Assembly: GCA_963722305.1 (NCBI GenBank)
Contig: CAVRKE010000001.1
Coordinates: 501,549 to 565,548, forward strand
Length of the DNA: 64,000 nt
Direction: 5' to 3'
DNA from: Candidatus Levyibacteriota bacterium
GTDB taxonomy: Bacteria; Patescibacteriota; Microgenomatia; Levybacterales; UBA12049
The translations under genes and the position numbers were made by a program. Each line of letters begins with the position of its first letter. The first letter of the stretch is position 1. Below are positions 1 to 64,000 of this stretch, one piece after another. The notes below the pieces were generated by a model. That model had not been told where the DNA came from and did no database searches. It was given only the letters and a program-made list of their open reading frames with translations.

Positions 1-1
1 C

Positions 2-331
2 ATTCGGGTAATTGCTGCCAACGCCGACCTTTACGAATCAATCATTAGTACTTTCCAACAGGTAGGCTTTTCGATCCAGTCGCTCTCTCCGGTTACGCTT
101 TACGGCGACGACATCCAGATTGAAAGACTAACCAGCGAGTCGGAAAAAATATTTTCCGGAAAAAATGACTCTTTAAGAAAATACAGCCTGGTGAGTGACA
201 CCGGTAATTTTGTCGCGGCAAAAGAAGAAGAAGTAGTCAAGCAAAAAAATAACATGATGATTATTGCCTCGGTTATAATGTTTGTCATTGCGGGGTTTTT
301 GCTGGTTTTCGCCTTATTTTTCCTCAAATAA
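2..331 (+). CDS. C-terminal fragment of a membrane-anchored protein (5' end outside window); possibly pilus-assembly related
   Basis: Frame open from the window edge to TAA at 329-331. It ends in a hydrophobic helix, MMIIASVIMFVIAGFLLVFALFFLK. The antisense track ORF 100..327 is probably the artefact. Confidence 0.45.
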   Translation: MRVIAANADLYESIISTFQQVGFSIQSLSPVTLYGDDIQIERLTSESEKIFSGKNDSLRKYSLVSDTGNFVAAKEEEVVKQKNNMMIIASVIMFVIAGFLLVFALFFLK

Positions 332-670
332 AATTAAACCTTTAGTAATTTTAGCTTCATTTTGGGGTAATCCCACCCTGTTGGTACAAAATCGTTAGAA
401 TATGATTATGTACCATTTAAAACAAGTACCTACGGATGCCCAGATTAAAAAGTTTCTCAGAAGAACTGTTTTTGGTAGAAATATCTTCTGTCCAAAGTGC
501 AAATCCTGGAATATTGTTCGCTTTGAAAAAAGATACAGATGTAGACAATGTCAGATTAAGTTCTCGCTGTTTTCCCATACCTGGCTTTGCAATGTGAAGA
601 TTCCTTTGCAGAGATTTATAATGGACCCCATAATCTGCACAGTCACCTTAGACTAAGATAGAATAGTTCT

Positions 671-967
671 ATGGATCAAAAAATACGCAGAATTCATCCA
701 CCGGCATTTAAAGCCAGAGTTGCTCTGGAGGCAATTAAGGAACAAAAAACAATTGCGGAGCTGTCAAGTATGTACGGTGTACATTCAACCCAAATAACGA
801 AATGGAAACGCCGGGCGTTGGAGATTCTCTCGCAAGGGTTTTCAGAACATCTTATTCAACGGAAACGGGATGACCGTGAGCTGGTACAGGAATTGTATCG
901 GCAAATAGGAAGATTAAAAGTCGAAGTAGACTTTCTTAAAAAAAAGATGGGCATCTTCGACGAGTAG
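671..967 (+). CDS. IS3-family transposase OrfA (HTH)
   Basis: 98 aa. The HTH-like segment KTIAELSSMYGVHSTQITKWKRRA is followed by a leucine-zipper-like tail. An A8 run lies at 938-945 near the 3' end. Confidence 0.85.
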   Translation: MDQKIRRIHPPAFKARVALEAIKEQKTIAELSSMYGVHSTQITKWKRRALEILSQGFSEHLIQRKRDDRELVQELYRQIGRLKVEVDFLKKKMGIFDE

Positions 968-1070
968 GGATATCCTTACTCCCGGAGAAATTGCTCTGCA
1001 CATTAACAAAACAGAAAGCGTATTACCAAAGAGTATACGGGCTGATCTTCTGGATATTTCCAGATCAAGT

Positions 1071-1808
1071 TTGTACTATCAGCCAAGACCGGTTAAACCC
1101 GAGGCACTCATTTTAATGAACAGAATTGATGAGGTATATACTGCCCACCCTTTTTATGGTTCAAGACGTATGGCAAAAGAGGTTGGTGTTAACAGAAAAC
1201 AGGCACAACGCCTGATGCGTGAAATGGGCTATGAGGCATTGTATCCGAAGCCTAATTTGAGTAAACCCGATAAACAACACATGTTCTATCCGTATTTACT
1301 CAAAGGAGTAGTTGCAGGATATCCAAATCATATCTGGGGCACAGATATTACGTATATTCGGATGAAACATGGGTTTGTATATTTAACTGCCTTTCTTGAT
1401 TGGTTTACCAGATTTGTTGTTTCCTGGAAGCTCTCAATTACCCTTGAAACAGACTTTTGTTTTGATGCTGCAACTGAAGCAATTGAGAAATTCGGAAGAC
1501 CAACCATTATTAATGAAGATCAGGGATCACAAAATACCGATCATCTGATGACAGATCTCTGGGAAAATCACAATGTCAAAATCAGCATGGACTCACGGGG
1601 ACGGGCACTGGACAATATCTTCACCGAGAGGTTATGGAGGAGTGTTAAATATGAAGAGGTATACTTAAAAGAATACGCTACTGTTTTGGAAGCAAAAGAA
1701 AACATTGAAAACTATTTTTACTTTTACAATTATGAAAGAAAACACCAATCGCTTAATTACAGAACACCGGCTGAAATATATTTTGGAAAGGAGGAAAACT
1801 TAGTCTAA
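1071..1808 (+). CDS. IS3-family transposase OrfB (DDE integrase core)
   Basis: rve-type motifs: WGTDITYI (D), NEDQGSQ (D), FTERLWRSVKYE (E). The frame is already open from 930 (..LDISRSSLYYQPRP), so the TTG at 1071 is probably not the real start. OrfB is probably expressed as an OrfAB fusion. Confidence 0.85.
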   Translation: MYYQPRPVKPEALILMNRIDEVYTAHPFYGSRRMAKEVGVNRKQAQRLMREMGYEALYPKPNLSKPDKQHMFYPYLLKGVVAGYPNHIWGTDITYIRMKHGFVYLTAFLDWFTRFVVSWKLSITLETDFCFDAATEAIEKFGRPTIINEDQGSQNTDHLMTDLWENHNVKISMDSRGRALDNIFTERLWRSVKYEEVYLKEYATVLEAKENIENYFYFYNYERKHQSLNYRTPAEIYFGKEENLV

Positions 1809-2503
1809 GTTTAGCCGTTTTACTGTGTTGACAATGGGGTCCACCTTAATTTTGGTTAATTCTCTGGTGCTGGACAAAACAAATGCCGGTTAAACAGACT
1901 GAAGATCTAACTTCTTTGTCTGAGAAGGGAGTCAGACATTACTTTGACTTGTTCAGAGAACAATTACCAAGAGATCAGAGGCTTCTAGAGCATATTGTCC
2001 AGCTTGATGAGGCCTACTTTGGCAGATTTGGTAATACCGCACTTCTCATGGGAAAGGAGAGAGGAACCAGAAAGCTTGCTTATCAAATCCTCTCCTCTGA
2101 TGCCCCAGCGAAGAAAGATGCAATTGATTTTGTTAGAACTTACGTTAAACCAGAGTCTCAACTAAATACAGATGGCTCTACTATTTACAAAAATATTGAT
2201 AAGTATTATCCTCTATTCCATATGACAGACATTCACAAGAAATTTGAGTTTACCAACACCTCTGAAATTGAAGGAATGTTTGGCGTTTTAAGGACTTTTA
2301 TCCGGAGGATGTACCACCATGTCAGTGAAGAAAAGCTTGAAGAATATGTCTGTGAATTTTACTGCAGATTTTCCAGACCGGAAATGTTTAAATCTCCTTA
2401 CCATTACTTGCAAAACACGCTACATGCTTTACCAACAGGGTAGGAGAACCCTCATTTTGCTTCTTGACAAGGCATATCTATTATGTCAATAATTAATTAA
2501 TAC

Positions 2504-2953
2504 ATGAAATCTGCTGCCCAACAAAAAGGTTTTACATTAATCGAACTCCTCGTCGTCATCGGAATCCTTGCAATCCTCTTTTCAATTGTTTTAATTGCTA
2601 TCAATCCAGCCAGGCAATTTAACCAAGCTAATGACACAAAAAGAAGAAGCGATACGCTGCAGATTTTGAACTCAATTCATCAGTATGCAGCTGAGCACTC
2701 CGGAAATCTTCCGGCACCGTTAGCAACACCATATACAGCCGCCGATGTGGCTAATACAGGCGCCGACCTCTGCGCACTGATAATGCCAACTTATATTTCG
2801 GCTCTTCCGCAAGATCCGGCTAATAACAATGGTGTACCAATCACATCCTGCACAACCTACGACACAGGCTATCAAGTAGCAGTTGATGCTCAAGGAAGAG
2901 TTACAGTTAGCGCACCGGATGCTAAACTAGGCACAGTGTCGGTAACCAGATAA
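2504..2953 (+). CDS. Type IV pilin / pseudopilin (prepilin N-terminal cleavage-methylation domain)
   Basis: The sequence QQKG|FTLIELLVVIGILAIL shows the class III signal (G-1, F+1, E+5). Confidence 0.85.
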   Translation: MKSAAQQKGFTLIELLVVIGILAILFSIVLIAINPARQFNQANDTKRRSDTLQILNSIHQYAAEHSGNLPAPLATPYTAADVANTGADLCALIMPTYISALPQDPANNNGVPITSCTTYDTGYQVAVDAQGRVTVSAPDAKLGTVSVTR

Positions 2954-2954
2954 T

Positions 2955-3401
2955 ATGAAAAGTCAAAAAGGTTTTACATTAATCGAACTCCTCGTCGTCA
3001 TCGGAATACTTGCAATCCTCTTTTCAATTGTTTTAATTGCTATCAATCCAGCCAGGCAATTTAACCAAGCTAATGACACAAAAAGAAGAAGCGATACGCT
3101 GCAGATTTTGAACTCAATTCATCAGTATGCGGCTGAGCATTCCGGAAATCTACCAACAGGTTTAACAGCCGGGATGGCCGCAGTCGATGTTTCTGATACA
3201 ACCGGAGATGCTAATATCTGTGCGCAGATAATGCCAACTTACATTTCGGCTCTTCCGCAAGATCCGCAAAACAACAGTGGAGCACCAATCACAACCTGCA
3301 CCGGCTATGACACCGGCTATCAGGTTTCAGTAGATACACAGGGAAGAGTTACAGTTAGCGCACCGGATGCTAAACTAGGCACAGTGTCGGTAACCAGATA
3401 A
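2955..3401 (+). CDS. Type IV pilin / pseudopilin, tandem paralog
   Basis: SQKG|FTLIELLVVIGILAIL. The N-terminal ~65 aa and C-terminal ~20 aa are near-identical to 2504..2953, while the centre has diverged. Confidence 0.85.
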   Translation: MKSQKGFTLIELLVVIGILAILFSIVLIAINPARQFNQANDTKRRSDTLQILNSIHQYAAEHSGNLPTGLTAGMAAVDVSDTTGDANICAQIMPTYISALPQDPQNNSGAPITTCTGYDTGYQVSVDTQGRVTVSAPDAKLGTVSVTR

Positions 3402-3422
3402 ATTCACGATAAATATTGAATG

Positions 3423-3445
3423 AACCCCTGCAAAGGGGTTTTTTA
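3423..3445 (+). terminator. Rho-independent terminator after the pilin pair
   Basis: Stem AACCCCT, loop GCAA, stem AGGGGTT, followed by TTTTT. Confidence 0.7.
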
Positions 3446-3463
3446 TTGCCTACGTGTATTAGC

Positions 3464-3493
3464 TTGACATCTAATCTTCCCATTACTTATAAT
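3464..3493 (+). promoter_or_regulatory. Sigma70-type promoter (TTGACA-N18-TATAAT)
   Basis: TTGACA at 3464-3469 and TATAAT at 3488-3493. The ATG at 3504 lies 10 nt downstream of the -10 element. Confidence 0.5.
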
Positions 3494-3503
3494 CCGCTTT
3501 ATT

Positions 3504-4046
3504 ATGCCATCGATAGCAAGACGAGGACACAGAGTAGGGCCTGAACGAGGCGGAACAACAGATGTTGGTGGAGCACCCGCAACTGCTACGAAAGAAGCGG
3601 GTGGAACTATGGTTGTTCCGGACATTGAACATTCTATTTTTGGATCCACCCCGCAACAGTTTGCGGCAATGTTTGAGCAAGAATACAGCGAAATCTATTT
3701 TGAAGATATACCATTAACGCTTCGTTCTAAGGACGGCAGTAAAATAAAGCTTAAACCCGGAGTTTTTGTTACAACTACAGATTCTAAAGGAGAACCAATC
3801 CAACAATGTTTAATCGACCGGGGAATTATCATAAATATTCTTTTAATGGACGCTGTTCAACCAGACGGCACACAGATTGAAAGGAGTTTTCCTAATGTCG
3901 AGGGACGTAAAACATTATTAACACTTGCAGGGTTTTGTAGCGAAAAAGATCATATGCCTACTATTACTATCGGCAGTGCTGCTCATAACAGGCTGAAACA
4001 AGCTATACAGCAGTATCGCCAAGAAAGATCTGGTCAGCATCCATAA
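3504..4046 (+). CDS. Hypothetical protein (start uncertain; alternative ATG at 3609 preceded by GGTGGA)
   Basis: 180-aa ORF with no recognised motif. The first ~35 codons are GC-rich and could instead be a structured leader (stem CACCCGC...GCGGGTG overlaps an SD-like GGTGGA). Confidence 0.45.
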   Translation: MPSIARRGHRVGPERGGTTDVGGAPATATKEAGGTMVVPDIEHSIFGSTPQQFAAMFEQEYSEIYFEDIPLTLRSKDGSKIKLKPGVFVTTTDSKGEPIQQCLIDRGIIINILLMDAVQPDGTQIERSFPNVEGRKTLLTLAGFCSEKDHMPTITIGSAAHNRLKQAIQQYRQERSGQHP

Positions 4047-4060
4047 CATTTAAACATTAA

Positions 4061-5836
4061 TTACCTTCCAAACCAAGCATCTAGAATCTTTTTGGCGATC
4101 GGCGCGGCCACGTTACTGCCTTCTCCGCTGTTTTCCGAAAGGACCGTGATAACAATTTGCGGATTGTAAGCCGGCGCAAACAGCGTCACCCAGGCATGGG
4201 CTAAGGTATTTTCTCCACCGTTTTCCGCCGTGCCGGTTTTGCAGGCTAAAACCACCTGGCGCATATCGGCCGAGCCCGAAGAAGGGTCAACCCCTAGAAT
4301 ATTTTTCCCGTCGATGGGAAGCTTTGGATTCTTAACCATGTAATTAAACAAGGGCCAAGCCACACCCCCGGGACTGCAGGCTTCAACCATCCCCTCCTTA
4401 ATTAAATCCGCCGAATGGTTGTCTAAAAGATTGACGCTGAGAAGTTGGGAACCAAAATCCTTCATTAAGTGCGGCTTATACAAATTGCCGTTATTGGCAA
4501 TCGCCTGCGTCCAGGAATTAACCTGTAAAGGCGTGGTTAAGAGGTAACCCTGGCCAATTCCGTAGTGATAGGTATCCCCCAAGTACCATTGTTCGCCGAT
4601 ATTTTTGAGTTTCCATTCCGGCGTCGGCACTAATCCCGGTGCTTCTCCCGGCAAATCAATCCCCAAGTCTTCCCCCAACCCGAATTTCTTGGCCATTGCC
4701 GAAACTTTATCAACCCCCACTTTTTCCGCCAGTTGATAAAAGAAAATATCGTTGGAACGCTTGATGCCTTTGACAATGTTGACCATGCCGTCGGTTCCAC
4801 CGTAACCGGTGTAATACCAGTTGGAAAAAGAAAATGCACCGACCGTCAAAACGCCGGTATCTTCGATTTGCCAGTTTTCGTCAATGATTTTATCAGCCAG
4901 GCCCGCCGAAGCGACTATTAATTTAAAGGTTGAACCCGGTGGATAGACTCCTGAAATTGCCCGATTTAAAAGCGGCTGGTTTTGCGAATCGGAAAGAATA
5001 TCCGATAAGCTTAAATATGAACTGGCAGTCGAGATTTTATAATCCTGTCGCATCGTAAACAGGTTAGGGTCAAACGAAGGCTTGGAAACCATAGCCAGTA
5101 TTTCACCGTTAGGAGTTGAAACTATGGCCGCGCCCTTTTTGACGTCTTTCATGGCTGTAAAGACCGCCTCCTGAAGCTTTGCATCTAAAGTCAAAACGAT
5201 ATCTTGTCCGGCAACCGGGTCATTCTGGCCAAGCACCCTGACCAAATTGCCCCTCGCATCAACTTCGAAAAGCTCCTTCCCGTCGGTCCCTTTTAATAAA
5301 GACTCGTATTCCTGCTCGATTCCGGATTGTCCGACTAAATCTGATGGCGAGTATCCGGCGTATTGAGGATCCGACAGTTGCTCTTTGGAAATCTGGCCGA
5401 TATAGCCCAAAACGTGGGCGAAGGCTTCTTTGTACGGATAGCTTCTTAAAGAATCCACTTCCAAATTATTTTTGCCCGCAGCAATTGCCTGCAAAGCTTC
5501 ATCCTGATTTAAAATTACCGTTTTACCGTTAACAATTTCCCTTACTCCGGGCGCGTTAAAAACTAAAGGCGTACCGTTTCGGTCAAAAATTATTCCTCTT
5601 GGCGCATGGATGGTAACGGTTTTGGTGCGGTTACTGTCCGAAAGGTAGCGGTAATAATAACCTTCCAAGACCTGCAGAAAAAATAAGCGGAAAAAAAGAA
5701 TTGAAAATAACACCAGCAAAGCCAAAGGCAGCAAATAATTCCTGTTGGAATGCCCACCACCCTCGTAATCCCATTTTCTTCTTTTGTGGTCGCCCTTAGT
5801 AATATAATCGCCAAAAGCGATACCCGGTTTATTCAT
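4061..5836 (-). CDS. mrdA: Penicillin-binding protein 2 (elongation transpeptidase)
   Basis: N-terminal TM segment. Transpeptidase motifs STFK (PGSTFKL), SxN (RSNDIFF) and KTGT (CKTGTAE). It lies downstream of mreC-mreD. Confidence 0.85.
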   Translation of the reverse strand: MNKPGIAFGDYITKGDHKRRKWDYEGGGHSNRNYLLPLALLVLFSILFFRLFFLQVLEGYYYRYLSDSNRTKTVTIHAPRGIIFDRNGTPLVFNAPGVREIVNGKTVILNQDEALQAIAAGKNNLEVDSLRSYPYKEAFAHVLGYIGQISKEQLSDPQYAGYSPSDLVGQSGIEQEYESLLKGTDGKELFEVDARGNLVRVLGQNDPVAGQDIVLTLDAKLQEAVFTAMKDVKKGAAIVSTPNGEILAMVSKPSFDPNLFTMRQDYKISTASSYLSLSDILSDSQNQPLLNRAISGVYPPGSTFKLIVASAGLADKIIDENWQIEDTGVLTVGAFSFSNWYYTGYGGTDGMVNIVKGIKRSNDIFFYQLAEKVGVDKVSAMAKKFGLGEDLGIDLPGEAPGLVPTPEWKLKNIGEQWYLGDTYHYGIGQGYLLTTPLQVNSWTQAIANNGNLYKPHLMKDFGSQLLSVNLLDNHSADLIKEGMVEACSPGGVAWPLFNYMVKNPKLPIDGKNILGVDPSSGSADMRQVVLACKTGTAENGGENTLAHAWVTLFAPAYNPQIVITVLSENSGEGSNVAAPIAKKILDAWFGR

Positions 5837-5853
5837 AAATGTTGTTGTACTCC

Positions 5854-5954
5854 AATTTCTAATTTAAAATTTCTAATTTTTAATCAAGTCTAAATGTCTT
5901 AATTTTGAGCATTTTGGGCATTCATTGGAAATTAAGAATTAAAAATTGAAAATT
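5854..5954. repeat. AT-rich ~100-bp palindromic intergenic repeat, copy 1
   Basis: Reads AATTTCTAATTTAAAATTTCTAATTTTTAATCAAGTCTAAATG...CATTCATTGGAAATTAAGAATTAAAAATTGAAAATT. It is about 85% alignable by eye with 11541..11646. Confidence 0.7.
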
Positions 5955-6360
5955 ATCCTTTTATATTCGCTCTCTGAACCACCTTAAACATTATTAATCC
6001 GATTATTGAACTTACAACCGCTTGAACAATAATTAAGTCTGTATCCCCCACTAGGAAAAGATAAATAAAACTTCCTGCAAGTATAGTAAGGAAAACAAAA
6101 GTATTGGTTTCGATCTCAAATTTACTTTGGTAAAGCAGAACCAAGAATAAAGATAGCACAAAAAAGGCGCTGGATAAGCCAAGTGTCCGAAAGCCGACCA
6201 AGTCTAAAAGAATCCCGAAGATAAAGCCGAAACCAAACAGCCAATTTTCTTTTGACAGCACCAGCAAAACGAGTAACGCCAAAAAAACCAAGGGAAGAGT
6301 GGTCAGGCTTGCTTCTAGAATTAGGGCGATTGATAGTAAAATTAGCGCCAAAATCTTCAT
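5953..6360 (-). CDS. mreD: Rod shape-determining protein MreD
   Basis: 135-aa polytopic membrane protein overlapping the mreC stop (ATGA-type junction at 6360). The position is typical of mreD. Confidence 0.65.
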   Translation of the reverse strand: MKILALILLSIALILEASLTTLPLVFLALLVLLVLSKENWLFGFGFIFGILLDLVGFRTLGLSSAFFVLSLFLVLLYQSKFEIETNTFVFLTILAGSFIYLFLVGDTDLIIVQAVVSSIIGLIMFKVVQRANIKG

Positions 6361-7163
6361 TAGTAATTAACAATCACAAACACTTTGCTAAGCTTACTAA
6401 AATTAATTTTACTGTTCAGTTTTGCTTCCTGGAAAAGGTCGCTGGGGAACTTACTGACCGATTCTATTTGTCCGACCACCAGATCCGGAGGAACACCAAC
6501 CATAGTTTGACTGTCAAAATCACCTTTAGTTAAGACTAAGTCGCCTTTTTGTAAAGAATCTGACAAGACAACGTTATCTAAAAATAAACCGCCACCACCC
6601 TGGCCTTTTACCACTCCCAAAGCATCTGTTGAGGCCGTTTTAGCCGTAAAAGATGAGGAAAAATTGCTAATTAACATTACACTTGCTAGGGAGGAGGAGG
6701 TTTTAATAATCCTCCCAACCAAATTGTCCTGGTAAACAACCGCTTGTCCAACTTTGATTCCGTCATTTTCTCCTCTGTCCAGAACTAAAAATTCCGGAGC
6801 AGAAATTCCGGGGATGAATCCGGGAGCGCCGATGACGTTTGCTTCAATTAAAGTTGGACTTTTCGGATTTTCCGTTTGAAATTGGTCCCTTAAAGCCTTG
6901 TTATCTTCAATAAGCTTAGTCTGATTGACAATTTTTTCAGTTAAGGCAAAATTTTGGGCCTGCAAACTTTTTACTTCCGAGTTCGTAGCAAAACCGGTCA
7001 ATTTTGCATAAGCACTATAGCTTAGAGCCTGAAACGGCGCTAAAACTTCCTTGGTCAACGAGTCAACCGGCTTTAAAAGACCCATTTTTGAGATGAAAAT
7101 AATCACTAACGACAAAAACAGGAAGAGCAAAAAATAGGAAAGAAGATTGTTTTTTTGGTGCAT
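6360..7163 (-). CDS. mreC: Rod shape-determining protein MreC
   Basis: N-terminal TM segment, coiled-coil region, then beta-rich domains (..GQAVVYQDNLVGRIIKTS.., ..GDLVLTKG..). It lies upstream of mreD-mrdA. Confidence 0.75.
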   Translation of the reverse strand: MHQKNNLLSYFLLFLFLSLVIIFISKMGLLKPVDSLTKEVLAPFQALSYSAYAKLTGFATNSEVKSLQAQNFALTEKIVNQTKLIEDNKALRDQFQTENPKSPTLIEANVIGAPGFIPGISAPEFLVLDRGENDGIKVGQAVVYQDNLVGRIIKTSSSLASVMLISNFSSSFTAKTASTDALGVVKGQGGGGLFLDNVVLSDSLQKGDLVLTKGDFDSQTMVGVPPDLVVGQIESVSKFPSDLFQEAKLNSKINFSKLSKVFVIVNY

Positions 7164-7348
7164 GAAACCATTTTAGCCTTTTTGAAAAAAGAAGACAAGC
7201 TTTTGCATACTAGGTTGACTAGAATTATGCGAATAATTTTGATATCTATTTATGTTCATAATATGAGTAATACTTTATTTTTGATGGCTATGTTTATTTA
7301 CATTAATTGTCAAAATATGGGCTTTGACTCGCCTGCTATAATAGCGCT

Positions 7349-8191
7349 ATGGCAAAAAAATCTGTTACGGAGGTTTTAAAATATTTTCAGTTTTCCGATA
7401 AAAATAAAGTTCTAAAAAAACTGCAGACAATTATTGCCGGCGGAAAAAATAATTTGCATTTACTTTTTGATTTTGACCGGACCTTAACTGTTGGTAAAAA
7501 CAACACCGGTGAAGACTTTACTTCGTGGAATATCTTAACAAAACTTTTGCCTCCTAAGGCTTTTGCCAAACAGTACAAACTTTATCAAAAATATCGACCA
7601 ATAGAGGCATCGGGCAAATTAAGTGCCAAAGATGCAACAAGTTGGGCCAATCAGGTGTTGAAAATTATTGTTGAAAACCAGGTCAATTTGTTGGAAATGG
7701 AAAAAGACTTTTTGCAAAACACCAGCATTAGATCTCATGCTAAAAACATTTTTGATGCTTGTAATATTCTCGGAATTCCCATTGTAATTGTCTCGGCCGG
7801 AATAAAAAATGTTATTGATATTTGGTCAAAAATATTTCAGGTATCCCCTGCTTTAGTTTTAGCTGTCAAGCTAATCGCTGACACAAACGGAAAAATTATC
7901 GACTGGGACAAAAATATTATCCATGTAGGAAATAAAGGAGAACAAGGAAACGAGGAGTTGGATAAAATCAAAAATCAAAGACCGAACATTATTGCCGTTG
8001 GGGACGCCATTGAAGACGCGGATATGGTTAAGGACGATGAAAATGTCCTGCGGATAAGAATTAACGACCCAAGGATAGATGAGAAATTAAGTGAAGCAGA
8101 ACGTCTGAAGAAAACTTTTGCCAAGTTTGATTTAATGATTGACTCCGGCACTCTGGAGCCGGTTTTGAAGATTTTGGAATTATTGGAATAA
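7349..8191 (+). CDS. HAD-superfamily hydrolase, pyrimidine 5'-nucleotidase (UMPH-1/cN-III)-like
   Basis: HAD motif I FDFDRTLT, motif II VSAG, motif IV GDAIEDADM. The large cap between motifs I and II resembles the cN-III family. An extended -10 element TGcTATAAT at 7334-7342 lies 6 nt before the ATG. Confidence 0.6.
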   Translation: MAKKSVTEVLKYFQFSDKNKVLKKLQTIIAGGKNNLHLLFDFDRTLTVGKNNTGEDFTSWNILTKLLPPKAFAKQYKLYQKYRPIEASGKLSAKDATSWANQVLKIIVENQVNLLEMEKDFLQNTSIRSHAKNIFDACNILGIPIVIVSAGIKNVIDIWSKIFQVSPALVLAVKLIADTNGKIIDWDKNIIHVGNKGEQGNEELDKIKNQRPNIIAVGDAIEDADMVKDDENVLRIRINDPRIDEKLSEAERLKKTFAKFDLMIDSGTLEPVLKILELLE

Positions 8192-10384
8192 ACTATTTGA
8201 ACCAAAAATCTCTTTTATAATTTCTGCCTTTAATTTTGATGTAAGTCTTCTCCTCCTTGTTGGTTTACTCTTTGGATTTCCAAGCTCAGATATTGCCTTA
8301 CGTTTCATTTCTAGTCTTTTTTTCATCGGCATCCCCTGCAACCTAATTATTTGCTTAATAATTGAGTCACGGAGAATTGATGCCATCATGTTGGGATCAT
8401 CCGACTCGGGTAAAACTTCATTTACAATTCCTATATCTAATCCATGTTGTTCTGCTGCGGTAGACTTCATCGAAGGCATTAGTTCTTTAACTTGTTCTGC
8501 TGTAGGATTGGAAACCCTTTTTATTATTGCAGTCTGATTTCTAGGCTCAGCTACAAATATTTTGCTTTTTTTAGGCGCCCCTATAAATTCTCCGAAAGGC
8601 AATATTCCAATCATTCCGCCGCTACCGCCAACACCCCAAATATATCCTATTCCTACCCATTTATGACTATTGACTGCTTCGGTTGATTCGGCAATACTTC
8701 TTGGTTGTCCTTTTCTTTCCGCTTCTATTGTCGGATTGGCTCCTAAAGTATCAATTAACGATACCAACGGCCATTTAAATCTGTCGGCAACTTTTAACAA
8801 CCGAATTATCCGTTGGTAATCTTCCGGCTGTGGACTGGCAGGAATTTTTACTATTTCAAAGCCTCCAGGTTTTTCCGGATTGGGGATTCTTTGGTAAGAA
8901 GGCATGTTGCCGATCATTAACACTGGCTGCGGGCCAATCTTAACAATTGAGGCCACAATTGCCGGATAACGTAAGATTGTGGTTTCATAAGAAGCACCAC
9001 CGTCTTCCGGATAAATTTCGGTGTGCTCAATGTGCCCCTGGTAAAGATTGACAACGTCATTCGGATTGGGAAACATTCTGGTAATCAGTGTTTGCATATC
9101 CGGTCTTTGTGAGTTTCTGACTAGCTCGTCGTATTCCCGAAGCAACCTATCCGCCTCCGGCTCATCTGCAGGAATTTCCGGTTTTGCATCTCTAGGTTGT
9201 TCATAGAACACCCTATCAGGAGAGATAAATCCTTCCAGTTTGAAAGCATCGGCTTTGGTCTCCTCTCCTTCAGTTGGACGAAAATCAGGTTTATTTTCGT
9301 AGGTCAATCTTTGGTGGCTCGGTTTAGTTATTCTGACAAACCTTTGCAAAAAATTTAAAAGCTCTTCTTTGGTTTTGAAAACCAAATCAATTTCCCGGGG
9401 GGTTAAAGCTTGCGCTTCAACACTCTGCTCCCAACCTTCAACAGGTACTTTTGTATAAAATTCCGTTAAGTGTTTACCCGAAAAACCAAAATCATTACCT
9501 TCCAAAGCAACAATAATATCTCCAAGCGGTCCAATACTTGCCGATTCTCCGCCAAATTCCGGACCGATTAGAGCGGTTATATAAGCCCTATCTTTGGCTT
9601 GCTCTTTAAAATCGTGTACCTCCATCACTTGTTTTGGTAATTGAACTAAAGCCACGGTACCTTCATCTTGTCTTGCTCCCGCGGAGGCTAAAAAGCAAAC
9701 CAATGGACGTTCGTGTCTGCCAAGAAGTCTATCCCTAAGATTTCTGCGGCGTGCCAATTCACTAGCTCTTTTGAATTTTTCTCCCGCAACCTGTCCGTTA
9801 GAGCCCCTTTGGAAATCATAATATTTTACATACGCAACTACTTCTACCCCACCCAAATTAGCGTGTCCATAGCATGCTGATTCAGGTTTACCGGTTTTTT
9901 TCTCTTCTTCTCTAAGTCGATCAAAATATCCACGGACCCTTGAAGGAAGATGCGGCTCCACGCCGGCCGGAATATTAGCTTCAACTCTTGTCTCAGCAGA
10001 ACGCTTTAGTCCCATAATGTCCTTTTTTACTCTCATCCAACGGTCAAGTTCATCAAGATGGATATTTCTTACAAGCCAATCTGTGATTTCGACTACTCTA
10101 TCGACAACTTCCTGGCCGTTAAGTTTTGGCCTTGACTCTAACATTGTCTTTGGAAAAGTTACGTTTGGTCTCGCTGGAGTTTCCAGGGGAACATTTCCGG
10201 GCATAATTGATATTTCCGGCCCGGCTTCGGTTCGAGTAAGGCGTACTGTAGTCAATGTCCCATCCGGATTCCGAAGAAGTGCCCTGACTCGGGTAATTTT
10301 GTTAGGGTCAAAATCGGGATGTTCGGCCCTTAGCGTTGACAATATCCATTTACTTGGTTTATTTGGGCCTTGTTCTCTCGCCAT
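8180..10384 (-). CDS. Fused carboxyltransferase, AccD-like (beta) plus AccA-like (alpha) domains, with a ~190-aa unknown N-terminal extension
   Basis: The beta part PLVCFLASAGARQDEG...ITALIGPEFGGESASIGPLGDIIVALEGNDFGFSG aligns with E. coli AccD PLICFSASGGARMQE...LTDPTMGGVSASFAMLGD..IGFAG. The alpha part SQRPD...AIVASIVKIGPQPVLMIG...PEDYQRIIRLLKVADRFKWPLVSLIDTLGANPTIEAERKGQPRSIAES...GVGGSGGMIG aligns with AccA. Confidence 0.75.
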   Translation of the reverse strand: MAREQGPNKPSKWILSTLRAEHPDFDPNKITRVRALLRNPDGTLTTVRLTRTEAGPEISIMPGNVPLETPARPNVTFPKTMLESRPKLNGQEVVDRVVEITDWLVRNIHLDELDRWMRVKKDIMGLKRSAETRVEANIPAGVEPHLPSRVRGYFDRLREEEKKTGKPESACYGHANLGGVEVVAYVKYYDFQRGSNGQVAGEKFKRASELARRRNLRDRLLGRHERPLVCFLASAGARQDEGTVALVQLPKQVMEVHDFKEQAKDRAYITALIGPEFGGESASIGPLGDIIVALEGNDFGFSGKHLTEFYTKVPVEGWEQSVEAQALTPREIDLVFKTKEELLNFLQRFVRITKPSHQRLTYENKPDFRPTEGEETKADAFKLEGFISPDRVFYEQPRDAKPEIPADEPEADRLLREYDELVRNSQRPDMQTLITRMFPNPNDVVNLYQGHIEHTEIYPEDGGASYETTILRYPAIVASIVKIGPQPVLMIGNMPSYQRIPNPEKPGGFEIVKIPASPQPEDYQRIIRLLKVADRFKWPLVSLIDTLGANPTIEAERKGQPRSIAESTEAVNSHKWVGIGYIWGVGGSGGMIGILPFGEFIGAPKKSKIFVAEPRNQTAIIKRVSNPTAEQVKELMPSMKSTAAEQHGLDIGIVNEVLPESDDPNMMASILRDSIIKQIIRLQGMPMKKRLEMKRKAISELGNPKSKPTRRRRLTSKLKAEIIKEIFGSNSLFQ

Positions 10385-10392
10385 AAGGCAGA

Positions 10393-10421
10393 ATTATAGT
10401 CGCGAAATCCTGTAGTGTCAA
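10393..10421 (-). promoter_or_regulatory. Sigma70-type promoter (TTGACA-N17-TATAAT) for the carboxyltransferase gene
   Basis: On the minus strand, TTGACA at 10421-10416 and TATAAT at 10398-10393. The ATG at 10384 lies 8 nt downstream. Confidence 0.55.
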
Positions 10422-10427
10422 ATGAGC

Positions 10428-11531
10428 TTACTTGAGGCCGCCGATGACTTTGACGCGCTGCAAGAGCGAGTCGTCTTCCAATACTTTGCCGGTACCACGG
10501 ACAACCGAAGTTAAAGGGTCTTCACTGCGGACAACCGGAATGTGAGTTCTTTCCACAATCAAATGGTCAAGCCCGGAAAGAAGCGAACCTCCGCCGGTTA
10601 AAAGAATTCCGTGTTCCAGAATATCGCTGGTTAGTTCCGGCGGCGCATCTTCCAGAACAGAGGCCACCGCATCAATAATCTGACTTAAAACCGGCGACAA
10701 CGCTTCCCTGATTTCCACTTCCGTCACTCTTAGGCTCTTTGGTAGTCCGGTTTCAATATCCCTGCCCCTGATAATGGCCACCTTTTCTTCTCTTTTCTCT
10801 TTTTCCCCGTCTTTGCTGTTTGTAGTTTGGGATTTGTGATTTGGGATTTGTTGATATGCGCTGCCAATTTTTATTTTCATTTCCTCGGCGGTTTTTTCAC
10901 CAATCAACAATCCATGTCGAAGTCTGATGTAGTGAGAAATTGCCATGTCCATATCGTCTCCGGCAACTCTTAAAGATTTGGAAACCACAATTCCGCCCAG
11001 GGAAATTATCGCAATTTCGGTGGTTCCCCCCCCAACGTCAATCACCATTACACCGCTAGGTGAAAAAACCGAAATATTTTCGCCGATGGCCGCTGCCATT
11101 GGTTCTTCGATTAAAAAGGCTTCCCTTGCCCCTGAAGATAGTGTCGCTTCCCAAACGGCTCTCCTTTCGACTTCTGTCACCGATGAAGGAATGCCGATTA
11201 CTACTCTGGGCCTGGAAAAAGCCAAAGGGATCGACTTACCGACTTCGTAAACCTGCTGAATATAATAAGAAATCATCGCCATGGTGGCATCAAAATCGGA
11301 AATCACTCCGCCTTTTAAAGGCCTTATTGTCATAATTGCCGCCGGAGTTTTTCCAACCATTTTTTTGGCTTCCATTCCTACCGCAATCACTTTTTTGCTT
11401 TTTTTATGGATGGCCACCACCGAAGGTTCCCTGATCACAATCCCCTTCCCTTTTACAAAAACCAAAGTATTAGCAGTGCCCAAGTCGATACCAATGTCAT
11501 GGGAGAAAAGAGAGAATAGTTTATTGAACAT
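10428..11531 (-). CDS. mreB: Rod shape-determining protein MreB (actin-like ATPase)
   Basis: DIGIDLGTANTLVF, VIDVGGGTTEIAIISLGG, LTGGGSLLSGL. It carries a ~25-aa low-complexity insertion (QQIPNHKSQTTNSKDGEKEKREEK). Confidence 0.9.
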   Translation of the reverse strand: MFNKLFSLFSHDIGIDLGTANTLVFVKGKGIVIREPSVVAIHKKSKKVIAVGMEAKKMVGKTPAAIMTIRPLKGGVISDFDATMAMISYYIQQVYEVGKSIPLAFSRPRVVIGIPSSVTEVERRAVWEATLSSGAREAFLIEEPMAAAIGENISVFSPSGVMVIDVGGGTTEIAIISLGGIVVSKSLRVAGDDMDMAISHYIRLRHGLLIGEKTAEEMKIKIGSAYQQIPNHKSQTTNSKDGEKEKREEKVAIIRGRDIETGLPKSLRVTEVEIREALSPVLSQIIDAVASVLEDAPPELTSDILEHGILLTGGGSLLSGLDHLIVERTHIPVVRSEDPLTSVVRGTGKVLEDDSLLQRVKVIGGLK

Positions 11532-11540
11532 AGATAAGAA

Positions 11541-11646
11541 CTTCTAATTTAAAATTTCTAATTTCTAATCAAGTCCAAATGACTTAATTTTAAAATTGAA
11601 GCATTTAAACATTCATTGAAAATTAAAAATTGAGAATTGAAAATTT
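11541..11646. repeat. AT-rich ~100-bp palindromic intergenic repeat, copy 2
   Basis: Same element and orientation as 5854..5954, lying just upstream of the mreB start. Confidence 0.7.
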
Positions 11647-11710
11647 CTATACCATAATAGCATCTTGCGGTACTTTTTCCAATATGCTAGGATTACTCTA
11701 ATTCCTATAG

Positions 11711-14209
11711 ATGAGATTATTAAATTTTTGTAACAAGGTCATTGAATATTCCTTTTACCTGCTTTTCTTCCTGGTGCCGCTGGCTTTTACCAACGACACC
11801 TCCGAACTTTTCGAGTTTAATAAGCTCTGGGTAACCTTTATTATTACCCTTGTCATTGCCGCCGCCTGGACTACCAAAATAGTTATCAAAAGGCAATTAC
11901 GGATCCAGAAAACCCCTTTGGATATCCCCATCGTCCTATTTTTAGCCTCGGAAATTATCTCCACCTTCCTTTCTTTAGACCCGCACACTTCAATCTGGGG
12001 CTATTATTCAAGGTTTAACGGCGGACTACTCTCAATTATCTCCTACATCTTCCTGTATTATGCTTTTGTTTCCAACCTGAAAGAGGAAGAAACGGAAGAA
12101 AAAGTAAAATTAGGACTGAAAAAGGTTTATATTTTTATTATTGGCGTTGTCGCCTTCTTTATCGGCGCCCTGGTTTCTTCGCAAATCAAAAGCTCACAAA
12201 GTGCGGATATTCCCTACCAATTGCTGATGAATTTGCTAACCGTTTTTGTTTCCTTCGCCATTTTGATGAAAGCCGCACCGCAAGGAATTATCAAACGCTC
12301 AATTTTTGCCATTCTTTCTTCCTGTTTACTGGTTGTATTATGGGGCCTTCCTTCTCATTTCGGTTATGATCCAACCTGCCTCTTGTTTAGGGGCACCTTT
12401 GACGTTTCCTGCTGGACAAACGAATTCCAACCCAAAGTGCGCATTTTCTCAACTCTTGGGCAACCCGACTGGATGGCAGCATATCTGGCTGCTTTAATTC
12501 CTTTAATCGGAGCTTTATTTATTAATTCTGTTTCCGAAAGTAAGATTATTTTTAGTAAAAGCTTATCTTTCTTTAAAGATAAAAACTTTATCATCTCGGC
12601 CTCTCTTTTTATCTTTTTTGTTATCACGTACCTCGCATTACTGTATACCGTCTCCCGTTCAGCAGTGCTGGCTATTTGGTTGTCAATTCTCCTTTTCTTA
12701 GTCTGGTTTTTCTGGTTTTATATTAAACCGCGCTTTGATCTAAAAAAACTAAACCTTGATTTTAAAACCGCCATACTGCTGTTTGTGAGCGTTGGGGTTA
12801 TCACTTTTTTTGCGGGACAACCCTTTGGCCAACTGAATAAATTCTCGTTTAGTTATCTGACTTCGCTTTTTGCCAGGCCGCCGACTTCAACTAAAACTGT
12901 CGCTAAGCCGGCCGCAGTTGCGCCGGTGACTTTACCCCCCGGCTCAAGCGGAGAACTTGGTGGAACCGATTCGGGCAAAATCAGACTGTTGGTTTGGGAT
13001 GGGGCAATCGACATCTGGAAACACAATTTACTCTTCGGCAGCGGTTTGGAAACTTACGCCTACGCCTATTATCAATACCGGCCTGCCGCCCACAACCTGA
13101 CGTCAGAATGGAAGTATCTTTATAACAAAGCACATAACGAATATTTGAATTACTTGGCAACGACCGGAACTGTCGGCATTGTCACCTACCTACTGATGAT
13201 TGGCAGCTTTTTGTTTCTGTCACTTCACTACTTGCTTAAAAAAAGAAGCCGACTTTCACGCAAAGACTTGATTATTGTTTCCCTGCTGGCTGGCTATTGT
13301 ACGATTTTGGTCACCAACTTCTTAGGCTTCTCTGTAGTGATGATTAATATTTTGTTCTATCTTTTCCCCGCGTTTATTTTTATCTTGGCCGGCAAAATAA
13401 ATTATAACAAAGCTTATTCTCTTCCCTCTTTTGCAAAAGATGTCTATGTTTTAAGCAAACTGCAAAAGGCCTTAATTGTAATTGCAGTCGTAGTTTCATT
13501 GTACTTGATTTACGTTTTAGTAAACTTCTGGAACGCTGACAGAAATTATTACTACGGCATGAATTATGACCAGGCCGGAGATTATCAACAAGCCTATCCG
13601 TATCTGCGCCAAGCGGTAACATTAAGGCCAAGCGAACCCACTTTTAAGGACGAGTCTTCTTATAATAACGCCGTGCTCGGAGCCAGCCTCTTAGTTCAGG
13701 CACAGAAACAACCGCAAGACCAGCAACAGCAAGCCCAGACCGTGGCCAAACAATTAATCGATACCGCCATCGGTTACTCTAATGAAGTCACTAGCACTCA
13801 TCCAAATGACATTGTTTTTTGGAAAACCAGAGTCAGGGTATTTTATACGCTCGGGCAATTAGACCCAAGCTATCTTCCGCTGGCTTTAGAGGCAATTAAA
13901 AAAGCGGCAGAGTTAGCTCCAACCGATGCGGATGTTTCCTATAATTTAGGCGTTTTATATGGCCAGAATGGAGACATCAAAGATGCCGTAAACACTTTGG
14001 AAAATACAATCAGATTAAAATCGGATTACTCAAACGCCTATTATGCCTTAGGAATTTTCTACCATCAACTGGCACTTAACTCCAGCGGAAAAGTGGTTGA
14101 CCAAAGTTACAACCAAAAAGGCATCGCCGAAATGAAGTTGCTTATAAAATATTTTGGGCCGAATAAGAATGCGTCGGACGCCATCGCTGCCTGGGGCGGA
14201 GGTAAATAA
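11711..14209 (+). CDS. O-antigen ligase (Wzy_C)-like polytopic membrane protein with C-terminal TPR repeats
   Basis: More than 10 predicted TM helices. The motif NKAHNEYLNYLATTG is typical of the O-antigen ligase family. The C-terminal ~230 aa carry TPR-like repeats (AYPYLRQAVTLRP.., YNLGVLYGQNGDIKDAV.., YYALGIFY..). Confidence 0.7.
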   Translation: MRLLNFCNKVIEYSFYLLFFLVPLAFTNDTSELFEFNKLWVTFIITLVIAAAWTTKIVIKRQLRIQKTPLDIPIVLFLASEIISTFLSLDPHTSIWGYYSRFNGGLLSIISYIFLYYAFVSNLKEEETEEKVKLGLKKVYIFIIGVVAFFIGALVSSQIKSSQSADIPYQLLMNLLTVFVSFAILMKAAPQGIIKRSIFAILSSCLLVVLWGLPSHFGYDPTCLLFRGTFDVSCWTNEFQPKVRIFSTLGQPDWMAAYLAALIPLIGALFINSVSESKIIFSKSLSFFKDKNFIISASLFIFFVITYLALLYTVSRSAVLAIWLSILLFLVWFFWFYIKPRFDLKKLNLDFKTAILLFVSVGVITFFAGQPFGQLNKFSFSYLTSLFARPPTSTKTVAKPAAVAPVTLPPGSSGELGGTDSGKIRLLVWDGAIDIWKHNLLFGSGLETYAYAYYQYRPAAHNLTSEWKYLYNKAHNEYLNYLATTGTVGIVTYLLMIGSFLFLSLHYLLKKRSRLSRKDLIIVSLLAGYCTILVTNFLGFSVVMINILFYLFPAFIFILAGKINYNKAYSLPSFAKDVYVLSKLQKALIVIAVVVSLYLIYVLVNFWNADRNYYYGMNYDQAGDYQQAYPYLRQAVTLRPSEPTFKDESSYNNAVLGASLLVQAQKQPQDQQQQAQTVAKQLIDTAIGYSNEVTSTHPNDIVFWKTRVRVFYTLGQLDPSYLPLALEAIKKAAELAPTDADVSYNLGVLYGQNGDIKDAVNTLENTIRLKSDYSNAYYALGIFYHQLALNSSGKVVDQSYNQKGIAEMKLLIKYFGPNKNASDAIAAWGGGK

Positions 14210-14249
14210 GATTTTTCCCAAAGCCCATTACACTGAAAGTTAAATAACA

Positions 14250-14795
14250 ATGTTAGACATCATCAAAGCCCCCAATCCGATACTCTCTTTACAGGCAAAA
14301 CCGGTTGCCAAAGTTGATAAGGCGGTTTTGAACCTGATTGAGCAGATGGAACAGGCTCTTAATGCGGCTTTTGATCCGGTCGGAGTGGGACTGGCGGCGC
14401 CGCAAGTCGGTAAAAGTTTGCAGCTATTTATTGTCAAACCAACCAGTAAATCCCCTATCTCTGTTTTTATCAACCCTAAAATCACGGCCAAAAAGCCTTT
14501 GCTTTCCGAAAACGAAGAAAATAAAAAACCCTATAAACTTGAAGGCTGTCTATCGCTTAAGGATATTTGGGGCGAAGTACAAAGGTCACCGGAAATTGTA
14601 CTTGAATATCTGGACCAAACGGGAAAACTCCATAAACGAAAGCTCAGCGGTTTTATGGCCATCATTATCCAACACGAATATGACCATTTGGAAGGAATTC
14701 TTTTCCCCAAACGGGTGCTCGAACAAGGCGGAACACTCTATGAATCTCACAAAAACTCCAAGGGTGAGGACGAATTTGAAGAGCTTAAAATCTAG
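14250..14795 (+). CDS. def: Peptide deformylase
   Basis: Motifs GVGLAAPQVG, EGCLS and HEYDHLEG. Confidence 0.9.
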   Translation: MLDIIKAPNPILSLQAKPVAKVDKAVLNLIEQMEQALNAAFDPVGVGLAAPQVGKSLQLFIVKPTSKSPISVFINPKITAKKPLLSENEENKKPYKLEGCLSLKDIWGEVQRSPEIVLEYLDQTGKLHKRKLSGFMAIIIQHEYDHLEGILFPKRVLEQGGTLYESHKNSKGEDEFEELKI

Positions 14796-15379
14796 AGGAA
14801 GTTGAATTCTAATTTTGTTGTCTTTGAGTTGGCAACTTGCTGTTTGGAATTTCGGATGTATTTGCGGTAGTGTTTTTGGACAATCACTTTATTGTAATCG
14901 CTGACTTTCTGAATGAACTCGATTCCCTGCAGGTGGTCGTATTCATGTTGGATGACCCGCGCCATAATTCCGTTGCAAAGAAGAGTGAACTTTCGGCCAT
15001 TCTCGTCAAACGCTTCAATCTGAACTTCTTTTGGACGCAGCACCGGTCCGAAAATTCCGCCGTCGTCCAAACTGCCGCAGCCTTCATAAATTACACTTTT
15101 AGCTTTCGATTGGAAAGTAATTTTCGGGTTAATAAAAACTCTTAGTTTATCAGCTTTGAAGGTTTTTCTCGCGCCGGTGTCTCTTGGATGAGTAACAAAA
15201 ATTTGGTAATTTTCCGCAATTTGAGGACAGGCAATGCCGATTAAATCCACTTTGTACATTGTATCGCAAAGGTCTTTGACTAACTTTCGTACTTTAGCTA
15301 ATTTGAAATTTGATATTTGCTTATTTGCTGATTTTAATCTCGGATCCCCCGCTTCAATCACTTTTCTTATCATAAACAA
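14792..15379 (-). CDS. def: Peptide deformylase, second paralog
   Basis: Motifs IGIACPQIA, EGCGSL and QHEYDHLQG. It is convergent with the first def, and the two stop codons share the palindrome CTAG at 14792-14795. Confidence 0.85.
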   Translation of the reverse strand: MFMIRKVIEAGDPRLKSANKQISNFKLAKVRKLVKDLCDTMYKVDLIGIACPQIAENYQIFVTHPRDTGARKTFKADKLRVFINPKITFQSKAKSVIYEGCGSLDDGGIFGPVLRPKEVQIEAFDENGRKFTLLCNGIMARVIQHEYDHLQGIEFIQKVSDYNKVIVQKHYRKYIRNSKQQVANSKTTKLEFNFL

Positions 15380-15384
15380 TAAAA

Positions 15385-15942
15385 TTATCTTGGTCTTGAA
15401 CTAATTTTAATCCTGCGTAATGTCCCGTCGGGCATTAATCGTGCTAAAAATCTTCTCTTATTAAAACCCCACGCTTCTCCAACTAGTCTTCCTTGGGCTT
15501 CCCAGTTATGTCTAATCATCCCTTCTCTTTCTAATCTTTTGTCTTCAAGATAGCTCTCCCACGATTTGGCTAATTCTAGATTACTCGCCAACACCACGAA
15601 ACCTTGTCTACTACCCGCAGTGCCGGTCACAGTGGTAATATCTGTAAACTTGTGAACAGCGTCAAGTACTCCCCGTATGAACGCTGCTTCTGGCGTTTGA
15701 CCGCTACGATCAGGTGCCGGATCAATCTCAGAAGCTAGTCCTTCGAGCTCAACAATGGCGGGAAACACTTCTGACTCACTTCTGACCACAATACTTCCTG
15801 AAGAAAGTCCTTCGAGGAATTGTGCAACATTAGCTTCGTGAAGTATCCCTCCCGTCCCGACTTGAGCATCTTGCCCGCCAGCTTCTCTGGCATCTGACAC
15901 TGCACCATGATTTACTTGTCTACCTAATTCTCCGTTATTCAT
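15385..15942 (-). CDS. Hypothetical protein
   Basis: 185-aa ORF with its own TTGACT-N17-TAAAGT promoter (15981-15953), 10 nt before the ATG. No recognised motif. Confidence 0.5.
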   Translation of the reverse strand: MNNGELGRQVNHGAVSDAREAGGQDAQVGTGGILHEANVAQFLEGLSSGSIVVRSESEVFPAIVELEGLASEIDPAPDRSGQTPEAAFIRGVLDAVHKFTDITTVTGTAGSRQGFVVLASNLELAKSWESYLEDKRLEREGMIRHNWEAQGRLVGEAWGFNKRRFLARLMPDGTLRRIKISSRPR

Positions 15943-15994
15943 TGGAGCATAAACTTTACCACTATAAGATGATTAAGTCAAGCGAAATCCTTAC

Positions 15995-17093
15995 GGTACA
16001 TTCTAGCTCGAAGTGCAACGATTTGAGGTTTTTGTATTCTGCATGATTTCTCCTAAAACTTCAAGTGGTATTTTCCAATCCAAACATTTTCTGGGCGTAT
16101 TATTCAGTTCCCATTCAATTAAAGCAACGTCTCTTTCGGTAATTAGATCCATGCTTATGCCTTTAGGAATAAAACGCCTGATTCTTCCATTCATATTTTC
16201 AACCGTTCCTTTTTCCCAGGAGTGATATGCATGACAGAAATATACAGACATGTCTAAGCTCTCCGTAATTTGTTTATGTTTGGTATTTTCAGCTCCATTG
16301 TCAGCAGTCAGAGTTTTTCTGATTTTGTCAGGAAAACGACTCATTCTAGCAAACAGTTTCTTAGTTTTTTCATCTGCTGTTTTAGCAGCTAGCTTTGACA
16401 TAACAGTAAGCCTTAGTTTTCTTTCAACCGTTACTGACAGGGCAGTCTTGTCAGTTTGGCGGCCTATCACATTATCTGTCTCCCAATGGCCAAGTTGTAA
16501 TCTTGTGTCAATCGATTTGGGTCTACTATCAATCGAAATAGCTTCAGGAATACGGCTATCTCTATTAACCCTTCTTCCCAGCTTTTTCATTCTTTTCTTG
16601 CGTTTTACTGTTAGATATTGCCAGAGCTTAAATTGCTTGTTCTGTGGTTTGTAGATTGCCTGATAAATAGTTTCATGGACAATTGAAAGATCGGGATGAT
16701 CTTTTGACAATCTTCCGGCAATTGTTTCAGGAGACCACTGTTTCTCTATTAGTTTCTTTTTAACATAAGAGTAGACCTCCGGTCCTTTCCAGGATGCTTG
16801 AGAGCGTTGAATAGCTGCTCTCTTATCAGCTTTTTGTTGTGCACGGCAGGGAATATATACGGCTGAAGTTTTCTCCAATCCCTTGGTATATGTTCTGTTT
16901 CTTTTGAGTTCACGAGACAGAGTGCCTTTGTTTCGTCCTAATTTATCTGCAATATCTCCCAGACTTAGTCCTGCATGCTTAAGCGCATAAAGCTCTTCCC
17001 GCTCTACAAGAGTTAAATGATTATACATAGCGCAACACCTCCTTTCGGTAATTGATTTTACCTCAAGTGTTGCACTTCGTTTTAGAACCTACC
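15995..17093 (-). mobile_element. IS30-family insertion sequence (1099 bp)
   Basis: Terminal IRs GGTACATTCTAGCTCGAAGTGCAAC (15995-) and rc GGTAGGTTCTAAAACGAAGTGCAAC (-17093). A 3-bp direct repeat TAC lies at 15992-15994 and 17094-17096. The element sits between the def genes and fmt. Confidence 0.8.
16003..17028 (-). CDS. IS30-family transposase
   Basis: 341 aa. N-terminal HTH (LTLVEREELYALKHAGLSLGDIADKLGRNKGTLSRELKRN) and a DDE core (HWETDNV.., TADNGAEN.., WEKGTVENMNG). Confidence 0.9.
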   Translation of the reverse strand: MYNHLTLVEREELYALKHAGLSLGDIADKLGRNKGTLSRELKRNRTYTKGLEKTSAVYIPCRAQQKADKRAAIQRSQASWKGPEVYSYVKKKLIEKQWSPETIAGRLSKDHPDLSIVHETIYQAIYKPQNKQFKLWQYLTVKRKKRMKKLGRRVNRDSRIPEAISIDSRPKSIDTRLQLGHWETDNVIGRQTDKTALSVTVERKLRLTVMSKLAAKTADEKTKKLFARMSRFPDKIRKTLTADNGAENTKHKQITESLDMSVYFCHAYHSWEKGTVENMNGRIRRFIPKGISMDLITERDVALIEWELNNTPRKCLDWKIPLEVLGEIMQNTKTSNRCTSS

Positions 17094-17137
17094 TACCTCT
17101 TTATACTAAATTCTAAATCCACTATACTAAATACGGT

Positions 17138-17983
17138 ATGAAAGCAGTCTTTTTTGGCTCATCAAGATATATCGTCCCCGTTTTGGAAATGATTTATAAT
17201 AATTTTGACCTGCCTTTGGTTGTTACTACCGAACAAAACCGCGTGGACCCCATTCCCTTCTATTGCGCGTCCAAAAAGATTAACTTTCTTAAAGTTAGAA
17301 AATCTGCCGACATGATTTCCAATTATGAAATCGGGCAAACCATGGCCAACATTGGCATCGTTGCCGACTTCGGCGTTTTGGTTCCCGATTCCCTGTTGAA
17401 TGTTTTTCCCTATGGAATTGTGAATATTCACCCATCCCTACTGCCAAAATACCGGGGTCCAACACCTGTGCAAAGCGCCATTTTAAACGGAGACACGGAA
17501 ACCGGCGTTACCATCATTAAGCTTGACAAATATCTCGACCACGGACCGGTCGTCGCCCAAGTCAAGGAAGAAATAAAAGAAAATGATACTGCCAAATCTT
17601 TGTATGAAAGGCTTTTTAAAATCGGCGGGGAGCTTTTAATAAGGACTCTTAGCCGCTTTGAAAATGCCGAGTCTCTGATGATACCGCAAAACCATGAAAA
17701 CGCCACTTTTACCAAACCGCTGACTAAAGACGACGGTTTTGTCGAACTGACAAGCGTCGTCGGCGGAAAAAGTTTTTTCGAAAGAATGGTTCGGGCTTAT
17801 TATCCCTGGCCGGGAGTTTGGACTAAAGCGCTGATTAATGGCCAAATGCTGTTGATTAAATTCTTGCCGGAGAAAAAAATACAGGTTGAGGGCGGAAATG
17901 AAATGGGCTATAAAGACTTTTTGAATGGCTACGCGGATAAAGCGGAGAAAAATTTGTTGGAGTTTTTGAAGAGAGAACTTTAA
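17138..17983 (+). CDS. fmt: Methionyl-tRNA formyltransferase
   Basis: The segment HPSLLPKYRGPTPVQSAILNGDTETGVTIIKL is followed by a C-terminal Formyl_trans_C-like region. The def genes lie nearby. Confidence 0.85.
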   Translation: MKAVFFGSSRYIVPVLEMIYNNFDLPLVVTTEQNRVDPIPFYCASKKINFLKVRKSADMISNYEIGQTMANIGIVADFGVLVPDSLLNVFPYGIVNIHPSLLPKYRGPTPVQSAILNGDTETGVTIIKLDKYLDHGPVVAQVKEEIKENDTAKSLYERLFKIGGELLIRTLSRFENAESLMIPQNHENATFTKPLTKDDGFVELTSVVGGKSFFERMVRAYYPWPGVWTKALINGQMLLIKFLPEKKIQVEGGNEMGYKDFLNGYADKAEKNLLEFLKREL

Positions 17984-18177
17984 GCTGCTTTTCTTCTAAT
18001 TCCTACGTTTCTCGCAACTATTGTTAACAAACCTCTTTCACGCTTGCGATTATATGAGCCATCTATCCTAAGCTCCACAGTATCAGCTAAACCCAATCTG
18101 CCCCGTGCCAAAGGGTGAACCGGAGAACCTTCAGCCTCTCTCCAATGCACACGACGACTATTGTCTTTGTCTTTCAT
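17980..18177 (-). CDS. Small hypothetical protein (65 aa), coding status uncertain
   Basis: The ORF starts 11 nt after the rpmB stop, with no SD and no recognised motif. It is basic and Arg-rich. Confidence 0.3.
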   Translation of the reverse strand: MKDKDNSRRVHWREAEGSPVHPLARGRLGLADTVELRIDGSYNRKRERGLLTIVARNVGIRRKAA

Positions 18178-18188
18178 AATTTCTGACC

Positions 18189-18422
18189 TTAAGCTGCGAC
18201 AACCGGAGGAACTTCAACTTTTACTGCTGCCTGGGGTTTGGCTGCAGCTCTGATTGTTCTTTGGCATTTGGTGCAAAGCCTGACTCTTTTGGCCACACCA
18301 CCAACGATAATCCGAGCGCTATGAAGGTTCGGTTTAAAAATTCTTCTGGTGCGGTTTTTGGCGTGGGAAACATTGTGTCCGTACATTACTCCCTTGCCGC
18401 AATTAAAACAAACTAAGGCCAT
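18189..18422 (-). CDS. rpmB: 50S ribosomal protein L28
   Basis: [19 protein letters not shown] is the signature of L28. A C4 Zn-ribbon variant is present (CFNCGK...CTKC). Confidence 0.9.
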
Positions 18423-18450
18423 AATCTTTGTATTATAACTAAAATGTGCG

Positions 18451-18520
18451 GAATTTTCAATTCGAAATTTTAAATTTAAAATTATATTCTTAAAAATTGA
18501 TTGAAAATTAGAAATTAAAA
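18451..18520. repeat. AT-rich palindromic intergenic repeat, compact copy 3
   Basis: GAATTTTCAATTCGAAATTTTAAATTT...AAAAATTGATTGAAAATTAGAAATTAAAAAC is related to the arms of 5854..5954. It overlaps the TTGAAA-N17-TATAAT promoter (18501-18529) of the S2P gene. Confidence 0.55.
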
Positions 18521-18535
18521 ACTTATAATTGCCTA

Positions 18536-19183
18536 ATGGACTTAATCGGTATCATCATTATTCTTCCAATATTAATATACAGCGCAATTTTACATGAGAT
18601 TATGCATGGCTTAGTTGCCGAACGCTTAGGCGATCCAACAGCCCGACTTATGGGTAGAATTACCCTTAATCCAATACCACATATCGACCCTTTTATGAGC
18701 ATACTTCTCCCTTTAATCCTATCTCTATCTCCAACTCATGTAATTATTGGTGGCGCGAAGCCTGTTCCTGTTGATCCATTTAACTTCCGCGAACCAAAGA
18801 AGGATATGGCCATAGTCTCTTTAGCCGGACCAGGAACAAACTTTTTGATTGCAATTGTTTTCGGAATTATTTGCCGAGTGGTCTTCCCAGGATTGACTTT
18901 AGACGGGGTATTAAACAGCGGAATATTAGGCGCTATTTTAGGAACAATTGTTTATATAAATATTATCTTGGCCATTTTTAACCTAATTCCCATTCCCCTG
19001 CTTGACGGTTCCAAAATCTTCGCGCTGGTGTTGCCGGACAGAGAAGCGGCAATGTATATGTCCATCGGCAGTTTTGGAATTTTGATAATTTTCTTCCTGC
19101 TACTTTTCCCTATCGGCGGATTTTCCCTGGGGAGTTTAATGTTTAACCTCCTGACCTTTGCGCAACATTTACTGGGGCTTTAA
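18536..19183 (+). CDS. Site-2 protease family (peptidase M50) membrane metalloprotease
   Basis: HExxH motif (HEIMHGLVA) in a TM helix, plus the second motif [13 protein letters not shown]. Confidence 0.8.
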
Positions 19184-20164
19184 ATATCTGCTACTTTGTC
19201 TTGTCCTTGCTCTAACCTGATCTAAAACCTCTGGCTCAACGGCAACTTTTTCAAGAACTCCCATTGCTCTCATCCCATCTTCTTCGTTAAGGGCTATTTC
19301 CAGCGGTGACTGCTTAAAAAGTAAAGCCAGTAAAGCAATCCTCGCTAAAGAAGTTGTTCTGGTTGCTCCACTTTCTATTGCCCGATAACCTCCAACTCCT
19401 TTTCTAAATCCCAAGAATTTTCCAACTGTGCCTTTGGATAGATTCATCGCCTGTCGTAAAGCCCTGATATTTCCTTTTCTAACAGGCAACATCTCCATTA
19501 ATTCACGATCAAATTCAGCACCTTCGTAAAAATGAACACCGGGAATATGGTCTAAATCAAGAGGACTATTACTAAAAACGCTGTGATCTATTTGTTTGTG
19601 CGAATAATCACTTCTGCTACTTTGTCTTGTCCTTGCTCTAACCTGATCTAAAACCTCTGGCTCAACGGCAATTTTACCAAGAACATCCATTGCTCTCATC
19701 CCATCTTCTTCGTTAAGGGCTATTTCCAGCGGTGACTGCTTAAAAAGTAAAGCCAGTAAAGCAATCCTCGCTAAAGAAGTTGTTCTGGTTGCTCCACTTT
19801 CTATTTTTTGGTAACCTTTTTGCCCAAGCCCCAAAAATTCTCCTACTTTTTCTTCAGATAAATTTACGGCTAGACGTAAAGCCCTGATATTTCCTTCTCT
19901 AACAGGCAACATCTCCATTAATTCACGATCAAATTCAGCACCGTCGTAAAAATGAACACCGGGAATATGGTCTAAATCAAGAGGACTATGATAAGCATAG
20001 GTGTGACCTCTTTCTCTGCGTGTGGGCTCTGGTTGAGCAAGTACTCTTCTTGACGCTATGGAATAATCTGCTCCAAATATTGTTGCAAGAGCATTTGTTC
20101 TTGGCGGCAAATCTGGTCCAAGAATATGTGATCCTAAGTGTTCACCACCTGATTTTACCATCAT
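19169..20164 (-). CDS. Protein with two tandem XRE-type HTH modules (internal duplication)
   Basis: Two ~140-aa units (..SPLDLDHIPGVHFY.GAEFDRELMEMLPVR.GNIRALR..IESGATRTTSLARIALLALLFKQSPLEIALNEEDGMRAM..VAVEPEVLDQVRARTRQSSR). The (Y/A)IESG..T...L..IA segment is typical of the XRE HTH. Confidence 0.65.
   Translation of the reverse strand: MMVKSGGEHLGSHILGPDLPPRTNALATIFGADYSIASRRVLAQPEPTRRERGHTYAYHSPLDLDHIPGVHFYDGAEFDRELMEMLPVREGNIRALRLAVNLSEEKVGEFLGLGQKGYQKIESGATRTTSLARIALLALLFKQSPLEIALNEEDGMRAMDVLGKIAVEPEVLDQVRARTRQSSRSDYSHKQIDHSVFSNSPLDLDHIPGVHFYEGAEFDRELMEMLPVRKGNIRALRQAMNLSKGTVGKFLGFRKGVGGYRAIESGATRTTSLARIALLALLFKQSPLEIALNEEDGMRAMGVLEKVAVEPEVLDQVRARTRQSSRYLKPQ
19188..19989. repeat. Intragenic tandem duplication (two ~380-bp units, period 420-426 bp)
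   Basis: 19188-19569 and 19614-19989 share long identical stretches, for example CCATTGCTCTCATCCCATCTTCTTCGTTAAGGGCTATTTCCAGCGGTGACTGC.... A diverged ~75-bp central patch carries a 6-bp indel. Confidence 0.85.
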
Positions 20165-20230
20165 ATAAAAAATATTATATCACAAAAATAAGCTTAAAGT
20201 CAACACTATAGGATTAGACTTGGGGCAATT

Positions 20231-20992
20231 TTAAAGCGTTATTTCTAAATCGTCGACCGCGGCGGTGGTGTTGGGAAAAATTGTTTTGGCTTTCTCTTCG
20301 GCTTTTTTCCGCTCTTCTAAAGTTAAATAAACAGGGGCGCTGAAGTGCGTCAACAGCAGCTTTTTGACATTCTCTTCTTTGGCAACAGTTGCCGCCTGGA
20401 CCGGGTCAAGATGACCTGTGTCGCCCTCTTTAGTCTGAATATTTGAGCATTCACTAATTAGAACGTCGGCAGCGTGAGTCAGCTTTCTTAAGCCTTCTGT
20501 AAGCCCGCAGTCGCCCGTGTAGGCAATTGTTTTACCTTCAAGTGTAATTCTATAACCGTGGTCTTTGAATAAATGAGCTTGCTCAACTACCGATACGGGA
20601 AATCCGACATTTTGTTCTCCTGAGGGAAGCTCATGCAGCCTGATTTCGGTTTTTGGGCTTTGCGTATTTTTCGGCTGAGAAAGGTACCCTGTCATATAGG
20701 GCGGATTATAAAAAGTGTCAAAATCTTTCTTTCTGCCCTTTGCCACATAAACATCAATCCCCTGTCTAAGGAAGAAGCTCGACAAAATTCCTAACCCAGA
20801 AACATGGTCTTGATGAAAGTGGGAAATAAAAAGTGAAATCGGTTTGTCTTCGGTAATATATTTGTTGAGCTTATAAATGCCGTTGCCAGCGTCAAATACT
20901 ACGTAACGCTCTTTGCTGTCGATAAGAACGCAAGCTGTATTGCCGGTTGGAGTTGTATACCACCCGTTAGTGCCTAAAAATATAATTTTCAT
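20231..20992 (-). CDS. MBL-fold metallo-hydrolase
   Basis: Motif HFHQDHVSG (HxHxDH). The start is set at MKIIFLGTNGW (ATG at 20992), because the longer track ORF would overlap the neighbouring hydrolase gene. Confidence 0.7.
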   Translation of the reverse strand: MKIIFLGTNGWYTTPTGNTACVLIDSKERYVVFDAGNGIYKLNKYITEDKPISLFISHFHQDHVSGLGILSSFFLRQGIDVYVAKGRKKDFDTFYNPPYMTGYLSQPKNTQSPKTEIRLHELPSGEQNVGFPVSVVEQAHLFKDHGYRITLEGKTIAYTGDCGLTEGLRKLTHAADVLISECSNIQTKEGDTGHLDPVQAATVAKEENVKKLLLTHFSAPVYLTLEERKKAEEKAKTIFPNTTAAVDDLEITL

Positions 20993-21737
20993 GGTGTGCA
21001 AATTTGTTGTCGGTCTTTGAACATTATCACACGAAATCAATTCTTGGGAAAGGGGATGCTCCGTATAATCTGATTTCGCCATTTGGATCAGGGAATACCG
21101 GTTTTTCACCTTTTGCAAAAGCATAAAACGGGGCTTCACTCATGATCCTAACATTGGTTTCTCCACGGAATTGATGGTCACAATCAGGAATAGTAAAAAG
21201 TTCTCTTCGAACCGCGCCTGTTGCTAAATCGTAGAATATTTTACCAGCCCCTGGTCCAACCATCTCATCTTGTTCTCCAATTACAATACATACTTCACCG
21301 CTAAATTTACTTAATCCTTCTCTTACCATTCCTTCCGGCATGTCACCAGATGGCGCATAGAGAAGAATCCTTGAGACTTCTGGATATTCGTGAGCCACTG
21401 CAGCGATTGCGCTTGCCCCTCCTGAAAATCCCATTAATAAAATCTCCGGTGCTGGCTCCCCGCATGTCACCCAAGCGTTGCTTCTTGCATACTGAAGTGC
21501 TGCTCTTAGGTTAATATCAGGAAGATACCCAACCCTGATATTGTTGCCTGTTCTAACAACAGCTCCCAATTCCTCTGTCTGCATGTGGTGAGCTAAACGC
21601 TTATATTCATGTAGGCGTCCATCTATGCTGCCATCAATGCTGGGAACATTAATAATTATTCTTCTTGAAACATTTGGATGAATCGCTAATTGAACTTTAA
21701 GGTGGACCCCATTGTCAACACAGTAAAACGGCTAAAC

Positions 21738-22475
21738 TTAGACTAAGTTTTCCTCCTTTCCAAAATATATTTCAGCCGGTGTTCTGTAATTAAGCGATTG
21801 GTGTTTTCTTTCATAATTGTAAAAGTAAAAATAGTTTTCAATGTTTTCTTTTGCTTCCAAAACAGTAGCGTATTCTTTTAAGTATACCTCTTCATATTTA
21901 ACACTCCTCCATAACCTCTCGGTGAAGATATTGTCCAGTGCCCGTCCCCGTGAGTCCATGCTGATTTTGACATTGTGATTTTCCCAGAGATCTGTCATCA
22001 GATGATCGGTATTTTGTGATCCCTGATCTTCATTAATAATGGTTGGTCTTCCGAATTTCTCAATTGCTTCAGTTGCAGCATCAAAACAAAAGTCTGTTTC
22101 AAGGGTAATTGAGAGCTTCCAGGAAACAACAAATCTGGTAAACCAATCAAGAAAGGCAGTTAAATATACAAACCCATGTTTCATCCGAATATACGTAATA
22201 TCTGTGCCCCAGATATGATTTGGATATCCTGCAACTACTCCTTTGAGTAAATACGGATAGAACATGTGTTGTTTATCGGGTTTACTCAAATTAGGCTTCG
22301 GATACAATGCCTCATAGCCCATTTCACGCATCAGGCGTTGTGCCTGTTTTCTGTTAACACCAACCTCTTTTGCCATACGTCTTGAACCATAAAAAGGGTG
22401 GGCAGTATATACCTCATCAATTCTGTTCATTAAAATGAGTGCCTCGGGTTTAACCGGTCTTGGCTGATAGTACAA
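21738..22475 (-). CDS. IS3-family transposase OrfB (copy 2)
   Basis: Protein identical to that of 1071..1808. Confidence 0.85.
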   Translation of the reverse strand: MYYQPRPVKPEALILMNRIDEVYTAHPFYGSRRMAKEVGVNRKQAQRLMREMGYEALYPKPNLSKPDKQHMFYPYLLKGVVAGYPNHIWGTDITYIRMKHGFVYLTAFLDWFTRFVVSWKLSITLETDFCFDAATEAIEKFGRPTIINEDQGSQNTDHLMTDLWENHNVKISMDSRGRALDNIFTERLWRSVKYEEVYLKEYATVLEAKENIENYFYFYNYERKHQSLNYRTPAEIYFGKEENLV

Positions 22476-22578
22476 ACTTGATCTGGAAATATCCAGAAGA
22501 TCAGCCCGTATACTCTTTGGTAATACGCTTTCTGTTTTGTTAATGTGCAGAGCAATTTCTCCGGGAGTAAGGATATCC

Positions 22579-22875
22579 CTACTCGTCGAAGATGCCCATC
22601 TTTTTTTTAAGAAAGTCTACTTCGACTTTTAATCTTCCTATTTGCCGATACAATTCCTGTACCAGCTCACGGTCATCCCGTTTCCGTTGAATAAGATGTT
22701 CTGAAAACCCTTGCGAGAGAATCTCCAACGCCCGGCGTTTCCATTTCGTTATTTGGGTTGAATGTACACCGTACATACTTGACAGCTCCGCAATTGTTTT
22801 TTGTTCCTTAATTGCCTCCAGAGCAACTCTGGCTTTAAATGCCGGTGGATGAATTCTGCGTATTTTTTGATCCAT
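22579..22875 (-). CDS. IS3-family transposase OrfA (copy 2)
   Basis: Protein identical to that of 671..967. A T8 run on the plus strand lies at 22601-22608. Confidence 0.85.
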   Translation of the reverse strand: MDQKIRRIHPPAFKARVALEAIKEQKTIAELSSMYGVHSTQITKWKRRALEILSQGFSEHLIQRKRDDRELVQELYRQIGRLKVEVDFLKKKMGIFDE

Positions 22876-23212
22876 AGAACTATTCTATCTTAGTCTAAGG
22901 TGACTGTGCAGATTATGGGGTCCATTATACTTTTGTAAGAAATTCTCTCCCCAAAAATTCTCCCCCTCTAAAATCAGGGTCATTGCTAGGATAAGCATAT
23001 CTACCCTTAAACGTCCTTAAAGGTTCTCCGATGTACATTGCTGCTTCACTATTTTTTCCAACCAGTTCTGCCATGGGCAGATTGTATCACGACGTAAATA
23101 ATATATCAAACAACATCAAGAGACATACTTGAGGACTTGCTTTTTTGAAAAGGGGTTTTGTGCCAAAAATTTTGGCAGGGTTGCTTAGACTCGAGATTAA
23201 AAGTGAGCGTTT

Positions 23213-24466
23213 TTAGATTTGTCCTTTTCGAATTTCATTCCCCCTTTGGAAAGCCAGACGACTAGGATCTCTTCCTCCATGGGATAGAATGTTGGAATGT
23301 ATGTCTGATGTGCTCGGCGTTGTTCCTCCGTTTGCACCATACCTTACTTGAGCAGGGGGAATACCTTTGCGTCTATTCCACGCTCCGCTTTCAACAAAAT
23401 TTATTAAAGTGTTTTTTAACACATGCAATCCTTCTCTAACTCTCGCCTCCATTACTGCTTTTGCATCACCGTCAAGTTGACCATCTATGGTGGAACGGCA
23501 CAAAACAGCAAGTGCTTCTACTTTTTCTATTATGGTTTTCGGGTCAACCATTTTCCCCGGTCTTAAAAAATTTGGAAGCTCAACTAGATATTTACTCATT
23601 GCAGCCACCAGGTAAGGAAGATATCTTACATCATAGCTATCCCTTCCTTCCGCTTTTAATTCTTGGGGGAAAGGAAAAAATAGAGAATTGAATATTGCAG
23701 ACCGTTCTTCTTCCAAAGACACTCGAAGGTTCCAAACGGCAACCGATTGTAAAAAACTGTCAACACCATCTTTGGGTACATATCCACTCGCAACCAATTT
23801 TTGAATACTGCCTATCGTAGGTAATCTTTGTATCACCAACGGTAAACTATTAACGGAGACAGGCAAATTCCGTTCTTTATTTGGCTGCATGAGGGTTGTT
23901 ATATTTGTAAAGGGCCTGCCTGTTGTCTCATCTAACAACCGTCCTTGAACAAGAGCAACCGCCAAGTAGTCTATTATTGTACCTTTTGTATGCGGCTCGT
24001 GTCTAGCAACTTCAAAATATGGCAACTGTTGCTCTCCCAATAAATCCTTTAAATAAGCTGGCTCCTGCTCTGAATCAGGCATGTCTGATTCAGCCACATC
24101 CGGAGATTTTCCCAGCAAACTCGCCAAATAAACGGATTGGCTATGGCTTGCTCGCCTTTCTCTATGCCAGTTATCAAACACAATTTCTCCAAGGGCAATA
24201 AAGCGCCTGGAAGGGCAAAACATCTTATCGCCAAGATGCATAATCAGTTGCTTGATGGTTAAACCCTCCGTCGGAAATGGCAACGGTTGATTTTCAAAAA
24301 CTACAGTTGCTATATACGCCGGCAGACGTAGCTCCGGATGCCTGAGTAAAAGTTCAGGGAAGTAGCGTGGATCCACAACACTTGGTGTTGGTTTTACCCA
24401 TTTTATCGAACCTGAAGATTCTTCCATTCCGTTACCAGGAAGCGCCTCAATTAGTTGTCTTTGCAT
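23213..24466 (-). CDS. Hypothetical protein (417 aa)
   Basis: Long ORF with a TTGCAT-N16-TATAAT promoter (24501-24474), 7 nt before the ATG. No recognised motif. Confidence 0.55.
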   Translation of the reverse strand: MQRQLIEALPGNGMEESSGSIKWVKPTPSVVDPRYFPELLLRHPELRLPAYIATVVFENQPLPFPTEGLTIKQLIMHLGDKMFCPSRRFIALGEIVFDNWHRERRASHSQSVYLASLLGKSPDVAESDMPDSEQEPAYLKDLLGEQQLPYFEVARHEPHTKGTIIDYLAVALVQGRLLDETTGRPFTNITTLMQPNKERNLPVSVNSLPLVIQRLPTIGSIQKLVASGYVPKDGVDSFLQSVAVWNLRVSLEEERSAIFNSLFFPFPQELKAEGRDSYDVRYLPYLVAAMSKYLVELPNFLRPGKMVDPKTIIEKVEALAVLCRSTIDGQLDGDAKAVMEARVREGLHVLKNTLINFVESGAWNRRKGIPPAQVRYGANGGTTPSTSDIHSNILSHGGRDPSRLAFQRGNEIRKGQI

Positions 24467-24513
24467 GAAGAAAATTATAGCAGAAATATTACATAATGCA
24501 ACTATAGGGTATC

Positions 24514-24763
24514 TGGCAGGCCAGGAGGGAATCGAACCCCCAACAGAGGTTTTGTCCCAGAAGTATCTCGCAAATTTTTATTGCAGGGTTGCTCAGATTC
24601 GAACTGAGAAAAGCAGTTTTGGAGACTGCTGTGATAACCATTTCACCACAACCCTTTGAAAAATTTGCTTAGAACTTCGGGATCCCGTAGATGTAAGCTT
24701 TTTCTCCGAAAAAGCAACATACTACTGGGAGAGACCTCAGTTATACCATTTAACTACTGGCCT
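24514..24763 (-). tRNA. Interrupted tRNA-Trp(CCA)-like gene: 5' part 24763-24731, 176-nt insert 24730-24555, 3' part 24554-24514 with encoded CCA
   Basis: The 5' part is AGGCCAG TA GTTAAATGGTATAAC T GAGGT CTC. The 3' part is CAAA ACCTC TGTT GGGGGTTCGATTCCCTC CTGGCCT G CCA. All four stems are complementary, and U8, A14, G18G19, T54T55C56 and A58 are present. The joined loop CTCCAAA gives anticodon CCA. Confidence 0.7.
24584..24655 (-). tRNA. tRNA-Trp (anticodon CCA), complete, nested inside the interrupted tRNA
   Basis: AGGGTTG TG GTGAAATGGTTATCAC A GCAGT CTCCAAA ACTGC TTTT CTCAGTTCGAATCTGAG CAACCCT G. The cloverleaf is canonical, with A1-U72 and G73. No CCA is encoded. Confidence 0.9.
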
Positions 24764-24771
24764 ATGACGTT

Positions 24772-24800
24772 ATTATACTGGGAATGGACAAATCTAGCAA
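24772..24800 (-). promoter_or_regulatory. Sigma70-type promoter (TTGCTA-N17-TATAAT) 8 nt upstream of the outer tRNA 5' end
   Basis: On the minus strand, TTGCTA at 24800-24795 and TATAAT at 24777-24772. The outer tRNA position +1 is at 24763. Confidence 0.5.
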
Positions 24801-24818
24801 TTGAGGAAGAAACAGGGG

Positions 24819-24995
24819 TTATTTCAGTTTTTCGTTTTCTTTGTGGTCGGTAACTTTTCTACAATGCCGGCAATATTTTTTGAGCAGCAATTTTGCCTCT
24901 GTATTCAGCTTATTTCTGGTCGTGACGTAATTTCTGTTTTTACAAACAGTGCAAACGAGCCCCAAAACTACCCTATGTTCTCCCTTTTTTGCCAT
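24819..24995 (-). CDS. rpmG: 50S ribosomal protein L33
   Basis: This 58-aa ORF falls below the track cutoff: MAKKGEHRVVLGLVCTVCKNRNYVTTRNKLNTEAKLLLKKYCRHCRKVTDHKENEKLK. It shows the L33 pattern C..C..RNY.T..N......L.LKKYC..C...T.HKE. The plus-strand track ORF 24801..25025 is antisense to it. Confidence 0.85.
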   Translation of the reverse strand: MAKKGEHRVVLGLVCTVCKNRNYVTTRNKLNTEAKLLLKKYCRHCRKVTDHKENEKLK

Positions 24996-25045
24996 AAACG
25001 GTATTTTAGCAGACTTTCTTCGTAATTTGAAGAGCGAGTATTTTG

Positions 25046-25117
25046 AGCCGAGAGCGGGAATCGGACCCGCGACCTAGTCATTACCAATGACTTGCTCTGC
25101 CACTGAGCCATCTCGGC
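25046..25117 (-). tRNA. tRNA-Thr (anticodon GGT)
   Basis: GCCGAGA TG GCTCAGTGGCAGAGC A AGTCA TTGGTAA TGACT AGGTC GCGGG TCCGATT CCCGC TCTCGGC T. The T-loop has C at position 55. Confidence 0.85.
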
Positions 25118-25144
25118 GTGCTATAACAATGAGCCTGTCAAATG

Positions 25145-25228
25145 TGCTGGGTGAGGGACTCGAACCCCCGCAGACCTTACGGTCATCTGGTCTACAGCCA
25201 GAGGCGATTGCCGCTACGCGAACCCAGC
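25145..25228 (-). tRNA. tRNA-Tyr (anticodon GTA), long variable arm
   Basis: GCTGGGT...TCTGG CTGTAGA CCAGA, variable arm TGACCGTAAGGTCT, T arm GGGGG TTCGAGT CCCTC, acceptor ACCCAGC, discriminator A. Confidence 0.85.
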
Positions 25229-25251
25229 GTGTTATTATTTTAGCAGATTTG

Positions 25252-25323
25252 AGCCGAAGGCGAGATTCGGACTCGCGACTTGCTGTTTACAAAACAGCTA
25301 CTCTACCACTGAGTTACTTCGGC
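25252..25323 (-). tRNA. tRNA-Thr (anticodon TGT)
   Basis: GCCGAAG TA ACTCAGTGGTAGAGT A GCTGT TTTGTAA ACAGC AAGTC GCGAG TCCGAAT CTCGC CTTCGGC T. The T-loop has C at position 55. Confidence 0.85.
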
Positions 25324-25650
25324 TTAAGCTTAATTGATTTTAGCAAAAACTATACCAAGAAGGAAGCCCCAGGGGCCAAAGGAATAATACTTGATAAATT
25401 CGTCCCTCGGTATTGAGTAGAGCTGATGTTTCCCCGAACTTCAAATTAGGTGGGCTAAACTCATTGCACTTAGCAATGAAGTAATTCGCCCTGTCTCACG
25501 CCAATCTGGCGGATACCTCAAGTCCAGTGAAATTGTAGAGGAAAATCTTACCAACTCCCTCTAATACCAAAGAACAGTAAAAGTATAGAACAGACTTTTC
25601 ACGACTGTCAAGACCTTGACAAGGGGTGTATAATGTGAAAATTTTTAAAA

Positions 25651-26694
25651 TTATGCTGCTCTTTCTAACTGTCTGAAGATGGTTATCCCTTTATAGGCAG
25701 GAACAAAAGCGGTTATTCCCAAAGGGATTGTCGTTGTCTTAATAAAGCTTGTCGTTCCCCGGGGCTCCCCATCCTGTTCGAACGCAACTGGCTCTGCTAA
25801 ATTAATCACTGTTTGCCGTATTCGGCCCGACATTGCTACTAAAGGATTCTTCCTGCCTCTTAAAGCAAACGTGAGTAGTCCTCGGGGAAATATTTCCCAA
25901 CCTTCATCCCCTTCAATTAAAGTCATGTTTTGCCAACCGTCATTGACTTTGGCTCTGGGATGGAGTCTTCCACAAACATGCCATTGAGAATTACTGTATA
26001 TTACTTCCAGAAAGCGGATTGGTTTTGGCTTACCCCTCCTGCCAATAATTATTTCTCCCGACACTTCTCGATATGAACCTAAATCACGAAGACCGGCTTT
26101 AAAAAACGGCCATTTGCCGTCGCTCGTCTTTTCCTCTCCGTAAGCATGTACCATACTCATGGCGTGGGCTAAATAACCGGCATCTGCCACACCCAGATGT
26201 ATATCCTTGTTTCCCGATGAATCTTCTATCTCTCCAAAATCCATACCTTTTCTGACGCCGTTTTGCATGGCGAGGACTATTTCAGCGGCGCGTTTTGAGG
26301 CATGAAGGTCATGGTCGTAGTTATTGACGGTTCCGATTTGTACCGTGGCAATGGCTATTCTTTTTTCGGGACCGTTATCGAGAGCAGTAACCAAAGCCTC
26401 TCCTTTTTCTCTCTTTCTTTTCTCGGCATTAAGTACGCCTTTTGCTCCTTTATTAAGTCCTCCATCTCCGGTGGCCATCGCAATAATCGTGGCGCCTTTT
26501 TCAATGGACTTTTCCGTAAGTACTGTTTCGTCTCCCGCATGCTCCGTGTAACAAATGTCAATCAACCATCCGCCGGCCTGCAACCCTTTGGCGACATCAT
26601 TCACCAGTTTTAATCTTTCCTTCCTGCCCGCCTTTTCTCCACCATTAGGATTAACAATAAACGTAACGCGTTCGGGATTATCTCGTTCTAACAT
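25651..26694 (-). CDS. Diacylglycerol/lipid kinase family protein (DAGK catalytic domain, YegS/LCB5-like)
   Basis: FIVNPNGG at the N-terminus and the TGDGGLN (GGDG-type) motif. A TTGACA-N17-TATGAT promoter (26732-26704) lies 9 nt before the ATG. Confidence 0.6.
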   Translation of the reverse strand: MLERDNPERVTFIVNPNGGEKAGRKERLKLVNDVAKGLQAGGWLIDICYTEHAGDETVLTEKSIEKGATIIAMATGDGGLNKGAKGVLNAEKRKREKGEALVTALDNGPEKRIAIATVQIGTVNNYDHDLHASKRAAEIVLAMQNGVRKGMDFGEIEDSSGNKDIHLGVADAGYLAHAMSMVHAYGEEKTSDGKWPFFKAGLRDLGSYREVSGEIIIGRRGKPKPIRFLEVIYSNSQWHVCGRLHPRAKVNDGWQNMTLIEGDEGWEIFPRGLLTFALRGRKNPLVAMSGRIRQTVINLAEPVAFEQDGEPRGTTSFIKTTTIPLGITAFVPAYKGITIFRQLERAA

Positions 26695-26785
26695 TAGGGC
26701 TGCATCATAGCAAGACTATTTGAGACTGTCAATTGCGAGGCTTTCTTTAATTGAAATAAGGTAGATGTAAGAATACAATATAAAT

Positions 26786-29323
26786 ATGGAAAACCAGACA
26801 ATCGATGCTTCTTTAGATCAACAGTTTTGGAAATTAACCTATGAAGACGTCTTAACCAAGCTACAAACAAGATTATCCGGCCTGACAGAAGCGGAAGTTT
26901 TAGAAAGACAAAAGTTATACGGCTTAAACACAATCCATAAAAGAAAAGTAAATCTTATTTCCATCATCCTTCGCCAATTTAAAAGCAATCCGTTAATTAT
27001 TATTCTGGCGCTGGCCACATTTATCTCTTTTTCCCTTGGCCAACAAATTAGCTCCTATTATATTTTCGGGATGATTCTGGTAAGCATACTTTTGGGGGTT
27101 TGGAACGAGTATGGAGCGGAAAAAACCGTAGATGCGCTCTTAAAAAAAATCTCTCCTACCGCCCTGGTTATTCGTAATGACCAAAAACTGGAAATCCCGA
27201 TTGCTCAATTAACAATCGGCGATGTTGTTTTACTCTCCGAAGGAAGCATTATTCCGGCAGATTTGCGCCTGATTACCACCAATGATTTGGAAGTAAACCA
27301 ATCCTCGCTCACCGGAGAGTCGAAAACATCCTTTAAGGTAGCAGAAAATTTGTCTGTTGCGCCTGAAGGACTAAGTAAAATGGCCAATATTGCTTTTATG
27401 GGAACCTCTGTTGACAGCGGCTCCGGAAAGGGAGTCGTGATTAAAATCGGCAAGGATACGGAATTTGGAAAAATTGCCAAAAGCACGCTGTATATTAAAC
27501 CGGAAACTGATTTTGAAAAAGGGCTGGCAAGCTTTGGAAGACTCTTAGTGAAAGTTATTTTCATTCTAACCGCTGTTATTTTTGCCGTTAATGCATTGCT
27601 CGGCCACCACCTGCTTGATTCCCTGCTTTTCTCCTTAGCGATTGCTGTTGGGCTTACACCGGAGCTTCTTCCGGTAATTGTCACCGTCAGTCTTTCTCAC
27701 GGAGCAGGCAAACTGGCCAAGAAAAAAGTGGTGGCAAAACAGTTAATTGCCATAGAAAACCTTGGTAACATGGATACGCTTTGTACGGACAAAACAGGCA
27801 CGCTCACCGAAGGCAATATTGAACTGATTGACTTTCTTGATACCAAGGGTGAGAAAAATATCAATGTTTTAACCTCCGCTTTGCTTTGCAACAGCGCAAT
27901 TATCCATCATAAGGTCATTGGTAATGGTATTGATGCGGCAATTTGGAAATATGCCATGAAAAATAATCATAAGCCCGACCCTTCCATTATTAAGCTTGAG
28001 GATGAGCCGTTTGATTACAACCGAAAAGCAATGTACTCGGTTGTGGCTGAAAAAGAAAGCCATACCCTAATCGTTAAAGGCGCACCTCAGGCCATTCTCT
28101 CGTACTGCAAGAAGGAAAAGCTGACCGAGGAATGGGAGAAAAAATTTGCAGGCTTAAACAACGACGGTTTAAGAGTTGTCGTCATTGCAACTAAAAAAGT
28201 GCAAAAGAAGGATGCTTATTCATGGGAGGATGCCGAAGAAGGCCTGACCCTTTTAGGCTACATGACCTTCTTAGATATCCCAAAACTGTCCGTAAAAGAG
28301 GCGCTGGTAAAACTAAAAAATTTAAATGTGGCGGTCAAGGTAATTACCGGCGATAATGAAATCGTCACCCAAAAAGTCTGCCGGGAAGTTGGGATGGAAG
28401 TAACAAAGGTGCTGCTTGGCGCTGAGATTGACAAGCTGGACGATGCAAAACTTAAAGAACAGGTAATAACGGCCAATGTTTTTGCACGCGTTACTCCCGA
28501 GCAAAAAATGCGGATTATCCAGGCAATCCGCGATAATGGACATACTGTCGGATATCTTGGAGACGGCATTAACGACATTCCTCCGCTTCGCAATAGCGAT
28601 GTGGGTATTTCCGTCAACACTGCCGTAGATGTAGCTAAAGATGCTGCGGCAATAGTGCTTCTGCGGAAAAGTCTTGACGTGATTGCGGATGGGATTATGG
28701 AAGGAAGAAAAACCTTTAATAATACTATCAAGTATATCCTGATGGGAACCAGCTCTAATTTTGGCAATATGTTTTCGGCTGCCGGAGCCTCTTTTTTCCT
28801 TCCTTTTTTGCCGATGACTCCCGTGCAAATCCTGCTTACCAACGGCTTGTATGATATGTCGCAACTGACCATACCAACGGATAACGTCGACCAAGAAAGT
28901 CTTATAAAACCACGGCATTGGAATATTAATTTCATCCGAGACTATATGGTCTTTTTTGGACCAATCAGCTCTTTGTATGATTTTCTTACTTTTGGTGTGA
29001 TGTATTTCCTTTTTAAAGCCAGAGGCCCGCTTTTCCAAACCGGTTGGTTTATTGAATCGATGGCGACTGAAATCTTGGTGATTTTTGTCATCCGCACCTC
29101 GCGAACACCTTTCTTTCTAAGCAAGCCCAGCAAGTGGCTGCTTGGAGCGTGTGTCATCATCGTTGGACTATCATTGCTGATTCCTTTTTCTCCTCTAGCG
29201 GCCGACTTGGGATTTGTTACTCCTCCCCCGCTTTACTTTATAATTCTGATCCTCCTGGTCTCAACTTATCTTCTGCTGGTGGAAACATTAAAACGCATAT
29301 TTCTTAAGAATTACAGTCTGTAG
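26786..29323 (+). CDS. mgtA: P-type ATPase, Mg2+-importing (MgtA-type)
   Basis: DKTGTLT phosphorylation motif, TGES, GDGINDIPPL, and 10-TM topology. The N-terminus (LSGLTEAEVLERQKLYGLN) resembles MgtA/MgtB. A TTGAAA-N17-TACAAT promoter (26751-26779) lies 6 nt before the ATG. Confidence 0.8.
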   Translation: MENQTIDASLDQQFWKLTYEDVLTKLQTRLSGLTEAEVLERQKLYGLNTIHKRKVNLISIILRQFKSNPLIIILALATFISFSLGQQISSYYIFGMILVSILLGVWNEYGAEKTVDALLKKISPTALVIRNDQKLEIPIAQLTIGDVVLLSEGSIIPADLRLITTNDLEVNQSSLTGESKTSFKVAENLSVAPEGLSKMANIAFMGTSVDSGSGKGVVIKIGKDTEFGKIAKSTLYIKPETDFEKGLASFGRLLVKVIFILTAVIFAVNALLGHHLLDSLLFSLAIAVGLTPELLPVIVTVSLSHGAGKLAKKKVVAKQLIAIENLGNMDTLCTDKTGTLTEGNIELIDFLDTKGEKNINVLTSALLCNSAIIHHKVIGNGIDAAIWKYAMKNNHKPDPSIIKLEDEPFDYNRKAMYSVVAEKESHTLIVKGAPQAILSYCKKEKLTEEWEKKFAGLNNDGLRVVVIATKKVQKKDAYSWEDAEEGLTLLGYMTFLDIPKLSVKEALVKLKNLNVAVKVITGDNEIVTQKVCREVGMEVTKVLLGAEIDKLDDAKLKEQVITANVFARVTPEQKMRIIQAIRDNGHTVGYLGDGINDIPPLRNSDVGISVNTAVDVAKDAAAIVLLRKSLDVIADGIMEGRKTFNNTIKYILMGTSSNFGNMFSAAGASFFLPFLPMTPVQILLTNGLYDMSQLTIPTDNVDQESLIKPRHWNINFIRDYMVFFGPISSLYDFLTFGVMYFLFKARGPLFQTGWFIESMATEILVIFVIRTSRTPFFLSKPSKWLLGACVIIVGLSLLIPFSPLAADLGFVTPPPLYFIILILLVSTYLLLVETLKRIFLKNYSL

Positions 29324-29414
29324 GAATAATCTTGGGAATGGTTTCGCATTCGATTGAAGGAAAAGAACTGTTAAAACTTTTGGAAGAAATCAGAAAACTT
29401 TTCGAGACAAATTC

Positions 29415-30266
29415 GGGTTCTCCTACCCTGTTGGTAAAGCATGTAGCGTGTTTTGCAAGTAATGGTAAGGAGATTTAAACATTTCCGGTCTGGAAAATCT
29501 GCAGTAAAATTCACAGACATATTCTTCAAGCTTTTCTTCACTGACATGGTGGTACATCCTCCGGATAAAAGTCCTTAAAACGCCAAACATTCCTTCAATT
29601 TCAGAGGTGTTGGTAAACTCAAATTTCTTGTGAATGTCTGTCATATGGAATAGAGGATAATACTTATCAATATTTTTGTAAATAGTAGAGCCATCTGTAT
29701 TTAGTTGAGACTCTGGTTTAACGTAAGTTCTAACAAAATCAATTGCATCTTTCTTCGCTGGGGCATCAGAGGAGAGGATTTGATAAGCAAGCTTTCTGGT
29801 TCCTCTCTCCTTTCCCATGAGAAGTGCGGTATTACCAAATCTGCCAAAGTAGGCCTCATCAAGCTGGACAATATGCTCTAGAAGCCTCTGATCTCTTGGT
29901 AATTGTTCTCTGAACAAGTCAAAGTAATGTCTGACTCCCTTCTCAGACAAAGAAGTTAGATCTTCAGTCTGTTTAACCGGCATTTGTTTTGTCCAGCACC
30001 AGAGAATTAACCAAAATCTCTGCAAAGGAATCTTCACATTGCAAAGCCAGGTATGGGAAAACAGCGAGAACTTAATCTGACATTGTCTACATCTGTATCT
30101 TTTTTCAAAGCGAACAATATTCCAGGATTTGCACTTTGGACAGAAGATATTTCTACCAAAAACAGTTCTTCTGAGAAACTTTTTAATCTGGGCATCCGTA
30201 GGTACTTGTTTTAAATGGTACATAATCATATTCTAACGATTTTGTACCAACAGGGTGGGATTACCC
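29415..30266 (-). mobile_element. IS1595-family insertion sequence, intact copy B (852 bp)
   Basis: Same IRs as copy A. An 8-bp direct repeat ACAAATTC lies at 29407-29414 and 30267-30274. Confidence 0.9.
29423..30229 (-). CDS. IS1595-family transposase (intact)
   Basis: 268 aa. Zn-ribbon CPKCKS..RYRCRQC, with DDE-type residues in VQLDEAYFG, NTDGSTIY and TSEIEGMFGVLR. Confidence 0.9.
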   Translation of the reverse strand: MIMYHLKQVPTDAQIKKFLRRTVFGRNIFCPKCKSWNIVRFEKRYRCRQCQIKFSLFSHTWLCNVKIPLQRFWLILWCWTKQMPVKQTEDLTSLSEKGVRHYFDLFREQLPRDQRLLEHIVQLDEAYFGRFGNTALLMGKERGTRKLAYQILSSDAPAKKDAIDFVRTYVKPESQLNTDGSTIYKNIDKYYPLFHMTDIHKKFEFTNTSEIEGMFGVLRTFIRRMYHHVSEEKLEEYVCEFYCRFSRPEMFKSPYHYLQNTLHALPTG

Positions 30267-30315
30267 ACAAATTCCTTATTGAAAGGCTAAATTTGGGCTG
30301 ATATAATTTAAATTT

Positions 30316-30627
30316 ATGAATAGACGTGAAAGACAAAGAATAAGACAAAAACAAATGCCAGTAACATCCCCATCAGTTTTGTGCCCGCCGGAGAAAGCGG
30401 TTCTTTGTGGCGCACTTAAAGGTAAATGTGACTTGGTAAGAGTAGGCCAAACTGCTGCAGTTTATGAAAGAGATGGCGGAAATTCAGCTGATTTACTTGG
30501 AAGAACTACAGCAGTTATAAGTGCCAGGAGATGCACCGAGGACGCAATAAGGACATATCTTCCACCTGCCGCCAGACCAGCATATAGGCCAGCTCCCGAC
30601 AAGCTTCCATCCATATTTAGATCATAA
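30316..30627 (+). CDS. Hypothetical Arg-rich protein (103 aa)
   Basis: An extended -10 element TGaTATAAT (30299-30307) lies 8 nt before the ATG. No motif was recognised. The competing antisense ORF 30462..30653 has no such promoter. Confidence 0.35.
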   Translation: MNRRERQRIRQKQMPVTSPSVLCPPEKAVLCGALKGKCDLVRVGQTAAVYERDGGNSADLLGRTTAVISARRCTEDAIRTYLPPAARPAYRPAPDKLPSIFRS

Positions 30628-30665
30628 TCTAACAGTAATTCTAAAGAAAACACTGGATAAGAAAA

Positions 30666-31325
30666 CTAAAGAAAAAGAAGCGAGAAGATGCCCATTGATG
30701 CACCAAGCATTGAGCCGCCGATGACGTCGGACAACCAGTGCTCCCCCAGATAAATTCTGGAAATGAACATTAAAGCCGCAAAAATAATGATCGAACAATA
30801 CAGCAATCGTTTTTGAACTTTTGAAAGCCGTTTCAGATGATAGATAATAAATATCAAAATCGTCGAAATGAACAATGTCCTGGCCAAATGACCGGAGGGA
30901 TATGATGAGCCGGGTTGGACATAAGAAGTGGGAAACTGGAAAGGAATATCATAGCGAAAGAAAAGGTATGGTGGTCCCGGATGAGCAACAAAAGCTTTCC
31001 CGAAAAGTTCTAAAAGATGGAAGAAGCCAAAAATACACAGAACAAAAATAAACCTCAATTTCCGAATAAAGAACCATAAAATAAGCAGTAATACACTCAC
31101 AATTTCAAAGCTTCCGACCAGGCTTAAAAGCGAAAAAAAGAAGTCAAAGCGTCTGGGAATTTTGTTTTGCAACCTGACCGTCGTATCAAAATCCAAGTGA
31201 ACAAAAAGGTTTTTGTGGACTAGGTAAGAGAACAAGATAAAAACAATGAACAATGAAATGCCAAAAATTGCCGGGAGCAGTTTGGGCGAAGTCCTGAGGG
31301 GTTGATCCGAAGGATTTTTCTTCAT
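30666..31325 (-). CDS. PAP2-family phosphatase (membrane)
   Basis: PAP2 motifs YPSGH and SRIYLGEHWLSDVIGG, with a multi-TM topology. Confidence 0.8.
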   Translation of the reverse strand: MKKNPSDQPLRTSPKLLPAIFGISLFIVFILFSYLVHKNLFVHLDFDTTVRLQNKIPRRFDFFFSLLSLVGSFEIVSVLLLILWFFIRKLRFIFVLCIFGFFHLLELFGKAFVAHPGPPYLFFRYDIPFQFPTSYVQPGSSYPSGHLARTLFISTILIFIIYHLKRLSKVQKRLLYCSIIIFAALMFISRIYLGEHWLSDVIGGSMLGASMGIFSLLFL

Positions 31326-32206
31326 TAGTCTAATTTGAGTTCCTTTAGGAATTTTTTAAATTCTCCGTTGATATCGGGATGCTTTAGCCCCCACTCAACT
31401 ACTGTTTTCATATATTCCAATTTATTGCCGGTGTCATAATACTTGGCATCTTTTATCTCCACCGCGTACAAAGGCACACCTTGTTCTTTTAACTTATTAA
31501 TGGCGTCTACCAACCACACTTCCCCGCCCTGTCCCGGCGCTAAATTCCTCAAGGCAGCAAAAATTTGCGGCGGCAAAATGTATCCGCCGTGGGTTGCCAG
31601 ATTGGACGGGGCTTTGTCCGGTTCGGGTTTTTCGACAATTTCGTTGATCTTGTAAACATTGCCTTCAACCTGGGTGACGTCGGCAATTCCGTATCTTTTT
31701 AAGTCTTCCTTTTTGTCTATCCTCACTCCGGAAATAACAATCCCCCCGTATTTTTCGTAAACGCCAATCATTTGCGAAAGGCGCGGAGGTGTGGCATAAA
31801 TAAATTCATCTCCCCACAAAACCGCAAACGGTTCGTCTTCGATGGCCGGCTCCGCCGACAAAATCGGCGTACCGTTGCCATACGGGCCCTTTTGCCTGAT
31901 GTAAATAAAGTTGGCCATTTCGGCCAGTTTATTAATCTGCTCAACGAATTCGGTCTTACCGCCATCCTTGAGATTTTTAAGCAGCTCCGAATTCGGCACA
32001 TCAAAATGGTCTTCGATAGCCCGCTTGGCCGAGCCGGTGACAATAATCACATCCCGTATTCCCGACCCCACCGCCTCCTCAACCACATATTGGATAACCG
32101 GTTTATCAACAATCGGCAGCATTTCTTTAGGCATGGCTTTAGTCTGGGGCAAAAAGCGGGTGCCAAACCCGGCGGCGGGGATAACAACCTTGCGAATCTT
32201 CTTCAT
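31325..32206 (-). CDS. galU: UTP--glucose-1-phosphate uridylyltransferase
   Basis: VIPAAGFGTRFLPQTKAMPKEMLPIVDKPVIQYVVEEA. The start is set at MKKIRKVV (ATG at 32206) rather than at the longer track ORF. Confidence 0.85.
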   Translation of the reverse strand: MKKIRKVVIPAAGFGTRFLPQTKAMPKEMLPIVDKPVIQYVVEEAVGSGIRDVIIVTGSAKRAIEDHFDVPNSELLKNLKDGGKTEFVEQINKLAEMANFIYIRQKGPYGNGTPILSAEPAIEDEPFAVLWGDEFIYATPPRLSQMIGVYEKYGGIVISGVRIDKKEDLKRYGIADVTQVEGNVYKINEIVEKPEPDKAPSNLATHGGYILPPQIFAALRNLAPGQGGEVWLVDAINKLKEQGVPLYAVEIKDAKYYDTGNKLEYMKTVVEWGLKHPDINGEFKKFLKELKLD

Positions 32207-32346
32207 ATGCTTTCTGCATTGTAATGCTTTACGCGATTTCCTGTCAACCCTGTTAAATACCAGCGAAGCTGGTGCTTTTAGCATTTAATAGGGTCAACAT
32301 TTGACTTTCAAAACTTATCCTGCTTTACTTAAATTAAGCTGAATTT

Positions 32347-33795
32347 ATGCCCGACCAGAAAATACTAGATTATATTAAGACCGAAGAACAAAAAGGTTTT
32401 GCTAAAGCTACTATCACAACTGCTCTCTTAAAAATCGGCTGGCCACAAACACAAATCGACGAAGCTTTTGCAAGCCTTAATAATCAAACTCCGGCTGCGC
32501 CCGTAAGTCAAACTCCAAAACAAACTCCTCCCCAAATCTCTAACTACCTCCCGGGGGTAAAACAGCTTTTTGGCCAGGCTTGGCAAATTGAAAAAGACAG
32601 ATTCAAAACAATCGGGGCCATCATGCTATTTCCGTTTGCTTTTCTAATTATCGGCCTCATCGTTGGCCTTATCGGTATTTTTGCAAAACAAAATTTAATT
32701 GCAATTGCCGTGATTGGCATTGCTGCCCTTTTCACGATTGTTTTTAACATTTGCGCTCCAATTGCGCTGATACTGGCAATTAAATACAGGCATGAAAAAA
32801 TTGGCTTTAGGCAAGCTTATACAAAAAGCATCGGCAAGGCAATCCCGTTAATTATTCTTTCTATTTTATCCGGACTTATAGCCCTTACCGGCCTTATTCT
32901 TTTTATAGTTCCAGCGTTTATTTTTGGCATCTGGTTTAGCATGGCAATTTATGCATTGGTAAGCGATGATGCCGGAATAATTGCATCATTAAAATTAAGC
33001 AAACAATACGTAAACGGTAAGTTTTTTGCCGTACTTTATCGGTTTATCGGCTTTAGTATTATCATCTTTTTGCTTTCTCTATTGATTGGTCTGATTCCTA
33101 TTGTTAATTTATTTTTGGGGATTATAAATTTGCTGGTACTTAGTCCCCTTTCCACAATTTATAGTTATTTGCTCTATGAAAACCTGAAAAATTTGAACGG
33201 AAAACCGATTTCGAATCAGCCAAGCAAACTGTTTGTCTCGCTTATTCTATTTTTATTAGCCTTGATTGCATTTCTGCTTTTGCTGGTTTTAGCCTATGTG
33301 ATACCAAATTTAATTAAAAACTACAGCAAGCCACCAACAGCTTATCAATACAAACAAACTCTGCCAAATAAGAATTTGAATTCTCTTCCTGCTCAGACTC
33401 CTATGCCGACTCAAAGTGTGAATCCATCGCAAATTCCTGCTCCGATTGAGGCTACTGGTTCGGCCGAAACTCCTACCTGCACTATTGACTGGAGTAATTT
33501 CCCGCCCTTGATAATCACTGGGCAACCATATACGTTTTCGGTTATGTTTAATTCCAATTTCGGCACAGCCATGCCCTCTGTCTATATCTATCCTGGCGGA
33601 CAGGCTCTCTACCGAGACAGCAATTCTTCCGGCTCTAATTTAAATTCGGTAACTGTAACCGTTGGCCTTACAGGCCCGACAAACGGGACCTACACTCTTA
33701 AACCATATCTTGATAATTCTTCCGCACAAGGTGTTGAGTGCAACGAAAAAACATTTACTGTCGGGGAACAAAATCAACCTTCCCCAACTCCTTAA
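32347..33795 (+). CDS. Polytopic membrane protein with a Pro/Thr-rich linker and a C-terminal extracellular domain, function unknown
   Basis: 482-aa ORF with several long hydrophobic helices between residues ~95 and ~325. Confidence 0.6.
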   Translation: MPDQKILDYIKTEEQKGFAKATITTALLKIGWPQTQIDEAFASLNNQTPAAPVSQTPKQTPPQISNYLPGVKQLFGQAWQIEKDRFKTIGAIMLFPFAFLIIGLIVGLIGIFAKQNLIAIAVIGIAALFTIVFNICAPIALILAIKYRHEKIGFRQAYTKSIGKAIPLIILSILSGLIALTGLILFIVPAFIFGIWFSMAIYALVSDDAGIIASLKLSKQYVNGKFFAVLYRFIGFSIIIFLLSLLIGLIPIVNLFLGIINLLVLSPLSTIYSYLLYENLKNLNGKPISNQPSKLFVSLILFLLALIAFLLLLVLAYVIPNLIKNYSKPPTAYQYKQTLPNKNLNSLPAQTPMPTQSVNPSQIPAPIEATGSAETPTCTIDWSNFPPLIITGQPYTFSVMFNSNFGTAMPSVYIYPGGQALYRDSNSSGSNLNSVTVTVGLTGPTNGTYTLKPYLDNSSAQGVECNEKTFTVGEQNQPSPTP

Positions 33796-33874
33796 ACTCT
33801 TTCTTTACATGCCCCTAAATTTCTGTTAAAATGTTGACAAATCCCATTATCCTAGTGTATTGGGATTTTAATTT

Positions 33875-34063
33875 ATGGCAACCACCCCGGCAAATTTTTT
33901 ACGCGAAGTTCGGGATGAACTGAAAAAAGTTGTCTGGCCGACCCGGGACGAAATAATCAGGCTTACGGGCGTTGTCATATTGGTCAGTTTACTGGTTGGA
34001 GTTTTCCTGGGTGGAACCGACTTTATTTTGACTAAATTAGTTGCAATATTAGTAACCAGATAA
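33875..34063 (+). CDS. secE: Preprotein translocase subunit SecE
   Basis: 62 aa. The segment FLREVRDELKKVVWPTRDE is followed by a single TM helix. It lies directly upstream of nusG. Confidence 0.85.
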   Translation: MATTPANFLREVRDELKKVVWPTRDEIIRLTGVVILVSLLVGVFLGGTDFILTKLVAILVTR

Positions 34064-34069
34064 TAAATT

Positions 34070-34861
34070 ATGACCGACAATAAAAAGACAAAAATTGAAG
34101 AAACACCTGAAGATACAACTCTGGTCGAAAAAGCTGTTGAAGAAGAAAAAACCGAACAAAAAGTCGAAGAAGTTGTCGACGAGGTGATTGAAGAGAAAAC
34201 CGAGCAAACGGAGAACAGCGAAATCCCGAGCGCAGCCGAGGGAGAAACCCCTGAAGGAAACGAAGTTTCCGAAGGGACCGAAGAGACTAAGGAAGAACCC
34301 GCAGTTGAAGAAACGCCCGCACCCGCTTCCTTGTCCGATGACGCCAAATGGTACATTGTCCACACTTATTCCGGACATGAAAACAAAGTTTCCAAATCCC
34401 TAAGGCAGCGCATTGAATCGATGGGTTTTGAAGACCGCATTTTTGACATTATTGTTCCGACCCGCGAAACCTTTAAAGTTTCCGGCGGTAAAAAAGAAAC
34501 AGTTAAAGAAAAGATTTTCCCCGGCTATGTCTTGGTCAAAATGATTTTGGACGACGAAAGTTGGCTTCTGGTTAGAACCACCCAGGGCGTCACCGCTTTT
34601 ATCGGCGCCGGCAACAAACCGACCCCGATTTCCGACAAAGAAGTGGCGGCCATCCAAAAGTTTATGGCCACCGAAGAACCATTATACAAAGCCTCTTTTG
34701 TGGTTGGCGAAGCGGTCAAGATTACGGACGGGCCGTTTACCGATTTCCTCGGCACCATTGACAATATTGACGAATCCAAGGGAAAACTGAAGGTTTTGGT
34801 AAGCATTTTCGGACGAGAAACTCCTGTTGAGCTAGATTTTCTCCAAGTATCAAAATTATAA
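34070..34861 (+). CDS. nusG: Transcription termination/antitermination factor NusG with a ~85-aa acidic N-terminal extension
   Basis: KWYIVHTYSGHENKV (NGN domain) and a C-terminal KOW (GEAVKITDGPFTDFLGTI). Glu/Thr-rich N-terminus. Confidence 0.9.
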   Translation: MTDNKKTKIEETPEDTTLVEKAVEEEKTEQKVEEVVDEVIEEKTEQTENSEIPSAAEGETPEGNEVSEGTEETKEEPAVEETPAPASLSDDAKWYIVHTYSGHENKVSKSLRQRIESMGFEDRIFDIIVPTRETFKVSGGKKETVKEKIFPGYVLVKMILDDESWLLVRTTQGVTAFIGAGNKPTPISDKEVAAIQKFMATEEPLYKASFVVGEAVKITDGPFTDFLGTIDNIDESKGKLKVLVSIFGRETPVELDFLQVSKL

Positions 34862-34878
34862 TAATGAAAATCTAGCGA

Positions 34879-34902
34879 AATCCTGAGCGTTAGCGAAGGA
34901 TT
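34879..34902 (+). repeat. Hairpin repeat with tandem G.A mismatches (family copy 1)
   Basis: Stem AATCCTGAGC, loop GTTA, stem GCGAAGGATT. It lies just after the nusG stop. Confidence 0.65.
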
Positions 34903-34943
34903 GAATACGGCTTCTTGCAAGTGAGTAAGCTTTAGCTTACGAA

Positions 34944-34965
34944 ATCCTGAGCGAAAGCGAAGGAT
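34944..34965 (+). repeat. Hairpin repeat with tandem G.A mismatches (family copy 2)
   Basis: Stem ATCCTGAGC, loop GAAA, stem GCGAAGGAT. A separate GTAAGC-TTTA-GCTTAC hairpin (34925-34940) lies between copies 1 and 2. Confidence 0.65.
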
Positions 34966-35203
34966 CAGTAGACATTTTAAGATAGAATAAGTATAATAGA
35001 AAAACTTATTACGAGTCTGGGAGACCGTAAGGTCGTTTGAACCAGTAGATAAGAACCTCTTTTTGAGACTTTTCTACTTTCAAATTTTCAGTTTTAATAA
35101 TAATTTTTGCGGGGAGCTTGCAAAATTTTTGAAGGACGACAAGCGAATTACGGGTCCGAAAAAATTTTCGTAAGCGACCCAAGCAAATCTTTAGAAAGTA
35201 AAT

Positions 35204-35314
35204 ATGGCTAAAAAGATTAAGACAATCATTAAAATTAACATTCCGGCCGGAGCAGCCCGCCTGCCATCGCTGGTAGCTCAGGCATGGAACGCTATTATGA
35301 AAGGACGAAATTAA
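35204..35314 (+). other. Upstream ORF / partial 5' duplicate of rplK (36 codons)
   Basis: It encodes MAKKIKTIIKINIPAG, identical to L11 residues 1-16, then diverges through indels. Its TAA at 35312-35314 lies 1 nt before the rplK GTG. Confidence 0.6.
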
Positions 35315-35315
35315 A

Positions 35316-35738
35316 GTGGCGAAGAAAATCAAGACAATAATTAAGATAAATATACCTGCCGGGCAGGCCACGCCTGCGCCACCGGTGGGAACGGCTTTGG
35401 GACCACACGGATTACCGATTATGGAGTTCGTCAAGGCCTTTAACGACAGGACTGCCGAGCAAAAAGGCACCATTGTTCCGGCTGTAATTACCGTTTACGA
35501 AGACCGCACTTTTTCGTTCATTGTCAAAAAATCTCCGATTGCGGAAATGATTAAAAAAGCGATGAACCTGGAGAAAGGTTCCGGCAAACCGGGGACAGAA
35601 TCGGCAGGAACATTGACTAAAACTCAGGCCGAGCAAATTGCCAAAGACAAGCTGGAAGATTTGAATACCGACGACGTGACTCAAGCTGTCAAAATTGTGG
35701 AAGGAGTCGCCCGCTCAATGGGCATCAAAGTACAATAA
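35316..35738 (+). CDS. rplK: 50S ribosomal protein L11
   Basis: MAKKIKTIIKINIPAGQATPAPPVGTALGPHG... is the canonical L11 N-terminal domain. GTG start. Confidence 0.95.
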   Translation: MAKKIKTIIKINIPAGQATPAPPVGTALGPHGLPIMEFVKAFNDRTAEQKGTIVPAVITVYEDRTFSFIVKKSPIAEMIKKAMNLEKGSGKPGTESAGTLTKTQAEQIAKDKLEDLNTDDVTQAVKIVEGVARSMGIKVQ

Positions 35739-35739
35739 T

Positions 35740-36639
35740 ATGGGAAAAATTAGAGTCAGAACTCTTGGCGACGAAAGCCAGGAAGAACAACAAAAAAACG
35801 AGGTCAAGAAAAAACACGAGGCTAAATTGAACGCAGCGAAATCCTCGACGAGAGGAAAGACGACCAAGGCTCCCGGCATGAAAGGCGGCGAAAGAGTGGT
35901 TTCGGTTGGCCCGAGCGAAGAAGAATTAGCCGCTTTGGATAATAAAGGGGTGGCAGAAGAGGGAGGGCTCCCGACAGCGCGCAGTGAAGAGAGCACTGGC
36001 GGGAAGGAAACCTCTGACAGGACCCCGACAAAAAAGCCTAAAAAGGAACAAAAAAACTTCCATTCGCAAAAATACGAGAAACTGTTAGCCGAAGTTGACC
36101 GCAGCAAGACTTATCCTTTAAACGAAGCGCTGGCGCTTTTGCAGAAACTGCAGCGGAAATCTTTTGACGAAACCGTTGAATTGCATGTTAATACCTTAAC
36201 CAGTGGTATTTCCGGCCAAATTACTCTTCCCCACGGCACCGGTAAAACCACCCGCGTCGCCATTGCCGACGACAAAATAATTGCCGAAGTCGAAAAAGGA
36301 GTGATTAATTTTGACGTTTTGGTGGCAGAACCAAGTATGATGCCAAAACTGGCCAAGGTGGCTAAAGTACTAGGACCAAGAGGCTTAATGCCAAACCCCA
36401 AAAACGGCACGATTTCGCCAAAGCCGGAAGAAGTGGCCAAAAAATATGCCGGCGGACAAATGAACTTTAAAACCGAGACCAAAGCACCGATTATTCACTT
36501 AACTGTCGGCAAAATTTCCTTTGGTCCGGAAAAATTAACCGAGAACATTGAAGCATTAATTGCCGCCATCAAAAAAACTAATATCGTAAACGTTACCTTG
36601 AAATCTACAATGAGCCCGGGGCTGAAGATAAAGATCTAA
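35740..36639 (+). CDS. rplA: 50S ribosomal protein L1 with a ~110-aa Lys/Glu-rich N-terminal extension
   Basis: The canonical L1 core begins near KYEKLLAEVDRSKTYPLNEALALL and includes ..LPHGTGK.. and ..LGPRGLMPNPK... The start is set at the ATG at 35740, 1 nt after the rplK stop. Confidence 0.85.
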   Translation: MGKIRVRTLGDESQEEQQKNEVKKKHEAKLNAAKSSTRGKTTKAPGMKGGERVVSVGPSEEELAALDNKGVAEEGGLPTARSEESTGGKETSDRTPTKKPKKEQKNFHSQKYEKLLAEVDRSKTYPLNEALALLQKLQRKSFDETVELHVNTLTSGISGQITLPHGTGKTTRVAIADDKIIAEVEKGVINFDVLVAEPSMMPKLAKVAKVLGPRGLMPNPKNGTISPKPEEVAKKYAGGQMNFKTETKAPIIHLTVGKISFGPEKLTENIEALIAAIKKTNIVNVTLKSTMSPGLKIKI

Positions 36640-36684
36640 GCCTCAATTTGACAATTTTTTACCTCAGTAGTATTATCCGCAAGT

Positions 36685-36942
36685 ATGCCATGCCTACATG
36701 AATTGGGTTTAGTACGAAGAATTAAAAATACAGGCACACATATCGCACGATCGATTGACAGATTTGAACTGAAGGTTGAAGGGCTTAGTTCAAGGCAAAA
36801 AAGACAAATTTATTTTGTTATAGTAGCATTTATGTTAGCTACTGTAGGTTCCATTGGCGCAGTTGCAGGTAATGACTTAGGCGCTGCGATGCCTTTCTCC
36901 GGAGCTGCCGCATCGATATTTGGTGCAGCCATGAACTCCTAA
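36685..36942 (+). CDS. Small hypothetical membrane protein (85 aa)
   Basis: A TTGACA-N17-TATTAT promoter (36648-36676) lies 8 nt before the ATG. Gly/Ala-rich C-terminal TM segment. Confidence 0.45.
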   Translation: MPCLHELGLVRRIKNTGTHIARSIDRFELKVEGLSSRQKRQIYFVIVAFMLATVGSIGAVAGNDLGAAMPFSGAAASIFGAAMNS

Positions 36943-36989
36943 CTCGGCCTATTGACAACCAACCACCTCAGCATTAAAATCCGCTCAAT

Positions 36990-37844
36990 ATGATAAGAGA
37001 ATTTGGAACATTTCGACCTCTGTCTCCCAGCCTAATAGGTGATCCACAATCACCGGGACAAGCTAGTCCTACTAAAGATTCTGATGGCCGCTTAGCTCCG
37101 CAGGAGCGCCGTATTAAACTGCTTGCTGCTCTTTGCGAAAAAGGACTGTTTAAAGCGGTCGCTGCCTTGGAAAAAGAACAACCGACGAATGATCTTAAAT
37201 ATCGTTCCTGGGAATTAGTCAGGCACGGTAGAGCGGCAGAAGTGGTTGGAACAGTTTTAGGCCCGGACGGAAAACCAATACGTTACAACGGTTTTGAACC
37301 GTATTTTCTCGGTCTTCCGGCAGAGAAAATTGTCAAGCGGGAAATCGAATTAGGCCATCATCTTGCAGCTGAACTTAAGTTGGAACATCCAAAGGGCAGA
37401 ACAATAGAACTAAATCAACAGGAACGGGAAGTTATAAAAGCTTTACGCGGTGAGGAAATATCCCATTCCCACATTATTCAGGTATTAAAAGACCTTGATT
37501 GCGTTTTTCAAGTTGTTCATAATAGGGCAAAAGGCGGTTTAATTTGGGAAGGCATCCGGTTCCGGGACCACACGCATGACATTGTTGAATCAAGCCAACC
37601 TTACGAACCAGTCGTTAAAAATACGGTTGTTCATGTAGAAAACGCGGAAGACAGAAACGCTCTTATCTTACTGGGTGAAATCGGCATTATAGGCCATCCA
37701 GCACTTAGAGAAATCGTTGAGGGTATTCCTTTTAGATTTGAAGAAGAACCAAAACCTGTTATAGTCGTAGACGAGGCAACACATCGAAGGCTTAACGCCG
37801 CGGTGCATACTGGTGAAAAAGGACCGCCTGATGAACTTGCCTAG
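36990..37844 (+). CDS. Hypothetical protein (284 aa)
   Basis: A TTGACA-N17-TAAAAT promoter (36952-36980) lies 9 nt before the ATG. No recognised motif. Confidence 0.55.
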   Translation: MIREFGTFRPLSPSLIGDPQSPGQASPTKDSDGRLAPQERRIKLLAALCEKGLFKAVAALEKEQPTNDLKYRSWELVRHGRAAEVVGTVLGPDGKPIRYNGFEPYFLGLPAEKIVKREIELGHHLAAELKLEHPKGRTIELNQQEREVIKALRGEEISHSHIIQVLKDLDCVFQVVHNRAKGGLIWEGIRFRDHTHDIVESSQPYEPVVKNTVVHVENAEDRNALILLGEIGIIGHPALREIVEGIPFRFEEEPKPVIVVDEATHRRLNAAVHTGEKGPPDELA

Positions 37845-37908
37845 AATCCCTTTCCGTTCGGTTTGACAATAAACCGCCAACACAGTAAAATCCCCACATT
37901 ACTAAATT

Positions 37909-40089
37909 ATGAGCGTAGAGCAGCACAGACGCACCAACAGAGAGACTCTTGCCGAGGCTTTTTCGCTTGAAAAACAAGCCGCGGGCGCAATAGCGGGGAG
38001 ATTACATTTAATACCGCTACATGAAAGACAAGAAACGGAAACTGTTAAGCTGACTTTTGCATCATTCGGAGTAGTAGGCGCATGCGGCCAAACCGGCCGG
38101 CTTTATATCGAGAGGACTGCTCTTGGCTCCCCCACTCTTCCCATTACTGCAGTTGATTTGGTAGAGCCTACGAAAAGAGGAATAGAATTCCCCGACAGCG
38201 TTAAATTTTCTAGCGATTTAGCTTCAATTTTGCAAAGAAAAGACAGACCCGAAGCTTTTATTCTTGCGACCACTAATCCCATTGATAAACTACTTGAAAC
38301 TTTTAGAGATAACCTTGACGACAGACATATCACTTTGATTCTTCCTCAAAATGGAGTTGACGTTGTACCAAAAGCTCAAGAAATATTAAAAGGTAAAAAC
38401 GTAACTTTAATAAGAGCAAGCTTATTTACACCGGTTGATACTGAGCCGGATGGAAAAATTAAATATCCGGAGGACAAATTAAGAATAGGGCTTTCTTTAG
38501 TCAGGCCGGAAGGAGATATTGCCGATCCCGAAAAAGAGAAAGAACTTCAAAAGGCGGTAGAAACGTTTAGACGAGGAGGTTTTGACGCTAAAATTTTTGA
38601 GAACTATGTCAGCATGGAATGGACAAAGTTAGTTTTGAATGCGGTTGGCATAACAGGAGGTATTGTCGGCATTTCACCAAAAGAAGTTTACAATGACCAC
38701 GCCCTGTATCTACTGGAAACGCAGGCGCTGCACGATAGATTAAGAATTTTGGAAGCAGCCGGAATTAAATTAGAACATATTCCCTGGGGCGGAGCCGCAC
38801 TTTTACCTACATATGATTCTCTCCCTGGACTAATAAGAAAAAGTCATTTGGCGCAATTCCTTTATGGCCAGAAAGTGATTGCCGGCAGAGGGAATAAGCC
38901 TTCATCGGTTGGAATCAATATTCAAAAAGGAACCCCAACTGAGGGAATTACTTATCTTGAACCATTTGTCAAACTTGGAGAAACGGTTGGACTGCGATCA
39001 ATTGTCGATGAAGCGATGATTGAAATCATTCAAGGAAATTATACATTTATAACTCGTCGCAAAAACGACGTTGATACTCAAGAAAGAAAAATTGATTTGG
39101 CAGATTTTAGCCTCGAAGAGAGAAGAACGCTTTTGTTTGAAACTATTAGAAAACTAAGCCAAAAACCGCCAACCCGCCTGGACCGACTTGAAGGCAGAAT
39201 ATTTGCCGAAGGAGCGAAAAGATTTCTTCGTTACAGGATTATTGATCCACGCAACTACAGAGAGCGAACAGCTGAAGTTTTGCATCCAAAAAATGCTGAA
39301 GAAAAACCAGGTGAGGTGGTTGAAGGATTAAATCATGGAGACATGTCTGACTCTATTCACGGAATGGAATTAAATTTCACGATAGATGATATTGCCCATG
39401 CCTATGGCATGGATACTTTTTGGCATTACGATCGAACAAGAGGAAAAAAATATACCAGACTTTATGCTTGGGTAGAAGCTAAAGTGACAGCGGCAACCGG
39501 TATGCGAACCTACCACATCTTAAGGGAAAAAGATTTTGAATATTACCGAACCCACCGCGGAGCTATAGAAGGAAAAGCTCCTGAAGAATATAGCGGCCCA
39601 TCCTACAGAAAAATCAGGGAAAGACTTAAAAAAGAAGGCGGAATTTTTCTAATTGCTCCAGAGGCAACCAGAACTTTAACCGGCGAGCTAAATAGAGCTC
39701 AACCTGCAGGACTATTTTTAGAAACAAAGGACTTCAAGGAACGGGGCGTTTATCTTCCGGTAGGACTTGTCCCGACTTCTATCAAAGTCCCTTATCCCGA
39801 GAGAAGAAGTCTCGCCCAAAAAGCTAAACGCTTTTTGGCTAAAACAGAAATTAGAGTAGGAAAGCCTGTAACCTACGCTGAAATTATCCAAGATATGACA
39901 ATTGTCAATGAAGGCATAAAAGCTGTAAATAACCAAAGAGGAGAAAATGAGCAACTCGAATTAATGACCATAAGCGACATGATGATGCTTTATATCGCTA
40001 GGGTTCTTCCTCCACAGTATTGGGGATACTATAAAGAATACGTTCAATTCATGCCAAAAAATAATGGCAACGCTCCCCTAGCCACCTAA
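37909..40089 (+). CDS. Fusion protein: ketopantoate-reductase (ApbA/PanE)-like N-terminal half plus PlsC-type acyltransferase-like C-terminal half
   Basis: The N-terminal half has a Rossmann motif VVGACGQTG and MEWTKLVLNAVG (the W.KL..N motif of PanE). The C-terminal half has NHGDMSD (H-x4-D) and IAPEATRT (an FPEGTR-like motif). A TTGACA-N17-TAAAAT promoter lies at 37863-37891. Confidence 0.5.
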   Translation: MSVEQHRRTNRETLAEAFSLEKQAAGAIAGRLHLIPLHERQETETVKLTFASFGVVGACGQTGRLYIERTALGSPTLPITAVDLVEPTKRGIEFPDSVKFSSDLASILQRKDRPEAFILATTNPIDKLLETFRDNLDDRHITLILPQNGVDVVPKAQEILKGKNVTLIRASLFTPVDTEPDGKIKYPEDKLRIGLSLVRPEGDIADPEKEKELQKAVETFRRGGFDAKIFENYVSMEWTKLVLNAVGITGGIVGISPKEVYNDHALYLLETQALHDRLRILEAAGIKLEHIPWGGAALLPTYDSLPGLIRKSHLAQFLYGQKVIAGRGNKPSSVGINIQKGTPTEGITYLEPFVKLGETVGLRSIVDEAMIEIIQGNYTFITRRKNDVDTQERKIDLADFSLEERRTLLFETIRKLSQKPPTRLDRLEGRIFAEGAKRFLRYRIIDPRNYRERTAEVLHPKNAEEKPGEVVEGLNHGDMSDSIHGMELNFTIDDIAHAYGMDTFWHYDRTRGKKYTRLYAWVEAKVTAATGMRTYHILREKDFEYYRTHRGAIEGKAPEEYSGPSYRKIRERLKKEGGIFLIAPEATRTLTGELNRAQPAGLFLETKDFKERGVYLPVGLVPTSIKVPYPERRSLAQKAKRFLAKTEIRVGKPVTYAEIIQDMTIVNEGIKAVNNQRGENEQLELMTISDMMMLYIARVLPPQYWGYYKEYVQFMPKNNGNAPLAT

Positions 40090-40128
40090 CCCTTGACGGA
40101 AAAATAAATATGAATTAATATCCACATC

Positions 40129-40254
40129 ATGTCAATTGAAAGAAAACATTTAAACAGACTTGAAGCTTGGAAAAAAGGCGAACCATATCGTAGAGCTGTT
40201 GATCTAACGCGTAGCGATGGCTACAATCCATCCATTCCCCATCCCCACAGCTAA
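40129..40254 (+). CDS. Small hypothetical protein (41 aa)
   Basis: MSIERKHLNRLEAWKKGEPYRRAVDLTRSDGYNPSIPHPHS. A TTGACG-N17-TAATAT promoter (40093-40121) lies 7 nt before the ATG. Confidence 0.3.
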   Translation: MSIERKHLNRLEAWKKGEPYRRAVDLTRSDGYNPSIPHPHS

Positions 40255-40289
40255 AAGGAGACCGTTTTATCGAATCTTCAGAATGGGCC

Positions 40290-40442
40290 ATGAATAGAGG
40301 GCTTATTGCGGCTGCATTTTCTTTCTTAAGCTATCTTTCTGGGAATGAGCGGGCAGGTACAGCGGCAGCGGCGACAGCGGCTGTTTTTATCTTAAGCTCC
40401 ATTATTCTTTATAATCTATCCAATTATTCAAACCCAAACTAA
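40290..40442 (+). CDS. Small hypothetical membrane protein (50 aa)
   Basis: MNRGLIAAAFSFLSYLSGNERAGTAAAATAAVFILSSIILYNLSNYSNPN has two hydrophobic segments, in the same style as the C-terminus of 36685..36942. Confidence 0.25.
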   Translation: MNRGLIAAAFSFLSYLSGNERAGTAAAATAAVFILSSIILYNLSNYSNPN

Positions 40443-40510
40443 GGCACCTATACCTTGAAGACAAGTAAGACATGCTCATGTTAAATTTCTGTCTCGAAAT
40501 AGATTAAGTC

Positions 40511-42185
40511 TTAAGGTTGACTTCTTTGAGGTAAAGTTGGCAATGAATCTTTCGTTGCTTCCCATTCTTTAAGAATCTGAATAACTCTTTGGTTCTCACC
40601 TGCTGTGGGATCTAATATAGCCTCTTCCAAGTTAAGCATAGCCACGTTATACAGTTTGCCAAACTCTCTAACAAAATTTGCATCATGTCCCTTGCTCAGA
40701 GACCGTTCATGTGAGATTTCATGAAGATAAGTTTCAAGTGCAGTTGAAAACGCTTGATGGATTCGTTCTTGTGCTTCCCACAAGAATTCAGGCGTATAAT
40801 GCCCATGGAAAATACTTTTTTCCTTAGCAGCGCTAAACATCCAGATTTGAGGAGTTTCCTTAATTCCCATTATTTCTCCGGCAAATTCCCTTAGCAATCC
40901 CGTTCTTGTGTTTTCAGCTTCTGAAGGCTCAATTCTAAAATGACTCATTAGATTTTTAACAGCTTCTGCCGTTGTAGTCATTCCCAAATCTGCCATTGCA
41001 GGATGACAAAGAACATAACCTGCTCCTTCTAGAGCTAGGTCATAGTCACCAAACGCCTCGTTGCTTATGGCGACATATTGAGAAGGAAATTCTAGCGGTT
41101 GTCCGTGATATTTTTCGACATAAGCATCCACCATCGCTCCCAATAATTGCCCTGGTATTGAAATATCGTAAATTGAATTCATGAAGTCTTCCCCCATAGC
41201 CAATGCGTTTGCCATGCCCTTTTTTGTCCGATCGGGATCGTCTACGCTTTCTATGTCTACCGATTTAGGACCTCCTGGAACCAATGGTTTTTTTCTTCCA
41301 TACCAAAAATCGGGATTATTGACTATAGTGCTTCGTATTTCTTCCTCTGTCATTCCAGCTACAATTTTCGGAATAACGTCTTCTTCTATTTGTCCTTTTG
41401 TTACAGCTCCTCGGTCTCGATCCGCACTTAAAAACTTTTCCCTTAGTCCATAGTGTTATGTCTTCAATTGCATTGTAACCTCCGCCACTCTTATCACCCA
41501 GAAATAGAAGATCTTGACGAAAATGACGTCTTTGTCCAGCTTCGTAAATATTACCTTTTTTGCCTTTGTGGAGCTTAAAGCCTCCAACTTCGGGATTGCT
41601 ATATGTGGGATTTCTAAAGTCAGGATTTTCGCTTGAATAGAAAAGATTTCTTGTTTCAAGAAATGTTTTTGCCATTCCTGGTGTTGGAAACTTAACACTA
41701 AACCTACTTCCGGCTTGATAATGAACTCTTTCTACTCTTGCATAGAGGCCTTTCGTGGGTTCATCGCCAATTCTATAATCAGGAACATCATTTAGATAGT
41801 AGGTTAAACGCCAGTCTCCCGATTCGTGCACTACTTGATTAGCTCCCATTCTTGTCAACATGATTAGCGCGGCGACTTTTGCTCCTTCCCGATATCCTCC
41901 CGCAGATGAATCATCCATAGATTTTGTTCCTCCGCCCATATGCATTAAATGTGAATAGTCGTATTCACCTGAACCGCCTATTAAAACTTGGACTCCGTGT
42001 TCGGTTTTGGTTTGAGAATGGATAACTCCGTCTAGTGTGCCACCTTGCCCATCAAAGAAGTTTTGCCATACATCTCGAGCGGTTTTTTCATCATCCCAAG
42101 GAACGTTGTATGTTGTAAGTAAGCCAAGATATCTATTTTCAATTACCGAAGACCTTATTTCGCCTGATGGTATTGGATCTGGCAT
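40511..42185 (-). pseudogene. Frameshifted ~558-codon gene: GHKL-ATPase-like N-terminus, HExxH-containing C-terminus
   Basis: Track ORFs 41316..42185 and 40511..41353 overlap. The downstream frame is open from 41455 and reads ..LREKFLSADRDRGAVTKGQIEEDVIPKIVAGMTEEE.., so a +1 shift near GGGAAAAG (41442-41435) joins them. Motifs: ARDVWQNFFDG (N-box-like), GGYREGAK, LHEISHERS (HExxH). Confidence 0.55.
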
Positions 42186-42263
42186 AGCAATCTAATTGTT
42201 GTATATTACGAATGTAATTGCAAGCATATCTCGAGCATAATCCATGCTTGAGTTTTATTCTTT

Positions 42264-43115
42264 CTATGTTCCCGTCCAAATCCCAGCAATCATTCCCTTG
42301 CTTTGTAATAGATCAATTGTGGTTACTGCAAAATTTAGATGGTGTTCAAAAAGCGTTTCTTCAACTTTTTGTTTAATAAATTTTAAGAGAAACTTTTCCA
42401 TTTGCTTATCTGGAAGTACAAAAAGAATAATTGTATTAGCTGCTGTTGCTCCTTTGTAGTCTGAATATTCAATATATTGTTGTACTCTGTATCTTAAATA
42501 GTACCTTGGAGTCTTTTCTCCAATTAATTCAAGGTAATATAAATAGTCTTCTTTATCCTTAACTTGTTTTTTAAGCTTATTAATAGCTGTTGTTAATTTA
42601 ATCTTTTTCTTTATATAGTCGTCAATGATTGCAGGAGATGTTTTTAAAGATATTGCACAATCAGGATATGGTTCTATTATTACATCGTCTTCGTAGAGCT
42701 CCTGTTTTGTTTTAAAGAAGTTTAACGCATTAAGATCTTCAGTTTTACGTAGAGTGTCTAGGTAAAGATTGGCAATTACTGAACATCTACTTCTAAACTC
42801 TTCACTTCTTTCTTTTTCTCTGTAGAATTTATGAGCTGTATCATAGTCGATGTTATATCTAACAAACCTGACACCGGTTGGCGCTAAGAAATACACTGCC
42901 GGTTGAAGATTGAAAGGTGTTTTTCTGTCATAGATACGGTATAGATAGTCATTTTCTACTAAGTTTTTAAGCCATACGTTAATTCTTTTATAGTCCTTAT
43001 GTTTCATTATGGTTTGTATTTGAATTCTGTTTAGGAATCTGAATTTATGAATTAGTTTTAGTATTTCTTTTTGTTTTTCTGAGATGTAGGGTAGTTCGTA
43101 AGACCATTTTTTCAT
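42264..43115 (-). CDS. Replication-relaxation family-like protein (wHTH N-terminus); plasmid/integrative-element type
   Basis: 283 aa and AT-rich. The N-terminus ISEKQKEILKLIHKFRFLNRIQIQTIM resembles the wHTH of replication-relaxation proteins. The call is from memory of the family only. Confidence 0.4.
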   Translation of the reverse strand: MKKWSYELPYISEKQKEILKLIHKFRFLNRIQIQTIMKHKDYKRINVWLKNLVENDYLYRIYDRKTPFNLQPAVYFLAPTGVRFVRYNIDYDTAHKFYREKERSEEFRSRCSVIANLYLDTLRKTEDLNALNFFKTKQELYEDDVIIEPYPDCAISLKTSPAIIDDYIKKKIKLTTAINKLKKQVKDKEDYLYYLELIGEKTPRYYLRYRVQQYIEYSDYKGATAANTIILFVLPDKQMEKFLLKFIKQKVEETLFEHHLNFAVTTIDLLQSKGMIAGIWTGT

Positions 43116-43494
43116 ATGTTTTTTGTTTTTAAGAGGCAGTTATTGTTTTTAGTTTAGTTTTGAGGGCAGAGGTTTTATTGTTTAGTATTATATCATTTTA
43201 GCGGATTTTAGAGTTATATCTTTATTTATATTTATATAAATAGAAAAGAGGGAATAACCCAGGATGTGATTTTAGACATTATTCGGCTAATTTAATGGAA
43301 AAATAGACACCACCCCCGCCCTAGCCGAATAGGGCAAAAAGAGTACTTACGTAGGTACTATTTGAAAGCTATGATATACTTTAATTTAATGAAAAAGAAA
43401 CTGTTGGAGAAAGATAAAAAATTATTAGAGTTTGTAAAGATGGGTGGACGTGAGGGAGCAAAAAAAGATTTCCTATCTTTACTTAAAAAAGCAG

Positions 43495-44385
43495 CTAAAC
43501 CTTTAAAGTCTTAACCTCTGCAACTTGTCTTAGTAGCATTTCAAACATTTTTCCCTGATTGTTTCTCTGATTATATCGCCAAGCATATTCGTTGACATAA
43601 CTTTGGAGATATTTCTTTGAAACAACTCTATAAACTCCCGTAATTCCTCTTTTTAACTGAGACCATACCCCCTCAATAGTATTATTGTGAATAAATCCTC
43701 TTACATATTCTCCGCTTGAATGATTAACTTTGTCATGGTCGTAGTATCCAAAGTCATACAGGTTTTTATACGAAGCAAGTTCATCTGTCATGACATGGGC
43801 TTTAGGACTGACATTTTGTTTTATCTGGTTTATCAGCGTCCATTTTCCAGTATTGGGAATATGTTTTAAGTATGCCTTGCCACCCCTTTCAACTGCTCCC
43901 CAAACTACTTCCTTAGGTATTTCGTTGAAGTTTGGTTTTGTAGCTCTATTCTTACCCTTACCACCGATATATGTTTCGTCTATTTCAACAATCCCGCTTA
44001 AAAGTCCACCTTCCGTTTCTGCCATTAACATTCTGATTTGTTTAAACATTCTCCACGCCGTCTTATATGTTACCCCTAACATTCTCTCCAATTGTTTGGC
44101 CGATGTTCCGGATCTAGTTGTAACCATTAAATACATTGCAAAAAACCAAAGATCAAGTGGAGTACTGGTTTTTTCAAAGATAGTACCGGCCAGTGGATAG
44201 ATCTGAAACCCACAATACTTACAAGCATATGAGGTTCTATTGGTTACGGGATAGAAGACTGAAAGACTTTTACATTTAGAACATTCCATCTCATCTGGGA
44301 ATCTTAAGCGTTTAATAGCTTCCAGGCACTGTAAATGTGTACCGTATTTTCGCTTAAATTGTCTGAGGCTAAACTTCTTATTCAT
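43495..44385 (-). CDS. IS1595-family (ISXO2-like) transposase, a second, different element
   Basis: Zn-ribbon CSKCKS...CKYCG. DDE-type residues in VEIDETYIGG, VMTDELASY and NNTIEGVWSQLKR. The element ends could not be defined with confidence. Confidence 0.8.
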   Translation of the reverse strand: MNKKFSLRQFKRKYGTHLQCLEAIKRLRFPDEMECSKCKSLSVFYPVTNRTSYACKYCGFQIYPLAGTIFEKTSTPLDLWFFAMYLMVTTRSGTSAKQLERMLGVTYKTAWRMFKQIRMLMAETEGGLLSGIVEIDETYIGGKGKNRATKPNFNEIPKEVVWGAVERGGKAYLKHIPNTGKWTLINQIKQNVSPKAHVMTDELASYKNLYDFGYYDHDKVNHSSGEYVRGFIHNNTIEGVWSQLKRGITGVYRVVSKKYLQSYVNEYAWRYNQRNNQGKMFEMLLRQVAEVKTLKV

Positions 44386-44443
44386 AGCCTCATTATACAG
44401 TATTATTTACTTGTTGTCAAGGGATAAGTACCCAAACTAACTC

Positions 44444-44472
44444 TTGACGCTATAAAACTCTTCTGCTAAACT
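44444..44472 (+). promoter_or_regulatory. Candidate rplJ-rplL promoter (TTGACG-N17-TAAACT)
   Basis: TTGACG at 44444-44449 and TAAACT at 44467-44472, about 140 nt upstream of rplJ. Confidence 0.4.
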
Positions 44473-44508
44473 GTTAAAACCTAAGACAGCGAGTCGAGCG
44501 GAGCGAGA

Positions 44509-44528
44509 TCCTGAGCGCTAGCGAAGGA
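44509..44528 (+). repeat. Hairpin repeat with tandem G.A mismatches (family copy 3)
   Basis: Stem TCCTGAGC, loop GCTA, stem GCGAAGGA, located in the rplJ leader. Confidence 0.6.
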
Positions 44529-44586
44529 CGAACTTCAATCCATAAATCTCGCCGAGGAGAAACTAAGTTCATTTTGAACTTAAAGT

Positions 44587-44609
44587 AACTCGCTTAGGCG
44601 AGTTTTTTT
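44587..44609 (+). promoter_or_regulatory. Terminator-like hairpin plus U7 tract abutting the rplJ ATG (possible L10-leader attenuator)
   Basis: Stem AACTCGC, loop TTAG, stem GCGAGTT, followed by TTTTT, then the ATG at 44610. An upstream CTCGCC (44549-44554) could pair alternatively with GGCGAG (44597-44602). Confidence 0.45.
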
Positions 44610-45452
44610 ATGGATACAAATACCAAAATCAGCACCAACCGGCCCACCAACACTAAAGTTACGGCGGGCAGGCAGAAGAAAATTGAAGTCGTTGCCAAGC
44701 TTAATGAAAAGTTAGCCAAATCCAAGGCAATTATCTTCACCAACTACACAGGGGTCACCCACAAGCAGCTGGAAGCCCTGAAAAGAGCGATTAAGCCAAT
44801 GCAGGCGGAATATGTCGTCGCCAAAAATTCTTTGATTCTCAGGGCTTTGGACGAAAACAAAATCAAGCTTGAGGGCGAAAATCCGCTGCAAGGCCCAACC
44901 GGAACGCTTTTGATTTATGCCGACTATATTGAACCGCTCAAGCAGCTGGCCAAAACCATGAAGGAACTGGGGCTTTTAAACATTAAGCTTGGTATTATGG
45001 AAAATCAGTTTTTAAGCGGCGAGCAAATCTTAAAAATTTCCGCTCTTCCGCCGAGAGAAACCTTACTCGCTCAAGTTGCCGCCGGCTTAAAGTCCCCTAT
45101 TTCCGGTTTACATCGGGCTTTGAACTGGAATTTACAGAAATTAGTGATGACACTTAAGGCTGTTGCCGATAAAAAACCCGCAGTCGCTGCAGTTCCGGTT
45201 CAAACTGTTCTGACCGCGAATCCGACAGAACCCGAATCAGTCATGGCGGAAACCGTAGCCGAAAAAACTGCTGAAACAGCACCCGCGGAACCTAATCAGC
45301 CGGCGGCCGAACCAAATATTACCGAGCCTGAAACAATCGGGGCAGAAACCGAAGCAGAAGTAGTCGCCGAACAACCAGAGAAGGATAATCCTACAATTGA
45401 AGCAGAGAAAAGTGTCGCGTCAAACGCGATTGGCGAAGGGGGTGAGAATTGA
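44610..45452 (+). CDS. rplJ: 50S ribosomal protein L10 with a ~110-aa Ala/Glu/Pro-rich C-terminal extension
   Basis: L10 core (..[32 protein letters not shown]..). It lies upstream of rplL and overlaps it by 4 nt. Confidence 0.85.
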
Positions 45453-45844
45453 TGGCAAAATTAAAACAGGAAGAGTTATTAAAAGCAGTTGAAGAAATGT
45501 CAGTTCTCGAACTCTCTGAATTCGTCAAAGCTCTGGAAGAAAAATTCGGAGTTTCGGCAGCCGCTATGGCAGTAGCCGCACCGGCAGCCGCAGCCGCTCC
45601 GGCAGAAGCTGGAGAAGCAGCGGAAGAACAGACAGTCTTTAACGTCGTTATTGCCAACGGCGGAGCAACCAAAATCGCAGTCATTAAAGCTTTAAGAGAA
45701 TTAGTCCCAACCCTGGGACTCTCGGAAGCCAAAGGACTGGTCGATACCGCTCCGAAGGAAGTAATGACAGCCGTTAATAAGAAAACAGCAGAAGAAGCTA
45801 AAACAAAATTAACAGCAGCCGGAGCTACAGTAGAACTTAAATAA
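45449..45844 (+). CDS. rplL: 50S ribosomal protein L7/L12
   Basis: [26 protein letters not shown], an Ala-rich hinge, then [25 protein letters not shown]. Confidence 0.95.
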
Positions 45845-45865
45845 ATTAAGTTGAGCGTAGCGAGA

Positions 45866-45885
45866 TCCTTAGCGCAAGCTAAGGA
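45866..45885 (+). repeat. Hairpin repeat (family copy 4, fully Watson-Crick)
   Basis: Stem TCCTTAGC, loop GCAA, stem GCTAAGGA. The G.A/A.G positions of copies 1-3 are replaced here by T-A/A-T pairs. Confidence 0.6.
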
Positions 45886-45932
45886 CTAGGGTTGAGTTGA
45901 AGTAAAATTTCTTTGAAGTTTTCGCAATTTTT

Positions 45933-45963
45933 CCCTTACATTCTCGAATGTGAGGGAATTTTT
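45933..45963. terminator. Bidirectional rho-independent terminator between rplL and the convergent gene
   Basis: CCCTTACATTCTCGAATGTGAGGG forms an ~10-bp stem with one G.U pair, flanked by AATTTTT and AATTTTT. Confidence 0.6.
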
Positions 45964-45968
45964 GTTGG

Positions 45969-46442
45969 CTATAAATTAAAAGTTAGCTGCTTTGAAGTCC
46001 GGGTTACAAAAACATCGTTTTGATCCCATTGTGTATCAGAATCAATATAACGGGTTGTCAGCCATACTCCGCCACGGTCGCGAATGAGTTCAAAAACTGC
46101 CGGTAAATGAGGTGGATTAGGTAAGTTACGAGGGTTTGGTAATGGATACGGATCATCGATTGGCTCCATAACTATTACATACCGCTTTCCGATTTCTAAC
46201 TGTTGCATATTCCCTTTTGCGGCTTCTATTGCCAAAAAAATGCCTGCTTCGGGAGAAAGTCTATTTTCTGGTTTTCCCCAAATTTGCTCCGCTTTTGAAG
46301 CGTCACTAATCATAAAACTTAACCCTGTAGGCATTTCAAAAGGCGGCATTAGTTCAATCATTGTTCTTGCCGCCCCGGCAACATTGAGCCCTCGAGTAGA
46401 ATCTAATAAGTTCCCTACAGCTGTATTTCTTTCCGGCAACAT
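45969..46442 (-). CDS. Hypothetical protein (157 aa)
   Basis: A TTGACA-N17-TATATT promoter (46479-46451) lies 8 nt before the ATG. No recognised motif. Confidence 0.5.
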   Translation of the reverse strand: MLPERNTAVGNLLDSTRGLNVAGAARTMIELMPPFEMPTGLSFMISDASKAEQIWGKPENRLSPEAGIFLAIEAAKGNMQQLEIGKRYVIVMEPIDDPYPLPNPRNLPNPPHLPAVFELIRDRGGVWLTTRYIDSDTQWDQNDVFVTRTSKQLTFNL

Positions 46443-46556
46443 GTTCTTGGAATATACAGTTGGATATCCTTTTTGTCAACAACGATTTAGACTGTTCACA
46501 TTTTACCCTAGGCGCTACGTGGGGGTGATTCTTGTTGGCTAAAGAGGGTTTTGCAG

Positions 46557-47507
46557 TTAATTTGAGAATATCTGTTTAAGCTGTTTATCTATTTCCGGAA
46601 TTGCTGCTAGTCCTTCGATTAATGTTTCAGTAGGCTCTTCGTACTGAATTGCTGCAACTGGTTGCCAGTGACTATCTCCATCATGCTGTAAGCCAAAATA
46701 AAAGAAGCCAACTTGATTTTCTAATGGCATCATAATTGATGCTGTCCAAAATTCCGGGTCTTCTACAGAACCTCTATCTACTTGCAGTTCTTGCCCTGTT
46801 TTCAGATTAATGTCCGCACTCTCAACGTAAGCATGCGGATTAAGAATATTTATTCTACCCCGTAATCTACTAATTGCGGATAGCAAAGGAGCATGTCCTT
46901 CTGCCCTTGTCTTATTTTCTTCTGCCTCCCTGTCTGTAACAGCTTCGAAAGCGTCAATTCCATATAACTTTAAAAAGCTTACTTCAAAACTTTCAACACC
47001 AAAGTCAGTTACTCTTGTTTCATCACCGTTTCTCTCCATATAAAAAGTGTGAACGTCGCCGCGGGTGGGAGGAACGTAAGGCGGCAGTGGAGCAAGTAAT
47101 CTATTAAAATCTCTGCCGATTGCATATGCTGCCCCTTGAGCTCTCAGCCCGATTGAAACTTCGGCGTTAATCGGCAAGTGCCTATGTGCAAAAGGCTCCA
47201 ATTGACCTGACTGTTCATTGATTTGAAAACCAAAAGTAGCATCAATAATCTGCTCTCCTTCGCTAAAAGTCAACGCCATTGACCAAGAATCGGGAGCTAT
47301 TTTGGTACCACCTTGGTATTTTAACGTTGCCCCATCTCTTAAACTGAACTCCCCGCTTGCTACATTATTTGTGTCAGCAAATATTCTGCTTCTTAAAGCA
47401 ACAATTTGCCCGGAAAACTCTGCCTCTCTACCTTTTGCTTCTGAGTCTTGAACCGGTACTTGTCTTACTCCCGTGTCTGGCGACATATTCCCGAAAATAT
47501 ACACCAT
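46557..47507 (-). CDS. Hypothetical protein with two homologous tandem domains (start may be the ATG at 47486)
   Basis: Two ~90-aa segments share the pattern (A/S)..(S/R)(R/L)(I/R)...L..G..L......W. A TTGACA-N17-TATATT promoter (47524-47496) lies 9 nt before the internal ATG at 47486, which favours the shorter form. Confidence 0.5.
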   Translation of the reverse strand: MVYIFGNMSPDTGVRQVPVQDSEAKGREAEFSGQIVALRSRIFADTNNVASGEFSLRDGATLKYQGGTKIAPDSWSMALTFSEGEQIIDATFGFQINEQSGQLEPFAHRHLPINAEVSIGLRAQGAAYAIGRDFNRLLAPLPPYVPPTRGDVHTFYMERNGDETRVTDFGVESFEVSFLKLYGIDAFEAVTDREAEENKTRAEGHAPLLSAISRLRGRINILNPHAYVESADINLKTGQELQVDRGSVEDPEFWTASIMMPLENQVGFFYFGLQHDGDSHWQPVAAIQYEEPTETLIEGLAAIPEIDKQLKQIFSN

Positions 47508-47796
47508 TATGGTTTACCTGTCAAATTTGCCTCTTGATACATGCTGCGCTTTCCTTCGATTTCACTCAGGACTATAGTGCGCCCAGTCCTAAAGGATTTC
47601 GTTTCACTCAATATCGCGAACTATCTATAGACTATAGATATTTTGGGTCTTGATGCATGTTGCTTCGCTCAATACTTTCGCTCGGCCCAGTATCGCGTGG
47701 TAATTCTAAAATTGCCACTTGACAATTATGTTACACTTTGTTACTTTATCGTTGATTAATTATCATATTGATGACTATATGTATAGTCACAAGGTT

Positions 47797-48006
47797 ATGA
47801 ATAATCAAACCCTATCAATCAATAACCTACCCGATCTCCTGACAGTTAGGGAAGTGGCCCAAATCCTGAGAGTCTCCCCTCTCACCATCAAACGCTGGGG
47901 CAAAAGAGGAAAGCTCCCGGCCATAAGGATTAATTCCCGAGGAGATCGAAGGTACAAAAAGGAAGCCGTCCTCTGGCTTCTCGGTATTCAGGCAAAAGAA
48001 GAGTAA
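47797..48006 (+). CDS. Excisionase/MerR-type HTH DNA-binding protein (69 aa)
   Basis: LLTVREVAQILRVSPLTIKRWGKRGKLPAIRI. The start is set at the ATG at 47797, preceded by AAGG. The longer TTG-initiated track ORF is unlikely. Confidence 0.65.
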   Translation: MNNQTLSINNLPDLLTVREVAQILRVSPLTIKRWGKRGKLPAIRINSRGDRRYKKEAVLWLLGIQAKEE

Positions 48007-48131
48007 AAGTTGCTCGCTAACGCTTGCGCCAATTTCTAATTTCTAATTCTTGATTTCTAAAGAAAACTCAATGCCTAATTACTAATTAGCTCTGAAGTAT
48101 AATTCTGAAGACAGACATCACCCTCTATTAT

Positions 48132-48641
48132 TTACTTCCCTGTGGGAACAACCGGAGCATTGAATGTCGGAGCAGCAGTCGGAACGGATGTAGGAGCCGG
48201 CGCACTGGCGCCAAGATTCACCGGCGCCACTTCAATAATTTTATTAATACTTTCCCGGTAGAGAATGGCCTTTTTCGCTTGGGTATAAATTAAAACCTTA
48301 TCACCATTTTGCGCATTGGCAAAAAACGGCTGGTCGCTCAATTTGGTAATATCCGAAACCGTGGCAATAGTCGGCTGCTCATTGGTCGGCAAAAGCATCA
48401 ATTTTCCAACTTCGGCCACCACCTGTTTTGCTTCGGCGTTTGTCGAAGCAGCCGGATTTTGCAATAAATTTTCCGCTTGCTTATATTGGTGATAAAAATA
48501 GTAAGACGGCAAAATCGCAATTACCAACAAAATTACAAGCACAATAATCCATAGCGATTTATTGCCTCTGAGGTTACTCAGTATTTTTTCTTGATATTCG
48601 CGAAGCTTCTGGACAGAAATTTTCACTACAGTTATTATCAT
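48132..48641 (-). CDS. Membrane-anchored hypothetical protein
   Basis: A single N-terminal TM helix (LWIIVLVILLVIAILPSYYFY) is followed by a ~110-aa soluble domain. Confidence 0.55.
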   Translation of the reverse strand: MIITVVKISVQKLREYQEKILSNLRGNKSLWIIVLVILLVIAILPSYYFYHQYKQAENLLQNPAASTNAEAKQVVAEVGKLMLLPTNEQPTIATVSDITKLSDQPFFANAQNGDKVLIYTQAKKAILYRESINKIIEVAPVNLGASAPAPTSVPTAAPTFNAPVVPTGK

Positions 48642-48720
48642 AAAGAAAATTCCGGAAGTTTGTCAATCCCCGTCTTAAAAACATTGAACCAAATTTGAAT
48701 TTGTTGTAAAGTAAAGATGG

Positions 48721-51531
48721 ATGAAGAAAAAAATAACCTTTGGCCTGCTCTTATTTTTTTTGTCTGTCAGTTTATTTTGGAATTTACCCGAGGTTAAAGC
48801 AGCCGGTTTTACCAGCGCCTATCTAAGGCTGAATAACCAAACTCCAAGCTCGGCTCTTGCGGGCACTGTTTGTGCCCAACCTTCTTCACCGGGTGCCGGC
48901 AGCGAAAGTAAAATCAGCCTTTCTTTTCCCGATGATTTTACAGTTTCGGGAAACACCAGCAACTGGACTACTAATGTTACCAATCTTCCTTCCGGTTCCA
49001 CACCCTGGCCATCAATCGGCAACCCCGCCGTCAGTATTTCTGGCCAGTCTGTCACATTCTCAAGCGGCGATTTAACCGCCGGCACTATTTACTGCTTTAA
49101 TTTTAACGGCGCTTCCTCGACCACCGGCGCTGTCGGCAATGATAAGACCGGTGCTCTAACAAGCAAAAATTCTTCGGATGTTATTATTGACCAGTCTGCT
49201 TATGCTGTCTCTATCGTTTCCAGTAACCAAATTGGAATTTCGGCCACTGTCTCGCCCGCGGCCTCCGACCTGCCGATCTCGATTGAATCAACTACTGTCG
49301 GCAACAATTTTCCGCAAAACACCATTTTGGACTATAAAATTACCTACGGTTCATTAACGGTCGGACCTTTCCCCTTAACTATTCAGGCCGAGTGGTCGCA
49401 AGGAACAATTGATGGTAGCCCTACGCCCTCAGTTGACCTTTTAAATTACGTCATCGGCAGTGCTTCGAATGCTTATGACGCAGCTCCGGCCGTAGTTGAT
49501 ACTACCAACCGAACTATCACCTGGACCATTAATTCTTTTCCCGGCAATACTGTTGGCCAGACGGTTACTTTTGAGCTGGAAACCAATGATTCTTATACCG
49601 GCAGCGAAGTTGTCAGTTTTAATGTGGCGGCCAGAAGCATGTCGGAGACAACGATTACTCCCGACCAGACAGTTAGCCAAACCTATCTTTACAGCACAGG
49701 GATTGAGCCAACCCCCACTCCCGCCCCCCCAACGGCCACGCCTACTCCCGGTACAAGTAGCAGCACCAGCACTATTACGCCAACCACCACTCCCACTGTC
49801 GCTTCCTCGCCCAGCCTGGCTTTTTCGGCGATTTCAATTCAGTCTCTATCGCAGTCCCAGGCCCAAATCGACGTTTCCACCACCAACAATGCAACTATCA
49901 CCGTCCAATATGGCACTGGCATCAATGCCCTTTCACAAAGTATTACTACTTCTTTGCCGACCAGCGAAGCTTTGCTAACCCTCCCAAACCTCACAGCCGA
50001 TACCAATTATTATTACCGCGTCACTGCCAAGGATGCTTTTGGCAACGTTATTAAGTCCGACATCTTTACTTTTAAAACTGCCGTTATCTCCCAAGCTACG
50101 CTGGCTGACCTGCAATCACTGATTGTCACCAGCAACAACAACATTTTACTTAACCCACAGACCGAAAAAATCACCACCGGTAATACCGTTTACTCGGTGG
50201 TTATTCCGCAGTTAAGCATTTTTGAAATTCATTTTTCGCTGACAAAATACGTGCCGATAAAAAATATCCAGGTAATCATCGAGAACAAACACGTTTTAGG
50301 CGCCAACACCTTTACTCCGCAGACGGCTGCTTCTAATTTTGTCGATTTGGTAGAAACCCAACCGGGGGTTTTCACCGGAAGGCTGTTAAGTCAACAAACT
50401 CCGGGAGTCTACGAGCTGTATGCCAAAATAGTCGACTACAACGGCAATATTACACTACAAAAAATAACGGACATCGTGGTTGTGCCGGAATTTAAGGTGC
50501 TTGAAAAAGGCACCAATAACCCCATCGAAGCTGCCAGAATACTGCTTTATCTGTATAACCCGACGACCAGAATTTACGAGGTTATTTCTCCGCAAATCCT
50601 GCCTATTAATAACCCTTTGTTTTCCCAGCCTAACGGAGTCGTCCCCATTGTTTTGCCCAAAGGGCAATACAAGGCGGATATTTCAGCCATTAATTACCAG
50701 TCCCAAACTGTGACGTTTGCAGTCGGGGCCACTTCTGGAAACTATCCGACTGTCTACCTGCAAAATCAACCATTCAGTCTGACTAATTATGTCAATTTCT
50801 TTCTTACCACGCTTTCCGATTACGTAATATCAAGCCAACAAACTTTAAGCCAGTTTTCTGCTTCAAGCCGCCTATTTGCCTTTTTGGAAGGCTTAACTTT
50901 ACTCGGCTTTGTCTTTTTAGCTTTTCTCTCCTTTTCGGCCAGGACGCACATTTCCCTACCCTATATTCCTTACTTTTTCTTCCATAAACTCAAGCAGCTA
51001 TTGTTTAAAGAAAATTCGCTGACCATTGGCAAAGTTTACGACGAGGTCACTCAAGCTCCGGTTTCAAAAGCACTGGTGTATATTATTGATGCGAAAAAGA
51101 ACAGCCTGATAGCGCATCTTCGAACCAACCGGCTGGGCGAATTTTACTGCCGAAAATTCGCAGCTGTCGACAAAATAAAGATTACCGTCGTCAAAAAAGG
51201 TTTTATCGCTAAGGCCCCGCTTGAATATAGCCAAAAAAGCTTGAGTGTTATGCCGATTAGCATCGCTTTGGAGAAAGATCTTACTTATCGAAAATCGGTG
51301 ATTGAGCTTTTGCTTTTGGCTATTGAGAACATTTTTGGTGCTTTTATGGAATTTACTCTGGTTCTGACAATTATTCTGGAGCTGTATTTTATCCCACCCT
51401 TAGGAATTCTCAAAGTGTCTCCTTTCCTGGCATTATCGATTTTTAACGTTGTTCTTTTAATTCTTTACCTCTACAAACCACGCAGTTTGATGTTCAAAAA
51501 TCCTCTGATAGAACAAGATCTTGCTGCTTAG
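48721..51531 (+). CDS. Large surface protein (936 aa): signal peptide, Thr/Pro linker, FN3-like module, carboxypeptidase-regulatory-like modules, C-terminal TM helices
   Basis: Signal peptide FFLSVSLFWNLPEVKA|AG. A PTPTPAPPTATPTPGTSSSTSTITPTTTPT linker. ..TADTNYYYRVTAKDAFGN.. is FN3-like. ..GKVYDEVTQAPVSKALVYIID....TNRLGEFY is CarboxypepD_reg-like. Confidence 0.65.
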   Translation: MKKKITFGLLLFFLSVSLFWNLPEVKAAGFTSAYLRLNNQTPSSALAGTVCAQPSSPGAGSESKISLSFPDDFTVSGNTSNWTTNVTNLPSGSTPWPSIGNPAVSISGQSVTFSSGDLTAGTIYCFNFNGASSTTGAVGNDKTGALTSKNSSDVIIDQSAYAVSIVSSNQIGISATVSPAASDLPISIESTTVGNNFPQNTILDYKITYGSLTVGPFPLTIQAEWSQGTIDGSPTPSVDLLNYVIGSASNAYDAAPAVVDTTNRTITWTINSFPGNTVGQTVTFELETNDSYTGSEVVSFNVAARSMSETTITPDQTVSQTYLYSTGIEPTPTPAPPTATPTPGTSSSTSTITPTTTPTVASSPSLAFSAISIQSLSQSQAQIDVSTTNNATITVQYGTGINALSQSITTSLPTSEALLTLPNLTADTNYYYRVTAKDAFGNVIKSDIFTFKTAVISQATLADLQSLIVTSNNNILLNPQTEKITTGNTVYSVVIPQLSIFEIHFSLTKYVPIKNIQVIIENKHVLGANTFTPQTAASNFVDLVETQPGVFTGRLLSQQTPGVYELYAKIVDYNGNITLQKITDIVVVPEFKVLEKGTNNPIEAARILLYLYNPTTRIYEVISPQILPINNPLFSQPNGVVPIVLPKGQYKADISAINYQSQTVTFAVGATSGNYPTVYLQNQPFSLTNYVNFFLTTLSDYVISSQQTLSQFSASSRLFAFLEGLTLLGFVFLAFLSFSARTHISLPYIPYFFFHKLKQLLFKENSLTIGKVYDEVTQAPVSKALVYIIDAKKNSLIAHLRTNRLGEFYCRKFAAVDKIKITVVKKGFIAKAPLEYSQKSLSVMPISIALEKDLTYRKSVIELLLLAIENIFGAFMEFTLVLTIILELYFIPPLGILKVSPFLALSIFNVVLLILYLYKPRSLMFKNPLIEQDLAA

Positions 51532-51622
51532 AAATAACCTAAACACTCGCCGCTTCAACCAGTGGCTATTTTACTCCCTTGCTTCCGGCTTAACTCAATT
51601 TTTAAACAACCGCCTTAGGCCT

Positions 51623-54600
51623 TTATTGAGTCGGTGTTATGGTTGGAGTTGAAGATTCAACCTGATTTAGAATTGATTGGAACGCCGCCGACTGGGTCGC
51701 TTGCGGTTCGGGTGTGGGCACTACCGGCTCCAGTCCCGCAGTTTTGGCATCCTGGACTGAAAGCGCCACCCAGGAAAAGTTAATATCTTCGGGTGCGGGT
51801 TTATTCAGCCGAATTGTAAATCCCTGGGTAGTTCTATCGGTAATCACATAAGAAAGATTACCGTTAAGGATGGCATCTTCCAAAGCTTTCTGGGCCACCT
51901 GGTCATTTATTTTGTCAAGGGCAATACTGGCAGTGACAACCGGTGTGTCGGCATACTCGTTGTCAAAAGTCACCGAAACAGTATCCTCTCCCTGCTTAAT
52001 CACCGCAAATCCGGCCGTATCGCTGTTGAAAGTCGGAGTTGAATTAAATCTGACGTTACCCTTAAACACCACGTCGTTCATAAAGTAACTAAAGCCGGAA
52101 ACGAGGAAATTATTGGTCGTCAGACTATCAAGAACATTCAAAGCGCCCTGGATAAGGCCGTTACCCGCAACATTTAAGTCGGCCGAAATAGTGGCCAAAC
52201 CGTTAACGTTCAAATCGGAAAGGTTGAGGGTTGAGGGAAGGGTTGTTGTCGCCGATGGCGTGGCTGTTGCCAATTCTCCGCTTTGAGTGGCATCGGAAAG
52301 AACCGCTACGCTATTAGATAGTGCTGAAATTTGGTTGGTCAGTATTTCCAAACCCTCAATATGGTCGGCCCTGATGGTTTTGGCAGTAATTAAGTCGGCG
52401 ACAATTTCCGGGCTGATTACCTCGCCGGCCGCCACTGTTCCGGTGAAAACTTCCGAAGAATTAAACGCTGCCGAACCGGCGTCCTTAAGGCTTTGCAGGT
52501 ATACCAAAGTATTTTGGTCACCGCTGGAAATTTGGTTCATGTAGGAATCAAGGCCGGTATCCCCATAGATATCGGCAAACCCCGCACTGGTCGAAGCCAC
52601 AAAGTTTTCGTCCGCCATTGCCAGCTCGACACTTTCGCCGTTATAGCTGGTTAAGTTAACAAAGACCGTGATAGTTCCGCATTGGGTGGTTGACAAACTG
52701 CCTGCCCCTTGGGCCGGACAATCGGAAACTTCGGTTGGGTCGGTCGGGTCAAAATCCTCAATAGCAGTTCCCAACACTCTGCCGGCCACCGTGGCTTTCA
52801 TCGCGTAACCGGGAATTGAAGACGATGTCAGGTAATCACCGGAATGGATTGGCCCGTTTTCGGTGGAAACCAGCACGGGCACGCGTCCCACAAGGGCGAT
52901 GGGATAAGAATCCGGTGTGTAAGCACCCGCTACGAATCCCGGGTCTGTTGAAACCACTCCCATGATGTTACTTTGGTATTGCATAGTTGACTGAATCACA
53001 TTTTGTGCATTAAATTGGTCGCCGACCACCACTTCTCCCGGATTTAAAGTTTGGGTGGAGGTGTAATTTTCCGCTAAATCCGCCCCGCCCGAGTTCCACG
53101 CCCCGCCTGCGGCTGTGTAAGCCTGTCCGTCGGCGGCAAACCTAAAGGCATTCATTCCTTCACTGGTTAAAGTCAAAATATTCGGGTCTGTGGTATTTGC
53201 CAGTCTCCAGTACTGCAAAGTTGGCGTCTGTATCTGCCTATAATAATCAACTGAACCTCCGCTATCTATTCCTGACCAAACTCTCTCTTTCTCATAAGGC
53301 ATATTTGGCATTGTTCCAGTAAGGGTAAACTTAAACTGCGCCCAGGTGTCGCCGGCATTTGGATTAATCAATCCACCGGCTTTTTCGACATCATTCCAGT
53401 TGGTGGCCGTCATGGCGGCCAAACTTGAACCGGTTCTTGATTGGACTCCGATTGCCCCCTGCCCGACATTTTTCCAGTCGAGCGAAGTATTGGCAGTAAG
53501 GTTATTGGAATTTATTGGTTCAGTCACATACGTCCCCTGTAAATTCCAGCCGGCATCAATGATCATTGTATTGGAACTGCCTCCTACAATGACTACAAAT
53601 TTTCCATCCGGTCTTTGAAAAACATTTGTGCCCGCAGCTAAATTGCTAGGCGAAGGTAACGTCGGGCCTGCCCAAGTTCCTCCTACAACCTGTACAGAAG
53701 GGTCCACAATTGTTGTCGAGGTTGCCCCGCCGTTTGCCCACAGTATTTTTCCATCCGGCAAAGGAATTGTAAATGCGCCCGCTCCGGCATTGGCAGACAA
53801 AACTTCACCGAGCGCGGCGGTAAACGTACCAAGTCTTGCATCATAAAGATAAATCGTAGTCGCGGCTGTTCCTCTGGTTTGCAGCCAGTTGCCGTTGGAA
53901 ATTTGCACAGTGGTTGCGTTTGCCCCGTATGCAGCAGTGGTAGCAGGGCCAACAACAAAAGAGTTGCTTGATTCTTCATAGATATCGGTTACCGCACTGG
54001 TCCCTAAAAAGACAAGGTATTTTCCGTCAGGCCTTTTAATGCTGTAGGCTCCAGCGGTGACCGTTGATGTAGTGGCCGGACCGGCTGTAAATGAATTTAA
54101 GAACGGGTCGTAAATGTTGGTATTGGCTGTTGCACCTCCCAAAATTATCAGAAATCTTCCATCAGAGCGCAAAATAGCATGAGCGCCTGCGCCAATTGCG
54201 GCTGTTACGCTAGGTCCGGCGAAAAAAATATTTCTGACCGGATCATAAATATCTGTAAGCTGAGAGGCGCCTATAAACAACATAAACTGCCCGTTGGGTA
54301 AAGGTATCGAGAATGAACCGGTATTCGGATTGCTCGCCCCAACCGTTGTCGGACCGACAGTGAACAAACCGGTAGTCGAATCATACATTCTGGTTGCGTT
54401 TGAATTACCAGCTAAGATAATCAAAAACTTACCGTTTGGCAACTGTAGAGTGTGGGACCCTGTTCCAGCAGTGCCGCCCAAGTCCGCCGAGGCAGATGCA
54501 ACAATAATATCGGCATTAGAACTTGGCACGCTGCCATTTTCAAACGTTGCCAAAGTAACGGAATCGGAATCGCCAGTAACTGTTCCGTTAAAAACCGCGC

Positions 54601-57600
54601 TTTGGGTGGCGGCGTTTCTATCTTCGGTTGAATCACTGGCCAGTACTCCACCGTAGCCGGCAATTGGATTCTGGATTTTGAAATCATAAAGCGTCGGTTG
54701 GGTAATTTGGCGCACGTACTCGGTTGAACCCTCTGACGCCCACATGTTGCTTGGCACTGCCGTTCCTACCACTTGGTTATAAGGCGGGGCAATCGGCGAG
54801 TTGAATTGAATTTGAACCTTGACTTGAGTCGCACCCGGCATAGTTTGAATCAAATCGCCGTTGTTTTGAATTAAGTTGTAACTCACACTGCCAAGATTCC
54901 CGTTAACAGCCGTTTTGACATAAACCTCGACTCCGGCCGAAGGCGACGCCGAAACCGCAGGCGTCGAATCCCAAAAAATCGCCGAATAGGTGGAAATTTT
55001 TGTGCTGGTAATATCTTCCGATGTCCAAACACCACCAGTCCTCCAACCTACGTCATAAACCGTCGAGTTTGTACCAAGTGCACCGTTAAGAATTAAATAA
55101 CTTCCGTTATCTCTCTGGAATACGCCGCCCCCTACCCCAACCGAATTAGGTAAATTATTGGTAACCTGCGTCAGACTGCCGGTTGTACCGGAGGTCGGGT
55201 CGTAAAGATATGTCGCTTTTGAACCGTTGCCAACCGTAATTATCCATTTGTTGTTGGCCATTTGAAAAGCGGTTGAACCGGTGCCGACTTTATCACTAAA
55301 TTGCGGTCCGGCTGTAAATGTGTTAGTGGCAAAATTATAAATATCCGTATTGATATTATTGTTGGCATCAATCACCATAAACCTGCCATCAGGCAGTTGC
55401 AAAACATTGGCGCCGGTACCCGCAGCCGACTGGAGCGTCGGTCCGGCCGAAAAAGTACTGGTTACAGGATCATAAATATTGGTGGTAGTGGTGTTACCGC
55501 CCAGGATTACTATCCACTTTCCGTCCTGACGCTGGAAAACCGCCGAACCGGAAGCGACAATATTACCTGCTCCCGATAAAGCCGGCCCCTGGGCCATAGT
55601 GTTGGCAACCGGGTCATACAATGCGCTATATTGTGAACCGCCGAGTAAAACCAGGAACTTGCCGTCGGAATGCGGAATAACGCGGGAACCACCGCCGGCG
55701 ATATACTGGACGCCGCCAATTACTGGCAGATTCGGGCCAACCGCGATTGAACCAAAATTATTACTTCCGGCCGGGTCATAAATATCGCTTCTGTTGGCAT
55801 AAGTGATTACGAATTTCCCATCCTGTCTTTGGAAAACCGCCGAGCCGGAACCAATGGTTGCAGTTAAGTTAGGTCCGACGGTAAAAGTATTGGTCGGCAC
55901 GCTATACGTGTAAATTCTGGCGCTGGCAGCCGATACTCCGCCTAAAAATGCTACTACTCCGTTTTGCTGCCGCATAATTGCCGAACCCGAAGAAATTGGG
56001 ATTACCGTTGAAGGTGCGCCGGTGGAAGTTGGATTGATAGTGCTTGCAGTTAAAGAATTATCAACCTGCATTGAAATATCATTATTTGCAATTGAAACGT
56101 TAGTTGAACAGTATCCACTGCCGCTGCAGAAAGTTCCTTGGGTAAAGTCTGAAGTGGTGTTTTTAGTGATATCATCGTTGGTTGAATTTCCGGCAATTCT
56201 AGCAGAACCGACAACGTCAAGATTGTAACCGGAATTAGCTAAAGAACCGCCAATCCCGACACTGCCGTTTTGGTTAACGACAAATCTGGTTGCCCCGGAA
56301 GCAGAAGCGGCAATCAAAGCGCCGGTTCCCGAATTGTCGACGACCAGACCAGCAAAAGAAGTTGCCCCGGAAATGGAGGCGATAGCAATTGTGCCATTAT
56401 TAAGTCTGACATCAAAGTTTGCCAGAGGAGTAGTTCCGTCAGTGTTAATCCCCACCAAACCTGAGCCGCCCGGATTAATCGCAAAGTTTTGGTTAGTTGC
56501 GGTGCTGATTGTATCAATACCGGTTCCGGTAAAGCTAATTCCCGAACCATTGCCGGCCATCACTAAATTCCCGTTTTGCTGAACGGTGAATAAAGGCACG
56601 CCGGAGGCTGAAGCCGTAAAAATATCTCCTGTTCCCAACTGGTTTATTGTTAATCCCGCAAAAGAACTATTTCCGGAGAAAGAAGCTACTCCCAAAGTTC
56701 CGCTGGAACCCCGAACATCCAAAGTGGCAAGCGGCGCGGTGGTGCCAATACCAATCATGGCGCTGGCGGTAGCGTTGTTGACACCTAAAATACTACCTAA
56801 GATTAAACTGTTGTTTTGTGTTACATAAGCATTGGCTCCAATGGCTGTGGCGTTAATCAGATTGCCTAAACCAACATCGGCACCATACCCCAAAAGCGTA
56901 TTTAAGCCTCCAACGTCAATTGTCTGTCCTGCCTGATCACCCACGGCAGTATTGTTGGTACCAAGAGTCGTACTTTGACCCGCCTGATAGCCGAGGAAGG
57001 AGTTTTGAAAACCGGCGGTGTTGGAAAAACCTGCTCTGCCACCGAGGAAGGAATTGTTATATCCGGCGTTATTGTTATAACCTGCATAAAACCCGAGGAA
57101 GGAATTGTTATACCCGCTGGTATTGAGCCAACCTGCCATATAGCCGAGGAAGGAGTTGTCGTATCCGGTCAGGTTGGATAAGCCCGCCGTTTCGCCAAAG
57201 AAGGAGTTTTGGTATCCGGTGGTGTTATTTTGACCTGCGTAAGATCCGAGGAAGGAATTTTGGTATCCGGTCAGGTTGGATAAGCCTGCATAAAATCCAA
57301 CGAAGGAATTGTTATTCCCGGCGGTATTAGCACCACCTGCAGAATCTCCAACGAAGGAATTATTGTATCCGGTGGTATTAGAATTACCTGCATAAGCTCC
57401 GAGGAAGGAATTGTAGGATCCGCTGGTATTAACACTACCTGCATTCATACCAAGGAAGGAGTTATTAGATCCGGTAGTATTATATTCACCTGCGCCATTT
57501 CCAAAGAAGGAGTTTAGAGATCCGGTGGTGTTGCTTTGGCCTGCCTGATAGCCGATGAACGAGTTAGAGCCACCAGTGGTGTTGGATTGACCTGCGTTTA

Positions 57601-60600
57601 GGCCGATAAAGGTATTGGATTTGCCCGATCCTCCGTTTCTAAAATCTATTGCGGTTGTGCCGTTAGAGTTTAAAATTGTGGCAATCGGACTAACTGTATT
57701 TACTTGCCTGAGGATAACGTTATCAATTGTTCCGTACCAATTCATCGTTGGGGTAAAAGTAAGGTCTCCCGCGCCGAAAGAAGTAATCAGTTGGGTGTCG
57801 GTTTTACTCATGTTGACGTCTTGACCGACGGCTGTACCGTTTGTTCCTCCAACACCCGGAGTTAAGGAACCGGAAGAAGTACCGGTAGTTGTAAAAGTGT
57901 AAGTCAGCTCATAAGTACCGGCAGCAATAAGCGTATCAAAATCAGTCGTGTTATTAGTTAAAGTAAATACCCCTGTTCCCGGAGCATCTTTAGCCGCAAC
58001 ACCACTTGAATTAACATTAACATTCCACGGGGGCTGTCCGCCTGATGTTGTCCAGTGGCCGGTGCCCGAAAATTGACTATCGTTAGCAACGTTCTTAATC
58101 TTATTCGCTTGTACATAACTAGCGACGTCTCCGCCAACAACTCCCTCAATCGCCAGTTTTGCTGTTGGCGTATTTGTTCCAATCCCGACATTGCCGTTAT
58201 TTTGTATTACAAACTTCGTCCAACCACTGGCGGAGGCGGTAAATAAATCCCCAACGCCGTCATTGTTGGCCACCAAAGAAGCAAAGGATGTTGCTCCGGA
58301 AATTGAAGCAATGGCGATTGTCCCAACGTTAGGCCTAACATCAAAATTGGCCAGAGGAGTAGTTCCGTCGGTGTTGATGCCAAAAAGACCGGTGCCGCCC
58401 GGATTAATCGCGAAGTTTTGGTTACTGGCAGTGGTAATAGTATTTAATCCTGAAGTTCCCGAGAAGTTAAGGTCTGCTCCGTTCCCCGACAATGTGATTC
58501 CGGTTGTTCCTGCCAAAGTCAAGTTGCCGGACGAATCAATGTAATTTGTGGCGCCAAAAAACTGCAGGTTGCCGGTTGAACCGGAATTAAGAGTTAGAGT
58601 GTTTCCACCGGTGTTTGTAATTGACGGGCTAGAACCGGTAAAAGCCAGATTTCCGCCATTACTTAAGGAGGCAAAAGTGCCAGCCCCAAGGCCCGTTACA
58701 GACCACTGAGCATCATTAAGTGCCAGATCACCGCTTGAAGCATTGCCGATGGTGATAGTTCCGGCATTTGAACCCGTACCAATGTTGGTGGTATTACTGC
58801 CCGAAGTATTAATACTGGTTGCACCCAAAACGGTTAAACCACCCAGAGTTCCCACCGAAGTTAAGGAAGAGCCGGTCACTCCCGAGCCTAAAGTAGTGGT
58901 AGACAAAACGGAAGTGCCTCCGATTTGGTATGCTCCCGAAGCGTTAACATTACCGGCATTGGAAATTGTGAACCTCGGCCAACCGGAAGCGGAGGCAGTA
59001 AATAAGTCCCCGACGCCATTGTTATTGGCCACTAAAGTTGCGAATGAAGTTGTTCCGGAGATGGAGGCCACCGCTAAAGTGCCGGAACTGCCCCGAACAT
59101 CCAGGGTTACGAAGGGAGCAGTTGTGCCGATACCAATATAGCCGGTATTATCCCGGATAGTCATGGCAGTTGCCCAGGTGTTCAGTCCTGACTTGTAGCC
59201 AAAGTTTAAAGTGCCGTTCCCCGGCTCAATGGTAGAGCTGTTTGTTCCTCCCAACACTAAAGTGGCAGAGATGGAAGCGCTACCGGTCGGAGCACCGATA
59301 TTGACTACTGTGGCAGCTCCGGCAAGATTAAGTGTGCCGGTTAATCCGGTATTAAATACAGCCAGAGATCCGGAAGTTTGGTTAGTAGCAATGGTTGTAC
59401 CATTAAGCGTGATTGTTCCCGAAGCACCGCCCATAGTTAGAGTTGTCGTTGCGCCACCATAGGTGATTGATGTCGGCGTCGCCAATTCCGTAACCGTAGC
59501 CAGACTGGAATTAATGTTTGAGGCGTTAAGATTGATGACGCTTCCTGCCGCCGAGTTTAATGGAGCAAGAGTAATATTGCCGCTGGTATTCCCGCCAATG
59601 GTTAAGAGCTGGTTATTGGTCGTTTGAATAGCCCCTGTTCCATAGATACTAAAAGTTAAATTACCGGAGATAGAAGCATTACCACCCAACTCATTAGTGC
59701 CACTGGTATAAGGCATCACAACCAGGTTGCCGCCGACTGTGGCAACCGGCGTCCCGCCAGCGAGGTTTAAAACCGCAAAGGCAGCCGAACTGGTTGCTTG
59801 TGAACCGATTAGAAAATCCGCAGTTGAGTTAATCGGCGTAATATATCCTCCTCCAACACCGCTAACCAAATTCCAGTAATTCGCTCCACCGCAACCGCTA
59901 CAAGACATAACCGTTAAGGCTCCGCCCTTGGTAATATGCCAGGAGTTACCTGTTCCCTCAATATCGTAAGAATAGCCGGAGGTTGTGCCTGATAAATTAA
60001 GCTGCAGACCTACCTGGTTAAACGAGCCGTTCGCTCCCGAAAGGTTTAAGGCCAAACCAACTACCCCCCCGGTTTGCGAAGTTGAGTTGGTAAGATTGGC
60101 CAAAGTACCGGTTGAACCCGTATCGGCATAGATTAAACCCGTGCCTGAATTTGGTAGTTTAACCGTAACACCATTTGCTACCTGCAAGGTGCCGGAGGTC
60201 GAGGCGTTTCCGGAGGTGTCCTGAACGGTTAGGCCGGCCACCTGTTGGGCATTAAAGGCAAACGGGACTGCGGCCATCTGAATTCTGGGAGTCATTTCGG
60301 AATCACTCCCTACTTTGACTCCCAGATAGAGTCCATCCCAATTGAAATTAAAATTGGCAGGAAATGCAACATTAGAGCCCAAAGCCACTCGGAAAATTCC
60401 GTCAACCGTGGTTACCGAATCTGTTTCTTGCCAGAGGTAACCCGAAGCCGGACTACCCGCGGTTGGGTGGTTATAGAAAGAGAAAGTCACCGAGTAGGTG
60501 CTATTGGTGACATTCGTTCCGGCGGCGTTAACCAGTTTTCCCTGAAAATTGATGGTGCGGTTAATGCCCGGCGCAGCCCACACCGGCTTTGTGAAAAATA

Positions 60601-60676
60601 GCGAAAAATTGGCAAGAAAAAAGACTATTGCCAAAACGGTCAAAAAGTGTCTAAAATTAGAGTGTGGTTTAAACAT
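51623..60676 (-). CDS. Giant secreted/surface protein (3017 aa): repeated tail-fibre-like modules, 14-residue YadA-head-like repeats, two Kelch-like beta-propeller arrays
   Basis: Uninterrupted 9-kb ORF with an N-terminal signal/anchor (LTVLAIVFFLANFSLFFTKPVWA|AP). The module GIGTTAP..LDVRG..GT.A.ASISG.TSFA.LV.N..G.GDLFTASASG occurs four times. About 14 copies of NSF.G..AG..NT.G. About 14 blades of ..DGKF.VI.GG....T.IYDP....F..GP...... Confidence 0.85.
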   Translation of the reverse strand: MFKPHSNFRHFLTVLAIVFFLANFSLFFTKPVWAAPGINRTINFQGKLVNAAGTNVTNSTYSVTFSFYNHPTAGSPASGYLWQETDSVTTVDGIFRVALGSNVAFPANFNFNWDGLYLGVKVGSDSEMTPRIQMAAVPFAFNAQQVAGLTVQDTSGNASTSGTLQVANGVTVKLPNSGTGLIYADTGSTGTLANLTNSTSQTGGVVGLALNLSGANGSFNQVGLQLNLSGTTSGYSYDIEGTGNSWHITKGGALTVMSCSGCGGANYWNLVSGVGGGYITPINSTADFLIGSQATSSAAFAVLNLAGGTPVATVGGNLVVMPYTSGTNELGGNASISGNLTFSIYGTGAIQTTNNQLLTIGGNTSGNITLAPLNSAAGSVINLNASNINSSLATVTELATPTSITYGGATTTLTMGGASGTITLNGTTIATNQTSGSLAVFNTGLTGTLNLAGAATVVNIGAPTGSASISATLVLGGTNSSTIEPGNGTLNFGYKSGLNTWATAMTIRDNTGYIGIGTTAPFVTLDVRGSSGTLAVASISGTTSFATLVANNNGVGDLFTASASGWPRFTISNAGNVNASGAYQIGGTSVLSTTTLGSGVTGSSLTSVGTLGGLTVLGATSINTSGSNTTNIGTGSNAGTITIGNASSGDLALNDAQWSVTGLGAGTFASLSNGGNLAFTGSSPSITNTGGNTLTLNSGSTGNLQFFGATNYIDSSGNLTLAGTTGITLSGNGADLNFSGTSGLNTITTASNQNFAINPGGTGLFGINTDGTTPLANFDVRPNVGTIAIASISGATSFASLVANNDGVGDLFTASASGWTKFVIQNNGNVGIGTNTPTAKLAIEGVVGGDVASYVQANKIKNVANDSQFSGTGHWTTSGGQPPWNVNVNSSGVAAKDAPGTGVFTLTNNTTDFDTLIAAGTYELTYTFTTTGTSSGSLTPGVGGTNGTAVGQDVNMSKTDTQLITSFGAGDLTFTPTMNWYGTIDNVILRQVNTVSPIATILNSNGTTAIDFRNGGSGKSNTFIGLNAGQSNTTGGSNSFIGYQAGQSNTTGSLNSFFGNGAGEYNTTGSNNSFLGMNAGSVNTSGSYNSFLGAYAGNSNTTGYNNSFVGDSAGGANTAGNNNSFVGFYAGLSNLTGYQNSFLGSYAGQNNTTGYQNSFFGETAGLSNLTGYDNSFLGYMAGWLNTSGYNNSFLGFYAGYNNNAGYNNSFLGGRAGFSNTAGFQNSFLGYQAGQSTTLGTNNTAVGDQAGQTIDVGGLNTLLGYGADVGLGNLINATAIGANAYVTQNNSLILGSILGVNNATASAMIGIGTTAPLATLDVRGSSGTLGVASFSGNSSFAGLTINQLGTGDIFTASASGVPLFTVQQNGNLVMAGNGSGISFTGTGIDTISTATNQNFAINPGGSGLVGINTDGTTPLANFDVRLNNGTIAIASISGATSFAGLVVDNSGTGALIAASASGATRFVVNQNGSVGIGGSLANSGYNLDVVGSARIAGNSTNDDITKNTTSDFTQGTFCSGSGYCSTNVSIANNDISMQVDNSLTASTINPTSTGAPSTVIPISSGSAIMRQQNGVVAFLGGVSAASARIYTYSVPTNTFTVGPNLTATIGSGSAVFQRQDGKFVITYANRSDIYDPAGSNNFGSIAVGPNLPVIGGVQYIAGGGSRVIPHSDGKFLVLLGGSQYSALYDPVANTMAQGPALSGAGNIVASGSAVFQRQDGKWIVILGGNTTTTNIYDPVTSTFSAGPTLQSAAGTGANVLQLPDGRFMVIDANNNINTDIYNFATNTFTAGPQFSDKVGTGSTAFQMANNKWIITVGNGSKATYLYDPTSGTTGSLTQVTNNLPNSVGVGGGVFQRDNGSYLILNGALGTNSTVYDVGWRTGGVWTSEDITSTKISTYSAIFWDSTPAVSASPSAGVEVYVKTAVNGNLGSVSYNLIQNNGDLIQTMPGATQVKVQIQFNSPIAPPYNQVVGTAVPSNMWASEGSTEYVRQITQPTLYDFKIQNPIAGYGGVLASDSTEDRNAATQSAVFNGTVTGDSDSVTLATFENGSVPSSNADIIVASASADLGGTAGTGSHTLQLPNGKFLIILAGNSNATRMYDSTTGLFTVGPTTVGASNPNTGSFSIPLPNGQFMLFIGASQLTDIYDPVRNIFFAGPSVTAAIGAGAHAILRSDGRFLIILGGATANTNIYDPFLNSFTAGPATTSTVTAGAYSIKRPDGKYLVFLGTSAVTDIYEESSNSFVVGPATTAAYGANATTVQISNGNWLQTRGTAATTIYLYDARLGTFTAALGEVLSANAGAGAFTIPLPDGKILWANGGATSTTIVDPSVQVVGGTWAGPTLPSPSNLAAGTNVFQRPDGKFVVIVGGSSNTMIIDAGWNLQGTYVTEPINSNNLTANTSLDWKNVGQGAIGVQSRTGSSLAAMTATNWNDVEKAGGLINPNAGDTWAQFKFTLTGTMPNMPYEKERVWSGIDSGGSVDYYRQIQTPTLQYWRLANTTDPNILTLTSEGMNAFRFAADGQAYTAAGGAWNSGGADLAENYTSTQTLNPGEVVVGDQFNAQNVIQSTMQYQSNIMGVVSTDPGFVAGAYTPDSYPIALVGRVPVLVSTENGPIHSGDYLTSSSIPGYAMKATVAGRVLGTAIEDFDPTDPTEVSDCPAQGAGSLSTTQCGTITVFVNLTSYNGESVELAMADENFVASTSAGFADIYGDTGLDSYMNQISSGDQNTLVYLQSLKDAGSAAFNSSEVFTGTVAAGEVISPEIVADLITAKTIRADHIEGLEILTNQISALSNSVAVLSDATQSGELATATPSATTTLPSTLNLSDLNVNGLATISADLNVAGNGLIQGALNVLDSLTTNNFLVSGFSYFMNDVVFKGNVRFNSTPTFNSDTAGFAVIKQGEDTVSVTFDNEYADTPVVTASIALDKINDQVAQKALEDAILNGNLSYVITDRTTQGFTIRLNKPAPEDINFSWVALSVQDAKTAGLEPVVPTPEPQATQSAAFQSILNQVESSTPTITPTQ
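56900..57616 (-). repeat. In-frame 42-bp tandem repeat array (~14-17 units) inside the giant gene
   Basis: The plus strand shows a periodic ..CCGAGGAAGGAATT.. every 42 bp, encoding NSF(L/F/V/I)G..AG..NT(T/S)G... Confidence 0.85.
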
Positions 60677-60707
60677 TAATTAATACTACCTACGGTAGTA
60701 TTAATTA
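60677..60707. promoter_or_regulatory. Perfect 14-bp inverted repeat (3-nt spacer) directly abutting the giant-gene start codon
   Basis: TAATTAATACTACC TAC GGTAGTATTAATTA. The ATG of 51623..60676 occupies 60676-60674. Confidence 0.6.
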
Positions 60708-60802
60708 CAGCAATTATAAGGCTGGAGGTCAAATCCTAGAAAGACTTGCATATTATTATTTATAATTGTATACTATTGCATAGCTAATTTTTCACGATAA
60801 TT

Positions 60803-61084
60803 ATGGAAAACCTAATGAATGTTAAGCAAGTTGCGTTTATTCTTAAAGTCCATCCCCTAACGGTTCGCCGTTACATAAAAAGCGGAAAATTAAAAGCAGT
60901 CAGGGCCGGCGGCAATGTCCGGATTAAGGAATCAAGTCTGACGGAATTTAACAAAGACTTTACCACTGCTTCCTCACAAAGACAAATTATTAAAAGCAGA
61001 CTCCGCCCGGCAAAGATTTTTACGCTTGACGACCCGTTATTTAGGCTCAGAGGCCGTGGAGCAAGCCTGAACTTAAGCCCCTGA
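60803..61084 (+). CDS. Excisionase/MerR-type HTH DNA-binding protein (93 aa), possible antitoxin-like partner
   Basis: MNVKQVAFILKVHPLTVRRYIKSGKLKAVRAGGNVRI. A TTGCAT-N17-TATACT promoter lies upstream (about 60747-60775). Confidence 0.6.
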   Translation: MENLMNVKQVAFILKVHPLTVRRYIKSGKLKAVRAGGNVRIKESSLTEFNKDFTTASSQRQIIKSRLRPAKIFTLDDPLFRLRGRGASLNLSP

Positions 61085-61109
61085 GATTTAGAATTATGAA
61101 GCTAGAATT

Positions 61110-61220
61110 ATGAATCAAGGAAAAATACAATCATTTACAGATTTACATGAATGGCAAGAAGCTCAAGAATTAACCATGATCTTTCAGAAAATGACTAATT
61201 CTTTGAGAAATGCTAATTAA
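61110..61220 (+). pseudogene. Truncated remnant of a four-helix-bundle (23S-IVS-type) protein gene
   Basis: MNQGKIQSFTDLHEWQEAQELTMIF matches the I.SF.DL..WQ.A.EL N-terminus of that family. The ORF stops after 36 codons. Confidence 0.4.
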
Positions 61221-61263
61221 ATCATTCACTGAAAATTGTAAATTGAAAAATGAAAATTGAATT

Positions 61264-61683
61264 ATGACCAGTAAAAAAGTTTATATCGCACCCAGCGCTT
61301 TTTACGCTCTAATTGACCGTGCCCATCCAAAACACGATCAGTCAGCGGCTTTCTTCCGGTTTTGCGCCGAGCAAAAATACATGCTATTTACCGATACAAA
61401 CACCTTAATCGAGGCTTATAATCATGTCTATATGGAAATTAGTCCTTCCCTGGCTAAAGACTTTTTGCGCACGATTTTTTTAGGCAACATTAACATTATT
61501 TACCCCGAAGAAAGCGACATTAAAGCCGCTTTGAAAACCTTAATCAATTACCAATCAACCGAGTTAACTTTTTCCCAAGCGCTGCGGGCAGTTTTGGCAA
61601 ATAGGCGCGGCGTTACGCAAGTGTTTACTTTTGATTACTTGCATCCGTTATTTGGTTTAAGCGTTTTCTATCTGCCGATATGA
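61264..61683 (+). CDS. PIN-domain-like protein (two of four canonical acidic residues substituted)
   Basis: The C-terminal TFSQALRAVLANRRGVTQVFTFDYLHPLFGL matches the PIN pattern (sf.Da..la.A.r.g...v.TfD.df). The first-strand Asp is Ala (VYIAPSAF), and the third acidic position is Gln. Confidence 0.5.
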   Translation: MTSKKVYIAPSAFYALIDRAHPKHDQSAAFFRFCAEQKYMLFTDTNTLIEAYNHVYMEISPSLAKDFLRTIFLGNINIIYPEESDIKAALKTLINYQSTELTFSQALRAVLANRRGVTQVFTFDYLHPLFGLSVFYLPI

Positions 61684-64000
61684 GAATAAATCAAAAAATT
61701 AAATTAACAAGCATGCTGCTCGGTTTAGCTCTTATTCTTTTAGCTTTCTTAATGGCTTTTTCCCAAAATTCAGCCTCATTACCAAGCTTTTCCGCTCCAA
61801 ACTTTATCACTAACGCTTCGGGAAATTATGTGGCTAAAAATAGTATTTTTGAAGCTATTTTCCCTGGCCAAAGCCGTGAACCGATAACCATAACTAAAGA
61901 TAAAAGCCTTTCGTTTACTCTGGCTAACGCCCAAGCCACGCAGGCCAAAGTTGATGGCAATAAAATCCTTTACGCAAATGCTTATTCATCCTCAAACATT
62001 GTATATCAAACTATAAATAATGGTATCAAAGAATCAATCATTCTACTGTCTAATACTAACATTCCCGATGAATTTTCCTATAATTTTAATGCCCAGGATT
62101 TAAAGGCAGAACTTGCCAACGACAACAGCATTGAGTTTACGCAAATTTCCAATGAGCCGGCCAAAGATATTCCCGTTTCCGACGGAACAGTTATAAAAGC
62201 AAACCAGGCAGTAAATTATTTGCCGGAACATCCGGTCCGTTTTAAAATTGCCCCCCCGATTATGATTGATGCTAAAGGCCAAAAATCACAAGTCTCGGAC
62301 GTAAAAGTAATCTTGGGCAAAAACTCTTTAACCCTTATCCCTAACAAGGACTGGCTGAAGAAAGCGACTTTCCCGGTTACCCTGGACCCAACAGTCGAAA
62401 CGACTCCTCAGATTGTCAAAGAATTGGCAAACAAAAGAACCGAAACTTCCAAAGAATTCCTCAATGACGACGGCTCATATACCTCCGTCATTTATCAAAA
62501 CCCTATCCAATATAAAGACGGTAATACTTACAAAGACATTGACAGAACTTTTCGACTGTCCGATGACCCGAGCTACAAGTACCAGGTTAAAACCGGGATT
62601 TATATTGCCAGACTAAAAAAGACTCTCAGTGGTCAAAGCGATATTGAACTGGATTTTGGCGGCAGCAGCCTTGGCCTTTCTCCCCTTTCGATCGGCTGGG
62701 ATAACGGCGACAACCTGGGAACAGTAAAAGCGGTTGAGGGCAAGATTTCCGGCGACGGGTCATCTGTCACCTACTCAAGTTTGTTTGGCATCCAAGGTGT
62801 TGATCTACAAGCCACTTATGACAATGAGAAATTTTTGAAAGAAACCGTTATCAATGACCCACAAGCTATTCAGGCGCAAAATCATACTAATGATAATTTG
62901 GAAATAAACTTTGCCCTGACTATTCCATCCGACGTTGACTTAAGGGTGAACGGTAAAACTTGGGATAAAACTTCCACCGTTGAAACCCAGGATACAATTG
63001 GCGTTTTTAAAAACGGTGTCGAAATTTCCGACCTTCGCAAAGCCATTGTCTATGGCGCAAGCAAAGACCCGACAAATTTAAATAACATTCAAATCATTAC
63101 CATTAGGCTAGCCAAAGTCGGCAATCAGTTAATCTTAACCAAAATCATTTCCGGAAACTGGCTTTCAAACGCAATATATCCTGTCCGCACCGACACCACC
63201 GACACCATCTACGCTGATACAACCGACGGAGAAGTAGATAGTTACAGCGCTAGCGGTAGCTTTGAGAATGCGCGTAATGGTATAGGGGATGCCACATTTT
63301 TCGGTTCGTCGACAGTTACGACCGCTACGATAGGTCAATTTTGGGAAGTTACTATTTCTAACGTCTATGACGTATATCAATACTTTGTACAATTTAATAC
63401 CTCCGGCATAGGAACAGATACGATTAGTTCGGCCACCTTTTCTTTATATGGGGATGGAGCTAATACTGCTCGAGACTGGACTATTGAAGTAAGAGTCGAT
63501 GACTGGGGACCGTCCTTAGACATCGGTATGCCCGATTTTGTAGCCGGCACAAGTCTTGGCGGACTGACACTTGTCGCCCACTGGGATCCTTACACCTCCG
63601 GTTGGCCTACGAATGCCTATACTGATTTTACCGACGACGCAATGGCCGCTAATATCAATAAGAACGGACAGACCCGATTAATGCTTGACAGTAGTCGGGT
63701 GCGCCTCGACCAACCTTATGTTTATCCTTCGGGCGAGACAGCAGATTTTTATACCGCCGATCAAGCCGGCACTTCACAGGATCCGAAACTGACCATTGTA
63801 CATTCGTCCAGCAACCCAATTCCACCTTCCAGTCCTTCCAGTAGTACTTATACCTTGATCGACTATGGTTTTGGCTCGGGCGGAACCGCCAATTCCAGCG
63901 ACGGAACATACCAACTTTACGCGATTTCCGGGGAAATCGAATCTGCTAGTCCAAGCTCGCTAAATTACGGCTTGTTGCCGGGATTAACCTATACTCTCCA
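61680..64000 (+). CDS. Large secreted protein, 5' partial (>773 aa, continues past the window end)
   Basis: The ATG at 61680 overlaps the PIN stop (ATGA). I translated the frame by hand from about 62640 to 64000 and found no stop. N-terminal signal/anchor LTSMLLGLALILLAFLMAFS. Recurrent module ends read (F/Y)PV(T/R).D(P/T)T. It is absent from the ORF track because no stop lies in the window. Confidence 0.75.
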   Translation, partial: MRINQKIKLTSMLLGLALILLAFLMAFSQNSASLPSFSAPNFITNASGNYVAKNSIFEAIFPGQSREPITITKDKSLSFTLANAQATQAKVDGNKILYANAYSSSNIVYQTINNGIKESIILLSNTNIPDEFSYNFNAQDLKAELANDNSIEFTQISNEPAKDIPVSDGTVIKANQAVNYLPEHPVRFKIAPPIMIDAKGQKSQVSDVKVILGKNSLTLIPNKDWLKKATFPVTLDPTVETTPQIVKELANKRTETSKEFLNDDGSYTSVIYQNPIQYKDGNTYKDIDRTFRLSDDPSYKYQVKTGIYIARLKKTLSGQSDIELDFGGSSLGLSPLSIGWDNGDNLGTVKAVEGKISGDGSSVTYSSLFGIQGVDLQATYDNEKFLKETVINDPQAIQAQNHTNDNLEINFALTIPSDVDLRVNGKTWDKTSTVETQDTIGVFKNGVEISDLRKAIVYGASKDPTNLNNIQIITIRLAKVGNQLILTKIISGNWLSNAIYPVRTDTTDTIYADTTDGEVDSYSASGSFENARNGIGDATFFGSSTVTTATIGQFWEVTISNVYDVYQYFVQFNTSGIGTDTISSATFSLYGDGANTARDWTIEVRVDDWGPSLDIGMPDFVAGTSLGGLTLVAHWDPYTSGWPTNAYTDFTDDAMAANINKNGQTRLMLDSSRVRLDQPYVYPSGETADFYTADQAGTSQDPKLTIVHSSSNPIPPSSPSSSTYTLIDYGFGSGGTANSSDGTYQLYAISGEIESASPSSLNYGLLPGLTYTL

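Follow-up and report, generated by a model that had tools for sequence, protein, structure and literature searches.

A putative operator palindrome abutting the start codon of a giant gene in Candidatus Levyibacteriota

Palindromic operators that lie over the -10 and +1 positions, such as the LexA boxes and lac O1, provide the classical examples of steric repression. Classical MerR regulators, which dimerize by means of a coiled coil, act on a dyad located between the -35 and -10 elements of promoters with a 19- to 20-bp spacer. In VapBC/FitAB-type complexes, inverted repeats are bound by DNA-binding domains that are flexibly tethered to a toxin dimer, and the VapC toxins themselves are structure-specific stem-loop nucleases. 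At the level of RNA, thermometers are start-codon-sequestering hairpins, typically with mismatches or G·U pairs. To our knowledge, gene regulation in bacteria of the Candidate Phyla Radiation is almost wholly unexplored, and the giant surface proteins of these bacteria are prime candidates for host attachment. The small MerR-like winged helix-turn-helix (HTH) proteins BldC of Streptomyces and Gp36 of mycobacteriophage D29 bind head-to-tail direct repeats and not palindromes (PMC5859096, PMC12266134), and the combination of a truncated MerR with a PIN protein constitutes a predicted toxin-antitoxin (TA) class (Makarova et al. 2009, PMC2701414).

In the 64,000-nucleotide stretch of Candidatus Levyibacteriota DNA analyzed here (the window), a giant gene and a small HTH gene diverge from an intergenic region that holds a compact set of cis elements, namely, a 31-bp palindrome, back-to-back -35 boxes, and a 10-bp-phased direct-repeat array. 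Alongside these, the locus encodes a conserved pair of candidate trans factors, a truncated-MerR HTH protein and a VapC-like protein. The features are as follows.

51623 to 60676, minus strand: giant gene, encoding a 3,017-aa secreted or surface protein with a signal-peptide-like N terminus (MFKPHSNFRHFLTVLAIVFF...) and mature end APGINRTINFQGKL
60677 to 60707, no strand: palindrome with 14-bp arms and a 3-nt center; candidate operator over part of the -10, the predicted transcription start site (TSS), and the giant-gene leader
60683 to 60688, minus strand: TAGTAT, alternative -10 located in the 3' arm, with 6 nt between it and the ATG; would give a leaderless mRNA
60704 to 60709, minus strand: TGTAAT, -10-position hexamer with a 17-nt spacer and TGc before it; predicted TSS at about 60699 to 60696
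60713 to 60718, minus strand: TATAAT, alternative -10 within the spacer of P1 and 5 nt upstream of the palindrome
60727 to 60732, minus strand: TTGACC, -35 box of the putative promoter P1, 90% conserved, 23 nt (22 to 24) from the palindrome core
60744 to 60783, plus strand: array of four 10-bp-phased boxes (ACTTGCATAT, TATTATTTAT, AATTGTATAC, TATTGCATAG) over the HTH promoter
60746 to 60774, plus strand: HTH promoter TTGCAT-N17-TATACT (TTGCAT at 60746 to 60751, TATACT at 60769 to 60774)
60803 to 61084, plus strand: HTH_17 protein, 93 aa, a truncated MerR/BldC/Xis-like winged HTH with a low-confidence C-terminal tail; antitoxin-like
61264 to 61683, plus strand: PIN-like protein, 139 aa, of the VapC fold, partner of the HTH protein; first catalytic Asp not conserved

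The palindrome, TAATTAATACTACC-TAC-GGTAGTATTAATTA, is perfect: its two 14-nt arms, at 60677 to 60690 (TAATTAATACTACC) and 60694 to 60707 (GGTAGTATTAATTA), are 100% complementary around the 3-nt loop TAC, and it directly abuts the giant-gene ATG (CAT at 60674 to 60676, minus strand). The first-pass annotation had described such a hairpin touching the start codon, within a control region common to the two divergent genes, and both its arms, loop, and coordinates and its location were borne out. Among perfect hairpins with stems of 10 bp or more and loops of up to 12 nt, it is the only one in the window. Stems in 20 dinucleotide shuffles of the window reached 12 bp at the longest, and we estimate the chance expectation of a 14-bp stem at about 0.004 (0.256^14 multiplied by 64,000 positions and by 13 loop sizes). 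A second copy of the arm was sought in the window, and none was found. Two other kinds of element were considered and rejected: no intrinsic terminator was called at the palindrome, the stem of which is AT-rich rather than GC-rich and lacks a T tract, and an invertible phase-variation switch requires two separated inverted repeats around a promoter plus a recombinase, whereas here there is a single hairpin with a 3-nt center and no recombinase among the adjacent genes scanned. By itself, the palindrome is a regulatory element of an ordinary type, found in a phylum about which little is known.

The start codon of the giant gene is sound, because the N terminus is conserved from residue 1 in the orthologues and an in-frame TAA lies two codons upstream of the ATG; a Pfam scan of the 3,017-aa protein returned no domain. 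Promoters in this genome are canonical (TTGACA-N17/18-TATAAT) with strong -35 boxes, the -10 element falls 6 to 10 nt before many ATGs, and even a loose match to a Shine-Dalgarno (SD) sequence precedes only 7 of 47 genes. A missing ribosome-binding site and ATG-proximal promoter elements are hence the rule and not signs of special control; the earlier remark that there is no room for a ribosome-binding site is true of the giant gene but not distinctive of it. For annotation, the lesson is that SD-less or leaderless initiation is normal in this genome. A literature search on leaderless translation in Patescibacteria found nothing relevant.

Among the possible promoters, P1 (TTGACC at 60732 to 60727, N17, TGTAAT at 60709 to 60704) is the best supported, with its TSS being a prediction from the hexamer positions. 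Conservation of TTGAC was dropped as proof of this -35 box, since loci without an adjacent giant gene likewise conserve GTCAA...TTTTCACA upstream of the HTH gene. The assignment instead follows from the fixed 17-nt spacing and from a sister locus without the palindrome (L058), which reads TTGACG-17-TTTACT-6-ATG. That arrangement, taken with the general promoter habit of the genome, makes it look as though the palindrome had been inserted into a gene that would otherwise be leaderless, between its -10 and its ATG. TGTAAT shares its last 4 nt with the palindrome, of which they form the outer edge, and the hexamer at this position has G or T in place of the critical -11 A in 17 of 18 aligned loci (G in the window). 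Leaderless initiation from TAGTAT-N6-ATG fits the window and is a minor alternative, as the corresponding spacing in the relatives is 5 to 8 nt in 12 of the 18 loci and just 3 nt in the other 6. All three candidate -10 hexamers lie within the palindrome or at most 6 nt from it, and the palindrome is about 55 bp upstream of the -35 box of the HTH gene, from which the giant-gene ATG is only about 55 nt away.

The first-pass annotation had proposed that conservation be examined in relatives. In 20 other Candidatus Levyibacteriota loci, a perfect palindrome with 11- to 15-bp arms, a 3-nt loop, and the core TAATATTAC occupies the same position, beside an orthologue of the giant gene, itself large and transcribed divergently from the same HTH_17 gene. 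Wherever enough flanking sequence is available to judge, HTH-PIN homologues adjoin the palindrome. More widely, in 46 of 80 related loci, the HTH gene has as its divergent neighbor a gene for a homologue of the N-terminal domain of the giant protein, and the palindrome is found in only 13 of these 46. Its absence from relatives with the same gene pair had been named as an outcome that would refute the proposal; the palindrome is conserved in relatives with the pair, being present in these 13 loci and lacking in the remainder. A search with the giant N terminus recovered short homologous fragments only, and the contexts of three of these (L252, L253, and L254) were looked up. All three have the palindrome and an adjacent PIN-like gene in the same arrangement, so that the palindrome did not turn up in any clearly distinct setting; as for the HTH gene, HTH_17 was called in L252 and none was called in L253, and we take a 46-aa fragment in L254 to be the HTH protein.

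Across 18 aligned loci, identity is 0.98 and 0.96 in the two arm cores, against 0.59 in the adjacent 17-nt spacer, 0.50 in the loop, and 0.65 in codons 2 to 9. The arms are thus conserved in primary sequence beyond what pairing would need, which is the pattern of two recognized half-sites (TAATAyTAC) with an uncontacted center. The 18 stems contain zero G·T pairs, and the loop occurs in both orientations (GTA in 8, TAC in 3), which together point to the same constraint on both strands, as expected of DNA and not of RNA. Further, the palindrome is anchored to the promoter: the distance from TTGAC(N) to its core is 23 nt (22 to 24) in all loci listed, though the sequence of the spacer has diverged. 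The distance to the ATG, on the other hand, is variable, being -2 to +1 nt in most loci, 10 nt in L048, and 8 nt in L254. Taking these observations together, we propose that the palindrome most likely functions at the level of DNA, where a repressor would bind it, instead of forming a hairpin in RNA, and more specifically that it is a cis-regulatory element of the giant-gene promoter bound by a 2-fold-symmetric factor as a putative operator, a reading to which we assign a probability of roughly one-half.

The palindrome spans the edge of the -10, the predicted TSS, and the entire leader of about 21 nt, up to the ATG. A sequence-specific factor with 2-fold symmetry would bind both TAATAyTAC half-sites and, once bound, would block either the binding of RNA polymerase or promoter escape, so that the 9-kb giant gene would stay off until the factor is released. 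The nearest candidate for the binder would be the HTH_17 protein in a symmetric complex with its VapC-like PIN partner, as in the VapBC/FitAB-type complexes. In its dyad symmetry, its conserved half-sites and nonconserved center, its extent from the -10 edge to about +25, and its place in a divergent intergenic region beside a regulator gene, the site resembles operators of the LexA and lac O1 type. It differs from them in that its binder is putative only, its center is either 3 or 5 bp, and its arms are without exception perfect over 11 to 15 bp, a degree of complementarity that operators do not usually show. The earlier description of the repeat as a textbook dimeric-repressor operator is hence plausible in its operator part, given the placement between the -10 hexamer and the ATG where a repressor would block, while the HTH dimer is unproven. 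Likewise, of the tight control, transcriptional or translational, that had been suggested, the former is compatible with the position of the site on DNA, and a translational hairpin is the weaker reading.

Several observations count against the operator. Although the dyad symmetry exceeds chance and the half-sites are conserved in the orthologous promoters, their spacing is not fixed: the center is 3 bp in one form of the palindrome (form B) and 5 bp (C-NNN-G) in the other (form A), and in L048 each arm is 3 nt shorter. These indels are symmetric and preserve pairing, and a rigid dimer should not tolerate them. The variant in the window also shows a compensated T:A-to-C:G change on both arms, which is what a structure would need, and an unrelated palindrome with 14-bp arms at the same promoter position in L075 hints that self-complementarity itself may matter. 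Finally, the HTH domain is near-invariant in 80 loci, and the restriction of the palindrome to 13 of the 46 gene-pair loci seems to fit poorly with this.

The first alternative to the operator, which we regard as unlikely but credible, is an RNA hairpin. Were transcription to start at or just upstream of the palindrome, e.g., from TATAAT at 60718 to 60713, the mRNA would begin with the complete hairpin, at the base of which the AUG would lie, and the stem would shield the 9-kb mRNA from 5'-end-dependent decay or throttle the initiation of translation. On a by-eye reading of the alignment, most of the 18 loci do have a TAnAnT hexamer in that column, 2 to 8 nt upstream of the outer stem edge, and no TAnAnT hexamer occurs in that spacer in the palindrome-free relatives inspected. 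The full stem, like other AU-rich 5' mRNA stem-loops immediately before an AUG, would fold at between -8 and -14 kcal/mol (-14.0 in the window and -8.3 to -12.7 in the relatives); its pairing is kept perfect by symmetric substitutions and indels, and in 17 of the 18 loci its end and the ATG are -2 to +1 nt apart. However, TATAAT at 60713 to 60718 has neither a -35 box at 16 to 18 nt nor a TGn, despite the strong -35 boxes of the genome, and the P1 TSS at about 60699 to 60696 would lie inside the 5' arm, in which case the mRNA would not fold into the 14-bp stem that has the AUG at its base. Transcription of the entire stem is hence doubtful, and the full 14-bp RNA stem probably never forms. The statement of the first-pass annotation that the AUG sits at the base of this stem is weakened accordingly, and further by loci in which the ATG lies 10 nt (L048) or 8 nt (L254) past the stem. 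There is no G·U-tolerant covariation and no strand-specific loop, the conservation of the arms goes far beyond structural need, and, as opposed to RNA thermometers, these stems have no mismatches or G·U pairs and no SD sequence to sequester. A perfect stem at the AUG would also hinder initiation in a genome that relies on unstructured or leaderless starts. An Rfam search of the region yielded no family at the gathering score, just two chance-level matches.

The reading closest to the first-pass annotation has the 93-aa HTH protein act alone, as a classical symmetric dimer on the palindrome, to repress the giant gene. Its gene is divergent and adjacent, HTH-PIN homologues lie beside every palindrome locus that can be judged, and the fold is of the HTH_17/MerR type; we nevertheless consider this version quite unlikely. 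The description of the protein as an excisionase/MerR-type HTH holds insofar as it matches Pfam HTH_17 (E value of 3.9e-11) and the "excise" family TIGR01764, but the match to MerR is below the cutoff, and it is not a classical dimeric MerR. It additionally matches BldC (6ama/6amk; E value of 2e-3), Xis gp37 (4j2n; E value of 3e-4), and, below its cutoff, NF033787. In the structure model there is no long helix and no dimerization helix or coiled coil, and residues 55 to 93, i.e., the C-terminal 40 or so residues, are of low confidence, the tail being probably disordered. A MerR-type HTH in the regulator and the dyad symmetry of a site in a region of divergent promoters are shared with classical MerR operators, but a MerR-type operator was likewise rejected, given the 17-nt spacer, a dyad positioned downstream of the -10, and the absence of a coiled coil.

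The closest characterized relatives of the HTH protein, BldC and D29 Gp36, use head-to-tail direct repeats. Repeats of this kind, spaced by about one helical turn, are absent from the palindrome and present in the array at 60744 to 60783, over the protein's own promoter. That promoter, TTGCAT-N17-TATACT, is present as earlier claimed, and in three relatives (L002 to L004) the HTH ATG follows TATACT by 7 nt. At least two TTGCATA boxes are found in 65 of the 80 related loci, with an exact 10-bp spacing in 84 cases, and the array is also present where the giant gene is not adjacent. The DNA-binding domain is nearly invariant across all 80 loci, in contrast to the clade-restricted palindrome. Hence, the array is a probable candidate for the binding site of the HTH protein, and it is more probable that the HTH protein alone binds these phased repeats than that it binds the palindrome. 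When scored against the profile of the boxes, the palindrome arms of the window and of form B are at background (best score of 2.9 bits in a position weight matrix). In form A, 8 of the 10 positions of one 10-mer (TATTACCTAC) agree with the HTH box TATTGCATAC. A palindrome made up of two inverted HTH boxes was considered and not adopted, as this weak resemblance is confined to form A and L075.

With its low-confidence tail and the VapC-fold PIN protein encoded beside it, the truncated MerR-like HTH protein resembles both the VapBC/FitAB systems and the predicted PIN-MerR class (PMC2701414). The best Foldseek matches of the PIN model are VapC20 and VapBC (TM scores of 0.75 to 0.82), and the fold matches include DNA-bound complexes (3zvk, 2bsq). 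As in type II TA systems, a small HTH gene is followed by an adjacent PIN-fold gene, but the four acidic active-site residues of the PIN domain are not all conserved: A, E, S, or T takes the place of the first catalytic Asp after strand 1, D44 and D85 are invariant, and position 124 is mostly D or E. TA operators lie on the module's own promoter, whereas here the palindrome is on the divergent promoter of the neighbor and the direct repeats are on the HTH promoter. Unlike mobile TA modules, moreover, the pair is single copy, syntenic, and 50 to 86% conserved across a phylum. Between the two genes, a short open reading frame at 61110 to 61220 was considered as a remnant of a 23S-rRNA intervening-sequence (IVS) protein and rejected, with no Pfam match and no BLASTP similarity to the IVS protein of L008; the sole support was positional, from L252.

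Two readings that do without a protein were also weighed against the operator. One, which we view as improbable, is that negative supercoiling drives extrusion of the AT-rich palindrome into a cruciform that covers the -10 and +1 positions, making the promoter sensitive to supercoiling independently of any protein. The perfect AT-rich arms and the minimal 3-nt loop would suit extrusion, symmetric indels occur, the inversion of the loop (GTA/TAC) would imply intrastrand pairing in vivo, and the unrelated palindrome of L075, also with 14-bp arms, occupies the same promoter position. Such a model does not need the strong conservation of the arm sequence, most of the orthologous promoters have no palindrome of any kind, and arms of 11 to 15 bp are barely long enough to extrude. 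The other, which we hold to be very improbable, assigns the palindrome no function and views it as a by-product of template-switch mutagenesis (quasi-palindrome correction) in an AT-rich promoter, with the same process maintaining its symmetry. Loop inversions, symmetric indels, and perfect arms are indeed the signature of this process, and the core word is generic and palindromic in many unrelated genomes and phages, but the core is 96 to 98% kept across clades, compared with 59% in the neighboring noncoding positions, and its position is fixed relative to the -35. Least probable of all is that the HTH-PIN pair is a domesticated TA module controlling the giant gene, with the HTH protein on the array and the altered VapC-like protein on the hairpin, either as an RNA 5' stem-loop or as extruded DNA, which would fit the symmetric indels, the compensated substitution, and the palindrome of L075 and, if true, would mean control via nucleic acid structure instead of a conventional operator.

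A search for other copies of the palindrome, which had also been proposed, was extended beyond the window to metagenomes and viral sequences. A metagenome scan with the 18-base core recovered at least 120 loci; only 4 among the matches listed are the Levybacteria locus, and most among those listed are unrelated AT-rich palindromes, the core being insufficiently specific (TAATATTA alone is self-complementary). The exact palindrome variant of the window had 0 matches in a viral scan. With the consensus arms, the viral scan recovered 50 contigs, none of which encodes homologues of the HTH, PIN, or giant proteins, and many of which have an unrelated palindrome, TTAATATTAC-ATTAA-GTAATATTAA, right before an AGGAG-type ribosome-binding site.

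A perfect inverted repeat touches the start codon of the giant gene, as the first-pass annotation had claimed, and lies between this codon and the promoter (P1) that we favor for the gene:

60677-60690, left arm of the palindrome, TAATTAATACTACC, 14 bp, a perfect inverted repeat with the right arm
60694-60707, right arm, GGTAGTATTAATTA, 14 bp, with the loop TAC between the arms
51623..60676, minus strand, giant gene, 3,017 aa; CAT at 60674-60676 is its ATG
60732-60727, minus strand, P1 -35, TTGACC, 17 nt from the -10
60709-60704, minus strand, P1 -10, TGTAAT, preceded by TGc and followed by TAATACTACC GTA GGTAGTATTAATTA ATG

The start codon is sound because a stop codon, TAA, is found in frame two codons before it and because the signal-peptide-like N-terminus (MFKPHSNFRHFLTVLAIVFF...VWA/APGINRTINFQGKL) is conserved from residue 1 in orthologues. 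In the 64-kb window, the palindrome is the sole hairpin to combine perfect pairing, a stem of 10 bp or more, and a loop no longer than 12 nt; the longest stem in 20 dinucleotide shuffles never exceeded 12 bp, and we estimate the chance expectation of such a palindrome at about 0.004. Other copies, a search for which had been proposed with the annotation, were sought within the window, and no second arm copy was found there; neither was a terminator-like tail at the palindrome nor an Rfam match to it. A Logan contig encoding an identical HTH protein begins (L001:1, window 60708) at the first base past the palindrome, and unrelated metagenome-scan contigs (L137, L152, and L200) also begin or end at palindromes of their own; such ends are probably assembly or sequencing breaks at hairpins, not biology.

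A scan with one genome per species gave 80 loci (L002-L081), with titles that, where informative, read Candidatus Levyibacteriota or unclassified Patescibacteria, many others being “uncultured Gammaproteobacteria.” The last label is probably wrong for L008, L010, L011, L013, and about 35 other “uncultured Gammaproteobacteria bacterium” MAG records, which carry a Levybacteria-type locus. Twelve of the 80 (L002-L008, L018, L026, L029, L041, and L060) have a perfect palindrome of the form TAATATTAC(C)-NNN-(G)GTAATATTA, and L048 has a shortened one, GAATTAATAC-TTC-GTATTAATTC; in these 13 loci it is present in one copy, in the divergent intergenic region, adjoining the CAT of a large gene. At least four further palindrome loci are found among the matches listed from a metagenome scan (L125, L149, L154, and L160) and three among the contexts of homologues of the giant N-terminus (L252-L254). 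Homologues of the HTH-PIN pair adjoin the palindrome in every locus whose contig suffices to judge, and in 46 of the 80 loci the gene that diverges from the HTH gene encodes a homologue of the giant protein's N-terminal 150-300 residues. The palindrome is clade-specific, not universal: in a neighbor-joining tree of HTH plus PIN it is confined to two clades plus L048, and 33 loci keep the gene pair without it, so that the absence from relatives that the first-pass annotation had named as telling against its reading is found in part.

Other clades have different self-complementary sequences at the same giant-gene promoter. GCGCGCG-TATAGG-CGCGCGC precedes the orthologous gene in L072, and TATATACGCGCG stands immediately 5' of its ATG in several of L074, L052, L063, L066, L073, and L078; L075:3706-3734 is a perfect 14-bp-arm palindrome, AAATATATATTGCA-A-TGCAATATATATTT, unrelated to that of the window, which is centered on the orthologue's ATG and, like the window's, begins within the -10 hexamer. 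Many of 50 virus or prophage contigs from IMG/VR (L202-L251, commonly 33-47 kb) share the palindrome's 10-bp arms with a 5-nt center, mostly as TTAATATTAC-ATTAA-GTAATATTAA, the commonest variants lying directly 5' of an AGGAG-type ribosome-binding site. This element is unrelated, since no homologue of the giant, PIN, or HTH protein is encoded on any of the 50; it is possibly a phage operator.

P1 is most likely the giant-gene promoter, judging from the fixed distance of 23 nt (22-24) between TTGAC(N) and the arm core in the loci listed despite diverged spacer sequence, from TTGACT-18-TATATT in the same place in distant palindrome-free orthologues, and from TTGACG-17-TTTACT-6-ATG in L058, a palindrome-free sister of the palindrome loci L041 and L060. 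The geometry of L058 is the standard leaderless arrangement of the genome, and with P1 the palindrome has the appearance of a sequence inserted after the -10 and before the ATG. Promoters in the window are canonical TTGACA-N17/18-TATAAT, often with TGn, and place the ATG 6-10 nt past the -10 (for instance, at gene starts 10384(-), 44385(-), 26694(-), 46442(-), and 36990(+)); just 7 of 47 genes have so much as a loosely SD-like word between -18 and -6, further starts of the SD-poor or leaderless pattern being 7349(+), 18536(+), and 24466(-). With SD words nearly absent and promoters this close to the ATG, leaderless or SD-less initiation appears to be the usual mode in this Levybacteria genome. 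The earlier remark that no room is left for a ribosome-binding site thus holds for the giant gene but does not set it apart.

The transcription start site (TSS) predicted from P1 most likely falls at about 60699-60696, within the 5' arm, and of the stem the transcript would retain at most 6 bp in the window and next to nothing in relatives with a 3-bp center (form B). A weakness of P1 is that 17 of the 18 aligned loci have no A at position -11 of its hexamer. By eye, most of these loci have a TAnAnT hexamer 5 nt upstream of the palindrome (in the window TATAAT, 60718-60713, which has no -35), and TAGTAT-N6-ATG in the 3' arm would yield a leaderless mRNA in the window, the spacing being just 3 nt in six relatives. 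With any of the -10 candidates, the palindrome is predicted to overlap either core promoter elements or the first part of the transcribed region.

Taking these findings together, we propose, with a probability of roughly 0.5, that the palindrome is a DNA operator, which would extend over the giant gene's TSS and short leader and over the edge of its -10. A sequence-specific role as DNA is suggested by the very high primary-sequence conservation of the arm cores around a free center: column identity is 0.98 and 0.96 in the 9-nt cores, 0.90 in the -35 box, 0.81 in the -10-position hexamer, 0.65 in codons 2-9 of the giant gene, 0.59 in the 17-nt spacer, and 0.50 in the loop. Further, the palindrome is anchored to the -35 rather than to the ATG (the gap between stem and ATG is 10 nt in L048 and 8 nt in L254), and G.U-type pairs are absent: all 18 aligned loci combine perfect arms of 11-15 bp with a 3-nt loop, and the nine arm variants include no G.T pair. 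The loops are GTA (8 loci), TAC (3), and GAA (7); GTA and TAC are mutually reverse-complementary, and the same constraint is therefore seen on both strands. The palindrome belongs to a known type of element, and regulation in this phylum is almost unexplored.

Three features count for structure as such, namely, the T:A to C:G change of the window, which is found in both arms; symmetric indels, by which form A (5-bp center, C-NNN-G) gains a central C/G pair and L048 loses 3 nt per arm; and the unrelated palindrome of L075 at the matching promoter position. An RNA hairpin at the 5' end would accord with these, the entire hairpin being the mRNA 5' end if TATAAT at 60718-60713 were used; given the short stem expected from P1 and the lack of G.U-type pairs, we consider it unlikely.

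As for the protein that might bind the operator, the first-pass annotation had pointed to the divergent HTH protein as a textbook dimeric repressor. The relevant features are:

60744-60783, HTH box array, four units (unit TATTGCATAC), over the HTH gene's own TTGCAT-N17-TATACT promoter
60803..61084, plus strand, HTH gene, Pfam HTH_17 (E 3.9e-11), TIGR01764 “excise”
61264..61683, plus strand, PIN gene, 139 aa, AlphaFold model pLDDT 85.5

The promoter is as described earlier for this neighbor, and the excisionase match accords with that description. Its model comprises a confident winged HTH (residues 1-54) and a low-confidence stretch resembling an antitoxin tail (residues 55-93). Identity is 50-86% across Levybacteria (window and 79 related loci), and Patescibacteria metagenomes hold 699 homologues, the best 120 of the 699 at 67-86% identity; among solved structures, those nearest in sequence are Xis gp37 (4j2n, E 3e-4) and BldC (6ama/6amk, E 2e-3). 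Classical MerR dimers have palindromes as binding sites, whereas BldC and D29 Gp36, which are small and MerR-like but lack a coiled coil, bind direct repeats head-to-tail (PMC5859096, PMC12266134). The latter mode is matched here not by the palindrome but by TTG[CT]ATA boxes with an exact 10-bp period (84 adjacent pairs), at least two of which are present in 65 of the 80 loci. In the window and among L002-L081, the array comprises 3-4 direct repeats over the HTH promoter and follows a conserved GTCAA-N4-5-TTCACA word; it occurs regardless of the upstream neighbor, including in loci without an adjacent giant gene. By analogy, the BldC/Xis-like HTH probably binds this array, through which it most probably autoregulates, since the array is widespread, the DNA-binding domain is almost invariant in all loci, and the palindrome arms score no better than background against the profile of the boxes.

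The same background score makes it unlikely, slightly more so than for the RNA hairpin, that the HTH acts alone as a dimer, which would be one particular form of the operator reading; moreover, the near-invariant domain parallels the widespread array, not the clade-specific palindrome, and the coiled-coil-free relatives favor direct repeats. The earlier interpretation is supported in part, more as to a DNA operator than as to its binder. If the HTH also acts on the palindrome, a two-fold symmetric complex with its VapC-like partner would be the more plausible form, one in which flexible tethering could accommodate the 3-bp and 5-bp centers. This partner has no Pfam match (PF01850 is found in some homologues); its model matches VapC20 as well as numerous VapBC complexes (TM 0.75-0.82), and the first catalytic Asp is not conserved, being replaced by A/E/S/T. 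Makarova et al. (PMC2701414) predicted a toxin-antitoxin class, “PIN-MerR (truncated),” to which the pair conforms. Unlike typical or mobile modules, the pair is syntenic, strongly conserved across the phylum, and single-copy in each locus examined.

A cruciform, with which the symmetric indels and the L075 palindrome would also accord, is very improbable beside the sequence conservation of the arms. A nonfunctional by-product is slightly less probable again, even though loop inversion and symmetric indels also mark template-switch correction of quasi-palindromes, which would maintain perfect arms without selection on individual pairs.

A second HTH_17/MerR_1 gene (47797-48006, plus strand, 69 aa, E 8e-11) lies downstream of a TTGACA promoter, with the palindrome GACTATA-TG-TATAGTC in its leader (47771-47786) and the related words GACTATAG and CTATAGACTATAGA at 47561-47632. 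Genes or fragments for the 23S-rRNA-intervening-sequence protein (IVP; PF05635) are inserted at varied points of relatives' loci: between the HTH and PIN genes (L252:2199-2586), at L008:2490-2858, and upstream of the HTH gene in L058, L068, and L069. The window's 179-bp HTH-PIN gap (61085-61263) holds a 36-codon ORF (61110-61220), for which no similarity to IVP was demonstrated, and GAATTATGA repeats. A second large secreted protein (61681-64000, plus strand) starts at the PIN-gene stop codon and runs past the window end; it has 1,043 aa in L001 (1007-4138), and most relatives have a protein of about 360 aa instead. A 1,233-bp segment occurs twice, inverted and at 100% identity (617-1849 and 21697-22929), each copy encoding a 245-aa ORF (1071..1808, plus strand; 21738..22475, minus strand) that by eye resembles an IS3-type transposase; the two are probably an insertion sequence pair about 20 kb apart.
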